This document shows, in pieces, positions 1 to 64,000 of a stretch of DNA of 64,000 nucleotides. The notes beneath the pieces are model-generated. The model ran no database searches and was not told where the DNA came from. It saw only the letters and a program-made list of their open reading frames with translations. The DNA is from Marsupella aquatica. Lineage: Eukaryota > Plantae > Marchantiophyta. The position numbers and the translations under genes were made by a program. Each line of letters begins with the position of its first letter. The stretch's first letter is position 1. The stretch is taken from contig OZ316892.1 in assembly GCA_973895155.1 (NCBI GenBank), positions 8,229,251 to 8,293,250 on the forward strand, given 5' to 3'.

Positions 1-806
1 GTAGTCGTCTGCCCAGTTCGTGCCTGCAAATGAGCCACAACTCTTCGCGAGCAGTCCTTACCCCTCTCCTCCTCGGCGTTTCTCTCCCGTTGGTGACCCC
101 TAGCCGCCGGCATTATCGTGCCCTAACCCTAATCGTGTTCTCTCCCCTGGCGTCCTTACTTCCGGCCTCGGCTCGGGTTCCATAGTCACCCTTAATTGTT
201 TATATTTTCTTATTTCTGTAACTATACTAAGGTGTTTCTAGGGTACACTTCCCATTTCCACTTAAACTAGCCGAGTGATTCCTGGCTAGGTATCACAACG
301 GCCGAAAAACAGCTCTCTATTTTTTGGGAATATTCCCGCACAGTCCAACAGGGCTCACAGGGGGCCGTTCCCCCTGTCGGAGCGGTTAAAATGGAGGGTC
401 ACAGGGCCCGGGATGAGGCACAACCAATGAGGAGGAGGAGAGAAAAAAATTCAGAAAAACACACTCTAAAGGGGTCTTAAAGCCCCTGGCAAAGGCACGC
501 GTATTCGTGGCAATGCGCGCATATTTGCAGCCAGAATCGCGTATAAACAACAAAAAATGTGAAAAAATGAGTTTAAAGGGGTCAAAATGCGCGTATTTTT
601 GCATATTTGGGCCGTATATGGGCGTTTTTGGCCGTATTTGGGCCCAAAAAAGCACGTTTTCACGCTTAAAGGGGTGTGGGAGGCCGGTGTGCGCATCGGG
701 GCGTATGGCGAACCTGGTTTGTCGGGTATTGGGGCCATATTGGGGCAAAAAATGCCCTAAACTAAGCTTTAAAATGTGCCCAAAATGACACAAAGGCCGT
801 GTTACA
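1..806 (-). mobile_element. Probable LTR sequence(s) of other retroelement(s) inserted into the Copia internal region
   Basis: The Copia internal sequence stops abruptly at ...ggccgtGTTACA (806), which reads TGTAAC on the minus strand, a typical LTR start. A second LTR-like end (ggtatcACA) lies at ~297. No partner LTR or TSD is in the window. Confidence 0.35.
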
Positions 807-1832
807 AACCTTAGCCGCCTCCGCTTTGGTTTCCAATGAGAAAAGTGATGACCGCCGACATGAAAATGTTTCTGAATTGCACCGGCACGTCTGAAGCTCC
901 ACCAGAGAAAGAACTTATGTTGCGTCGCCTTCACTCCACGTCAAGTGCCAATCCCGGACTCAAAATGACCGTCTCGCCATGATCTCTTTGTTGAGCCTCA
1001 GCACTTCGCATTTCTTCCTCCGAGTCAAGCGTCACGACGAGTAATCCGGTTCAGGGAAAAATAAGCACCATAGCTGTCAAAAAACCAGAACGCCTCCTTC
1101 ACTCGTCACGACGCACTCGTTCCGCAAACATCAGCAAACTAGATACCAAAACGACCAGCTTGCTCTAACCTTCAACTTGAACTATCACATGCGACGCCCC
1201 GCACACCGCACAACTCACACCATTGAAGAAACGATCTATGGTTTCTCCCCCGAAATACCGTCGAACACGAATAAACCCTGAACGACGCAAACTTCAATTC
1301 CTCCGCACCACGGATACCGATCAGCGAGCTCTGACCACCGTTAGAATGCCCTCTCACTAACCTATCCGCTCAGCCACACACAATCAAGTTTCATGCGACG
1401 AAACTCTGAATGTACCATCGACAATGAACGCTGGAAAAACCTATCACGAAAAAACCTTGTCACCTCCCAGGCATGCTCTGATACCACTTGTTGAGCATAG
1501 ACGACATTCGCAACGGCAAGCCCATGAACCATCCAACGCACAATAGTCGACACAGAGAGATACGTGGTTCACCTTCACATGAGGCTACGTCCACGGGAAC
1601 ACACAAGAGCTTTACTGCACTCTAGGCCGATCGACCATACCAAGCATCCACAGCACAAGCTCTCCCTATCTCTCAACTAGCTCCGTAACAATGAGCCTAA
1701 GTTCCACCAGGGTCTGGCATCAGCCCTGGCTATATACACAACAGCACTACCGCTAACATTAGCTAAGTCCTAACCCAAGTTAGCCTAATTGTAGTTCGCT
1801 CATGAGTCACAAGACTAGAGCAAAATCTAACA
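807..1832 (-). mobile_element. 5' part of an LTR retrotransposon, probably Ty1/Copia (5' LTR, PBS, leader), truncated by a nested insertion
   Basis: 344-bp LTR at 1489-1832 (minus strand TGTTAGA...CTCAACA). After a 2-nt gap comes the canonical tRNA-iMet PBS TGGTATCAGAGC (plus strand gctctgatacca, 1475-1486). The same LTR recurs at 6714-7057. Confidence 0.85.
1475..1486 (-). promoter_or_regulatory. Primer binding site (tRNA-iMet)
   Basis: TGGTATCAGAGC on the minus strand, directly 3' of the LTR. Confidence 0.9.
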
Positions 1833-2589
1833 GCTCCCACAATGCCTATGCATTTGTCAAAATCCACCAAAGTAATGGTCACCCTGCATCTTATATATTA
1901 TGTTCCCCTCCTATGTTAGCATAACATCCAAACACCAACCCCCTCTTACCCTCATAAGTTACCATAAACCCTAAATGCCAAAGCCGAGGGTCTTACCCTC
2001 CTAAATTAACATAATCTGACCCTAAACCCTCACCACTTAAGCCCTCCTATGTTCCTGTAAAGAGCAAATGCCAAAACCCCTCTTACCCTCCTAATTGACC
2101 AAAACTTCACATGCCAAATCCCTCTTACCATATGTTAGTACCCAATGCCAAAGCCAAGGTCTCACCCTCCAAAATTTCCAGCAGACCCTTAATTCAAACA
2201 AACCCAAATCATTTATCTCTCCTAAATTGGCCATAATCTCAAACAACAATAGGATACACCATCCTTCATATCCCTCCAACCTTAAAACCCCTCCTACATA
2301 CCTTAGCTTATTAGTCTTATCACTTATATACCCGCTTAAGTATACCCCCCACCTTAATTCAAAATTCAAATTCACACGTGATGGGTGCGAGAAGAACATC
2401 TTCGCAATCTCATGCGGAAACCTTGTTGCAAACAAAATAACTTCGCAAATGGAGGCATTTGTGATGCTTTTTACGAGAGTTTTTGCATCGCAAGTTGAGA
2501 TGCGTAGAGTTTTGCAAACCCTATCTCCATTGACCCTTATGAATCCCGAGCGCGGAACGGCCAGGAGAGTGTATTTTTTCATCAGAAGA

Positions 2590-4669
2590 GCTAAGGAGGT
2601 AGTGCTGGAGGTGATGGAGCTTCTGGTAGCAATGGGGGTAACAGAGGGGGGAGGACCGACTGCAGAAGATGGTGGACGAGCACTTTTCTGTGGCATAATT
2701 GAGCAAACTGGATTTGACCACACCAGCAGGGCTGGGATCATTGAGTGCAATTTTAGGCCAGGCATTGCAATTTGGCATGACTGCAGGGCATGCAGCAAGG
2801 GATGAGGAGGAGAAGAAGGCAGCAGAGCAGAAGTCTATTGAGAAGAAGTGGAAGAGAGATGAGAGGGCGAAGGCCGGCGTCCTCTCCCCTCATGCCCTGG
2901 AAAAGAAGAAAAGGAAGGAAGAGCGAGACCTGATCAGGAAGCAGAGGGAAGAGCTGAGAAAGAAGGAGGAGGCCAGGAAGAAGCTGCCCTGATTACTCTA
3001 GAAGAAGAAGGAATTCCAACAGAGTTGGCTTATCTCAGGGAAAAGAGCACAATCAGGCACATTGTGTCAACCAATTTTGCTCGAGGGGTTGAGTGGGGCA
3101 GTGTTTCGAAGGCAGAGCAGAGGCGAGTCATGAATCAAGTGAAGGATGCATTTCAAAATGGAGGAGAGATTGACTCATAGTGGCTTGCAGACAAAATTGG
3201 CAATTCTATGTCCCAAGCAAGATACCACGATAGGAAGAAGATCAGAGCTCACCTGAGAGACCTGGAGGAGTACAGAAATCTGCAGCGGCCGCTGTAATCC
3301 TTTGAGGATGTCTGGAACACCTTCTACCAGACTGAGGTGAAGCTCAAAGCAGCCAGGCTCCTCAAGGAATTCACTGAGAAGCTGGCAAAGGCCCAGAAGG
3401 CGAGAGGGGCCGGGAAGTCTGACCGTGACCTGAAAACTATGGAGCAAAAGGTGGCTTAACTCCAACAGGTTGTGGCAGATGTCGGTGATCCGCCCAAGAA
3501 ATTCCTCAAGGCAGCTGAGCACATCCAGGAGAAGCCCAACATAACCCACAGGCTCGGTCAAGGTGGCCTCCCCGGCCTCAAGGCAGCATTCGTGAGTGCC
3601 TCCCCCTCCTCCCTTCACTCCTTCCTTCTCCAATTCTTGTTTCAAGACATTTGCAATGGCACCCGATTGTTTCCCTTTTGCTAGTAAGTAGTTACTGTTG
3701 AACCTTACAAGTCGTCTTAGGTTGTGCACACTCGGGTTGGACACAATTTTTGGTAGTAACAGAGTTTGCGAATCTTTTGCGATGCGTGTTGCTTCGCAAC
3801 ATGTTTGCAAACACTATTATTAATATTTGTTGGGGAGAATTTGCGAAGCACTTGCGAAGCAACGCGCATCGCAACCAGCTTTGCAAACCTAATCATGCTA
3901 CTTTTTGCGAAGGTATGGGCTTCGCAAATTCAAAAATGGTCTTTTTTTTAATGTTAAGTTTTGGCCCTTAAGGCCCCAACACCTTGGCCCCCACCATAAC
4001 CCTCCTAAACCCACCCCAACATTTCCTACCCCTTATACATGATTTGAGGTTTAATGTGGCCTAATGCCTTGTTCCTCTTCTTTTTGCGGGTGGTTTTTGC
4101 GGGTGTTGATGATGCATAGTACAAGAAGTACAGGAGGAAGATCACCCCAACAGAAATGGAGGTGGGGCAGAAGCATGGAAAGGAGACTCTATTTCGGCAA
4201 GTTGACGAGTTGTTGGTGAGCCTTTTTACATTTTTGGACCCTTGGCATTCATGATATTGATTATTGTGAAGACATTTTTAAGGTTAAAGGCAAGCCACTA
4301 ATTGGTACCCTTTGGTTTGTGTGGAAGCAGGCACCAGAGGGGGATAGTACCTCTGACAAGGAGGGTGACACTGCTAGTAGCGACGAGGAGGATGTGAGCA
4401 CTGCTCCTGGTAGTCGTGCCGGGCCCACTAGCACTGGAGACCAGTCTTTTGCATCAGCCCGTGGTAGTGGTTCCGGTAGTGCAGCAGCCCAGGAGGAGGA
4501 GGATGGAGATGAGGAGGGGGATGAGGAAGCGGACCAGGAGGATGACCAAGATGAGGAGGAGGAGGTCCCACCGCCCCCTGCGCAAACCCGCAAGGGCAAG
4601 GGCAAGGAGAAAGAGAAGGACAAGGCCAAGGGGAAGAAGGCAAGGAGGGGAAGGAAGTCCCCTTTCTAG
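2590..4669 (+). pseudogene. Decayed CACTA TnpA/Ptta-En/Spm-like ORF fragments
   Basis: Broken frames with a charged helical segment, the motif NITHRLGQGGLPGLK (similar to the HxxGxxG motif of CACTA ORF2 proteins) and an acidic/Lys-rich last exon (4319-4669). Contains in-frame stops. Confidence 0.5.
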
Positions 4670-5079
4670 AGGATTTAGGTGGCAGGTTTTAGTGGTTTAG
4701 ACCCTTAGTTAGGGTTTATATGGTCCAGGCATTTTACATGCCCCTTTGGTAAGGGTTAGCACCTTTACATTTTGTAAATTTTGCACATTTTGATTAATTT
4801 CATATCTATTCCGGATTCCGGGTTCTGCCTTCCATACAAGCCCTATTCCATTCATACCCTAAGCCTGAACCCTAAACTGGAATAACAAACCAAAATTTCA
4901 AAGATTCCCCATTTTTTCGAACCAATTGCGACACTCATCCCTTCGCAACTTCAGAGAATATTTTCATTGCAAAACAAGCGTCCACAGATATGTCGCAAAT
5001 ATTGCAATAGTCAAACCATCGCAAATCTTGAGATTGTTCTTGATTCACAATGAAGCGATTCAATACTAATCGCAAATTT

Positions 5080-5376
5080 CTCGGGGGTTTCACTTCCACA
5101 AAAATGGCACATCACGTGCGACGAAAGATAGGGTCATTTTATTGGTTCGAAGGGAAGACTTAAGAATTTTTGCAGAAGAACAATAGGGTATTTTAAATTC
5201 AATTTTGAGACTTATAAGATCATTAGGGTCTTTCTAACCAAATTTTTAGAATATTCCAAGAATATTCCAACTTTATAGAGGTTGAAAAATTAATTAATTT
5301 TCTTACATTTTAGAGGGTCCGAGGCCTAAAAACGTCGCAGGCGATGGGGAGGCATCCATATAGTGAGACCCCCGAG
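5080..5376 (+). mobile_element. MITE family A copy 1 (15-bp TIR, 8-bp TSD)
   Basis: TIRs CTCGGGGGTTTCACT / AGTGAGACCCCCGAG. TSD GCAAATTT at 5072-5079 and 5377-5384. Near-identical copies at 13282 and 16128. Confidence 0.93.
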
Positions 5377-6713
5377 GCAAATTTAGAAGCCATAAAATAT
5401 CTCAACTTTGTGAGACAAAGTGGCTCGCAAATATGCGAGCAATGTTGCTTCAAAAACACGCCGAGCGTGGTCGCGTCACAACGTAGGCGATGGTGGTATC
5501 GCAATGTTGCGTTTATTTTGCGAAATCAGGAGCTTTGAAAGTTGCAATGTAGTTGCGAAGGTCCGTTTGCGAAGGACTTGGTATGGGAAAGTGCGATGCG
5601 GTTTGGTTCGCAAGTGATGATTTTATTTTATTTGTCCCTTTGTTGTTTGCGATGGATTCCGGTTCACAATAGAGGGCCATAGTGTTGTAGTGAATAGGCC
5701 CCTAGGAACTATTTTTATCTAATAGGGCCCTTCGTAATGAGCCGTATGCACTGTTCTTGTGAGGTGTCAAACTGTGTAGTTGACCACAACAATATTGTAC
5801 ACAATTTGTTTTATGTCCAGCCCACTACGATCCACACCATATATAGTGAAATGTGCTTTGTGATGCCTTGCCAGGATCACGAAGTAATAATTAAGCCTAA
5901 GATAATGGCTAAATAAGGATAGATAGAGGGTATAAGGTAACAATAAAGACCGATGCCAATTTCTACGTGTTAGATGATAAGGGAAAGATCCAACGGTTGA
6001 GATCCGGCGGGATTTGGAGTTATGACCTAATCCAGGTGTCGTATGCTATCAAAAGCAAATATCATCGAATATATGCTAAAAACTCGATGTTCGTTCCCGT
6101 GGAAGAACAAGAATGGGATGAAAAGATGTTTTAAAGTGTTTTGAGTGGTTTAGAGATGGTACTCAACATCTATAAGAAAAATAGAATCTTAAATAAAACA
6201 CAAGGAATTAATAAAATAAGAACAAAGTGACATTTGCTGGATAATAGAATCTTAGAGCTTTTAGAGGTATAGTTTAGCAATATTTAACTCCGTCACCATG
6301 TCTTAAGAAAGAGCTATGGCATTATTTGAGACGTTGATAAGTCAAACATAACCTTGCTATAACTGCTCTCTAGGTTTCCATCATAAATCTATGTTTAAGA
6401 AGTGTCTATGCTCACAAAACCCAAGATAAGCTTCGGATTGTGTGTATAGTAGTGTGTCATTAAAATGCCGGCAACATGTTTCCTTCTTCAGCAATGCGCA
6501 ATTCCAAAGGAAAACTAATGCACATTCAGTATACCACAATGGTACTTCAAATCCGTGAATTAAGAATGTCGCTACTTCTTAATCATATAGATTTCTATTT
6601 CTTGATTTCATGCAATACTTATCTTCCAAAGATAAGTCCTTCATGTAAATACATAAATGGACAACAAATGTTGTAGTTTGGATTAGGCACCGACCAATGG
6701 ATCTTCTAATACA

Positions 6714-7057
6714 TGTTAGATATTGCTCTAGTCTTGTGACTCTTGTGCTAACCATAGTTAGGCTAACTTGGGTTAAGACCTAGCTAAGGTTAGCGGTAGT
6801 GCTGTTGTGCATATAGCCAGGGCTGATGCCAGACCCTGGTGGAACTTAGGCTCATTGGTATGGAGCTAGTTGAGAGATAGGGAGAGCTTGTGCTGTGGAT
6901 GCTTGGTATGGCCGGTCGGCCTAGAGTGCAGTAAAGCTCTTGTGTGTTCCCGTGGACGTAGCCTCATGTGGAGGTGAACCACGTATCTCTCTATGTCAAC
7001 TCTTGTGCGTTGGATGGTTCATGGGCTTGCCGTTACGAATGTCGTCTATGCTCAACA
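6714..7057 (+). mobile_element. Solo LTR (same family as 1489-1832)
   Basis: TGTTAGA...CTCAACA, 344 bp, flanked by a perfect 5-bp TSD ATACA (6709-6713, 7058-7062). No PBS or PPT is adjacent. Confidence 0.95.
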
Positions 7058-7960
7058 ATACATTCCACAAACTGTATTTTTATGGGTTTTACTTCTTACG
7101 GTAATTGCAACATGCATTACCATACGAAGGAGGGGTAGACTCCTAGCACAAGTAATCAAATTCCAAGGTACATGCAAATCTTCCTTGCAAATTTGCATTA
7201 CACGTACAAGGGACAAAACTCCAAGATGAGGAGATGCAAATAACTATCCACACTGTCTCAAAATGAGACTGGTATCACAATAAGTACATGAGATCGCCCA
7301 CGGGCTAAGGAGAATGAAGAGACATGCCTCTTCATTTCCTAAGTCTAAACTAAGTAAAGTAAAAAGTCAACTTTGACTAAGGGATAGTCAAGTCCTCTCC
7401 AACAGAGATAAGTCTCTCTCCCTCCTGGCTCAACTGGTACACCTCAGAAATAACGGCGGTGGTACACACATCAGCTGAACCTCTAGTAGAACTCCGAAAA
7501 GTGCCAGCTCGGGGTGGGCAAAAAAAATCGGCAATGATGGACCCATGCACCATATCCCAAGGAAGAAAAAGTAAGGAACTCAAGCCCATCTCTACCAAGT
7601 TACTAAGGAGTCTAAAGTAAGCCTTAGGACCTGGTGGTAAGGTCACCCTAATGGCCTTACTAATTGGTAAGCTTCTGGTGGCCATAGCTCAGAACATCTG
7701 AGAAGGCTCTAGAGCTCTCCTCCTAAAAATGGTTAAGCATGGAGGCTCAAGAATGAAATCTCAGGGATCTAAGGTAGCTGCGCTACTATGGGAGAAGGAA
7801 TGAACTGAAAAGAGATAGAAATGAAGGAGCTCTAATCAGGTGAAGCTCTCAAAATTGCAATTTCTTCAATTCCAAGAAATCAGAGAGCATCGATGACCCA
7901 ATACTCCTCAACGTCTCATCAATAGCAGTTCAGAATTGGGGTGAACATTCTCTAGGCAGC

Positions 7961-8560
7961 TGCGCTCCTATAGCAATTGAAATGAGCTCGAATGGTGGTC
8001 TATCGAGTGAGCACTAAGGGTCGAAGCTTGCGCCCTATTGCCGGCCGCCATGGACGTCCCTCAAAGAAAATTGGAGAAAAAGGTTTGGGCTGGCGCGGAC
8101 GTCATATTAGGTCATGGCGGGGTGGACATCCCGGACGTCCCTACGTGGAGGCCGTCCAAGACGTCCTCGAGGTTTTTATGCGGGCCGGCGCGGAAGGAGT
8201 TGGCCGTCCTTGGCGAAAAATGGGTGCCGTCCCGACCGTCCTTGTGTAGAAGCCGTCCAAGCCGGCGCCGTCTTTGCCGTCTTCGTGAGGAGGCCGTCCA
8301 GGACAGCGCTGTCCCGGCCGTCCCTACGAGGAGGCCGTCCAGGACGTCATCTCATTTTTGAAGCTCCTTTCAACTTCTTGCCGTCTTGACGCTTAATATG
8401 TAAAAACCAGGGTGGCCTTGACGTCTTCCAATGGTATCCTTACCCATTTGAGCTTATACTAACTTAAATTTGCTTAAAGGGCCTTATAAAAACTTAAAAA
8501 TTTTAAAAATTTATGATTTTAATACTTTAACTCTCTTTTTGGAACAATCACCTAATTACA
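7961..8560 (-). repeat. Gypsy 3' LTR (600 bp)
   Basis: Direct repeat of 14010-14585. TG...CA termini and internal GGACGTCC/GGCCGTCC motif repeats. Confidence 0.9.
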
Positions 8561-8598
8561 TAGGTCTCCCCCCAAACTGCGCCGTGTCCTCACAAGCT

Positions 8599-10269
8599 TT
8601 ATTCCAATGGGGTAAGGTAGAGCTTAACTCTTGCAGCATTGATCCTTGTATCTAGAGGTATCCCGTCCAAAGTAGCTAATGAAACAGATCCATTTTGCCA
8701 AACTTTGATTACTTTGTAAGGGCCTATCCAATGGGTATGGAGTTTACCAGGAAAAAGCATATATCGTGCATGATCATAGATTAAGGCTAAATCTCCATCC
8801 TTCAACTTGTTAGGCTTTAAATTTTTGTCATAAGCCTTCTTTCTTTTCATTTGTTGGAGTAAGGTGTGTTGCAAGGCCAATAACCTATCTTCTTCCAAGG
8901 TTTCCAATTGAGTTAATCTGCATTGCAAACTAGGTTCCTCCTCCATGCGGTCGGAAATGATTGTCCTCTCGGTTAACAACTCCATCTCAATGGGAATTAA
9001 GGCGTCCAATCCATAAGTGAGATAAAATGGTGTTTTAGTGGCCGTGATTTTCTCGGCTGTTCGGTATGCCCATAATGCAGAAGATAGCTTTATATCCCAA
9101 TCTACTTTATGTGCAGAAACCATTTTATTTAAAATCTTGCCCATTAATCCGTTAGCTCTTTCAGTTAGTCCATTTGCCTTGGGGTTATAGGGTGTAGTCT
9201 TTCGATGTTTAATTAAGTACTTTCTAGTAATTAATTCAATGGTATCATTGAGAAAGTGTAGTCCACGATCACTTACAAGTTCGAGTGGGCATCCAAACCT
9301 TGTGATGATGTTTTCAAAAAGAAATGTTGCAGCAGTAGCAGCATCATTTTTTCTAGTTGCTTTAGCTTCGACCCACTTGGTCGCATAATCCGTAGCAAGA
9401 ATGATGTAACGGGTCCTCGAATACCGAGCAGGCGGTGAAATAGGTCCTATGAAGTCAATACCCCATTTTTCAAAAGGTGAAAGAGGTAAGATTGGGACAA
9501 GAGGCCACCTGGAAGTTGCTGTGGGCTTCCCAATTCGCTGGCAAGGATTGCATCTTTTAATGAAGTCAAGAGTATCTCGATGCATAGTTGGCCACCAATA
9601 GCTAGAATCCCAAATCTTCTTAACTGTGGTATTCACTGCATAATGGCCCCCTGAATCTTTAGCATGTAGGGCGGTTATAACTTTCATACTCTCCTTAGGC
9701 TCGAGACATCTCTTCAACTTCTGGTCAGGAGTTAACTTAAAGAGGGTACCTTTAATTAAGGTATAAGATCCAAATTTTTGTAAAAATACAAGTTTCTCTT
9801 CTGCATTTAAGCCTTCTGGCATAACTCCCTCGGTCAACATCTTTACAATGTCATGATAAATGGAGGTCTCTCCTTCTATATGCCATATTTCTTCATCAGG
9901 AAAGGAATCTTCTAAGTTAGCTGTGCTTTCCTTACCAGATAGTCTTGAAAGAAAATCTGCATTTTCATGATGCTTGCCTGGTCTTACGTGGACTTCATAA
10001 TCAAATTCTTGTAGAAGTAAGACCCATCTCGCCACTCTGCCTGATAAATCTGCTTGGTTAACTAAGTACTTCAGAGAATTATGATCTGTGTGGAAAATAA
10101 CCTTATAACCAAGTAAATAATGTCGAAACTTCTTGCAAGCAAAAATAATAGCTAATGCCTCATGTTCAGTTACCGAATAATTCTTTTTAGGAGCACTGAG
10201 TTGTCGACTGGCATAGTAGATTGGGTGATCCCTATCCTTTTCATCTTTCTGACTTAGGTTTGCCCCCAT
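8599..10269 (-). pseudogene. Gypsy RNase H C-terminus + integrase
   Basis: YYASRQL..NYSVTEHEALA (RNase H), H..GGH..C..C zinc finger, FEKWGIDFIGP, LVSDRG, YNPKANGLTER, and GPY motif (KLHTHWIGPY). Confidence 0.95.
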
Positions 10270-11573
10270 GCAAAATGCTCAAGAGTCAATAAATACATGA
10301 AAGGTCTTGGTCCAATCTGGGGGTTGGAGTATGGGAGCTTGTATAAGTCTGGATTTTAACTCTTGGAAAGTAGTCTCTCTCTCTTTGGTCCAAACATACT
10401 CAACATCATGTTTGAGAAGTTTTGTTAAGGACATGGCTATATCAGCATACTTATGGATGAAACGTCGATAGTAACCAACATAGCCAAGGAAGGCCCTAAG
10501 TTTTTTTAAATCCTTTGGGGGTTGTAGTTCAACAATAACCTTGACCTTATCCTTATCCACTTCAATTCCTCTTTGGGAAATCACATGTCCCAAAAGAATC
10601 CATTCTTGCATTCCTATATAGCATTTCTCTGGATGGAGAGACAACTGTGCCTCCCTACATTTTGCAAAAGTTTTCTCTAGGCAATCCAAATGCTCTTTAA
10701 TAGAATTGTAAACGCAAAAGTCATCAATGAAAATTTCTAGGAAATGGCGTAGATATTCTTGAAAAAATTACCATCATAATCCGCTGGAATATTCCCGGAG
10801 CATTGCACAATCCAAATGGCATAACGTTGAAAGCAAAGGTACCCCAATCGGTGGTGAAAGTTGTTTTATCTCTATCTTCTTTACGGATGGAGACTTGATT
10901 ATACCCCGAGTAACCGTCAAGGAAACTATAAAGTTCATGGCGTGCCACTATATCTAGTACCAAGTCAATAAATGGGAGTGGATAATGATCCTTTCAAGTT
11001 GCCGCATTTAGTTTTCTAAAGTCTTGGCACACCCTAATTTTGGGCTTCCCATCAGGACCAGCTTTCTTAGGCACTATGACAATGGGAGATACCCACTCAC
11101 TACTCAAGATAGGATAATTAAATGAAGCCTGCTTCCAGCAATTTGTCTAACTCTGTTTTGACCATTAAAGAATACTTTGGGTTTAGACGATACTGCCTTT
11201 GTCTTACAGGAATAGCTCCATCATTAAGGTCAATGCGATGCTCCCCGAGCCAAGGGTGGATACCCTTAAGATCCTGATGGCTCCATGCAAACACATCCTT
11301 GTATTGCTTTAATAAATCAATGTATTTTTGTCTCATCTCACCTTGGATATGCTTACCAATGTTAATGAATTTTCCGGGTTCAATCTCAATCTTCTGTGCT
11401 TGTCGCGGATCCACCATGCCTTCAGTCATTCTTGCTCCTTTTAACTCCTTGATTTCTTCCTCCGTCGGTGGCAACCTTGGATTCTCACTGTCATTGGTGG
11501 TCACCGACTGCACGAGTCAAAATCTAGAGTCCACCCCCTTCAGTGGGAGTTCGCCCTCCTCATAGATCTCTAT
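10270..11573 (-). pseudogene. Gypsy reverse transcriptase (frameshifted, with stops)
   Basis: DVFAWSHQDLKG, FLDGYSGYNQ, KTTFTTDWGTF, MPFGLCNAP, catalytic EIFIDDF (~10715-10740), LLGHVIS, LRAFLGYVGYYRRFI, split across frames. Confidence 0.93.
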
Positions 11574-14009
11574 TTACTGTATACTTGAGTAATCTTGGAA
11601 TTTGTGGAAAGCGGTCACTAGCCCGGAGTCAGAATAGTCAAAAGTGTACCCCTCTTCAGTAGATGTTTCTCCGAGGTAAGGTTCCGGTCCCCAATTCATT
11701 TTAACACGTGGTTCTCCAAAAGACAATTCTCGTTGCTCCCAATTAACTTTCACCTTGGCCTTATAGAGCCATGGCCTGCCTAACAGAATTGGAAAACTTG
11801 ATGGGATTTCAGGGTCTATTACAACGTAATCAAGATAAAAATTAAGTCCTGCTATATTAGTTGGCACCTTACTGAGTTTTCCCACTGGAATAACTCGTGA
11901 CTGGTCTGCCATTCTCAAAATTTTAGGAGTATGCTCAAATGTTGTAAATCCAAGGTCAGAAGCTACTGTCTTGGTCATAAGGTTGACACTTGAGCCTCCA
12001 TCCACTGGTACTTTTTTGATTACACAACCTTCTATCTGAATGTCAATTTCAGGTGGTCCTTGGTCTTCCCACTCCATTCTCAAAATCTCAGTAGTAGGTA
12101 ACTTGACACGTCTCCTCCTTCCCATTAGTAGACTTCTCAGTTGTTTTTGGTAGGTAGGATTATCTTGCAACAATTCTCCTATTGTAATATTGGCGGGATG
12201 GTTCTTGACATCTTGAACTATATCATAATTAGTTCTCTTTTCAGGGATCAGTTTCTTAGGTACACTCACCTCAAGTAGATCATGTTTTGGGTCTTGTACT
12301 TTCTCCAAAATCTCAGTTGCTAAGTAATCCCTTATCTCATCCGAGATATCTGGCACAAAATACTTAGGATCATGCCTATCATAGGCTGGATCTTGGTCTT
12401 TAGGTAAACCTTCCTCAAAGGGGGTCTTCTTCTTCTTTCTATCCTTATCATCACCACTTCTTTCTTCTTCCCCTTTTCCTTTAGATCGAGTGGTTGCAAA
12501 AGTATACAAAATTTGGTCACGATTCTGCACCCTAGTATTTGGTTGACCTGCTACTCCACTCTTGACTAACTCTTTCACTTCTGTGTCAAAAACTTTTCCA
12601 GCCAAGGGTTGCCCAAAAACTTCTAGAGGTGAGGATGTGGATTTTACTGGCAATTCTTCCTCCAGATTTCCAGTGCTACCAATAGTGTCCATCACTTGAT
12701 TTACTGTTACATCTTCCTCAACAAAAATGTAATGACAATGGTCTACCTCCTCCGTACTATACACCATTCTAACATTGGCCTCCGGTCGTGAAGGTTCCTT
12801 GGCAGGTTCTTGTGCAAACCTCACCATCATCCGTGGTTTAGGAGGGTTAGGGCATTCCACTGGTAAGTGTCCCTCCTTACCACAATTTCCACAAATAGGT
12901 GTAAATCCTTCTTCCTGTCTAGGGTATGGACATTGTGGAATGTAGTGACCCTTCTGTCCACAATTCCAGCAAGTACCTCGATCTCTTGGAGCTCCCTTAG
13001 GTGGATATCCTCCCGGAGGTCCCATCAGTGGTCTTGGCACCGGTCGTTGAGAAGGTCCAGATGGTGCTGGAGGGAAATATTGTGGCCTAGCATTCTGAGC
13101 TTGAAGTGCATATATATCATTATATTCATACATATCTTCTTCTTCCTCCTCTCTGTAATTAAGGTAGTTTACTGCGGGTTTACCATTTGGGCATTCATTT
13201 GGGTAATGGCCATGGCCGTTACATCTTGTACACCATACATTTGTTCTCTGGATAGGTATGGGTCTCCTTGGTGGTCTCACTCTCGGGGGTTTCACTTCCA
13301 CAAAAATGGCATATCACGTGCGACGAAGGATATGGTCATTTTATTGGTTGTAAGAGAAGACTTAAGAATTTTTGTAGAAGAACAATAGGGTCTTTTAAAT
13401 TCAATTTTGAGACTTATAAGAACATTAGGGCCTTTTTAATCCAATTTTTGGAATATTCCAAGAATATTCTAACTTTATAGGGGTTAAAAATAATATTTTT
13501 TTCTTACATTTTAGGGGGTCCAAGGCCTAAAAACGTCGTAGGTGATGGGGAGGTCCCCATGTAGTGAGACCCCCGAGGTCTCACTCCAACAATATTTACA
13601 GAAAGTTTAGACAACTGGCTACTTAAGGATTCAATTACCTTATCCAAGTGTTTTGTTTTTGCCGGTACAGCTACCTTTTTGACCTGAGTGGTTCGCTTCT
13701 TGGTATCTTCCTCTGAACTAGAACTGCTACTTTCTGAGGTCGACTCAGAGGTGTCATCACTGCTCTCAGTGCTGCTCTCATCTTTGCTAGAATCTGATGA
13801 AGACTTACCCTTTCTCTTCTTTTTATTCTTTCATTTCTTCTTTCGTTCTTTCTTCAAATCTCTCCTTACCCGACTAGGTTGAGATAATTCAGAATCTATA
13901 TAAGTTTGGGCGGCCTCTTGAGCCTCCTCAAGAGTTTTCACTCCTTCCCTATGAACAAACCTGTTGATAGGACCGGGCAACCCATTAATAAACCAATCCC
14001 TAATAGTGG
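11574..14009 (-). pseudogene. Gypsy gag (three CCHC knuckles) + aspartic protease, interrupted by a MITE
   Basis: Three CX2CX4HX4C motifs (CTRCNGHGHYPNEC, CWNCGQKGHYIPQC, CGNCGKEGHLPVEC). Protease motifs VDGGSSVN and ILLGRPWL. The gag frame resumes beyond the MITE (DWFINGLP...TLEEAQEAA). Confidence 0.9.
13282..13577 (+). mobile_element. MITE family A copy 2
   Basis: Same TIRs as copy 1. TSD GTCTCACT at 13274-13281 and 13578-13585. Splits gag at VGVR/PPRR. Confidence 0.93.
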
Positions 14010-14585
14010 TGCGCTCCTATAGCAATTGAAATAAGCTCGAATGGTGGTCTATCGAGTGAGCACTAAGGGTTGAAGCTCGCGCCCTACTGCCGGCCGCCAT
14101 GGACGTCCCTCAAAGAAAACTGGAGAAAAAGGTTTGGGCCGGCGCGGACGTCACATTAGGTCGTGGCGGGGTGGACGTCCCGGACGTCCCTACGTGGAGG
14201 CCGTCCAAGACATCCTCAAGGTTTTTATGCGGGCCGGCGCGGAAGGAGTCGGCCATCCTTGGCAAAAAATGGGTGCTATCCCGACCGTCGCTGTGTAGAA
14301 GCCGTCCAAGCTGGCGCCGTCTTTGCCATCTTCGTGAGGAGGCCGTCCCTGCGAGGAGGTCATCTAGGATGTCACCTCATTTTTGAAGCTCCTTTCAACT
14401 TCTTGCCGTCTTGACGCTTAATATGTAAAAACCAGGGTGGCCTTGACGTCTTCCAATGGTATCCTTACCCATTTGAGCTTATACTAACTTAAATTTGCTT
14501 AAAGGGCCTTATAAAAACTTAAAAATTTTAAAAATTTATGATTTTGATACTTTAACTCTCTTTTTGGAATAATCACCTAATTACA
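14010..14585 (-). repeat. Gypsy upstream LTR (576 bp)
   Basis: Direct repeat of 7961-8560 with a ~24-bp internal deletion and scattered substitutions. Confidence 0.9.
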
Positions 14586-17500
14586 CCAGGCTTGATCACA
14601 AAGATCCCTAAGTGGCGGCTTCGGAGTGAAGAGACCAATACTCTGCCATTTTGCATTCTCGTGTACACCATCTCGACATTGAGGACAGGTTACCTGCCGA
14701 TCTACAATTATAGTTCGCCAGAGATGAGGATGAGGTCTTCAGTGCAGTTCAGGATAATAAATATGTAGGATATATGAATGACACTGGGTTGGAGAGCTTT
14801 GTCAGGTTGTCCTAGAGGATGGTAGACATACCAGTTGAGGATCTGTTGGACTTCGTCGGATGCTGGGAGGCTTCTTCCAACACGACGCTGCTGTATGGAA
14901 AGGTGTTCAAACTAACACATGCGCTTATTGAAGCCGTCTTTGCTTTACCAGTAGGAAGGAAGACTAAGGTGGAGCAGAGGAAGACGTTGTCGGATGACCA
15001 GTTCAGGTCATTTCCAGGGCCTTCCACTAAGAATGGGTTTTTCAGGAATCAATGTACCAACCCGCATATAGGGCAGCTGATTGATTTCCTGAGAGTCACG
15101 TTGCATTGTACCTTGTCGAGAGCAAAAATTGGCAAAGCCCAGGTGTTTTTGGTGGAGAATATCGATGCAAGCCGAGACTACAATGGCTATCTCTTAATGC
15201 AGTTGAAGAAAGCATTAAATGAAGAGAAGCAGAGCATTGGGGAAGGAGCGGTATCCAGACTAGGGTACCATCTGCAATTACGTTGCCGATATGCAAGAAG
15301 CCAGTCTTTTGCACCAGTGTTGCCTATACAGGAGCGGATGCTGATCACTGCACCACTTGAGGAGGTGGAGGAGGATGAGGAGCCTCTAAGCAAACGACGC
15401 CACGGGAGGAGGTCGGCAACACAAACAACACGAGAATGAGAGCATTCCCCTATCAAGGAGCCAGAGGTAGTAACATATAATGTGGTGAGAAATCTGTTGC
15501 ATCGGCCTACTCATAACAATTCATATGGAGGCATCCAATTGGTCGAGAGGAAGATGACTGCCGAAGAGAGAAAGAAATATGACCAGCGAATGGATTCGGA
15601 GACAGATGAGGAGGTAAGCCAAAGCCAAGAGCTTCTAACATAGCCCAAGTGGAGGGACATGTGGAGGAAAATCAACCAACAGCAGCCCAACAATATTCGG
15701 AGGAAGAAATTGGGGGCTTTGGAGAAGAGGCCGGCATGCTAGGTAGTCAGGTTAATGTGGATGACTACGACGATGATTATGTCAATCACGGGGAGAGGCT
15801 GGTGCCAGGAGTTAGAACGATGGGAAGGTTTTGTAGAAGACTTCCCGCAGTCTTCTATGGCAAGCCGAAGGACCAGAAAACACCAGAATCTCCTCCACCA
15901 GATGTGACGCCATTAGAATTTGACAAGATGAAGGAAGCTGAAGCCGGGATACAAGAGAGGATTAAGGAGTGGGGGGCTCGGAATGCAGAACAGGAATGCC
16001 AGCTACCAGGAGGAGAGTGGCCGGAAGAAATAAGATGGCTTAGTGAGAAGCAGGCCGAACCTCTCACTAACTTCGATCAGCTGAGGGAGGAGGCTTGGGA
16101 GAGACGACCCCGATGGCAGATGCCAGTCTCGGGGGTTTCACTTCCACAAAAATGGCATATCACGTGCGACAAAGGATAGGGTAATTTTATTGGTTCTAAG
16201 GGAAGACTTAAGAATTTTTGTAGAAGAACAAAAGGGTCTTTTAAATTCAATTTTGAGACTTATAATAATATAAGGGTCTTTTTAATCCAATTGAATATTC
16301 CAAGAATATTCCAACTTTATAGGGGTTAAAAAATAATATTTTTTTCTTACATTTTAGGGGGCCCGAGCCCTAAAAACGTCGCAGGTGATGGGGAGGTCCC
16401 CATATAGTGAGACCCCCGAGATGCCAGTATCACCTAGGAGGTTAAACTACGCAAGAAATCGAGCTAAGGAGTATGGAGACATGTGTGGACTCTTAGCCTT
16501 AGAAATCTTTGGCAACGAGTTGGAATCCGGGCCATTTCTTAGAAAAGAAGTGGCTGATCAGACGAGACTGGAGGAGGCAATGACATTAGAGCAATTGAAG
16601 AAGGAGGAAGTGATCGCTCGGCTTTGCGGCATGCAAACAGAGGTGGCTAAATCAAGGGTGAATCAACAAGCACAGTAGGATCTCTTGGCTAAGCAGCAGG
16701 AATTAGAGATGGCGAACAACCAATTAGAAAACTACCAATTGGATAACCAGCAGATTAAAGAGAAATTGACAAAGGTGCAGCTGGAGTTAGCCGATGCGAG
16801 GGAGGAGGTATAGGATCTTAATTGGCAAGTCGATAGGCTTAGGAAGGCAGCTAAAGACCAGACCACTCAGAGCAAGAAGGCCTTGGCCGCAGCCCAAGGG
16901 AAGCATGAAAAGCTACTTGATCGGCTGGATGCCATGCAGGAGAAACATGAGGACGCCCTGAGTACAGCGGCCAATGATCACCTAAGCCGAGCCTAGCAAA
17001 TACGCAAGGAGCTTCAGGGGGATATAGAGAAAACAAAGAAGGCATGGAAGGAAGAGGTCACGAAGCTGGAAACCATCAATAACTCCTTGAAGGCAGCCGC
17101 AAATAAGCAAGAGTTGGAGATCGTGCAGATCTTAAATGAGGAGCTGAAGGCAGCCAAGGCTGAGATATTACGGCTTAACGATGAAGTTGAAGACGTATCT
17201 CAGGAGTTGGAGGAGGCCAAGGATAAGATGATCGGGTTGCAGAGGCGTGCCGACAATCAAACGGAGAAATTGAAGAAGTATGTCGAAGCGGGATATGGGT
17301 CACCAACTGAAAGGCTGCCCGTCAGTAGTATGGTAGGCGGAAATACAATGAATCCAAAGCCAAAGCCGAGCTCACTGTTGTCAAGCGTGACTGGGGGCAA
17401 ACTAAGCCATGCAATTAGTGGCAGATTTGGCAAAGACGTTCATGGGGCCGGGCAATAATAAAGTTAAACCCCTTAAAGCCACTCCGGAGGAAGTCGAGAG

Positions 17501-18801
17501 CTTGGCCGCTCACATTTGCGGTACTGTGGCCCTGAAGGCAGTTGTGGTAGAGGTAAAAACTACGGATCAACTTGGAGTTGCGGTGACAGGTTCAGACGAT
17601 GGTACTGCTTCTATGGACGCCTAGAACGTGAAGCCGTCGGTTATTGAGACCGAGCGCATCGGGGAGCAGGCTTGGATTGAGGAAGTTAAGGCAAAAGCTC
17701 TCTAGGCCGTTGCCGAGGAGGATGAAGTCGAGGCCGAACCCAAAGCCATAGTTAATGTGGCCGAGGGTAGTCAGCCAAAGCCGAGTTTAGGGGAAGGTGC
17801 AGAGTCGGACGGCTCAGGATTACCACCGGTCATCTGACAATTAATTAAGGCGGGCTAGTCGTCAGTTGGAAGGAGGACGTGGCTGAAGGAGAAGGGCTTG
17901 GGCCAAGAGGGCGCGGCCGTTGTAGGATGTGGACAGGGCAAGTAGCGCTCTGTCGGCTTGAATAGTTCGATTGTGTTAGAGGTCCGGATCCATCGGGTTT
18001 CTGGCTTAGGCAGATTAGTTTTGTTTTTTGTTCAATAAAAAGGATTATCGCGGTGGCAAGGCGGGATTGCAGGGGTAGGCTTTCCGCGCTTCTTTCAGTC
18101 ACGCTGCAAGGATAAAAACCCGGGCAGCGTGGCTGGGAGGGGTTCTTTTCTTAGTCAAGGCTTCAGTGTAAATCATTTATTGTTGTGAGCACAAGAAGCT
18201 CTCGGCTAAATCTAGACCGCAGGATATCAGTAAACTACCAGTTCCCTTGGATTTCTGAGCAATTATTTGAATTGAGTTGGCCTTGTTGCCTAGTTCGCAG
18301 ATTTTTTCCATCCAAGAAGTTGAGTGTTGTGATATCTATTGCTTGATCGATTTAAGTCAGATAGGGTGAACTGTTGAGCAAAGTACAATCGCATTGTCTT
18401 GATTGGAGATTGCCCAATCAAACTATGAGAGAAAAGTGAGGATTGAGAGTGTTTAGTCGGTGAAGTGTGGGTTGAGTCCGTCTGAAAAAGACCTTCAGCC
18501 GGCTTAAGAAATTAAGCCATAGAGGTACATTCCGGGGGCGGAATACAAATATACCTGAAGAAGTTAAAGAGGAATTAGGTGTCTCAGTTGTGCACAATTC
18601 ACAAGCCCAGTGAAAGAACCGGTCCGGTAAGTGTGGACCGAAGGAGAGGATCGCGTTTCCAAGCCGAATAGCTACCATACGGCAAGAGGACGGACATAAA
18701 TGAGTGGTTTATGATCAATTGAGGGTAGTTCTTGGGGTTAGAGGTCTTGGAAAACACGCCACATGCTCCCAACCGAGCGGCCAACAACACAGTCAACAAC
18801 A
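14586..18801 (+). mobile_element. 3' region of an Athila/Tat-like Gypsy element: decayed extra (env-like) ORF plus probable 3' LTR (17921-18801)
   Basis: ORF segment LLDFVGCW...YGKVFKLTHALIEAVFALP resembles Athila-type extra ORFs. Long coiled-coil frames with stops (16430-17840). A purine-rich tract precedes TGTAGG (17921), and ...CAACAACA ends at 18801. Confidence 0.5.
16128..16420 (+). mobile_element. MITE family A copy 3
   Basis: Same TIRs as copy 1. TSD ATGCCAGT at 16120-16127 and 16421-16428. Confidence 0.93.
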
Positions 18802-19148
18802 GGGTTCTAAATAAGAAGGGTTCTAAATGAAGCCAAAATTGGTTAGAGTGACTGCTAGAAGAACAATTGACCCAAAAGTGTAGCAAGGGCCTATTAGGTT
18901 AAAAATGTTTTGTAGGGGCCCGTCAGGTAAGAAAGTTACACAAGAGTGCCCATCAAGCATATACGTCCCCAACTACTCATTCCTTGAACATTAATAGAGA
19001 CAGAGATTAAAAAGAATTGCAAAAAAAACATTCTATGTTATTTCCTTTTCATCTTTGCCCATCCATGTATAAAATTTTGTTTCCCCTCATTTTTGTTCCT
19101 CCTCATTTTCAATTTTGTCCTTAATTAGTCGCTGTCATTTTGTCCCTT

Positions 19149-19768
19149 CCCTGGGCCCGCACTAAGGGAAATGTACCTAGATATACTTGTGACCAAAGCC
19201 TCCCTAGATACCCCTTGTTATATTTTGGAGGAACATTTAAATATATCTTGTTCATTCTAAAAAGAAATTTCAGTCCTATATAAAATCCTCCTAGGTTATT
19301 ATAATCTTTGATATTTTAGGATTTAAATACCCTTCATTTGTTATAAAAAAAGGTTTAGGGGATGCATATAAGCATTTTTTCACATGGGGCCATCCATTCT
19401 ATGGGTCCAAGAACCCAAAATTAACCTAGGTTACACTCAAATACGAGAGGGTTGGGGAGGGGGTTTAAGGTTCTTGTGTGAGAACTGGTACAAGAGACTG
19501 ACCCTATCACATACCCTAAACCAATGCGACTACGACACATGGACTAATCAAATGTTGACACCTATCATGGAGTATTTACATATCCCACCAGCTAATGTAA
19601 TGGGCAACCAAATTTATAATAGTCTCCATTCCTTCTAACCTAGACTATGCATATATGGTGCCCTAGTTCATCCTAACCTTGTTCTAATATTATTTTCAAA
19701 ATGGATTCAAAATACCCGTCGGACATTTGCACGTATGTTTTGTTATTTCATAAGCTGAGGGCCCAGGG
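19149..19768. mobile_element. Non-autonomous DNA transposon family B (10-bp TIR, 8-bp TSD)
   Basis: TIR CCCTGGGCCC / GGGCCCAGGG. TSD TGTCCCTT at 19141-19148 and 19769-19776. The reconstructed empty site (ttttgtcccttattgagagttac) resembles the paralogous uninterrupted sequence at ~20050-20070. Confidence 0.8.
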
Positions 19769-20149
19769 TGTCCCTTATTGAGAGTTACGGGCTAAAGGTA
19801 GACGACAATCCTTAGAGAAAGTAACTTTGCATCACACTTTATTGGCCCAATCATCTGTTCCTTGAACATAAATAGATATGAACACAAAAACAACAAAATC
19901 TTGCAAAATGAAGAATTATAAGTTATTTCCCGTTCATCTTTGACTCATCCCTATTTTTTTGTTCATACTCATTTCAATTTTGTCTTTATTTAGAGTCAAT
20001 GTAACTTTTGTGCATCTTTGCTCCCTTTCTTGTTCACCATTATTCTCAGTTTTGCCCTTATTGGGGTTACAGTCTAGAGGCTTCAGTCTAGATCCCAGTC
20101 TAGATAGTAGGCCTCTAAAGTAGCTTTAGTTCACACATTAGTAGTAAGA

Positions 20150-20774
20150 CTAGCCCAATGCCCATGCATTGCACAAAAGATGTCAAGGTAATAAAACATG
20201 TCAAGGAGAGAAATGATGTTGAAGTGAGCAAAAAATGTCGAGGTGATAAAAGGTGTCAAGGTGATAAAAGATGTCGAGGAGAGAAAAATATGTCAAGGTG
20301 AGCAAAAGATATCAAGGTGATAAAAGATGTCAAAGAATGACAAAAGATGTGGAGGTGATAAAAGATGTTGAGGTGAGCAAAAGATGTCAAAGAGAAAAAA
20401 ATGGTTAGTAACATTGAGAAAAATATTTTGAGGAAGGAAAAAATATTTTGAGGAGAGAAAAAGATGTAGACCTGAGCAGAAGATGAGGAGGCTAGGAGTC
20501 CATAAGAGATAAGAAAAATATTGAGTCATATAGTCATTGTGGCCATATCTTTCTCCTTACTCAAAATCTTTTTAATTCTCAAAATAGGGGAAGGACAAAA
20601 ATCTATTTTAGCAAAAATTAGAGGGTTCTCCCCCAAAAATATGGGAATGAATGGTTTAGGATGGGATTCCATACAATCTCTAGCTCAAAAGTTTCACCAT
20701 TAAAAAAAGAAAAATCTCAATTGCTTTTATAAAAACTGTCCCCCTCACTAAAAACAAAAAAAAATTGATAAAGA
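20150..20774 (-). mobile_element. Non-autonomous Helitron-like element with internal ~20-bp tandem repeats
   Basis: The minus-strand 3' end TGTGCAATGCATGGGCATTGGGCTAG|T resembles the Helitron hairpin+CTAG end. Candidate 5' end is A|TCTTTATC. AAAAGATGTCAAGGTGAT-type repeats at 20175-20480. Confidence 0.5.
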
Positions 20775-23700
20775 TGTATACAAAGAATTTTCACTTGAGT
20801 CTTTGGGTATCAGATGGTAGTGGTCAGTGAATAATACCAAGATTCGTGACTAGTTAATGAGTCCTGAACAAAAACGTAAAGAAAGACACAAAAGACAGAG
20901 TGGGAGAAACCGGGGAGAAAACAAAGTGTAGAAAAGGAATTAAACGGAATTCATCCGTGGACCCCCATGTTAGTTTAGAGGCAGTTATGTAGAAACTGAA
21001 GCCTAGATGGACCTCCAAATCTAAAGAAAAAACTTTCAAAAATGGACAAGTCAATGTTTGATACTTGAAACAATTGCCAAACTTACCAAGACAACCATAA
21101 TTAACATCGATCACAAAACAAGCTACAATGTGAACTACTGTTTAATGTGTGGGCGGCTTAATTGCTCACTTCAGCAAAATGGTGTTCGACGGTTTCCTCC
21201 ACGTTATCAAAGGGATGCTGGATGCATTCATGTTGCATCGAAAGTAATCAGTTTCCAATTCCTACATGCAGATAGACAAAGAGAGAGAAGTCATCGGTGT
21301 CATCAAATCACTAACCTTGCATAATTGTTTTAGACAAAAAGTTTCATGGAAACAAATTTCCAATTGTGGAATCCGGAATGGATTGAAAGCTAGAGAAATG
21401 ACCACTTTAGTACTTGATAAAATCTCCCAATGTCACTTTCATTGAAAAGTTAGAGAACATTGGAAACTCATAATCTCCTCAAAACTCAACTAAATCTATC
21501 AATGTTAAGTTCATTAAACAACTAAAGAAATTCTAAAATTAATAATCTCTTTAGTACTCGATAAAATCTATCAGTTTTAGGTTCATTCTCATGGAAGGGG
21601 TCGACATTTGAGGGGTTGTACAACAAAAAATTTCTATTTACATTAGAGATTACAAAATCATGGGTAAAATCTATTTTTCAAATTATTTACTCAATTCTTA
21701 TCAAATGGTCAGTGACAATGCTGAGCTCATCACGACCGCCTCTTCAAGATCTTTCGAATGCCATATTATACGTGAGTTTCCATTATGATTTGACTCAACA
21801 ATGTCAAATCAAAAATTGTTGTCTGGAAAATTTTATGTTTTGAATAAAATCAAAATGAAAATAAAACTGTTACTGGGAGCAGTTTTACCTCAATCTTTTT
21901 ATCTTTTGATTTGCATGTCAATTTTTTGACATTGTTTTTTGCGGCATGGCGTCCTAGTTTTTACAGTAAAGTTTCCACAAACACGAATGTAGAAGTTAAT
22001 TTTATCCAAAAACAAGTCCCTTTTTGTTTGTGGCATGTCATGATGATGTGGCGGGCTGTGGAGCCAGGAATTTTGGAAAGGACCTCTAATGGGGGTCCGT
22101 AACAAAAGCAAATTAACACGCAAAGGACAAACTAGGAGAAAGATATCGTACATAAAAGAAACTAAAGGGATAGTATCCAAAAGGTATGGATTTTGTCTAA
22201 TCTAGGGTCACAAAAGGCATCCTTTAAATCAAACGGTTGGAATTGATTCCAGAAAAAGGGTGGGATCCCTTATTATAGTGTGTGATGTTTTCTTTTTAAA
22301 TTGGACCTTGTCTCCATGTGCAATTCTCCATCTCCCCACCCCTGGCACTTCCTTTTACTTGACCCAATGCTGACGGCCCTCCTTACAGGAATACATACAT
22401 GGTGCCTATGATCCCCTTCCTTATTTTGGAATCTAACGATCAAGAAAATTGACATGTTATATCTGCCGGCTTGGAAACATCCAGTGTTTTCGCTTTTTTG
22501 TAAGCAGACAATCCCAAAATTTGGCGGGAAGTCATATTGTAGTGTGTAGACTAGGGGTAAGGACTTCCTCCAAGCAGTGGTCCCCTCCAAAATGCTATCT
22601 GGCTGTCTCAGCCAAATTGGATGTTCAGATGTAGTGGCATGGTGATCAACTTTGGGGCACTGGCCACTTCAAGATTGCATCCTGGTTTAGCCCTAAGTAA
22701 CATGGGCCATCTTAAAGGGAGACTTTGACAGTCAGGGGCGATGGCCCTAGCCTAGTGCAAGGGAAGAATGGCTAGTTAGGATTAATATATTGTGAGAATG
22801 AGATTGAAGACTGGGTATGCATGTTTGTTTGCCACATATGTCAATAAATACCACTAGATAGACATGGGTCAATCAGCATGATTATTAGATCATACTACTT
22901 TTGGGCAAGCCAGTGTGAAGCTCAGAATGAAACAACCTTTAATCTACAACCTTTAATCTCTTGATATCTCAACCTTCTCCAGAGTTTCTCTAGTAAGAGC
23001 ACTTTGATCAATCACTAGTGACAATCCATAGTAACTGTGGAAGGTTAATTTCAAGGTGTTGTGTGTCAGATTTGCAAAATTTCATTGGAACTTCAAAGAA
23101 CTCATGAGTTGCCAGAGTAGAGTTTTATTGAGAAACGTACTATAGAATCTCTAATGAACCAAAGAAAGGTGTCTATGGCAACTGCATACCTAGAAATTTC
23201 TAATGGGACCCGACAGGCCCTCCTTACTGCTGGAAGGCTCTTGTCATAAAGTAAGATGTGCCATGGTCAGGAGAGGACAAAATTCAAGATTTCGCTACAG
23301 GAAGTATCAGGCGAGACTTGAACCCTAGCATCTTGTAATTAAAGTACTTGCTGTTAAAGACTGGAGACTGGAGACTGGATCCTGGTAGAGCTTTATGTTT
23401 AATCTAAAAACAATGTGTACATTGAAAAGTCAGTGTTGTTTACATCCACATGCTTAGCACATGCTTTAAATTTAATTACCAAACTTCTTTAATTCCATGC
23501 AAACACACTGCCAACGAACAAACAATGTGAAATGGGGAGATGAGATCCCAATGGTCCTATGTTCACTCGGAAGAACAGGCACTCAGGCTCCTCCCAATTT
23601 CAAGGAAACTCACCAAACTCGTTTTACCTGTTTGTGAGTTTAGGTCCATGCAACATGAGAAGATTAAAAATTTCTCATGTACACTCGCGTAACACGTTTT

Positions 23701-24487
23701 CGTGACCCAAAAGGCTACTCATGGAGTCTACGTAACATTTTACTGAACGAGCAGAGCAAAATAAAGGGGGACAAAAGAAGGGAAAAACCCACAGAAAAAG
23801 GATTCTCGTGGATGCTGCCGAAACCCGGGCAATGGGGTCATGGTTGTTGAGAATTCGTTTTGAAGAGGCTGGCAAGTGGGATATGGCACTGACGTTGAAA
23901 ATGATATTGATCAGGTCTTTGGTCATCAGACTAAAGAATAGTTTGTTTCTTTTTGTCTTGAAACCCAAGGCAGACCCATCCCCAACCAAAGCTAGACAAC
24001 CTACTTGGGAACGTATGCCTTTGTAGGGTACCTAGCCACAAGGGGTCATACCCAGGGATCCAACAATTTTTTATTCTTGGAACTGAAAGTAGAGTGACCC
24101 ATCCCCAAACAAGGATAGAAAATCTACTCCCGACCATGGGCCTCTATAAGGTAGCCGCAAGGGGTCTTTGCTCAGGGTCCAGCGGGACCCAGAAGGAAGT
24201 GAGGGAGCCCCAAAGCTGACGAGGCTAAGGAGAAACCATTCCTTCCACCGTAAACCCTTTGTGAATTTTTTTCTTTGTATCTGTAACAAGTTATGAGACA
24301 TTACCCCCAGGTGAAGCCATGGAACCCTGGGCTAGCCTGGCCTGGGGATTATGAAATTTGAATGAGAAACAGGGTAATTGCAAGTGGCAGACACTGACAG
24401 ATCAGAATTTTACTGTGTCAAACTGAACCAAATGTTTTATAAAAATTCACTCAGGCTTTACGCTTGGTAACTCATGCCCACTTGGGG

Positions 24488-24597
24488 ATAATGGATGTAA
24501 TCCCCTTGGGCTCAGCACCCTCTGGGATTACATCCCATTACCCCCTCTTGCAATGGGTTACCCTACATGGGTTACCCTACACGGGTTACCCTACACG
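24488..24597. repeat. Hairpin followed by 3x14-bp tandem repeat
   Basis: Inverted repeat ggataatggatgtaatccc...gggattacatcccattacc, then GGGTTACCCTACA(T/C) x3. Confidence 0.7.
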
Positions 24598-25208
24598 TTA
24601 CACTGCACCCCCACACTCGTGACAAGAAACCATTCCTACACATACCGAGAGATTGAACCTCGACCTCTCCATTATATCCCAAAGGCAGTTGGTTTAAAGA
24701 AATCATTTTGTATGAAATTTGTACATTGTAACGATGAGAATACACTACCGTGCTTTCCCTACTCACACTTACCAATCATACATTACGAGTTCCCACTGTA
24801 ACATGACTGCGCATGCTTGGTTGGGTCAATCATTGAAGTCACAAAGGAACTGAGTGAGCGAGAGTGTCACTCTCTGTCCACTAGCTAGAGTCGCTCGTTG
24901 TACTACTGTACAAAGCTTCAGAAGCCAGCCTCTATATCATGGTCTATGATAATCACGTCAAACCGGGGTAATTGTAACGTGCGAGCAAACAGTAAAAAAT
25001 TTACTCGCACGAGCAAAAAAATTTCCTGCATGACCTCTATTTTTCTACATGCAACTTCCTCGCTATCAACTACCTGGTTGGTAACATCCCTTTTGGGGAC
25101 TCCCTTTTTGCTAGCGAGCTCGCTAGCAATCTGGAATCCTTAAAATAACACAAAAAATGTAAAGGGCACAAAAAAAGCAACTTGTGAGAGTATGAATGGA
25201 ATAAATCA

Positions 25209-26050
25209 CGCGCAAGATTTGCGCCAAAATGTGAGGCATAACCATGTTCCTCGTTGAAAGCAGTGTCACATTTGACCATTTAGTTGATGCGTCGATTAAT
25301 ACCATAAAGTAGCGGAAAGGTCCGCTTGGAGGGTTAATTGGCCCGCAAACATCTGCATGGATGATTTCCAAGAATTGGGGTATTTTAGTTGGCAATTTTG
25401 ATGTCGTGGGCCTTGTTATTAATTTGCCGCGTGAGCATGCAGTGCATGGGGTGCTCGCTGGAAAGTGGCGTGTATTGATTGGAATGCCTCTTGAATTCTT
25501 AATGATTTTGGTTAGCATTGATTGACCGGGGTGGCCGAGGCGTGCATGCCAAAGTGCATGCAATTCGCTTGTGTTGGCATTGTTATGCAGGCATTCAATA
25601 TGAGTTACATAAAACCCGCAAGGATACGAGAAAAGTGTTTCTTTAATGATTTTCCCCGTAGGGGTATTTTCAACCAAGTGTATCACTTCCTGGTCTCTTG
25701 TGTCGCCCGTCTGGACATGTAGTCCATTTGCTCGTATATCTCTAAAACTGAGGAGATTACGGGTTGCGTTCGGGGCAAAAATGGCAGATTCTATGTGAAT
25801 CGCTGTACCCTGCGGTAGTCTAATGGAAGCTGGGCCGAAGCCTTCTTCTATTTGGCTAGGGCCATTTATAGTGGTCAGGGATCTACGTGAGGGTGTAATC
25901 TTGTGGAAAAGGTGCCTATCCCTGAGGATAGTATGCGTGGTCGCACTGTCGATAATACATGTGCTTGGACTATTTAAATCTGGTGTAGTGGAGCTACTTG
26001 CCACTAAGTGTGCCTCGGGTTGGGTAGGTCTGAAAAGTCTTGGAATGGGT
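25209..26050 (-). pseudogene. Copia protease, GAG-pre-integrase and truncated integrase
   Basis: CIIDSATTHTIL, LWHARLGHPG, CTACSRGKL and HADVCGPINPPSGPFRYFMVLIDASTKWS. Fused to the LTR remnant; RT and RNase H are absent. Confidence 0.9.
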
Positions 26051-27112
26051 CACTAGACTCCATAAATGCCCCGTGGGTTTCACGGGGTGGTGGCCTAGAG
26101 GTTTGTCCATCCTGGATGGACCGTTGGTATCTCTAAGGTGTTGCGGGATTCTACAATTTCTCGCTAGGTGGTTTGTCATGCCACATTCATGGCATTTTGG
26201 TCGTTCCCGTTGTTGTCGGGATTGTGACCAATCGTTTCTACGATTGTTGTTATATGTTCTACCACCGCCGTGTCCACCACGTCCTCCTCGTCCTCCACAT
26301 CCTCCATGTCCTTCTCGTCCACCACGTCCTCCACGTCCTCTAAAGGTCCGTTGGGAGTTATATTGTGGACGTTGGTTATAGAAACTCCTTCTATTGTGGG
26401 TGTTTCTTCGGTTGCCATTCTTAGTGCGCTTAATGCCTTGCCTTGATGTGGAGGGTTCAGCATTTTCTATGTTATGGGTTTCATTCTGTTGTCCTGAGGG
26501 CAGTGTGCCCGCAGGTCGTTTTCTAGAGTTTACTAAAAGAAGTTCTTGGTTTCTTTCGGTGACTAGGAGGTGGGCTATGAGCTCGGAGTATTGCCCAAAC
26601 TTCATGTTTCGATATTGTGTTGATAGCCACACATTCGATGAATGAAATGTCGACAAGGTCTTCTCTAGCAGATCCTTGTCTGTGATCGGCTCGCCACATA
26701 GTGCGAGGGTTGAGGTTATTCTAAAGAGTTCGCTATTGTAGGCTGAAATAGAGGTAAAGTCCTGGACTCGTAGGTTTAGCCAGTCTTGCCTGGCTTTAGG
26801 CAGTTCAACCAGTTTTTGGTGGTCGAATCGGGTTTGGAGCGTTGTCCAAAGTTCACGGGGGGTTGAGAGGTGCATGTATTGTCTTTGTAGGAATCTATGG
26901 ATATGGCGTCTAAGGAATACGAGAGCCTTAGATTCGTTGGCTTTAGTTAACGGGTCTGGTTGGGGTTCGCCAGCTAGTATAGGTTGAGCCATCCCTATAG
27001 CTGGGAGTAAGGTTAGCGAGGTTAGGTTTTCTTTTAGGTTCATGGACCATTCTAGGTAGTAGCCGTCATCTATTTCTAGGGCGGGGAAGGTGAGTTTCTC
27101 AAGGTTGGCCAT
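25994..27112 (-). pseudogene. Copia (Bianca) gag
   Basis: MANLEKLTFPALEIDDGYYLEW, LRVQDFTSISAYNSELFRI, LLEKTLSTF, an RGG tract and the zinc knuckle CHECGMTNHLARNC. Out of frame with the pol segment. Confidence 0.88.
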
Positions 27113-28711
27113 CTCTAAGGTCCTGGTGTGCAGCGGTGGTGTGGGTGTTGATATAATATATATGTAGTCAAAAGACAATGCACATTTGCCGCATGCAATG
27201 GTGGAGAAAGGGTTGAGGAGAGCAATCTAAGTCGTGGGCGAGTAAAGCAAGAATGATTGGGTTTTTGCGGAATTTAGGTTTTGCACTTAGTAAGTTGGTT
27301 TTCTTTGTAAATGTATAACTGCATTCTCTTCTTTGTATTTTAGGATTCCTTTGTATTTTGGTGCAGTTATCTGGTTGTGCACTTAGGGTTGCAGTTATGT
27401 GTTTGAGTGCTCTTCTTCCTTTGTTATTTCGAGTTCCATTGGAAATGAGTTGCGCTTAGGGATGGATTGGCGGTTAGGTAATTTATCTCGTGGGGCTATG
27501 GTGCCCCTCTCGATCTGGTTTGCCTTCACGATTTCCTTCAATGTCTTGGCTATGGCCGATTGCTTGGTTCTTCTCGCCCTTCCTCGATTTTCCCTCTCGT
27601 CCTCCTTCGATGGCGTTCTTGGGCACTTCTTTCTTCCTTCTTTGGTCCAAGCTAATCAGTGTGCGAGCTATCGTTCAACATCGGGCATTCATCGCCCCTA
27701 TCCACTTTGATTTTCTAAGAAGGTCTTATGGTCGATTTGTGTCTCAACTTTTGTTTCTTCGTTTGCCTTCGCTGCTGTTCTTCTCGAATCCAGGTTGTTT
27801 TATCTCGGGATCGTGAAATTGCAATCCTTCGATCAGAAAGGGGGCATTTTCTGCTTCAACATCTGGCTCCCTCGCTCCCTATCTCCTTCGATTTCTTTAT
27901 CCTTTCGAAAGAGTCTTCGCCTCCTTGTTTTGCTGCTGTGTTCTCAAAAGAAACAATTGCAGGCGTAGGGGCAGAGCGGTGTGCCACCAGCTTTCTGCTT
28001 ATTCCATTTCAATTCATCCTCCCCATAAACTGTCAATTCGTCCGCAGTCTTCTTCCGACGTTTGCTCAAACCAAGCTCTGCTTCTGACGATGAATTTCCG
28101 ATGGCCTCTCGCTGCTAGCGGCCCTACTGTCGAGTGCCCTTTTTAATTTTCCTTTCCATCAATCCTTATCGATGTGTTTCTTCGATCCTTATGAACTTTT
28201 CAGTTTCTGCTTGACTCTCTGGTTTTCTTCTCTATTCTCTATTCGGAATTCTCTTCAAGTCCTTATGAATTCTGTGTTTTTCTGCCCTCGACTCTCTGAT
28301 CTTGGATCCAATGTCTTTGTGCTCCTTAGATTTTAAAGTCGTCCTCTCGATCCCCCATAAAAAAATTTCAATCTTCCTTGGTCTTCTCCTTTCTATCTCG
28401 CTCCGCTGGCTGAGTCCTCGTGCTGATAACGTGTGAGAGTATGAATGAAATAAATCATGTATAGTCTGTGGCGGTTGGTACATATAGTGGTGCCGGTCCA
28501 GTGACTGGCTGATCCGATCGTCCAGTCACCAGGTAGAGTCTAGGTAGAGTCTAACAGAACTGAAATTTGGAACCATTTTTGTCTCGCTATCAAAATCTCC
28601 TGTTTCCTCGCAACATAGAATACCTTCCTGTTTCCTCGCAACATAGAATACCTCGTCAACCTGCTGAGCCCACAGCCAAAAGCTAGAAAGATCGAGGCAA
28701 GCGACGACTAA

Positions 28712-29450
28712 ATGTCCAAAAACCTGCAGATGCTAAGTTGCTACCAAACTGATCTTATTATTCCAATGAAATCCACCACACTACCGCTAGCTTGCATGGA
28801 AGTTTGGATAACGCGTCTGCGTCACCCATCTGCATTATATGCTGACAGTCCTCAAAATTTTGTGCGAAAACTAGAGGGCATTGGCTTTTGTCAAGAAAGT
28901 CGTGAATATGCAATCTTCTACGAAATGGAGCTTCAGAGGCGCCTGACTTTTCAAAGCATCTTGACGTCACGATGGGGACCTGTGTTCTTGCTCAAAAGAG
29001 GTGAAGCTAAAAAGTTAAATAAGAATAGTGATGAGAAAAGTTTCTACTTTGTAGTACAGGTTGGAGCGGCCAATTGGACGGATACAGGGAAGAGAGAAAT
29101 CTCTCTAGTTCATCTCGATAAATGAGATGGCGTCACTGCGTCTTAGCAGCCTGATGCCCCGCTAAAATCGTTACAAGGAGAATTGTCAATTCTGAATGAT
29201 TCCTGTCGCAGTGAAGCTTCGTGAATGGAGAGATGCTGACAAAACAACCAAGGTTGATATGAAGGCGTACCGAACGGGCGCAGGCGATCGGCTGGGTCAT
29301 CCACTTCTCATCCAGTATTGCACGGTAGACAGGTCCTTTCTCTGTTTCATGTCGGATACTGGAAAAGTCCATCATTGGGCAATGTACTGCTCATCCTTGA
29401 AGCTCTGTTGTCTTAATTCATTACTTCGCATCGAATTGAGAATTCTGTGA
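28712..29450 (+). pseudogene. Degenerate RLK/Pelle-type kinase N-lobe fragment(s)
   Basis: EVWITRLRHP...NFVRKLEGIGFCQESREYAIFYEM resembles kinase subdomains III-V. A second fragment reads LQGELS../IPVAVKL...HPLLIQY. Stops and frameshifts; no HRD or DFG motif seen. Confidence 0.4.
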
Positions 29451-29880
29451 ACAATTACGATTGCAGATGTCATTGACTGATCAAATCGACGATAGATTGT
29501 AAGTTTGTAGAACACAATTTGATGCAGAATATTAAAGCTTATCTTTTAACTGGTTCTGACTTGAATTCTGCGGTTCAATTTTGTTTTTGCAGGCTTGTAT
29601 GCCCGCTTGTACGTGGCCTTCGCTCGATCAGCGTCGATCTCAAACGCGGTCAGGTCTCATATGTAGACATGGTTTTCCATTCAAAGCCTTGTTTAAGATT
29701 GACGATTATGGAGTGTGGTGGAGAACAGTCAACATTGAAACTTTAGTCCAAGATCTGGATTTCTTCTTTGTATTTAATTTTCCTTTCATCATCCAGACAG
29801 CTTGCGGCTCAAAAGACTGTCCTCTGATCGCTCATTCATGTCCAACCTGGACCCCCGCCTGGACCTCACGAGCTGAACAC

Positions 29881-32158
29881 ATGGAATTTTCTGCTGGTGG
29901 CAACTCCGTTTCTTCTATCTCTTGGAGTTCACTTGTTTCAGCAATGGAGCCGAAACACAAGGCACCCTCCTTTCGGAAAGAATACACAAAGTTTCTTCAA
30001 AAACCGGTTATGGTTGTTGTTGTTTGGCCCGCCGTAGTAGGTTATTTCGTGAATCATATTTTCAGCTGGGCAACCCAAGGCACTGGAGTGATTACGTTTC
30101 TCCCGTATGTGGGATTTTGTACATTACTGTTTGTAATAACAGTGGTCTGGTGGTGTTTAAAGCACAAGGAACATCGTCAACTCCTGCAGGAGCATTCAGT
30201 TCGTCTGAAGAGTCGAGGTACTCAGATGACTCAGGCCTCAGAAAGCTTTATAATACCCGTTTCAGATGATGTCATTGAACCAAGGACCCCTAATCTACCA
30301 GTTGAGAGCGGTGGTAATGGATTGCAAGATGCATTGAACAATTCGAGGATGACAGGTGACAACACGAATGACCAATCAGCTAGAAGCAGTGTTAATCAGC
30401 ATCTTCAGGTAGAACCGTCAATATTATCTCCACCAAGTGATCGTCAAGATAGTGAATCAGACCAGAATCAAACCTCGGAAAGGTTCGGGAGACATTGCCC
30501 AGCTGAGAGCGGGGCTGAGAGGAGCAGTGGTGGAGGCCACGAGGTGATGAATGGAGATTCAAGAACTAGTGATTGCGGGAGCAATCAGCTATCAACTGCG
30601 AGCAGTCTTATTGGAGCTTCTGATCGAGCCCTTGCAAGTTTACCTCCACATGCAATCATGGAAAGCAATAGTGGAGAACAATTGCTGTCGCCTGGTTCGT
30701 CGATGCTCACTGTTGCCAACAATGAGGATATCGCAAGATTGGTGGAGGCACTGATGGAAGCACTGGAAAACAAGTCGGGTCCATGTCTGTGTCTGGTGTC
30801 CATTGTCAACAACAATCACATATCAAGATTGTTGGAAAGACTTCAGCCTAAGCCAAACTTGCCTGGCTCGAGAGTTTTGCACAAGAGGATTGAAATTGGC
30901 CGCCAAACTGGGAATTGGTGGAAAGACTTTTTATGTTCTGAAATAATAGACTATATGGGAATGGCAAAGACGTTTGATAAAGACTGTACCATGCAGTTGG
31001 GTTCCGTGGCCATCTTGAAACACACAGGTATTATATCTTTCAATTGACATTCTTTTTTCCATAGCCAGAAAGATTTCGTTTTTTCATAGCCAGACAGTTT
31101 TAGGTCAGCTCATCTCAAATTTTAAGGTTAAAATAAGCGTGAGTGGAGCCATGTGGTCTGACTAGCTTATGAGCTTGATCAAGTGGCCATGGGATTGGAA
31201 CTTGCCAGCAGGTCAGTCTCAGGTTCAACTTCTCTGTAAAGGCCTGGGAAGGTTGACAGTGGGTGTGTGGATTGAATCAGGCTAAGCCCTGCAAATCTCC
31301 CAGTGAACGAAATGATTGGGTTCCATAAATACATAATAAATATATTTGCTTGCTTGTTGTTATGAACAGATGCAGGCCTTAAATGTTGGATGCTCCACGA
31401 AGATTGGACACCTGTCATATTATATGTTAATAAATGTCCACAAAGTTTCTTGGAACTTCTCAATGGTACGGAAGTTATATATGATTTACAGTGAAAATTG
31501 CGAAATGCTCTCTACTTGTGTTCCTAACTTAATTTTATAGACATTTCTGTAGGGACTATTGAAAATTTGTCTTCCCATACTTGCAGACGAACGTCCAAAG
31601 TGGATAGTAATAGGCTTTAATCTTGAAACAACGACCTTGAGGGTTGCAACTACAGAAAGGAGCACAAACGTGACTATCTTGCGTCACAGTAAAGTAAGGA
31701 ACGTGTGGGACTCACTGAAATCGATTTTCTATACTTTCACAGCCATCATCCATATTAGTGTTGTTGTCTCATAGTTCTCATGAATATGCAGTCTAGTGGC
31801 AGTAGTTGGGACATGTTGATAAATCTTGTTTATGCCTTGGTTTACGCAGATTGACAATGGACTAGAAGAGCTGTTGTTCGAAGAACCTCGTACCTTTCCA
31901 ATGTTTTCAAACAAAGTCTACATTTCCGCCTCAAATACTGTACAAGTGGAAGGAGTGACTTTCAAGTTACATAGTGAAGCAAGAAAGGTTCAACGAGCAT
32001 TTTGGATTTCAGGTGGTTTTCTGGTTAAATCCAACAGAAACAAATTCAGATTTTTGAAACACATACCGATGCATTTACCCAAAAGAAACATGCTATATTT
32101 GATCAATTCAGAACTTAGACAGCAGTTTCATCGTTCAATTTTTAAATTTCATGTGTGA
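29881..32158 (+). CDS. Uncharacterised membrane protein (2 N-terminal TM helices, Ser-rich linker, C-terminal globular domain), 3 coding exons
   Basis: join(29881-31027,31587-31693,31850-32158). Both GT-AG introns have matching phases (1 and 0) and give an uninterrupted frame. Hydrophobic segments VMVVVVWPAVVGYFV and ITFLPYVGFCTLLFVITVVWWCL. Confidence 0.65.
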
Positions 32159-32709
32159 CTAGATTTTGTTGTTGATTTTGTGGGTCACCCTAGTGTTTTT
32201 GTGTTCGATATCACGTAGCTTGACTATTTTCATTGGCCATCTACGTACGTATTAACAAAATATTTATTCTCACAATACAATTGTTGTGATAGTTTTGGAT
32301 AGTTTGATCCCTATCCTATGGATCGGATTCCTTATGGCAAGCTTGCTGCTGGTGGGCGGATTTTTTGTTCCAACACAACAGGAGTTCTTTGTAGCTTATT
32401 GGTTTGCCATAGGCTTTCCAATTGGATCAATAAACTTTCTGCTTCTACGTGGATTTTCCCCATTACAAGGTATTGGAATCACACATTAAAGATTTGCCTC
32501 CGACTACGTTTTGGCATTAGTTTACAGTTTGAATTTATGCAATCATGAGGTTCGTTCAAGTTCAAGTTTGTTTTGGCTGTCAGAAACTCAACTTGAGCGG
32601 ATCCCAGCACGTTGGAGAATGGCATAGATAACACTTTTCTAATGCAGCAGTAAATTCTTCTGGTTATCAAGTACATATTTGTAATTCAATACTGTACATA
32701 ATTAGGTCC

Positions 32710-32925
32710 GATGCACAAAGCATTATTACATAATTGTACAAATTGAGTTACTGTTCTGTGCTGTGCCAGACCCCAACCAGGGATGTCAAGAGCCCAGGAG
32801 TCAGCACAAATCTATTCAGTCATAAGATACACTATCCTAATAATATATTAACACAATGGACAATTTTTGCAGATTTCGATGTTGACCCTAACCATGGATC
32901 AACAATAGCAGTGGAAGCCAGCTCG
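32710..32925 (+). repeat. Dispersed degenerate repeat, copy 1 (copy 2 at ~54460-54685)
   Basis: Shared blocks ctgtgccagac, gtcaagagc..gagtca.cacaaatct and cacaatggacaa.ttt(t)gcagattt.gatgttgac.ctaaccatggatc. Confidence 0.7.
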
Positions 32926-33289
32926 GAAGCCAGATTGGAAGACAACAACAACACCTTCATCACTCCATCACAAGCAATGACAAAATATGCAAGCATGGAA
33001 GAGGAAGGTAAGTTTTTTGACCACCTGATTGAACATGTCAAATGGACATCAGAAGCTTCTAGTACAAATAGCTTACAAAGTTTGCACATATTAAGTACAT
33101 GTCATAATTATCTCAATACCAAGGTTAATTGAATTTTTAATGTACCAGAACAATTGGTTCTCTTTAATTCAAGCATTTATTAATTAAAATAACTCTGAAC
33201 CAAAATGAAAATGTTTAACTCAATTGTAGAATTCCCCTAAGAAAACATTTTGCGCTATTAATATCTCAAGAGCACCTTTACAATTATTG

Positions 33290-33680
33290 TTTAGTGAAAA
33301 AAATGGCCTTTTTGCACTTGCAAGAGCAGGGCACAGGGTATGGGCTTTGGCTCCACTTGCACTGGAAAACAAGGAAGAACAAGAAGTCTTCCGGTCATCA
33401 AGTTTTTGCTCTCATGGACTGTGCACTAGAGAAAGATCACTGCAGAGTAGTAAAACCTTTTCCCAATCAAATGGACGATTGAGAATTTGCACTTTTACAG
33501 TTATCATTTAGCGAAAAAATGGCCTATTTGCACTTACAAAAAATGCAAAAACAGGGAATTCCACAGTTAAAACAGGGAACAGGACATCTTCCGGTCATCC
33601 AGGTTTTGCGCTTATGGAGTGCGCACTTAGAGAAAGACGACTGTAGAGCAGTAAATACTTTTCCCAATCAAATGGACGGG
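33290..33680 (+). repeat. Degenerate ~200-bp tandem duplication
   Basis: Both units start gaaaaaatggcct.tttgcactt and end cttttcccaatcaaatggacg. Confidence 0.75.
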
Positions 33681-33812
33681 TGCAGAGAGTCACTGTTGGT
33701 TAGTTCATGGTCCCGACATTCAGGTGCTCTGATTACTCCAATGTATACAAAACATTAAACCCCTCCGTTCCCTCAAAACCTGGCTCATGCTGTTTAGCAG
33801 TATGATTTATAG

Positions 33813-33888
33813 GATCGGTGCATATCCGCACCACCCAAGTCAGATTTTGCATCGGTGCATATCCGCACCACCCAAGCCAGATTTTGCA
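33813..33888 (+). repeat. ~37-bp tandem duplication
   Basis: atcggtgcatatccgcaccacccaag(t/c)cagattttgc x2. Confidence 0.85.
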
Positions 33889-34300
33889 GGTAGGTACTCT
33901 TTACAGTTTCTATCACTCAAAATTGTCGAGTGACTGCTCCGTCCGAGTCCTCGCTTCATCTACCATTGTTCCAAATATAGTGCAGATTACCTCTCAACTG
34001 CATGTCCCCCCATTATACTCCACACACAGGTCTTGACTCGGCATATTCCGGCGCCAGTCCCACTCGGCAGTCTGCTCCAGGATGTCTACATTCCGGTGTA
34101 CAACAGCATAGGAGTGCTTGTGGAAAGCCCCACTTAAGAATTCGAATTTATTTAGAATCACTACACTTGGATGAAGTGTCAAAATTTGAAGCTTTTCATC
34201 CTCATCAACTAAGGCTCATTGTCCCGTGAATTGAATATTTCAAACGTTTCTGTCATGAATTACAAACATATCATGGGTCATTGTGAGGTGATTATAATAA

Positions 34301-35626
34301 ATGCTTGGTGTGAAAATGTATGCAAAAGGTACAGCAAGTGCTTCGTCGACTCTAGCGTGGTGGAAAGGGGAATCGAATGAAAGTGAGCATTCAGAGATTG
34401 AAAGGGAAATTACAGGCCGGGAAGGGTCCTTGTCCGATCAACACAATCCCATTCTGGAAGCAAAAAGGGCAGCTACAGCACAGGGTTCCGTAGTACAGGA
34501 CGGTGCTACAGGTGACATTATTCACACTCTTGATTCGTCTCCATACCAGAGTGATGTGCCCGGTGAAATGGAGAGACTGTCTACTGCTATTGCTTCCCCT
34601 GTTGGGTGCACAGAGGAAACAGGACCGCCGTCTCGTCCACAAGACAGGACAGCATGTGCTTCGTGGAGACGGCTTGGATTCGAGAGAGAAGTAACTTTGC
34701 CGACACTCGTCCTAAGCCCGATTCAAGACACTCTTGAGAACCATGGCAATGCTCAGATGATGATTGCTGGGTTGGTCCTGGATCTGGAGTCAGATGCTGT
34801 CGATATCCAGAGGCAAGCTGCCGCAGAATTAAGGCGTCTCGCCAAGTACAACATGGAGAATCGTATCCTAATCGCCAACTCAGGTGCTATCAAACCATTA
34901 GTTGCATTACTGAAATCTGCGGATCTTAAAACTCAAGAGAATGCTGTGACTGCGCTGCTGAACTTATCAATCAATGATAATAACAAGTCCGAGATTGCTG
35001 CAGCTGGTGCTATAGACCCTCTTGTAAATGTACTCAATGTAGGGAGTGTACAGGCTATGGAAAACGCCGCTGCCACTCTCTTTAGTTTATCTGTGATGGA
35101 CGATAATAAAGTAACCATCGGGGCATCAGGTGCAATACCGTCTCTGGTACATGTGCTAATAAATGGGACTCCAAGGGGGAAAAAGGACGCAGCAACAGCA
35201 TTATTTAATTTGTCAATCTTTCACGAAAACAAGGCCCGTATTGTTCGCGCTGGGGCTATTAAACCTCTTGTTGAGCTGATGGCCGACCCTGCTGCTGGAA
35301 TGGTTGACAAGGCAGTGGCAGTGCTAGCGAATCTTGCAACTATACCAGAAGGGAGGGTTGCAGTTGGGGAGGAAGGAGGAATACCAGCTTTGGTGGACGT
35401 TGTTGAGGCTGGGTCACAAAGAAGCAAAGAGAATGCCGCAGCTGCCTTATTACAATTATGTATGAATAGCCACAAAGATCTAGCCCTCGTGTTCCAAGAG
35501 GGAGCAATTCCTCCCCTAGTCGCCCTGTCTCGGTCTGGCACGGCACGCGCGAAAGAGAAGGCTTCCGCCCTCCTCCGTCATTTCAGAGAGCAACGACATC
35601 AGGTTTGGTCCCCGGACTGGATCTGA
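34301..35626 (+). CDS. PUB4-like (PUB2/3/4 clade) armadillo-repeat protein lacking a U-box in this ORF
   Basis: QRQAAAELRRLAKYNMENRILIANSGAI, TQENAVTALLNLSINDNNK, ENAAATLFSLSV, GTPRGKKDAATALFNLSIFHENKARIV, DPAAGMVDKAVAVLANLATIPEGR and GTARAKEKA match the PUB4-clade ARM domain. Single exon. Confidence 0.85.
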   Translation: MLGVKMYAKGTASASSTLAWWKGESNESEHSEIEREITGREGSLSDQHNPILEAKRAATAQGSVVQDGATGDIIHTLDSSPYQSDVPGEMERLSTAIASPVGCTEETGPPSRPQDRTACASWRRLGFEREVTLPTLVLSPIQDTLENHGNAQMMIAGLVLDLESDAVDIQRQAAAELRRLAKYNMENRILIANSGAIKPLVALLKSADLKTQENAVTALLNLSINDNNKSEIAAAGAIDPLVNVLNVGSVQAMENAAATLFSLSVMDDNKVTIGASGAIPSLVHVLINGTPRGKKDAATALFNLSIFHENKARIVRAGAIKPLVELMADPAAGMVDKAVAVLANLATIPEGRVAVGEEGGIPALVDVVEAGSQRSKENAAAALLQLCMNSHKDLALVFQEGAIPPLVALSRSGTARAKEKASALLRHFREQRHQVWSPDWI

Positions 35627-36530
35627 CAAGCAATTGATGGGGCAATACTACGTATAATGTATGATTCGTTCTTTTTGGTCCTGCCTAGGCTACAGGATCT
35701 ATTATCTGTTACTCTTGATGGAGTATATAGCCCACAGCCATGACATACATGGACGGACAATGCCTGAGTTTTAGGCGTTTAATCTCTTTGACAAAGGTGT
35801 GGTCATAATAGTGCCCGGGAATTCAGTTGTCTCGGTTGACAGGACAGTCTTGGATCAGGGGGCAATCTTGAAGCCACATTATTACGCGATGTCTCCCATC
35901 CAGGAAGTTGAGTCTAATCCAATGTACATAGTCCATGCTTTATGAAACACCGTACTGGTGTGAACGACTACTTCTATTACCATCCAACTTGGGAAGAGCA
36001 TGACTCGAATCGCGTAGAGACATCGCCGACGACTCTTTCAAACAAAACCTGAACTAGAATGTAAAGATGTGTGAGCTTTAGAACAAGCAAACTGTTTAAA
36101 GGCCCATAACCTGTGATCATTCTCAATAGAGCGAACATAACAATTTTACACACATCAATTGACTGAGACTACACATCGAGAATAGATGGTGTACAGATTG
36201 TCTTCTTTATTTTCCCCGTATTCTCCGTGAAGAGAATTGACAGAAAGCTTAGAATCAACTCAGATCAATACCGCAGAGGGAGGGAGAGATGAACCTTAAT
36301 ACCTCACATCCCCGCGGACAATCGAGACAATTCAAATACACAGAGAACGTGAACTCCTTACAACGGAAAACATAGAACTCTTTAAACCACGCGTGGTGAG
36401 TTCAACGACTTACACCCGCGGCAGTTTACATGAGTAAAAAAAGACGGAAACTCTTAAGAAATGACACGAGGAGTGCAGACAATCACCCGCGGCATTTTAC
36501 ATGAGAAATAAGTAACCAAAGAAACTCTAA

Positions 36531-38290
36531 CGACAGATAGCAGTCGATCAGAAGAGAAGACAGAGCATCCTGTCACAAGAGGACTCTCGGCAGCTCCAAA
36601 TTCTCGATCATGAAGGTGAGGACCGGATCCTTCCCGTCCTTGACGACAACCCCAATCTGCAAACAACTGTAGGAGACCCTTTGCGGGCTGCATTAAGCCA
36701 ATCGGAGTCCAACAAACTTGACATTTTGAACCCAGACGTACAAATTCCAAACCTTGCTAAGTCTTTGTTCCGCGATGACAATCCCAAGTTGCAGGCAAAT
36801 GCAGCGAAGGCTTTGGGGAATTTGGCACTTCGCATAGAGGATTTGGCACTCGAAGGCTTGGTACGGTCTTTGTCGCACGACCAGAATCCCAGTTTGCAAG
36901 CAATTGCAGCAGGGGCTTTGCGGAATTTAGCACTTGGCACGGAGGACATCAAACTCAAAATATCGGAGGAAGATGGAGCACTCAAAGGCTTGGTACGGGC
37001 TATGTCGCACTACCAGAATCCCAGTTTGCAAGCACATGCAGCAGGGGCTTTGCGGGATTTAGCACTTGGCACGGAGGATATCAAACTCAAAATATTGAAG
37101 GACGACGGGGCACTCGCGGGCTTGGTAAGGTCTTTGTCCCATGACCAGAATCCCACTTTGCAAGAATATGCAGCAGGGGCTTTGGGGAATTTAGCACTTG
37201 GCACGGAGGACATCAAAGTCAAAATAGTGAAGGAAGATGGAGCACTCAAAGGCTTGGTAGGCTTAGTACGGTCTTTGTCCCGCCACCAAAATCGCAGTTT
37301 GAAAGCAAATGCAGCGGGGGCTTTGCGGAACTTAGCACTTGCCACGGAGGACATCAAACTCAGAATATCGACAGAAGATGGAGCACTCAAAGGCTTGGTA
37401 CGGTCTTTGTCCCACGATCAGAATCCCAGTTTGCAAGCAGATGCAGCAGGGGCTTTGGGAAATTTAGCTCTTGGCACGGAGGACATCAAACTCAAAATAT
37501 TGAATGAAGATGGAGCACTCAAAGGCTTGGTACGATCTTTGTCCCGCGACCAGAATCCCAGTTTGCAAGCAAATGCTGCAAGTGCTTTGTGGGGGTTAGC
37601 GTGTGTAGAAAAGAAAGTCGAAGTCCAGATTTCGAATGCGGATGGCGCATTAGAGGGCTTGTACGATCTTTGTTCCAAGATGAAAATCCCGAGTTGCAGG
37701 AAAATGCAGCAGGGGCTTTGCAGAGTTTGGCTTTGGGAACGCAGGAAGTCAAACTCAAAATATTGAAGGAAGACGGCGCACTGGCAGGCTTGGTAAGGTC
37801 TTTGTCCCATGACAATAAGCCGAAGTTGCAGGCAAATGCAGCGAGGGCTTTGAACAATTTAGCACGTGGAGAAAGGAAAGTCAAGCTCAATATTTCGAGT
37901 GCGGAGGGGGCACTTGCAGGCCTTGTTAGTTCCCTGTTCCAAGGTGACAATCCTGAGTTGCGAGAAAATGCGGCAGGAGCTTTGCAGGGTTTAGCATCTG
38001 CAACGAAAGAAGTGAGACTCAGAATATTGAATGAAGATGGAGCAGTTGTAGGCCTTGTGAAGTGTCTGGACGAGCCTAACAATCCGGACTTGCAGGCAAA
38101 CGCAGTAGGGGCTTTAGGCAATCTAGCCGCCGGAGGAGAGTCAATGAGACTTAGAATTTTGAAGCAGAACGAGGGTATCGTGGATCTCGTGCAGGGCTTG
38201 TGCGAGCACGAAGATTCCGAGTTGCGGGCAATGGCAAGAAACACTTTATCCATTTCAAGAGGCAAGAAACACTTTATGCTGTTTAAGTAG
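36531..38290 (+). CDS. Armadillo-repeat protein of ~12 highly similar 44-aa repeats, with one frameshift (~37661); start exon not identified
   Basis: 132-bp period (cagaatccc at 36882, 37014, 37146). Consensus DQNPSLQAxAAGALxNLALGTEDIKLKILxEDGALKGLVRSLSH. One missing G (ggcttgtacg vs consensus ggcttggtacg) links ORFs 36681-37766 and 37589-38290. The frame is open from 36531, with an acceptor-like ctaacgacAG at 36536. Confidence 0.75.
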
Positions 38291-38767
38291 GTCCACGAAT
38301 TACACATCAGCTTTCAATCAGAGCTATCGCTATCACAGATTCCAAACATAATTGCTTCAGACGATCGATGGGGCAGTTCGGGCCTCGTTAAGCATCCTTT
38401 AACTACATAAGCTTGACAGTCCCGATCCTACTGGAATGCACTTTCTGCACGAAGATGCTTATCTCGTGAGATACGAAAAGTGTTCAATCATTGGGTCGGA
38501 TTTTTAGAAATAGCGAGTGCACAACTTGCGAGCTTCAGCCATGCATTTCATGTTCGCGCGCCAAAAACTGTCGGTCTGACATTATTAATTGAAACCAACC
38601 GGCTTGAGTGACGCTTCCACTCATAGTCGTTGAAAACGCGGTTATGTCAGTATTAAGGTCAGCGTTGTTGATTACAATCCCAAATGATACTGCGAAACAG
38701 AGGTGTTGAACTATTCAGAGATAAAAGTTCTTTACTAATATCATTTATTCATTATTGTATGTGGAAA

Positions 38768-39373
38768 TTCAGAGCTTTTTTTGCTTCAGAGGTGAAGCGA
38801 CAGAGTTTAAGTCGAGTCATGACGCAAAGACCTTCGAACTTTAGAGCACAAGCCAGAGCGGAAGCCAGATCAGACATTAATAGGGCGGATACCTGGCAGG
38901 GGGAAATCTCCCTCGTCGGCTGAGCTTCAGAGGTGAAGCAACAGAGTTTAAGTCGAGTCATGATGCACAGAACCTTCGAACTTTGTAGAACAATCCAGAG
39001 CGGAAGCCAGATCGGACATTAATAGGGCGGATACCTGGCAGGGGGAAATCTCCCTCGTCGGCTCAGCTTCAGAGCTTTTTTCTTCAGAGGTGAAGCAACA
39101 GAGTTTAAGTCGAGTCATGATGCACAGAACCTTCGAACTTTGTAGAACAATCAGAGCGGAAGCCAGATCGGACATTAATAGGGCGGATACCGGGCAGGGG
39201 GAAATCTCCCTCGTCAGCTCAGCTTCAGAGCTTTTTTCTTCAGAGGTGAAGCAACAGAGTTTAAGTCGAGTCATGATGCACAGAACCTTCGAACTTTGTA
39301 GAACAATCCAGAGCGGAAGCCAGAGTGGACATTAATAGGACGGATACCGGGCAGGGAGAAATCTCTCTCGTCG
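38768..39373. repeat. Tandem array of four ~156-bp units
   Basis: tcagaggtgaagc(a/g)acagagtttaagtcgagtcatg... starts at 38786, 38927, 39084 and 39240. Units are nearly identical; no maintained ORF. Confidence 0.93.
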
Positions 39374-40198
39374 ATTAGATATCTGAGATGGCGACAATGA
39401 GTGGTAGCAGCCTAAAATCTGCCAACGGCAATTGTCAATCGTCAATGAATGGTGTGGCAGTGGAGCCCTAATTAACGGAAATTAAGAGGCTGATTGAGAA
39501 CACAGCCCAGTTTCATGGAGACCGTCCGGAAAAGACGGTCTGGTTGGCTCCATCTATGAATCTGTATTTTAGGAGTTCGATCGAATCAATCGCATGGCGG
39601 ACTGCATGTAGGATGTGTAACTCCCGTCCTGGTCACGCGTTCTGTCATTTCGTTCATGTTCATCAGTGAGAGATTGGTGGACACTCCCTGTCTGTTTGAA
39701 TCGAATTTCGTACGAGTACCCCTCTCAATTAAATGTAATGTCAGCGGTTTCATTGCGTCTTTGGAAGCTTGTAATGCAACTTCTACCTCTCAGCGTCTCA
39801 GGGTACACGTACCTGTCCTGGTCTTTCCTAGATAGACAACTATGTGGTGGAGAACTGCCGACATTGGAGTTGGCCTTTCGTCCTCGATCTGAATTTCTTC
39901 TTCACATTCTAACTGTTTCATTATCACCCTTATAGATTGTGGCTGAAGAGACAGTCCTCTGATTAGTCGAGGTTTCTGCTGGTGGAAACTCTATTTTTTC
40001 TATCTGGTGGAGTGTACTTAAGTTTCCTATATAATAACTACACTAGTTCAATATCCATGCATTGCAGAAAGCGTTATCTGTTTGTCATGAATGTCGCCCT
40101 GCTGTAAGCTGCTCTTTGTCATGCGGATTAGAAACATCAAATTGACAACTTTTGCGGGGAAGATTTATTTCTCCCAGCATTCCGCACAAGCATGAAAA

Positions 40199-40276
40199 AG
40201 AACCGAGAAGTACATGCTGCAGTGTGGCTCTGCATCGAGAACCGAGAAGTACATGCTGCAGTGTGGCTCTGCATCG
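40199..40276. repeat. ~39-bp tandem duplication
   Basis: agaaccgagaagtacatgctgcagtgtggctctgcatcg x2. Confidence 0.85.
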
Positions 40277-40599
40277 TGTCATCAGCTGCATGTCCTATGG
40301 AATAAGTAATCTGTTGTTCAGTGATGCACTTGTTCGTCTTGCCCGACTCATTTGGTACGGAGTCGCTGGAAAGTGAGGACTCAGGAAGCAATTCCGCTTT
40401 GCATGCGGATCCTCTTTAATATGCAGGTGTTTCTTGGGTACATCATCAATGTCGTGTTGGATAATTCCAAATCTTGCGTTTGATGGCCTCGCGCCCCAAT
40501 CACTGCACCCTCCAGGTGGCTGGCTCTGAAAAATATTTCCCGATAGGCGATCTTCGTACGTTGGATAGTACTTAAAAACTTCTAAAGGCTCTTTTGTTT

Positions 40600-41700
40600 C
40601 ACATGACAGATAGAGGTGAGAGCAACAAGTGGCAGTGGAAGTTCTTCCTTAGTTTTCTGCCAATGAACTGCAAAACTGCAAAAGATTTTCTTGTCTCGAT
40701 TCCGAGATTTATCCACCGGGTGAGAGGGTTGCTCACCCACTCTTCCAACACAATAATCCAACTTCCGTGTATTGGAAAGATCGAGATGTGGGGAGTGAAG
40801 TTAGTAAGAAAAAACGAACGACAAATCTGGATTGGCCTGGGACTGTGGATGGTACTTAGCGGTTTTGTCCAAGGGCGAAACCACCTCTCTTCAATCAAAT
40901 GCATTAGCTGCTTTAGAGTCTTTGCTTTGTGGCCCCGCGGATAACAGGGCAAAACTAATGAATCAACCAAGGTTATTGATTGTCTCTGTAAATTATGTGT
41001 CCCCATCTGTTTGTCCCGTCCCCACGAATTTGACGTACATTGCGAAGTTATTGCTCGAGAATAAAGTTACGATTATCAACCACAACGGAGGTCTCAAAAT
41101 GTTTGTTGGATTGCCGATTTGAAAGATGGACCCTATCTTCGGTGTTCTGCAGCAGAATCTCTGTCTAATCTAGTTATAGCGTTGCTGGTCGGTGATGTAG
41201 TCAATATTGGATTGGCTACAGCCGAAACAGTTGAGGAGGGCCTACTGCCCAACTTCGCAGAAGAATTCGTGAGGGCCCACCCACCGAAGAGAATGTAGCA
41301 AGAGATTCAGTAAAGCTTGTATTCTGGATTCGCTTATAAAGGAAAAGCTGCCATTCTGTTCTGAAGTTGAGGAGTCCTTGGCTGATCTTGATACGGCCTA
41401 GGAGTTTGAGCTTGCTGACAACTTTTCAGGTGGGGTTCTCAGTAGATATGTCAGGCCATCCGCCTTCTTTGAAATCCTACCTTCGATGCTCTATTGCTTC
41501 GCGTTTTGCTACATGCACGTCCCGAATGTTTGCAGCTGCTCTCGTAGCGTTGTAGTAGGGTTGGCAGACTATTTGCAAGAGCTTTCTCAAATCTCCCTGG
41601 GAAACATTTCTGCAACTACTTCAGTACCAAGTGTCAAAATTCTGATGATGTCATTCAGGTGCTGCAGGTTCGGCGATAATGTGGAATAAAGTACTTTTAC
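40600..41700 (+). pseudogene. Decayed armadillo-repeat gene
   Basis: Fragments SLQSNALAALESLLCGPADNRAKLMNQPRLL, ENKVTIINHNGGLKMFVGL and SAAESLSNL follow ARM helix patterns. Many stops and frameshifts. Confidence 0.5.
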
Positions 41701-42396
41701 AGATCAGAATTACATAACAAATTTGAAAGAATTATCAGCATCAGCCGTATACTAGGCAGTACAAATCTGCTGGGTGAGTGCCGTGCTCTTGGCTGGCTGG
41801 GTATCTCCATTATGTAAGTCTATAGTCGGACAGGCTCATTTCGTTGTTTGGATGTACCCACGCATGGAGTGCACACTCAGGAAAAGGCACACAGACATTA
41901 AGTGTCCTCTGCCTCTTCCTGATCACCAGTCGTTTGGATGTGCACGTACCCCATATGTGCATGTGACGGGAGTGCACACTCAGGAAAAGGCACAAACATT
42001 ACGTACGTGATCTTGTGCGTCTTCCTGATAGACTGACTGAATTTGAGCCTCCATAATGATGATCGATCGACTGTAGATTGATTAGGGTAGTCAGACGGTA
42101 AAGCCGACAGTGATGCTGCGTCGTTCTAGGGAGTGTTCACTGCTCGCCCTGAGACGTGTGCTTTGTGGATGACGGACGGGTACGTTCTGGTGTCGGTGAG
42201 GGACGCCGAGTTTACTAAAATCTACCCCTATTAGATCCTATGGACCTCACTGATAACGGTGGAATATGGTACCTTCCGTCACCCTTCTATCTATATCACA
42301 ATGATTATGGCTCAAGCCAGGAGCAAAGAAGCATGAGACCAAATCGATTCATTCAGCCAAGCTACAACTACAACTACAACTACGTTGAAACCTTTC

Positions 42397-45300
42397 TCAA
42401 GGAAAAGAGGTCTTCATCAACGCCTGTTTCGCTGAGTTCTTGGTGAAGTCTTCGGGATCATGCTTTACTTCATGAAGTAGCGCCACGACTTCCTTCATGG
42501 TGGGCCGCTCCGCCGGAAAGGAGTGTACACACAAGAGCGCCACTCCGAGAGCTTGCGTCATCTCCTGAATGAAAGCGTCGGGCATCCCTCTCATCCGCGA
42601 GTCGATGACCTCCCACGTCGCCTGATGAGTGTTGCCAGTTGCCGATTTACTTTGATTTATGGTTTCCTGCACCCATTTCACAATGTGCCAATTCTCTCCG
42701 AGCCCGGGCTCCACCGCCTTCCTGCCCGTCAATATCTCCAGCAACACCACTCCGTAACTGTACACGTCGCTCTTGTCTGTGATTTTCATCGTGTACCCAT
42801 ATTCTGCATCGAGTCACAACGATACTGATGAGCCAAGTATATCGTAATTAAAACATGTACAGAGGGTCTGACGTTACAGTCCCAACAGCAGACCTTGTCC
42901 GCCTTGACCCACAAGGCGACACGGTCGTGGATTTCAATGCCCAGGAGCGGGCCCTCCCACAGTCTAAGTGGAACCCGTGCAAAGCACAAACACATCCACA
43001 TTCAGAGTGCTAAAACTAGCTGGATAAGTTACCTAATAGTCTAGAAGAAGTCGCCTACCTTCTTCCGCCAGTAGTACAGTTAGCACACAAGCAACTATGC
43101 TAGGCATTGAGCGCTCTACAAGTTTAATGATGATCTGACTCTGACCTACCGTTCCGACGGTGATCAATTTACAATGTTCTCCTCAAGCGTCACCGACCAA
43201 TGGAGATAACCGGGACCATTGCATACATACAAATATCAAATCTAAAGTACTACAGTAGGTCCAATCCGAAGGCGCGTCCATTCATCATCAGAGTCTTACT
43301 CGTTCAGGTAAGGTTCAATCGGAAAGGCGAGTTAAGCGGAATCTAGCTCGTCCTGCGCCCATCTTGGGAGCTTCGTGACTCCATGTGGTGGTGAGGCATT
43401 TGATGCATGTTTGAAAACTCTCCTAAGCATTGTGGGGTCTCGATAATCCTATCGGAAAATCCATCACCGATAAAATTGGGTCCAGAGAAACGAAGTTGTT
43501 CATCCGGTCCAATTGGCACAGTGTGAAGTACGTTCATTGTGGCATTTTTCACGCGTATTGCAATTGATCAGGAATGAAGGAAAAGAAAGTAAACTGACCT
43601 GGAGCGATGTAGCCGTAAGAGCCAGCCACCTTGGACACGACCTTGGATGCATTAGACGCATCGATAAGCTTGGCCAGTCCAAAATCCGCTACATACGGCT
43701 CAAAGCGATTTCCCAACAGAATGTTGTTAGATTTGACGTCGCGATGCAAAATTGCAGGGAGACAGTCGTGATGCAGATAGGCTAATCCCTGTGCAGCTCC
43801 GACGGCAATGTTGTACCTCGTCTCCCAGTCCAGCATCCTCTTCTTCTCGTGAAGTACCTCCCCAAGACTCCCATTCGGCATATAGTCGTACATGAGAAGG
43901 TTAATGTCATTGTTGGAGCAGTACCCCAGTAACCGGACGATATTGCGGTGCCGAATGGCACCGAGAATGTCGATCTCAGCTGCGAAAGAATTCTGATGAG
44001 CGTCTCCGTTCCTCACCGGCCACAGTTTCTTCACTGCAATCACCTCCCCACCGTCCATCTCGGCCTTGTACACGATGCCAGAACATCCACTACCCACCAC
44101 ATTCCTCTCCACAAGACTGCTAAGCACCTCTCCCAGGGTGAAATTGAGTTTCTGGAATGGAGTGAATCTCCATGGCCAGGGCCCATCGTCATCCATACAC
44201 TGCACATCCACCCAATAACGCTTGTAGAACAAGAAAGACCCCACACAAAGAATCACCACAGCTGAGCCGAAGAGAAGGCTCACCACCAGAGGTGTTTCGG
44301 CTATGCCACCTTTGGCCCTTCCATCTTGACCAAAATTATTTCCCCCCAAGTTCGACGAGCAGTTGCTAACGGCATTAGTGCAGAGCCCGGGGTTTCCGAG
44401 GAATGAGCTAGGTGGCATGGAATGGAAGAAATAAGTGTCCGGCAAGTATCCCGTGAAGGCATTGTATGAGACATTGAGCGACGAGAGGCTGTCCATTTGA
44501 CCTAAAATGACGAGGCTTCCGGAGAGAAGGTTGTGGGAGAGGTCCAGCAACTGGAGGTTGATGAGCTGGGCGAGCTCTGTTGGGAGAGATCCAGAGAGAA
44601 GGTTGTAACTCAGGTCCAGTCCGATCACGAGACTCACAATGCTGCCCAGCTCGGATGGGATCTCCCCGCTCAGTTTGTTTTGGCTTACGTTCAGCAACTC
44701 CAGCTTTTTGCAGCTTCCAAAAGACGTCGGAACTGCTCCGGAGAGAAGATTAGAACTCAAGTCCAGCTGGTTCAAAGACTTGAGATTGCCCAGCTCGGTT
44801 GGGATGAGACCATTGAACTGATTCCCCGAGAGGTCTAGAATTTGAAGGTTGGACAAGGTAGCCAGCTCGGCTGGAAGGTTTCCTGAAAGCTGGTTTCCAT
44901 GCGCATCGAGGAGCTCCAGGGCCGAGCAGTTCCCAAGCTCCTTGGGCAGGGGCCCTGCGAGCCCGTTGTTGAACAAGTCGAGGAAGATGAGGTTCTGCAG
45001 CTGCCCAATCTCGGTGGGTATGGTCCCGGTGAACAAGTTGTTGGCAAGGCGAAGACGGACCAGTTTGGCGCTCTGGCCAATCTCGCGCGGAATCTGCCAT
45101 GAATATTATTCAACACACAATCTATGAGATTCACCCTACACATACGAACTCCAAAGCCATAGGATAAGAGGCCATAACATGACAAACCACTTTGAGGCCC
45201 CGAGCACGCCGCCTTTCTTGGAAAATCATAATCCAAAACTTGGCGCCCAGATAACTACACATACCTATACTCGACAAGACTACTCGTAGGAACTGTTCAA

Positions 45301-47097
45301 CACTTCAACCTAAACCATCGAACCAAAAAACCGGAAGCAGGAAGCTTGTTGCTGTCCAAGAAACACGGACCGCATAAAGACGACAATTGACTCGGAGAGT
45401 CTCTATGATGGAAAACTATCTGATGAACCCACGTGCTTCACAGGGGGGTGAGAAAAGGTGGACTTCCCTTCAGTGACCAGAAAACGAGTACGTTCACTAA
45501 GACATTATATAATGTTTCTTACATTCTTTTTTACAGGTGTTGCATTTCTCTCCTTGACTGGGAAAATTTAGTCTCCATGTGCTCCATTATCTGGGATTAT
45601 ACGTGAATCAAATGAGCATTACTATATCTACTGTACATCACCTCGGAACTGAATGAACAATTGTAAGCGTCATTTGTAGGGTCACGTCTACCTTGACGAA
45701 ATAGCCTGCTAGATAGAAACTTGATTGGAAAAACTGGAACCGAGTTAAATCAATCGACATACCTCTCCAGAGAGATTGTTCGAGAGAAGTCGCAGCCGCA
45801 GAAGGTTGGGCAGCAAGAACAGCTCCCGAGGAAGGGCCCCAGAGAGTGAGTTGCTAGTAGCATCAAAGTCGATTAGAGCCTTGCAGTTGCCCATACTGAC
45901 AGGAATCTCGCCGGAAAAATTGTTCGCCCACAGAAACAACGTCTGAAGCCCGGTGAATTTTCCGAATTCGATTGGAATTGGGCCGTAGAAGTCATTGTTG
46001 TCCACCTGCAGACTCCAAAGGCTGGACAGGTTGCCCAGCTCGGGAGGAATGACTCCAGAGAGGTTGTTGAAGCTGAAAAGCATTTGCTGGAGAGAGCTGA
46101 GTCTTCCAAGTTGAGGCGGAATGCTGCCCGTCAACGTATTGTAGGATAGTTCTAGCACTTGGAGAGAGTTGCAGGTGGCGAGCTCGGGTGGAATAGTACC
46201 TGTGAATTCATTATGCCAGAGATAAAGATCTTGGAGTTGAGTAAGATTCCCGAGCTCGGGAGGTATGGGACCCGTCAACTGGTTCTTGTGAAGATAGATA
46301 GCCTCCAGGGTAGTGATGTTCGCAAGCTCCGGGGGTATGGGCCCAGTGAGATTACATTGATAGAGAGCCAAGTTCTGCAGCTTTTCCAGCCCTCCATATG
46401 AGGCTGGGATACTACCTGAGATGGCAGTCACAGCGAACCCCAGCACAGTGAGCTGTTTCAAGTACCCCAGTTCAGTAGGCAACAATCCTCCCAGGAACTC
46501 ATTCCCTCCCCCACGGATCTGCACTAAGTTCGTCAGGTTCCCTAACGACGAGGGCAGGCTCCCACTGATATTATTCTGGTAAAAATACAAGATTTGTAAC
46601 TGAGCCAACAACCCCAGCTCCGGGGGTACAGGCCCATCAAAACTATTGTCGTTGAGCATCAGCTCCCTGAGCTGTGTCAATTGGCCCAAGTCCGGGGGGA
46701 TGATTCCCGTCAGTCCATTGCCACTTAAATCTAACACTTGCAACTGGGTGCAGTTAGCTATCTCCACAGGGATCATCCCCGTCATATTCAATCCGGACAG
46801 AGTCAAGTACTGCAGTGCATCGAGAGATCCAATTTGTGATGGAATGCTTGCGTAAAGAGACAACGCATGCAGGGTAACATTGACTACACGACCTGTCGTA
46901 TTCGAGCACCAGACTCCCATCCAACCTTGGCAGGGGTCGGGATCTTGCTCATTCCAGCTGCTGAATAAGCTCTTGGCGTCCGGGCTTACAGACTGCAAGA
47001 AGGAAAGAAGCACACGTCCGTCGGAGTTTATGGCAGTGACGCCAATGTTGCTCGTGAGACCCAACAGCAGAAGTAGTAGCAGGATTGACGACGACAT
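42397..47097 (-). CDS. LRR receptor-like kinase subfamily XI, RGI/RCH1-like (RGF peptide receptor family), ~1078 aa
   Basis: join(47097-45763,45093-43599,42803-42397), phase-consistent GT-AG introns (alternative ATG at 47154). Signal peptide, LRRNT (SWN..DPC.W.GV.C), many plant LRRs with RxGG (QIRGGGN) and RxR (LVRLRL), TM helix, WPWRFTPFQKL, kinase VKKLW/[38 protein letters not shown]. Confidence 0.95.
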
Positions 47098-49469
47098 TTC
47101 TCTGAGCGACCGTTGTTCCAAGTTCGGCTTCATCGGACTACTCACCGACACCATCCATGGTCGTACACTACCTGAGTTTGAATATGAGCCGCATTGCTGC
47201 TCTTTCACTGTTCAGGCAATCCACAGCGTAGGGGCCTACCCCAGCCTCCTCTAAGGTTCCGAACGGGTAAACTTATCAACCAGGGGACTATTAGATATTG
47301 GATCTATCTGCTTCTTTCGGCAGATCTCACAAGGAGCTTTTCAACATGGCAGCTGCAGTGATCTTTATGAGGGCCTCCAGGGTTTCTCGATCTCTTTACT
47401 CTCCTCGTGGTCCAGACTTTTCTACACCTGGCAGAAGCAGCAGCAGTAGCTCCCAATCTTCTGTTCAGAACGTACACGTAAAACCCCACCATCGGAATCA
47501 ACCTTCGTCCCGCCCTCTATCTCGGAGCGGTACGAACCAAGAATGCAGGAACTGTCCACCATTGTTGTTGCTTGAGTCACTCCCGCTCTTGTCATCCGCG
47601 ACCAAAATATACTGTTGCTGTTGGCTGTGCACTTTGTGCGCTGCTCGGACAGCTTAAGCAGGGTGACAGTTAGTGAGTGGTGAGTGCTTGCCGAAGCTCA
47701 AGAGTCCGGCACGACTAACGAGACAAAAGCGTTGGACCTATTCACGCAGAGGAGCCAGTAGGGCCCTCGTCACAACGAAGTGGAACTGGAAACGAAATCA
47801 AAGCGACGGAAGGCGGGTGACAAAATAAGGATGTCGGAGGGAGGAAGGGAAGGATGATAGCCGACAGGTGGGCTGATGACGCCGATTGGGGAAAGAAAGT
47901 AACGAGGTGGTAACTGATAAACTGAAATTCCAATGTCAATGTCCAACAGGAAACCGAAGGACTGTAGCTCCTGCAGTGGCAGCAGCTACTCTACTCATCT
48001 CCTGAAGGGCTGCACTGATCTGCGCCTAGCTGAGCTACACCTAGAGGGCTGTAGCAGGCGAGGAGGATGACGAGAGAACCTACGGTTGACCTACAGCTAC
48101 AGGTCCGTAGCTGGCGAGAGGAGGATCGAGAGAAGAACTGACTGTAGTTCCACTTCAAGTGCCTGCACTTAGCTACAGCAGCTGTGAAGGTGAGCATATT
48201 ATATTCAGTCGGATTGAGTTCATCAGCCTCACGGAGTCACGGCGGATCAGTGGATGAACTCGAGTCCAGACTTTGGAAGCCGGACGAGAGCGAACACCAC
48301 AGCGTCATCAATTCATCATAGCCTCTACGGACAGGGACAGACAAGCTAGAGCGGGGCCCGCATTAGATCCAGCCCAGACGAGATGGGTCAGGAGCACTCC
48401 CTTAGATGGACCCCCCAGTCACAATCTAGCAATCATCAGTTCTACACAGAAAACAGACAAATCGCTCTCCAACAGTAACCCGATAAAGTGCTTCGATAAA
48501 ATAATCAACTCCGTTGTTGGGACCTATCACCAATGGCATGGCATGCAATGCAATGAAGTGAAATCAAATGCCGGCAAGATACTAAGCCAGGCACGAGATG
48601 AGCACCTTCACAACAAGGAGCCTCGTCTGACAATGCCGATGACACTTTATTATAGACCGTAGCACGCAGCCAAGCAGCGGGATCTCTTCTTCTTCTGTTG
48701 GTCACCATGGTAGGAGGCTAGGAGCGGCACCATCATTCTCATCACCCCCTGCCTCTTCTTCTTCCACAGTGGGGCCCCCCTCGGCCACGAATCAAGGAAC
48801 ACAAGGGAGATGCAAGGCCTGCTTGCTCTGCTGGGTGCTCACTGCCGTGCCGTGCCGGTCCGTGCTGCTGCTGCATGCATGCTCGCTTCTGCAGAGCAGA
48901 TGACCGAGTGAACGGTGCAATATATTATGTTGTACTATATACCGCCGTGGGTTGGTATGATGGGCGAGAAGCGCATGCTCAAAAAGGCAGAGCACCAGGC
49001 AGGCAGGCATCCAATCCACCAAGCAAGGAACAGAAGGCCGGATAAAAGCCCCACCTGGGTAGGAAGGGAGCGAGGGAAGGATGCATGGGACGGATCCCAA
49101 GCTGTACTGCCGTTGTACTCGATCCTTATGTCCTTTGCTCGACACTTCAGCAAATTGACAGCCACATTGTAGCACAGTGAGACACAGTCGTCGTCCTCGC
49201 CATCTCCTTTTCCTTGCCTTGAGAATTCAATTCCTCATCAGCCTTGCAACAAAAGCAGAATCAGGAGAGAATCAGCAGCATACCATACAGAGAGAGGGCA
49301 GGCAGGCCACGAGGCAGGCCGAAACGAAACCCCATGGAAATTTCTGGAGTCTTTCATGCTCATCTTCAACGTCCTCGACATTTCTTGGAGCCAAGAAAGA
49401 GATGAGAAAAACCGGCCAATGTCTGCGCTCAAATAACCGTACATCACCACCTTCTTCTCATTCTACTTC

Positions 49470-49515
49470 TTCAACTCCCCCTCTTTCTCTCTCTCTCTCT
49501 CATCTCTCTCTCTCC
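49470..49515. repeat. (CT)n/(GA)n microsatellite upstream of the RLK gene
   Basis: ctctttctctctctctctctcatctctctctctcc. Confidence 0.85.
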
Positions 49516-50691
49516 TACATTCATTGATTCATTATTTCGTTCATTCATTCTCCACCGGAAATCACTCCACAGTGGTGCCACAATTCCCTCACTCCTTAAC
49601 GTACACACCTACTGATAAACTCGTCATTTGATTGGTACGACGTACTCTCCAAAAGTACACTGATGAAGCTCATGCAGAACCATAGTCAGAAGTGCAGTCA
49701 GAGACTTGTGGAATAACTCGGTGAGCTCATAAAAAGGCAGAGAAAAGGAGAGATAAGTTTGTCAGGGGCTATAAGGCGATGCTGTGGATGGAAATCTATT
49801 TCAAACCTGTTACTAAGATAGGATTGCTATGCTTTCATGAGACCTATGGAAACTGGCATTTGAACCAGGATGATACTGATATGGTGTAAAACATCTCATG
49901 CAGAACTGTACCACATAATGTGGAGACATCTGGGTTTGTGCAAAAAATACATAATTGTTAGAATTCGGACTTGATTGACAAGATATTTTAGAGTGCCTGT
50001 GTACCTTTAAATGATTTTCCGATGTAAATTTGAAGTATACCCTAAGCATCTTCATTGTGAACCCTGACTTTCTCGTGTTCTAATAAATCTCGTGTAAACT
50101 TAAAAAATAATAAAACCCGAGTATTTATGTTTTGGCGTTCCATTATTTACCAAAATGAAAAGGCAATTAATAACTCATGCACGTACTGCATGAACCCAGA
50201 ATGACACTAGTAGTTAGAAGAGAAGTCAGAGACATGATAATTATAACTCATTGAGCTCATAAGCACGACCAAAAGACACAGAGATATGTCAAGTCATACG
50301 CTTGGAATGTATTCCATTTCAAACCTTCTACTAGGATACCAGATTTAAGCTTTCAATTGAGATCTTTGAAAATTATAGGCTTTGAAAGAGGATGACATGA
50401 CTGTAGTGCAAAGAAGATTTCCTTTCTTGCAAAGAGGGTTTGGGGAGTACCATTGGAGTCCATAGGTTGTGATGGAGATCTAATCTGAGTTACTACTCTC
50501 GATCTCGCTGTAGGTGGATCTCGCTGTAGACGGATCTCGCTGTAGATGGCTTGTAACTCCATATGATGAAGTAAACTTGCTACCAACACTGATCAGGTGT
50601 CACTACATATATGAATGATGCAGCAGACAGGAGAATGCAAGAGATCTCAATTTGTCCAACCATTGTTTGTCTACCTATAAGCCCAAAGCTA

Positions 50692-51313
50692 CCAGCCCAA
50701 TGCCTGTGTGTTGCATAGAAGATGTTGAGGCAGGGCAAAGAGGTCTAGGTGAGATAAAGTTGTCAAGGCAAAACAAGGTGAAGAAAATAATGCAGGTGAG
50801 ACAAGAAAATCTAGACAAGGCAATAAAATGCAGATGAGGCAAGGAAATTGTTGCTCAGGCGCACATCTTATGTGTTGTTGTGCCATGTTACCATCAAGCT
50901 CATGGGGATTTTGCAGCAAGAAAGTTATTCCAATGCCCAGATCACGGCCCAGCTATGTGTGCACAATAACTTGTTGTTATGACTATTTTCTGCGTCATTA
51001 AGTTGTGGCCATGATTGTGATTATTGTAGCCAATCATGTTTGTTGCGGCCATGGGGTTGTTGTGGTCATGAGATCATTCCGGCCATCTTGTTGTTGTATC
51101 CATGCGGTCATTGCGGATATGCGGTCATTCTGGTCACTTGTTGTATGACCATCGCGGCCATATTTTGTATCCATATATTTGTTGCGGTCATGGTGTTATT
51201 ATGGCCATGTCATTGTGGTCATGTTGTTGGGTGTGCAAGTGTAGTCTGAGAAAAATTAACAAGGGAATATCTAAGTGAAGTGAATAATCTCAATGACAAT
51301 ATAATGCGTAAGA
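50692..51313 (-). mobile_element. Degenerate Helitron-like element related to 20150-20774
   Basis: The end accagcccaatgcctgtgtgttgcata resembles actagcccaatgcccatgcattgcaca (20149). It is followed by similar AAGATGT.GAGG repeats and TGG(C/T)CATG repeats. Candidate far end is TAAGA|T. Confidence 0.4.
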
Positions 51314-54300
51314 TCTTAATTGCAAATGTTTAACAATGGACCCAGTGCCCATGTGTTGCACAATGTCATTGCCCATGCAGTATTGTGGCTATGGTTTCAT
51401 TGGTGCAACACTACTAACTTGACTGTGCATTACACAAAAATGCCAACTGAGGTGAGGCAGACAAATGAAATGTGTGTATAAGTGACAAAGTCATAGAGGC
51501 ACAAAAGTGTCATCAAATCCAGGAAGAAAAGAAATGTCACATTGGTGAAAACAAAGTGTCATCAATGGTGATACTTATGTCACACTTGAAGCAAAACCTA
51601 GTGGAAAGGAAGGGTCACCTTCAGGTTGGGCCATGGCACTGCTCTGTGTTGTTGATCATTTGTTAAAATGGCAAGCTAGGAAGGGAGGGATATATTCAAG
51701 TTTTTGCAAGTATGTCCATAAGGAGGTGGGACGGATTTACCCCACCCCACCATTTTTCCTATTAAGCCCCCACCCCTTATGGCAACTTTGGCCCCACTGC
51801 TCACAGGCCCCTAGAGAGTCTATTAATCCCACTCTTTCACTTCTTTTCCTGGCTAATTTTTTTCCTCTGCAGCCATATCCTCCCTCCCATCATAATCTAT
51901 AGGTTTTTTTAATCTGTCTTTGAAATATTGAATTGCTCCAAACCTAAATTTCCCTAGAATTTTTCTCAGTGATGAATTCTTCTTATCTACAAAAGTAATG
52001 GGGAAACAAGAACATCAATCCATAACAATGATTTATTATTGGGTTGCACGGGACATGACAAACTCTAGAGTATACCCCTAAACAAGCAACTTTTACATAG
52101 TACTTGTAAGTGTGCCCCTTTTCACCCTGTCTTGATAAAGCTATATAATATTGAAATAATTTACATAAAAACTAAGTTTGTTTATTCTCCCTTTAACCAG
52201 TCCGATCATCTTGAAACTTACATTGATGGTCAATTTATCACAAGATCCTAGTCCAACTCTGAACTATTTGACAAGTTGAGCAAACATATATAACTAAGTG
52301 ATGAAGGTCTGACTCACAAAATGCATAACATGTTAGTGTGAGCATTTGTGATATGGTCATTTTGATTCCCCTAATAAAAATTTAGTCTGTGCCATCCTAG
52401 AGTTCCAGGATTTTATATTTTAATACTATGAATCCAATCATTCCATTCCAGTGAATTTCCACCACTTGATAGAAGTTCTATTTGTTCTCAAGTGAGAGTG
52501 AGCAGAATTATTTTGAAGAATGTGCACACCTGGTGTTAAGTTCCCCTTGTGGTTTACTTTGCTAAATATATTTGTGGTTTTCTTTGCTAAATATATTGAA
52601 CTGACTCTCATTAATATCTCAGGCAAGTGAATATAATATGTACCTTATGTGCACAACTCTCTCAACAACTGTTAGGTATCTTTGTACTTTCCTGGTCATT
52701 ATATGCTTTTCTTTGCAGGTGCTCCACTTATGTTTTTGTAAATTATCTCACTCACTCTTAACCCGGGCTCTTAACATATACTTGGTACCTTACTTAGACT
52801 CTCTGACTTCTTTTATCCTAAATAAAGTAGATCATATACATATCACTACAAGACAGCAAATCAAACATATTAGAGGATGAACAGGCTATATTATTTGGCA
52901 ATTTGTTCATAATATTTCATTGACCATTTTTTCACTTGTAAAAAATTGAACATGGGTCCTACAGGTTTTTGTGGTTCCTATAGTCAGGCCTATAGTATGT
53001 TGCAAACATTGGAGATGGAAAGTAAAATAGGCTAACTTTGTGAGAGATGGGGTTGGGATTACTATGGTGGTGACTCTGACTCAATTAAAGGGTTGCAAGG
53101 AAAATTGATACCCCTTTCATCATTTTTCAGAATGTCATGAATGACTAACCTGTGACTTACCCAATTATTCACGTAATTGCATAGGCCAGGGATAACAATT
53201 AACTGATTGAGAGGCTGCTAAAATTTGGTGAAGGTCTCCCTCAAAGTCTCACTAGTCACTGCTCAGATGTATTTATGATGACATAGTTGGTCCCTTGTGT
53301 AGGTTTCTTCCACAATATATTGTATGTACTAGTCCAATAGAATGGAAAGACAACTTCTTGTTGTGAACAATTAGATAGAAGACTGAGGTATATGCATATT
53401 GCTATGCAACAAAATTTTAATTATTTTGACAGAGGCAAGTGTGAACAAGCTAGACATATAATTTTGTCATGATGTACCAAACAATGACTTGGCTATGGTG
53501 TTAAACTCAAAGGTCCACAACACGGACCAAAGACATTTGGGAGAGCATTACAATGAAATCAGCAATGTTGATAATCATGCATGATCATCAAAACTAGTCT
53601 ATCATTGGTGAGGCAATCAACAGGATTCCCGCAGACATTGGGGGTTGTACAAAACTACTTCAAGTGGGAAATTAAAAAAAAAACCATCAAGATTACTTTG
53701 GACCAGAGTCCTTATTAATAAAAGGATTAATAATAGCAAGCTTGTTGTCGGTGCGCTTCTTTTTGTAAGTTTCAACCTCGGGTTTAAACCATCAAGCAAA
53801 CATGCAACATGCAATGTTTGGCATGCACAGTCATGGCCATCCAACAAACAAGTAGTCGACATAGAGGGACACACAGTTCACCTCCAATGAGACTATGTCC
53901 ACGGGAACACTGGGGGACACATGAAAGTTTTACTGCACTCAACCTCGTCGCCTATACCAAGTCTGCGCAACACAAACTCTCCCTATTTCTCAAGTGGCTC
54001 CATATATAACAATGAACCTGCATTTGCTCTCACAAGCAAACATTTGCTTAGTTGTGTATATAGGATGCAACACATCTAACCTAACCAAGTCTGGAACTAC
54101 AGTTAGCCTAATTACCCATGTTACAGTCATAACTCTAGACCTAAGAGTAATTTAATGCCTAACAATTATTGGCTTGCTACAGGCTTTCCTTTTGGCATTT
54201 TCATCTTATATCATTTTTACAGGGATTTTCCCCTTACAAGCTATAAAGATCATCCATTAAAATTTGTCTTCAACTAATAAGATTTGGCAGTGATTTACAA

Positions 54301-54459
54301 TTTGAAAAGTTCAGTTCTTTTTGGTTGTAACTCAACTTGACGCCTTGCTTAAGTCATTCCAATACATTGTACAGTGGCCTAGATAATACCTTTCTAATGC
54401 ACAATATTCTTTTGGTTCTCAAGTATACATTTTTAGTTAGACTGTCCATAATTTGGATT

Positions 54460-54685
54460 GATGCACAAATCATTCATTAATGTTCTTATGTCTTAAAAAC
54501 TTATATGTTCTTACAAATTGAAAAAGTGTTCTGTGCCAGACAACCAAGTAGGGATAGAAGTCAAGAGCTTATGAGTCAACACAAATCTTTTCACTTATCC
54601 CAATTGACATGCACAATGGACAAATTTGCAGATTTAGATGTTGACACTAACCATGGATCCAACAATATTGCACTGAAAGACAGCA
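54460..54685 (+). repeat. Dispersed degenerate repeat, copy 2
   Basis: Homologous to 32710-32925. Confidence 0.7.
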
Positions 54686-57027
54686 TCAACTTGAGCATCA
54701 ACGCCCCCAATCAAGGATTACTTTGGGATTGTTCTAGTTAGAGAGGCCACTGGATTGCCCACTTCATCTTGAAGTAGAAGATGACTCCAGATTAATAGTA
54801 CAAAAAGAATTTGATCTTTATACAAAGACAATTAATTTGAGAATACTAACTAAGCTTAAAGGTTTCAGAAAGATCCTTAAATTTAAATGTTTCACGATCC
54901 ACAATATATTGGACTGAATTGAGCTAATGCTACATATATTGAAGTTGCAGATGGATGAGGTGGTGCATGTAAGCCTGCAGAAACTCATTTGTTCTCAAGG
55001 TTGAGTTGAGATCAAGCTAGAAGTGTGCCATGCTCCACACCATGGCAGTCGTCAAGTAGATGGTTTAGGGATTGCACTAGAATCCTACTTGAACATGAGA
55101 TGACAACTTCTCTGGTGTGACAAGATACAGAGGGAAGAGGAATGACTGTACCTTGAGGCACCCTAGCTCATGTTATTTATCTATATGAGTGCAATTTAGG
55201 CCCCATTAGTGTACAACAAGGAAAGCTCAAGAGTAACACATCAAATAAACAAAAATGGGTAAAGAAGGGGTAAAAGAAAACAACCATTGAAAAACTTGAG
55301 CCTATCACATGGTGCAAATCCGGTGTAAGTGCAAGGCCTGGCTTCTTCCCGGAAGTGTGCATTTAGCAAGAATAGATACTATGTATCAGGCACACTTTTG
55401 TGTCAAAAATAATTGTAGGAGCAACATTTTTGAACAAGAAGCTCGGATGGACATATACATTTGTTGAGACAACCTGGATGGACACAGCCACATGACAGTG
55501 TATAGTAACACCAATGACCAATGACCAATGACTCCTGATTGATTCACAATTTTCTTGAGAACAACCACTACCGAGAGTTGAAAGCTCAGACACCAGCTAG
55601 TCAATTTAGACACAACCAGAGTAGAAAGCACCACAAGCTCAAATGCCCTGGCGAGCTTCCTCAGCACATGCATGATTTCTGCCAAAGAGACCTTTGCCTC
55701 AATTGAATTGAGATGTAATTACCAGTGCCACATCAAAATCAAACAAATGTAGTCACCACATTGCTTGATCCTAATTCTGAAATCAACAGACACCAATGAT
55801 TGACTGCAATCATATGATGAGATATGATTGATGTGTTGCTGGCAATTGAAATTATAAGGCACATAGAACTTGAAAGGAAAAGAAGTGCACCAATGATGAT
55901 AACACAAAATCCAAAGAACTGAGTCAATTGCCAACACTATCATGAGGGTACTAAACAGATACAGTGAGAACCTATGCTCATATAAACCCTACTAGACATG
56001 ATTTGCAACTTGGTGTCGAGTATTTTCTGTTTGCTTACCAAGTATTTTTGCCAAAGCATTGTAAGCACTCAAGCCATTAATATTGCAAGAAGGAAAACCG
56101 GCATCATGCACAGACTATTGGAAGAACCAACCAAAATACTCCTGGTCCCGGTTTGGGTCCCGGTCAGACACCTCCTTACATGTCACTTTTGGAGTGCAAA
56201 TGAGACGTGTGTTATACAAGCAAGTTCCCAAGTTCAGGTTGTGTCCATCCAGGTTGTGTTTATCCATCCAGGTTTTTTTTTGTATATATCAAACTGCTCA
56301 ACAACAAAAGATGCCCAACCAGGAGTCATGATCCCTTCCAGATATAACCGAATCAGGGAGAACAACGGAAAGGCCAAAGAGCCAGAAAGATCAGGGCAAA
56401 AGTGAGATGTTTGCTTGATGGGCCCCTGCCAAAAAATATATATGTGATAGGCCCTTATGAAACCTTTGTTGTAAATTTGTCCCCCTCTGACACTTTTATG
56501 TCAGATGCGGGGTCAGATGTTCTTGCGCAAATTGCAAGTTCCTAAGTGAAGACAATATGGTCAATGTCTTCAGGTTTGAATTTAATCAATAGAATGACAT
56601 TTGTTGCAACTTTCAAAAATTGTTTGTGTGAAACAAAGACAACATGGAGTCAATTCTATCATGAAAAGTTTACTAGTCTACAAGAACTAGACTGAATGTT
56701 TAGCTAAATGTTGTACAACCCCATCATGTAGCAATGGATCCCCTAAAACTCTATAATCATGTGAAGACATAATCCATCATCTTTAAGCATAGTGGTACAT
56801 GCAAAAAGTGGTGTGCAAAGAGTGTGGTGGAAAATGTAGGGTTGACCATGTACTTAACTTAAGCACCTATGTAAGGGGCCTAACTTGTAACAAAAGTTTA
56901 ATATGGGCCTATCATTTAAATTGTGTTTTAGCAAGGATCCAGATCCTATCAAGCGTATACCTCACGCAAAAGCCCTCCACAAGGTCTGTGTCCATTTGGC
57001 GCTTTCAATCATTTCCGGATCAGTATC

Positions 57028-57283
57028 AATCATTCTCAGGTGTCTTTGAAAACCGGCTACAAAACATTCCTTCAGGCGAGAATAGGCCGGCAAAATGGAA
57101 TCCTCGACACGAAATCATTCTCAGGTGTTTTTGAAAACCGGGGACAAAACATTCATTCAAGCAAGAATATGCCGGCAAAATGGAATACGCGACACGAAAT
57201 ATTCGCAAGTGCCTTCGAAAACCGGCGACAAAGCATTCATTCAGGCGAGAATAGGCCGGGAAATAGAATCCGCGACACGAAAT
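57028..57283. repeat. Three 85-bp tandem repeats upstream of IRE1
   Basis: Units start at 57028, 57113 and 57198: aatcattctcaggtgt.tttgaaaaccgg..acaaaacattc.ttcaggcgagaataggccggcaaaatggaatc..cgacacg. Confidence 0.88.
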
Positions 57284-58559
57284 GCGGATCCCTACGACTC
57301 ACGGATGAAAATGTGGAACGGACGGCCGTAAAGGATAATGCGGCAATCGACGAACAGCCGCAAACGAGAACACGGGTTTGGTTTTTCCGGACACTTCCGA
57401 AATGTTCACTCTTCTGTACACAGCAGAAAGCAATTTCGACTCCACAGTGAATTTCGACAGTTTTGAGAAAGAGAGCAGAGGGAGAGGCGATGGGAGAAAC
57501 AACGACAGCGAGGGGTGCCATAGTTCGATGTGGAGCTCGTCTATCTAAGCTGTATTCCACTTCGGCACTCCACCCCCTTCGTCGAAGTCCCCTTCTTCCT
57601 CTTCTTCTTCCTCGTCAGGTATGATGCCCAGGCTCGTAGCCCCTCTTTCTGGAATTGCTGCGTCCTTTTCTGCTTGGTATTCATGTACACGTTCAACGCT
57701 TGTATGGATTGATTTGAAGTCGCACAATTTAGTCAGACGGGACAAAGTTGCTGATACTAGTCACTCTCGTCGACTATGGATTGTTTGCTTCATTGAAGGA
57801 GTTGAATGGAATTGGTAGAGATGAAGGTCAGGGTTTAGGCAATTGGTAGCTCTCTTTCTCGAATTCCTGATTGTTTTTCTTCTTGTTGGTCATGTCCATG
57901 CAACACTCGTCTGGCTCCATCTGAAGTTTTTGTATTCCGAAAAGCTGCTTACTTCTAGTCAATCTCGCCCAGGCAGTTGAGTTTAGTTGAATTGACAGTG
58001 CTGGCGATCTGGTTTTAGGGTTTAGGCACTTTCGTTGCCGAGTGTGTGAGGAAGGCAGAGGAAGGCAAAGATTGAGCTCCTCGAACTTCGTAACCTTGTA
58101 CAATTATACCAGGTTTGAAGAGCCGGTGTTTTCTTGACCTAGTGAAGTAAATTGAATATGAGTGGGAGAGGTAATATTGGGAAAAGAAATGGCCTGGAAT
58201 ACCCAACCCTCTGAGGATTGCTATCAATGTCTTGTGGTCGTCGTCTGGATTGCAATTTTGCTTCTAGTGAAACAACATTGTGGACCTTCCAGTTCTTCTG
58301 TTATGTTCTGAATTGCAGTGTTACAGTTTTCACTGGTTAGTGGCACTGCCTGGAGGAGTTCTCTGATGTTTTCTTGTCGTACATGCCAGAATCGTGCATG
58401 AACTGAAATGGGCAAGGAATTGCCAGGAGTACCTGTAAGTACAAAGAGAATGAGAGAGGGTGTACTAAGGCCTTACTGGCGCAGATGTGGTATTGAATCT
58501 CTACTTATTGAGGAGGGTGAGCAGTGACCAGCAGCCGTAGTAGCAGCTTGAGTGATGAA

Positions 58560-61500
58560 ATGGTGGTGTTCGGACCAAGTGCTGTTGGCAGGGCAAGGCG
58601 GTTCATCGCCATGCTGGTTTGCATGTTTTTGGTGGTAAATGTTGTGGTATCATCATCATCTGCAGTGTTCGAGAATTCTCCGGAGGGGACAGTCACTGAG
58701 TTGTTTTTGGGCAGATCAGGCACTGAGTTGTTCCTGGGCAGATCCAACACATTCCTTTTGTCTTTGGATGACGGCACTGTGCAGGCATGGGGGGAGAAGT
58801 CCGATGTAGCGCTTTGGTCTTTTCCATCAGGGCCTCCTTTAACTGCGTTTCGCTCGTTTTCTAAGGATATTGAAGGCGAAGAAGAGTATTGGAATGTTGA
58901 AGGACCTAGAGTTTCAATTGAAGATGACGGTTTTATTTCAATTCATAATGTCCTAAATAGGACAAGGGTAGGGGTTCCGTGATTGTTCAAAGTTACCTCC
59001 TTGTCTGTTGATTTTTTCTGAATTGAAGGTTCTCTTGTGGGTAGAAATCACGTAATGCGACAGATGCAGAGTGGGCCAGCCGTGTTCTTTCTGTCTTGTG
59101 ATGTCATTACCTCTGCATGCGGTTTAATAACGGTTGGGAATCCTTGTTCGATCTCCAGACTTTGAAAATCACGCTTGAAGATTTACGGCAAGGGATAGTT
59201 CACGTCAGGAGTGGAGAAATCATTCAAGTGGATCGTCACACGAAAGTTTTTTTTGTGGACCTAGACACTGGAGCTATCACGCAGGAACTTTGGAATGGTA
59301 AGGCCGAGGACCTGAATCTCGACCAAGAAAAGGAGTCTCTTTTTCTCATCCGCACGGATTACTCTGCGAAGGCACGTAACTTGTCGGGGAGTTCATTATG
59401 GAGTTTTTCTTATGGGGAAATCGGAACTCTAGTCACAGGTCTAGAAACCTCCAATCAAAATGTAGCGTCCCTTTCACTGCTTCCGAAAATGCAAGTTTCA
59501 TCAAATGGAGTTCCATATAAGACTTCGCCTCCGCTAATACATCCTGAAGCCACAGTTGGACAGGCAGGTGCAGAACCTAAGTCCCTTCCATCAGCTCAAA
59601 GTACGGGTCATGAGCATCTAGCTCTACCTGGAGTCCCACCCCCTGCATCCCTGCCTCTATCGAAACCTCCGGTTTCCATCTGGGAAGAGCATGACAGTAG
59701 CATTATGCCCCACGTGCATCCGTCTGATATGGTAGGTGTTCTTGCTCCTGGTAGGCCTTCCTCTCCTAATGCCGCCTCTAAAATACAGGTTACTTACACA
59801 ACTGCAATTGGCATCGTGACAATAGCAATTGTTGGTGTTGTTTTGAAGATTTCGGTTAGACCTAAGGTGGCACTTGTAAGTCGTCTAAAGAAAAAGAAAG
59901 TACGGAAGCTTTCTCCAAATGGCAAGGAGACACTGTCAAGTACGACCCAGAAGTCCGATGGATCGACTAAGCAATCTAGAGCCACGTTGGAGCTCAAGTA
60001 TGGAAGCGGGACTCAAGTGGGTCGATTGTTTGTCACGAATGTCTTGATCGGCTGTGGGAGCAATGGGACTCTTGTGCTAGAAGGCTATCTAGATGACAGA
60101 AAGGTAGCTGTGAAGCGGCTCCTCGCCCAGTATTACGAGAAGGCACAGAAGGAAATGGCGCTTTTGATTGCATCTGATGAGCACCCAAATGTGGTCCGAT
60201 ACTATGCAACAGAGGAAACGGAAGATTTTGTGTATGTGTCCCTGGAAAGGTGTAGTTTTAGTCTGTATGACTTAATTCTTGCTCAGACTTCTCAGAATGC
60301 CGAGAAGAAGGTGAAGGAAGGTCTAGCTGGCAAAGGGCTGAAGCTACGGAGCGTGGAAGACTTCAAGCTTTGGGACGAGAGAGGGCGGCCATCTCCACAA
60401 TTATTCCAGATTATGAGAGATATTGTTGCTGGCTTGGCACATCTCCATGCGGTTGGTATTGTACACAGAGACCTGAAACCCCACAATGTACTCATTAGTA
60501 GCGGACGAATTATGCAGGCCAAGATTGCAGACATGGGACTCAGTAAACAGCTGGATGATGATGCAGTCTCATTTGATACTCAGCTTACAGGATATGGTAG
60601 TTTTGGGAGTCGAGGTTGGCAAGCTCCTGAGCAACTGTTGCAAGGAAGGGGCTCTCGGGCTGTGGATATTTTCAGTCTTGGTTGTGTGTTGTATCATTGT
60701 ATAACGGAAGGTCAACATCCATTTGGTTCACATCTAGAGCGAGATGGAAATATAGCATGTGGGAAGGTGGACCTATTCCACATCATTGAATTTTCCGAGG
60801 CCTCGGACTTAATAGAAAGTATGCTGGATCCTGACCCAGCCAAAAGACCATCAGCACAAGATATCTTGCTCCACCCTTTCTTCTGGGATGCTGAGAAACG
60901 TATGTCCTTTTTGCGAGATGCTAGTGACCGAGTGGAGTTGGACATCAAAGATCCCAATTCCATTCTTTACGCAGATTTGGAGAGTCTGGAGCCATATGTA
61001 TTATGTGGCGGTTGGGATGTGAAGTTGGATTTCCCTCTTCTGCAAAACATCCGAGGTTATCGACGGTATAACTTCAAGAGTGTGCGAGATTTGCTTCGGG
61101 TGATTCGCAACAAGGCGAATCACTATAGAGACCTTCCTGAGCAGTTGCAGGTAGAATTACATTACTTCATCTGCTCATGTCAACGTGTTTAAATTGTCTT
61201 CCAGCTGTCTTTTGCCGTTCAATATGCAAATGTTCAGGTTTACCTTCTTACTACCATGCTCAAATTGTAATTTAGGAAGACCGAGGTTAAAATCATCTGA
61301 TCTATAGAAGGTATTCTTAAGTCATCGATGTAGACAATTGCGTGCAACTCAACTTGGGCTGGCTTTGTAACCTCATCCCATTTGATGGCTGCAGACTACG
61401 TTGGGAAGTGTTCCGGATGGTATCAACAACTACTTTTCAAGCCGGTTCCCGCGGCTTCTGATCGAAGTTTATCATGTTATTGGATATCATTGTAAAGGTG

Positions 61501-61568
61501 ACATTTCTTTTGAGAAGTACTATTCTGCAAGCTGTTATTCAAAATTTCCACCGCAAGAATCACAGTGA
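58560..61568 (+). CDS. IRE1: IRE1 Ser/Thr kinase-endoribonuclease (ER stress sensor), ~857 aa
   Basis: join(58560-58967,59159-61150,61395-61568), phase-0 GT-AG introns. Signal/anchor, luminal LSLDDGTV..WSFPSGPPL, TM helix, GSNGTLVLEG, LIASDEHPNVVRYY, HRDLKPHNVL, ADMG, GSRGWQAPEQL, and KEN domain FLRDASDRVE, SVRDLLRVIRNKANHYR, YFSSRFPRLLIEVY. Confidence 0.96.
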
Positions 61569-62114
61569 TTCTGTTTCTCGACATAACAAACCCAAAGTTG
61601 AGATACGTATACTAATCCATTAATTATTGGGCACCTTCGTCCCTTCAATATCGCACAATATTTTTGCTCTCGACTGGCGTAAATGCAGAATGCATTTTGC
61701 AGATGTTCTTCATAAGTTGACCAAACGAAAGAACTCGGAAGTAGCTATATCCCAAACCAAATGGGTGGTGAATCCAACTTTCCATATCCAATAACCGAAG
61801 ATCATTTGCCTAAATTCTTTGTTTGAGTATAATTCGAGTCACTAGTGTACCCTGATTTCAATCCTGAGATTCTCGGCACCTAAAACGTGGTGACTGTGAT
61901 CTTTGCCAACCAAACGCCTCCAAAGGGAAACCGGGGTTTCAACAACCGCAAAATGCTTCAAATTCAATGCCAAAACTCACTTCCAGACCAAGACACCTTT
62001 CGAAAGGGACGGCCGTGGACAATCATAAACCTCGGTTGTCCTTCAGAGTCCAGTAAGCAAACTTTGCGGCAAAGTTTGAATTATTTATCAGAAACATTCA
62101 CGTTCACTATGCCT

Positions 62115-64000
62115 CTAACTCAACAACATTGATTCTAAACTCGAGTTTCTGGACTTGCTGCAGGCACGCTGCAGCCAAGACAGATGACAAGGTGAAACCT
62201 TTTCCCTCAAAAACCATCCATTCCGCCACTCAAACTCAGAAATGGCCATGTCAAGACTTGGTACTGCATTTTCAATGGCCATGCAATACATGCAAAGTTC
62301 CTGAACAACCATACTAATTGATGACTCAGACGATTTACCTTTCATTGCTAAAGGTAGAAGTTCAGTCACTAGGTCGTGTACATCCTTCCTGTGCTTTGTA
62401 GCAATCAAGCCCACTGGTAGCCCTCCTAGTGCGGCACTGAGAAGCCAAAATATTGAGCTCCACAGAAGCTTTTCCACAACACTCTCTAAGAAGGATTCGT
62501 GACTTGTCACGATGGACGATGGCAAGCCTTCTTTGCGCATTAGATTCACCACCACTGAAGCCCACCTGTGCAGAACTAGAGATTAGTTAAAAGTAATTTG
62601 TCGAGCCCCAAAAGCGCTAACTTGAAATACTCCCCACTCAGCTGGCTTTCTATCAAAACCTTGTCTAAAAGCATGCTAGACATTCCTCAAAAACGAATGT
62701 GCTTGAACGAGCGTAAGTATAGCGTGGGTGTCAATAATTTCCTCTTGGAGATTGAAAGAGGGTCTACCTGCCCCATGCTAATGAGTCTCTTCCGCCACCG
62801 ACAATCCTTACACTTCCATGTGGTAAAGAAGTGTCCTCTGCAGCTGACATATATAAAAGACCTTGGGTGTTATGGTGAAGGTTCCGAGTAGTCAGCCACG
62901 GCTGTAGCATTCCGTTTTGAAGAAACACTAAATCAGCCCATCTACTCCTTGGCGTCTGCAGCAAGACATCATCCAGATGACTGCAATGGGTGGCCACAAT
63001 CACTGGCCCTTCTCCTTCAGTAACTCTCTCCCTTCTTCTGACGAGCATTGCTCTGCAATAATCACGGACAAATTTTATAAATCCAAACCAAAAGCACTCG
63101 TTGCCTGATGACCAAATTCGCAGAATTGATCAACGTAGAGTTTGACCGCGACGAAGGTTGTTGAAAGCTTCTACCTCACCCAAAACCATCAAATTATCAG
63201 TATTGCTCCACCTCTTCATTTATTGGTACGAATTCCAAACATTGCAGCTCACAAGTAGGTTCATGAAGAGCATAGAACCAAACCAAGAGGGACACAAAGA
63301 GCATCTCGGAATCTACAAATGCTCTGATGGGAGGATAAGAGAATTGAGTCTTCAGGTGACCTCAAAATGTGCCAAGGGGCAAAGGGGAATCCAGAAGGAA
63401 ACTGTTTCTTTGATATTGCACAGGGATGAGAGAGTTGGTTCGGATTGGATTGGGACCTTCGCAAGCCCAGATAAATATTATTTCTTGTCCCCATTGGGCT
63501 CTTGGATCGTAAAAGTCGTTCATTCCCTCTCTTTTACAAGAAAATTTGCCAAAGGAATCTCTGAGACAAAATTTGAGAGTGGGAGACACATAAACTAATA
63601 AACTCATCCAGCGCGGTATAGGACTGCAAGTTGACTGGTAGCCTAACTCTGCAAGAAGACACAATAAATGCGTTGCAGAAGTTGAAGTTCACTGCGCCAA
63701 ATCTTTGTCTGTGGTGGGTTTGATTCTCTGTGAACATGGTAGACAAACCTGCTTCGATAACGTGCTGGGAACTCTACTTCAGTAAGCAGCTATAATGTGA
63801 ATTACCTGGGGCCAGCCATTTGAAGGAAAGCACGTCCAATTCGACCCCCACCAACGATGACAATGGGCGTTTCTCCGGGGTTCATCGATGCTGCATTGCT
63901 GCTGACGGACCACGCAGGCAACCTCTCCGCCATCGCTCCCTCGTTGCTAAGAATGTCGATCTCAGCTTCTGCTTGTGCTCGAGTCTGAGCTGCAACGTTT
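62115..64000 (-). CDS. At1g16080-like (ketopantoate-reductase-like fold) protein, 5' end outside the window
   Basis: join(>64000-63806,63052-62768,62565-62115), phase-2 introns. IVIVGGGRIGRA, GPVIVATH, TPRSRWADLVFLQNGMLQPWL, EKLLWSSIFWLL, EFEWRNGWFL. Confidence 0.85.

Follow-up and report, generated by a model that had tools for sequence, protein, structure and literature searches.

Tandem-repeat sensors whose units are homogenized along the array and vary at the binding face have been described for fungal NLRs with high internal repeat conservation, among them the WD40 proteins HET-E and HET-D of Podospora and proteins of the TPR and ANK types, and these arrays also bear signs of unit exchange (PMC4986451). 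Plant NLR-like proteins of the armadillo (ARM) type are known but rare: CC-NB-ARM proteins, such as rice RLS1, are reported to be conserved in plants (PMC12512272), and NLRscape is described as holding fewer than 500 non-LRR solenoid entries versus approximately 55,900 LRR entries (PMC9825502). An ARM protein without a nucleotide-binding domain also acts in immunity in the case of rice Ptr, which is described as needed for Pi-ta resistance, mainly cytoplasmic, and built with four ARM repeats (PMC5966436). In designed ARM proteins and importin-alpha, near-identical modules present side-chain pockets (PMC11228518, PMC4756613), and helix 3 supplies the pocket (PMC10684580, PMC11228518).

Here, we describe an ARM array of the liverwort Marsupella aquatica, situated in a 64,000-bp stretch of contig OZ316892.1 (positions 8,229,251 to 8,293,250) that we refer to as the window. 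The array resembles the fungal proteins in its homogenized tandem repeats, its binding-face variation, and possible signs of unit exchange, but it consists of plant ARM repeats and comes without NACHT or NB-ARC. Its 44-aa unit is closest to that of P0033, which, together with P0038 and P0040, belongs to a set of liverwort NB-ARC-ARM(-TPR) proteins likened to RLS1 by architecture, whereas the window gene lacks NB-ARC and has predicted membrane helices and a domain that we call domain X. The likeness to Ptr, an ARM protein that also does without a nucleotide-binding domain, is by description. Compared with designed ARM proteins and importin-alpha, the window units are natural and 44 aa long, eight of the 11 units have Gly where designed ARM proteins have Trp33, and the array is a candidate binder known from sequence. 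Our literature search, with most subscription papers outside its reach, found no account of homogenized liverwort ARM arrays or of such a membrane architecture; a bryophyte pangenome paper mentions supplementary text about immune receptors that may bear on novelty (PMC12513842). The feature is real and the allele damaged; the gene is likely a variable-repeat sensor of undescribed predicted architecture.

An ARM array with two polymorphic lesions

The array comprises 12 ARM units anchored on helix 3 (36780-38290, stop codon included) with a period of 132 bp (successive spacings of 105, 132, 132, 141, 132, 132, 131, 132, 132, 132, and 132 bp); unit 1 is short by 9 codons, unit 4 is longer by 3, and an additional degenerate 44-aa unit ahead of them makes a thirteenth, cap repeat (Table 1). 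Pfam Arm (PF00514) is matched in each of the two reading frames of the array (E = 8.7e-33 and 8.1e-20; 111.7 and 70.6 bits, cutoff of 20.6), which identifies an armadillo-repeat protein, and the array also matches Vac8, importin-alpha, and designed ARM proteins. The unit count and Pfam matches confirm the approximately 12 tandem 44-aa repeats of the preliminary description, which had also called the middle units almost identical, a statement that holds loosely for the homogenized block of units 2 to 6 (84 to 92% DNA identity) but not for the remaining pairs among units 1 to 11 (52 to 83%). Its lists of the residues following LQ and within ALxxLA match units 1 to 11, although the "LQ" itself is replaced by LK in unit 5 and by LR in unit 10. 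Its picture of a single gene body in one open reading frame had to be given up: the first ORF ends at a stop codon at 37766, and units 8 to 12 lie out of frame with those before them.

Table 1. Features of the ARM locus and its surroundings, in window coordinates (exon assignments are predictions)
Feature	Position	Strand	Basis
Exon 1: hydrophobic helices at aa ~43-61 and ~67-95, followed by a long disordered region and the beginning of domain X	29881-31027	+	ORF, GT donor, hydropathy, homologues
Exon 2: domain X	31370-31465	+	tblastn match to P0110, P0116, P0118, P0119; GT-AG, phase 1-1
Exon 3: domain X (IPT/TIG-like part)	31587-31693	+	Match to P0119; splice sites
Exon 4: end of domain X	31850-32012	+	Match to P0110, P0117, P0118, P0119
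Exon 5: two further hydrophobic helices	32293-32469	+	Weak colinear match to P0118, P0119 (E of 0.18, 0.08); hydropathy
Exon 6: linker, consensus GTAAGT donor	32873-33007	+	Predicted from splice signals and phase only
Exon 7: linker	34030-34095	+	Predicted from splice signals and phase only
Last exon, 5' part	34329-34490	+	Two possible acceptors of phase 1, a weak one at 34328 and a better one at 34355
Insertion, part 1: intronless PUB-type ARM fragment with stop codon at 35626, then untranslated-like sequence	34491-35954	+	
Insertion, part 2: high-copy element with 518-bp TG...CA segment at 36060-36577	35955-36577	+	
Linker and degenerate cap repeat (36648-36779)	36578-36779	+	
ARM units 1-6, including homogenized block 2-6	36780-37553	+	
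ARM unit 7, 131 bp, 1-base deletion behind 37649	37554-37684	+	Contig comparison
ARM units 8-12 and stop codon, shifted frame	37685-38290	+	ORFs, Pfam
Gypsy-like and copia-like retrotransposon ORFs, in pieces	8599-13313, 25123-27226	-	ORF inspection
Leucine-rich-repeat receptor kinase gene	42397-47211	-	ORF inspection
IRE1-like gene	58521-61192		Kinase and Ribonuc_2-5A

The reading frame shifts at the deletion in unit 7, which we examined in contigs from four of the five runs that contain the stretch, none of the five being recorded as RNA. X1 and X2 represent organism A, and X3 and X4, which come from one study, represent organism B. Contigs of X1 cover 36549-38902 with no differences and no gaps, and one of 1,432 bp crosses the frameshift without a difference to the window; X2 agrees as well, by just 19 letters past the site. 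One X3 contig and one X4 contig, in contrast, have an additional base behind 37649, the former spanning the site fully and the latter by 19 letters. An assembly error at the frameshift was rejected on the strength of the exact X1 contigs across it. The wider suspicion that collapsed or miscorrected reads generated the array or the frameshift has behind it the repetitive nature of the array and the possibility that X1, the best run, derives from the source sample, but it is largely refuted and exceedingly improbable, given the exact X1 coverage and the long exact pieces found in X2, X3, and X4 as well.

The second lesion lies upstream. One X3 contig and one X4 contig join 34490 to 36578, skipping 2,087 bp with 16 other letters between, and this joint keeps the reading frame. 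The haplotype of the window therefore carries an insertion, 34491-36577, inside the ARM exon. What had been taken for a neighboring PUB4-like gene is thus the first part of this insertion. It is in frame with the host exon and matches Pfam ARM_PUB (86.8 bits), and none of the six frames of the window contains the U-box motif of a PUB ARM ligase; we presume its identity as PUB4. Its depth is approximately twice that of single-copy sequence in X1 and X2, with paralogous differences, which shows that the sequence occurs a second time at another place. The second part has a depth of 164 to 186 in X1, versus 11.5, many contigs break sharply at its end (36577/36578), and its TG...CA segment comes after a purine-rich run; it is likely the 3' end of a retrotransposon with its LTR. 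Contigs of X1 and X3 both start at an AG at 35559, which could reflect either an intron of the source gene or a difference of one base and at most suggests intron loss in the insertion.

From this arrangement, an LTR element appears to have captured a fragment derived from an mRNA. The insertion shares with described LTR-mediated retrocopies (PMC5131818) an mRNA-derived-looking sense fragment joined to a retrotransposon end, here in frame with the host exon, and differs from them in that LTR-like sequence is present on the 3' side only, no target-site duplication is recognizable at the insertion, and intron loss is suggested. We also considered and rejected the idea that the array arose by tandem duplication of the PUB gene: the similarity between the two is generic (approximately 30%, E = 3e-5), and the PUB-type ARM segment yields nothing above 12 bits on the profile of the 44-aa unit.

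Both lesions are real and polymorphic, and the window allele is unable to encode an intact protein. Intact alleles likely exist, because organism B has contigs free of each lesion, the insertion-free joint and the intact unit 7 sitting on separate, unphased contigs. Two further expectations of the preliminary description concerned copy number. Paralogues are present in the form of partial contigs: paralogous repeats occur within organism A, where X1 contigs with loose ends continue in the same unit type. In X1 and other runs, contigs of 1,002 and 1,665 bp, among others, match single units at <90% (36777-37720) and then run into similar ARM sequence, pointing to several paralogues in one organism. 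Repeat-number polymorphism, by comparison, did not appear: the contigs of the four runs, which cannot exclude it, contain no joint that skips whole units.

Predicted upstream exons and domain X

Eight predicted exons starting at 29881 form one open frame in which all seven introns are GT-AG and which, with both breaks entered as X, encodes 1,260 aa. The array likely constitutes the tail of this predicted four-membrane-helix protein, which would consist of a helix pair, domain X, a second helix pair, a linker, and the 12 ARM units, with the connection to the array being the conjectural step. Exons 1 to 5 are colinear with proteins of Calypogeia fissa (E to 8e-45 in a 9-sequence comparison), and exons 6 and 7 have no significant homologue match. 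The predicted 1-kb intron contains a tandem duplication of 74% identity (33272-33477 and 33489-33678).

Neither domain X nor the upstream ORFs have a Pfam match, which includes the absence of NB-ARC, the defining domain of NLR and CC-NB-ARM proteins; comparison of the N-terminal part with the NB-ARC regions of P0033, P0038, and P0040 reveals no similarity, and these proteins match nothing elsewhere in the window. The comparison with NLR-like modular receptors made earlier does not extend to the N terminus, which is predicted to comprise membrane helices and domain X instead of an NLR module. A profile search with domain X returned 7 proteins, 5 of them from C. fissa, and none of the 7 has ARM repeats; from the 9 matches of another homologue search, P0109, P0112, and P0115 were dropped as repetitive artifacts. 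In P0117, P0118, and P0119, all from C. fissa, the module of membrane helices and domain X has differing C-terminal partners, namely, GAGA_bind (E = 8.8e-56), a weak match to alpha/beta-hydrolase, and a stretch with no assignment. Such combinations may be genuine modular fusions or products of annotation.

Structural models of two domain-X homologues (mean pLDDT of 51 and 70.5) have an IPT/TIG-like C-terminal half, with Z scores of 9.4 (rmsd of 2.2 Å) and 8.5 (rmsd of 2.4 Å) over 84 residues each, values that are just above background; the N-terminal half has no assigned fold. A Foldseek search with these models gave no match at an E of ≤0.001, a PDB profile search with domain X gave three matches at an E of ~1, which we disregarded, and querying the Atlas with P0110 returned no match at ≥0.9. 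That domain X might be a degenerate NB-ARC was rejected, as there is no sequence match and the model is a beta-sandwich.

Whether the array belongs to this gene depends on the last junctions. The ARM exon could instead be a gene of its own, starting at an ATG at 34301 or 34319 and encoding a soluble protein of approximately 640 aa, probably the detached sensor half of the NB-ARC-ARM family, with the upstream membrane gene being unrelated. These in-frame ATGs, the first of which is an alternative start of the last exon, come after a stop codon at 34298-34300, ARM-only relatives exist (P0039, P0049, and P0002), and the domain-X homologues are, as noted, free of ARM repeats. We nevertheless consider a separate gene clearly unlikely, given that the consensus donor of exon 6 has no other coding target ahead of the ARM exon, that the phases agree at three junctions in a row, and that the distance from exon 6 to the ATG is only ~1.3 kb. 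A single unit of domain X and ARM repeats also fits the position of an upstream-region copy directly after the ARM stop codon: 29072-29217 and 29714-29828 recur at 39334-39466 and 39843-39963 (72 to 74% identity), ~10.2 kb on, and no coding paralogue follows this copy. The copy overlaps a 156-bp tandem triplication at 38925-39372.

Another possibility is that the insertion is functional, having placed the PUB-type ARM domain of a host protein in frame on the membrane module, where it would serve as an integrated decoy replacing the array. The predicted exons do read into the insertion as an open chimera of 1,062 aa, up to the stop codon at 35626, a bacterial effector is reported to target PUB4 of Arabidopsis and tomato (10.1101/2020.10.25.354514), and relatives of domain X carry the other C-terminal partners listed above. 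An in-frame joint is, however, expected by chance in one-third of cases, and, between the insertion and its other copy, 13 of 19 variant codons are nonsynonymous and 6 synonymous (among the best 40 of 176 differences), near the neutral ratio of 3.06:1. PUB4 orthology is, moreover, our own assumption, and the Calypogeia fusions may be annotation joins, so a functional swap of this kind appears very unlikely to us.

Groove variation and the NB-ARC relatives

Alignment to designed ARM proteins (4rzp) equates unit position 7 with Glu30 and position 10 with Trp33, both of which bind peptide (numbering of PMC4756613). It is this alignment that places the variable sites on the ARM peptide groove, as the preliminary description had proposed. 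We take positions 3, 6, 13, 14, 17, and 18 to be groove positions as well, as in designed libraries, and the resulting set of eight (3, 6, 7, 10, 13, 14, 17, and 18) was picked after inspection of the alignment. Position 13 equals position 36 of the designed ARM proteins of PMC4756613, where it is buried.

On a tree of 11 units, the best grid value of omega is 3 (1.0 to 5) for the 8 groove codons, 0.4 (0.3 to 0.7) for the 18 other exposed codons, and 0.1 for the 18 core codons; in terms of protein change, groove codons thus evolve much more rapidly than the other exposed ones. An omega above 1 at the groove is borderline (P = 0.054), and conversion between units can inflate it. The dN/dS comparison that had been proposed as a check accordingly favors a fast-changing groove but not a firm excess over 1, and the four positions originally singled out (6, 7, 13, and 14) have, by themselves, an omega of ~1 (0.4 to 3). 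In pairwise comparisons, pN/pS is 0.350/0.302 at five helix-3 sites versus 0.236/0.461 elsewhere.

Within the homogenized block (units 2 to 6), 9 of 25 minimal amino acid changes fall on the eight groove positions (P = 0.027 versus all 44 columns), and position 7 has five residues in five units (P = 0.03 by simulation). Variation is not confined to helix 3, as the preliminary description would have it: positions 27 to 29 and 42 to 43 vary too, and, versus other exposed columns, the groove enrichment has a P value of 0.21 (0.054 when units 1 and 8 are added). A neighbor-incompatibility test for mosaicism of units gave P values of 0.027 and 0.042, a signal that clustering of rates can mimic.

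A search for longer homologues returned 76 matches, the top eight being liverwort proteins. The best is P0033 of C. fissa, an open protein of 1,490 aa (E = 4.7e-141, 45% identity) that carries NB-ARC (E = 2.3e-17) and also tops the profile of the window's unit (15 units, mean of 44 bits), such that the repeat unit is homologous to the sensor of an NB-ARC protein. P0038 and P0040 are NB-ARC-ARM-TPR proteins, P0035 combines ARM and TPR without NB-ARC, and P0034, P0039, and P0049 have ARM/HEAT matches without NB-ARC; a search for homologues of near-equal length returned only 32 distant ARM proteins. The P0033 array is a higher-order repeat of three units (44, 46, and 45 aa). Where high internal conservation is defined as >85% amino acid identity over ≥100 aa (PMC4986451), the window array reaches 82 of 100 ungapped residues, narrowly short of this limit and hence outside the group, and P0033 reaches 91 of 100. 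Changes in P0033 are concentrated at the groove: 25 of 46 minimal changes among units of the same class lie on 24 of 135 columns, compared with 14 changes on 49 other exposed columns (P = 6e-5, based on 13 of 14 units, with the last, longer unit omitted). As an open candidate, P0033 is fitter for experiments than the window allele.

These data bear directly on a plainer account, in which the array grew by slippage and conversion with an unconstrained groove, while the gene, a duplicate specific to its lineage and not needed, is becoming a pseudogene. Apart from the two lesions and the omega of ~1 at the four positions, this account draws on the differences between haplotypes: among 40 of the 43 differences in the repeats, 27 variant codons comprise 18 nonsynonymous and 9 synonymous ones (neutral, ~3.2:1), none at positions 6, 7, 13, and 14, one of the 18 nonsynonymous codons on the eight groove positions, and several striking core residues. 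None of these 40 differences creates a stop codon, however, and against mere expansion and decay stand the conservation of other exposed sites relative to the groove (omega of 0.4 versus ~3) and the same groove bias in an open NB-ARC-ARM protein of another liverwort, P0033. We consider it somewhat unlikely.

Proposed mechanism and biological meaning

The reading that we prefer, while according it slightly less than an even chance, is that the ARM exon, broken by the insertion and the deletion, ends a four-membrane-helix liverwort gene acting as a variable protein-recognition sensor. Its eight upstream exons would be spliced to the array, with domain X and the array sharing the cytosolic side. 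Unequal crossing-over and conversion would copy and mix units while the core is under purifying selection, and each unit would supply a different small pocket of one long groove. Gly in place of the usual Trp33 argues against a basic ligand of the import-signal type. On binding a foreign or altered protein, the sensor could then cluster through the IPT/TIG-like fold, a fold that is the dimerization domain in Rel proteins, and the signal would pass through a partner protein, since no NB-ARC, kinase, or known death domain is present. An immune role is suggested by analogy, with rice Ptr, an ARM protein required for the resistance given by an NLR, as the working model. In the window haplotype, the insertion probably cut off the array, and the frameshift would represent decay.

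A broader version would posit, for leafy liverworts, an undescribed class of membrane-anchored immune sensors in which a four-helix IPT/TIG module carries swappable C-terminal sensors. One of these would be a natural modular reader of peptides, an ARM array with a groove diversified by selection and units shuffled, also with NB-ARC-ARM receptors; the locus would then show such a swap under way, with the array giving place to a PUB-type ARM decoy of retrocopied origin. We regard this version as distinctly improbable.

Under the neutral account, the locus would illustrate clearly how a repeat array expands and then decays. If the sensor reading is true, a plant ARM array that diversifies at the very groove randomized by engineers would amount to a natural peptide-recognition code, testable unit by unit. 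The polymorphic in-frame insertion would offer a rare view of the replacement of a sensor domain, and the range of plant immune receptor designs would grow by a membrane-anchored form that lacks NB-ARC.
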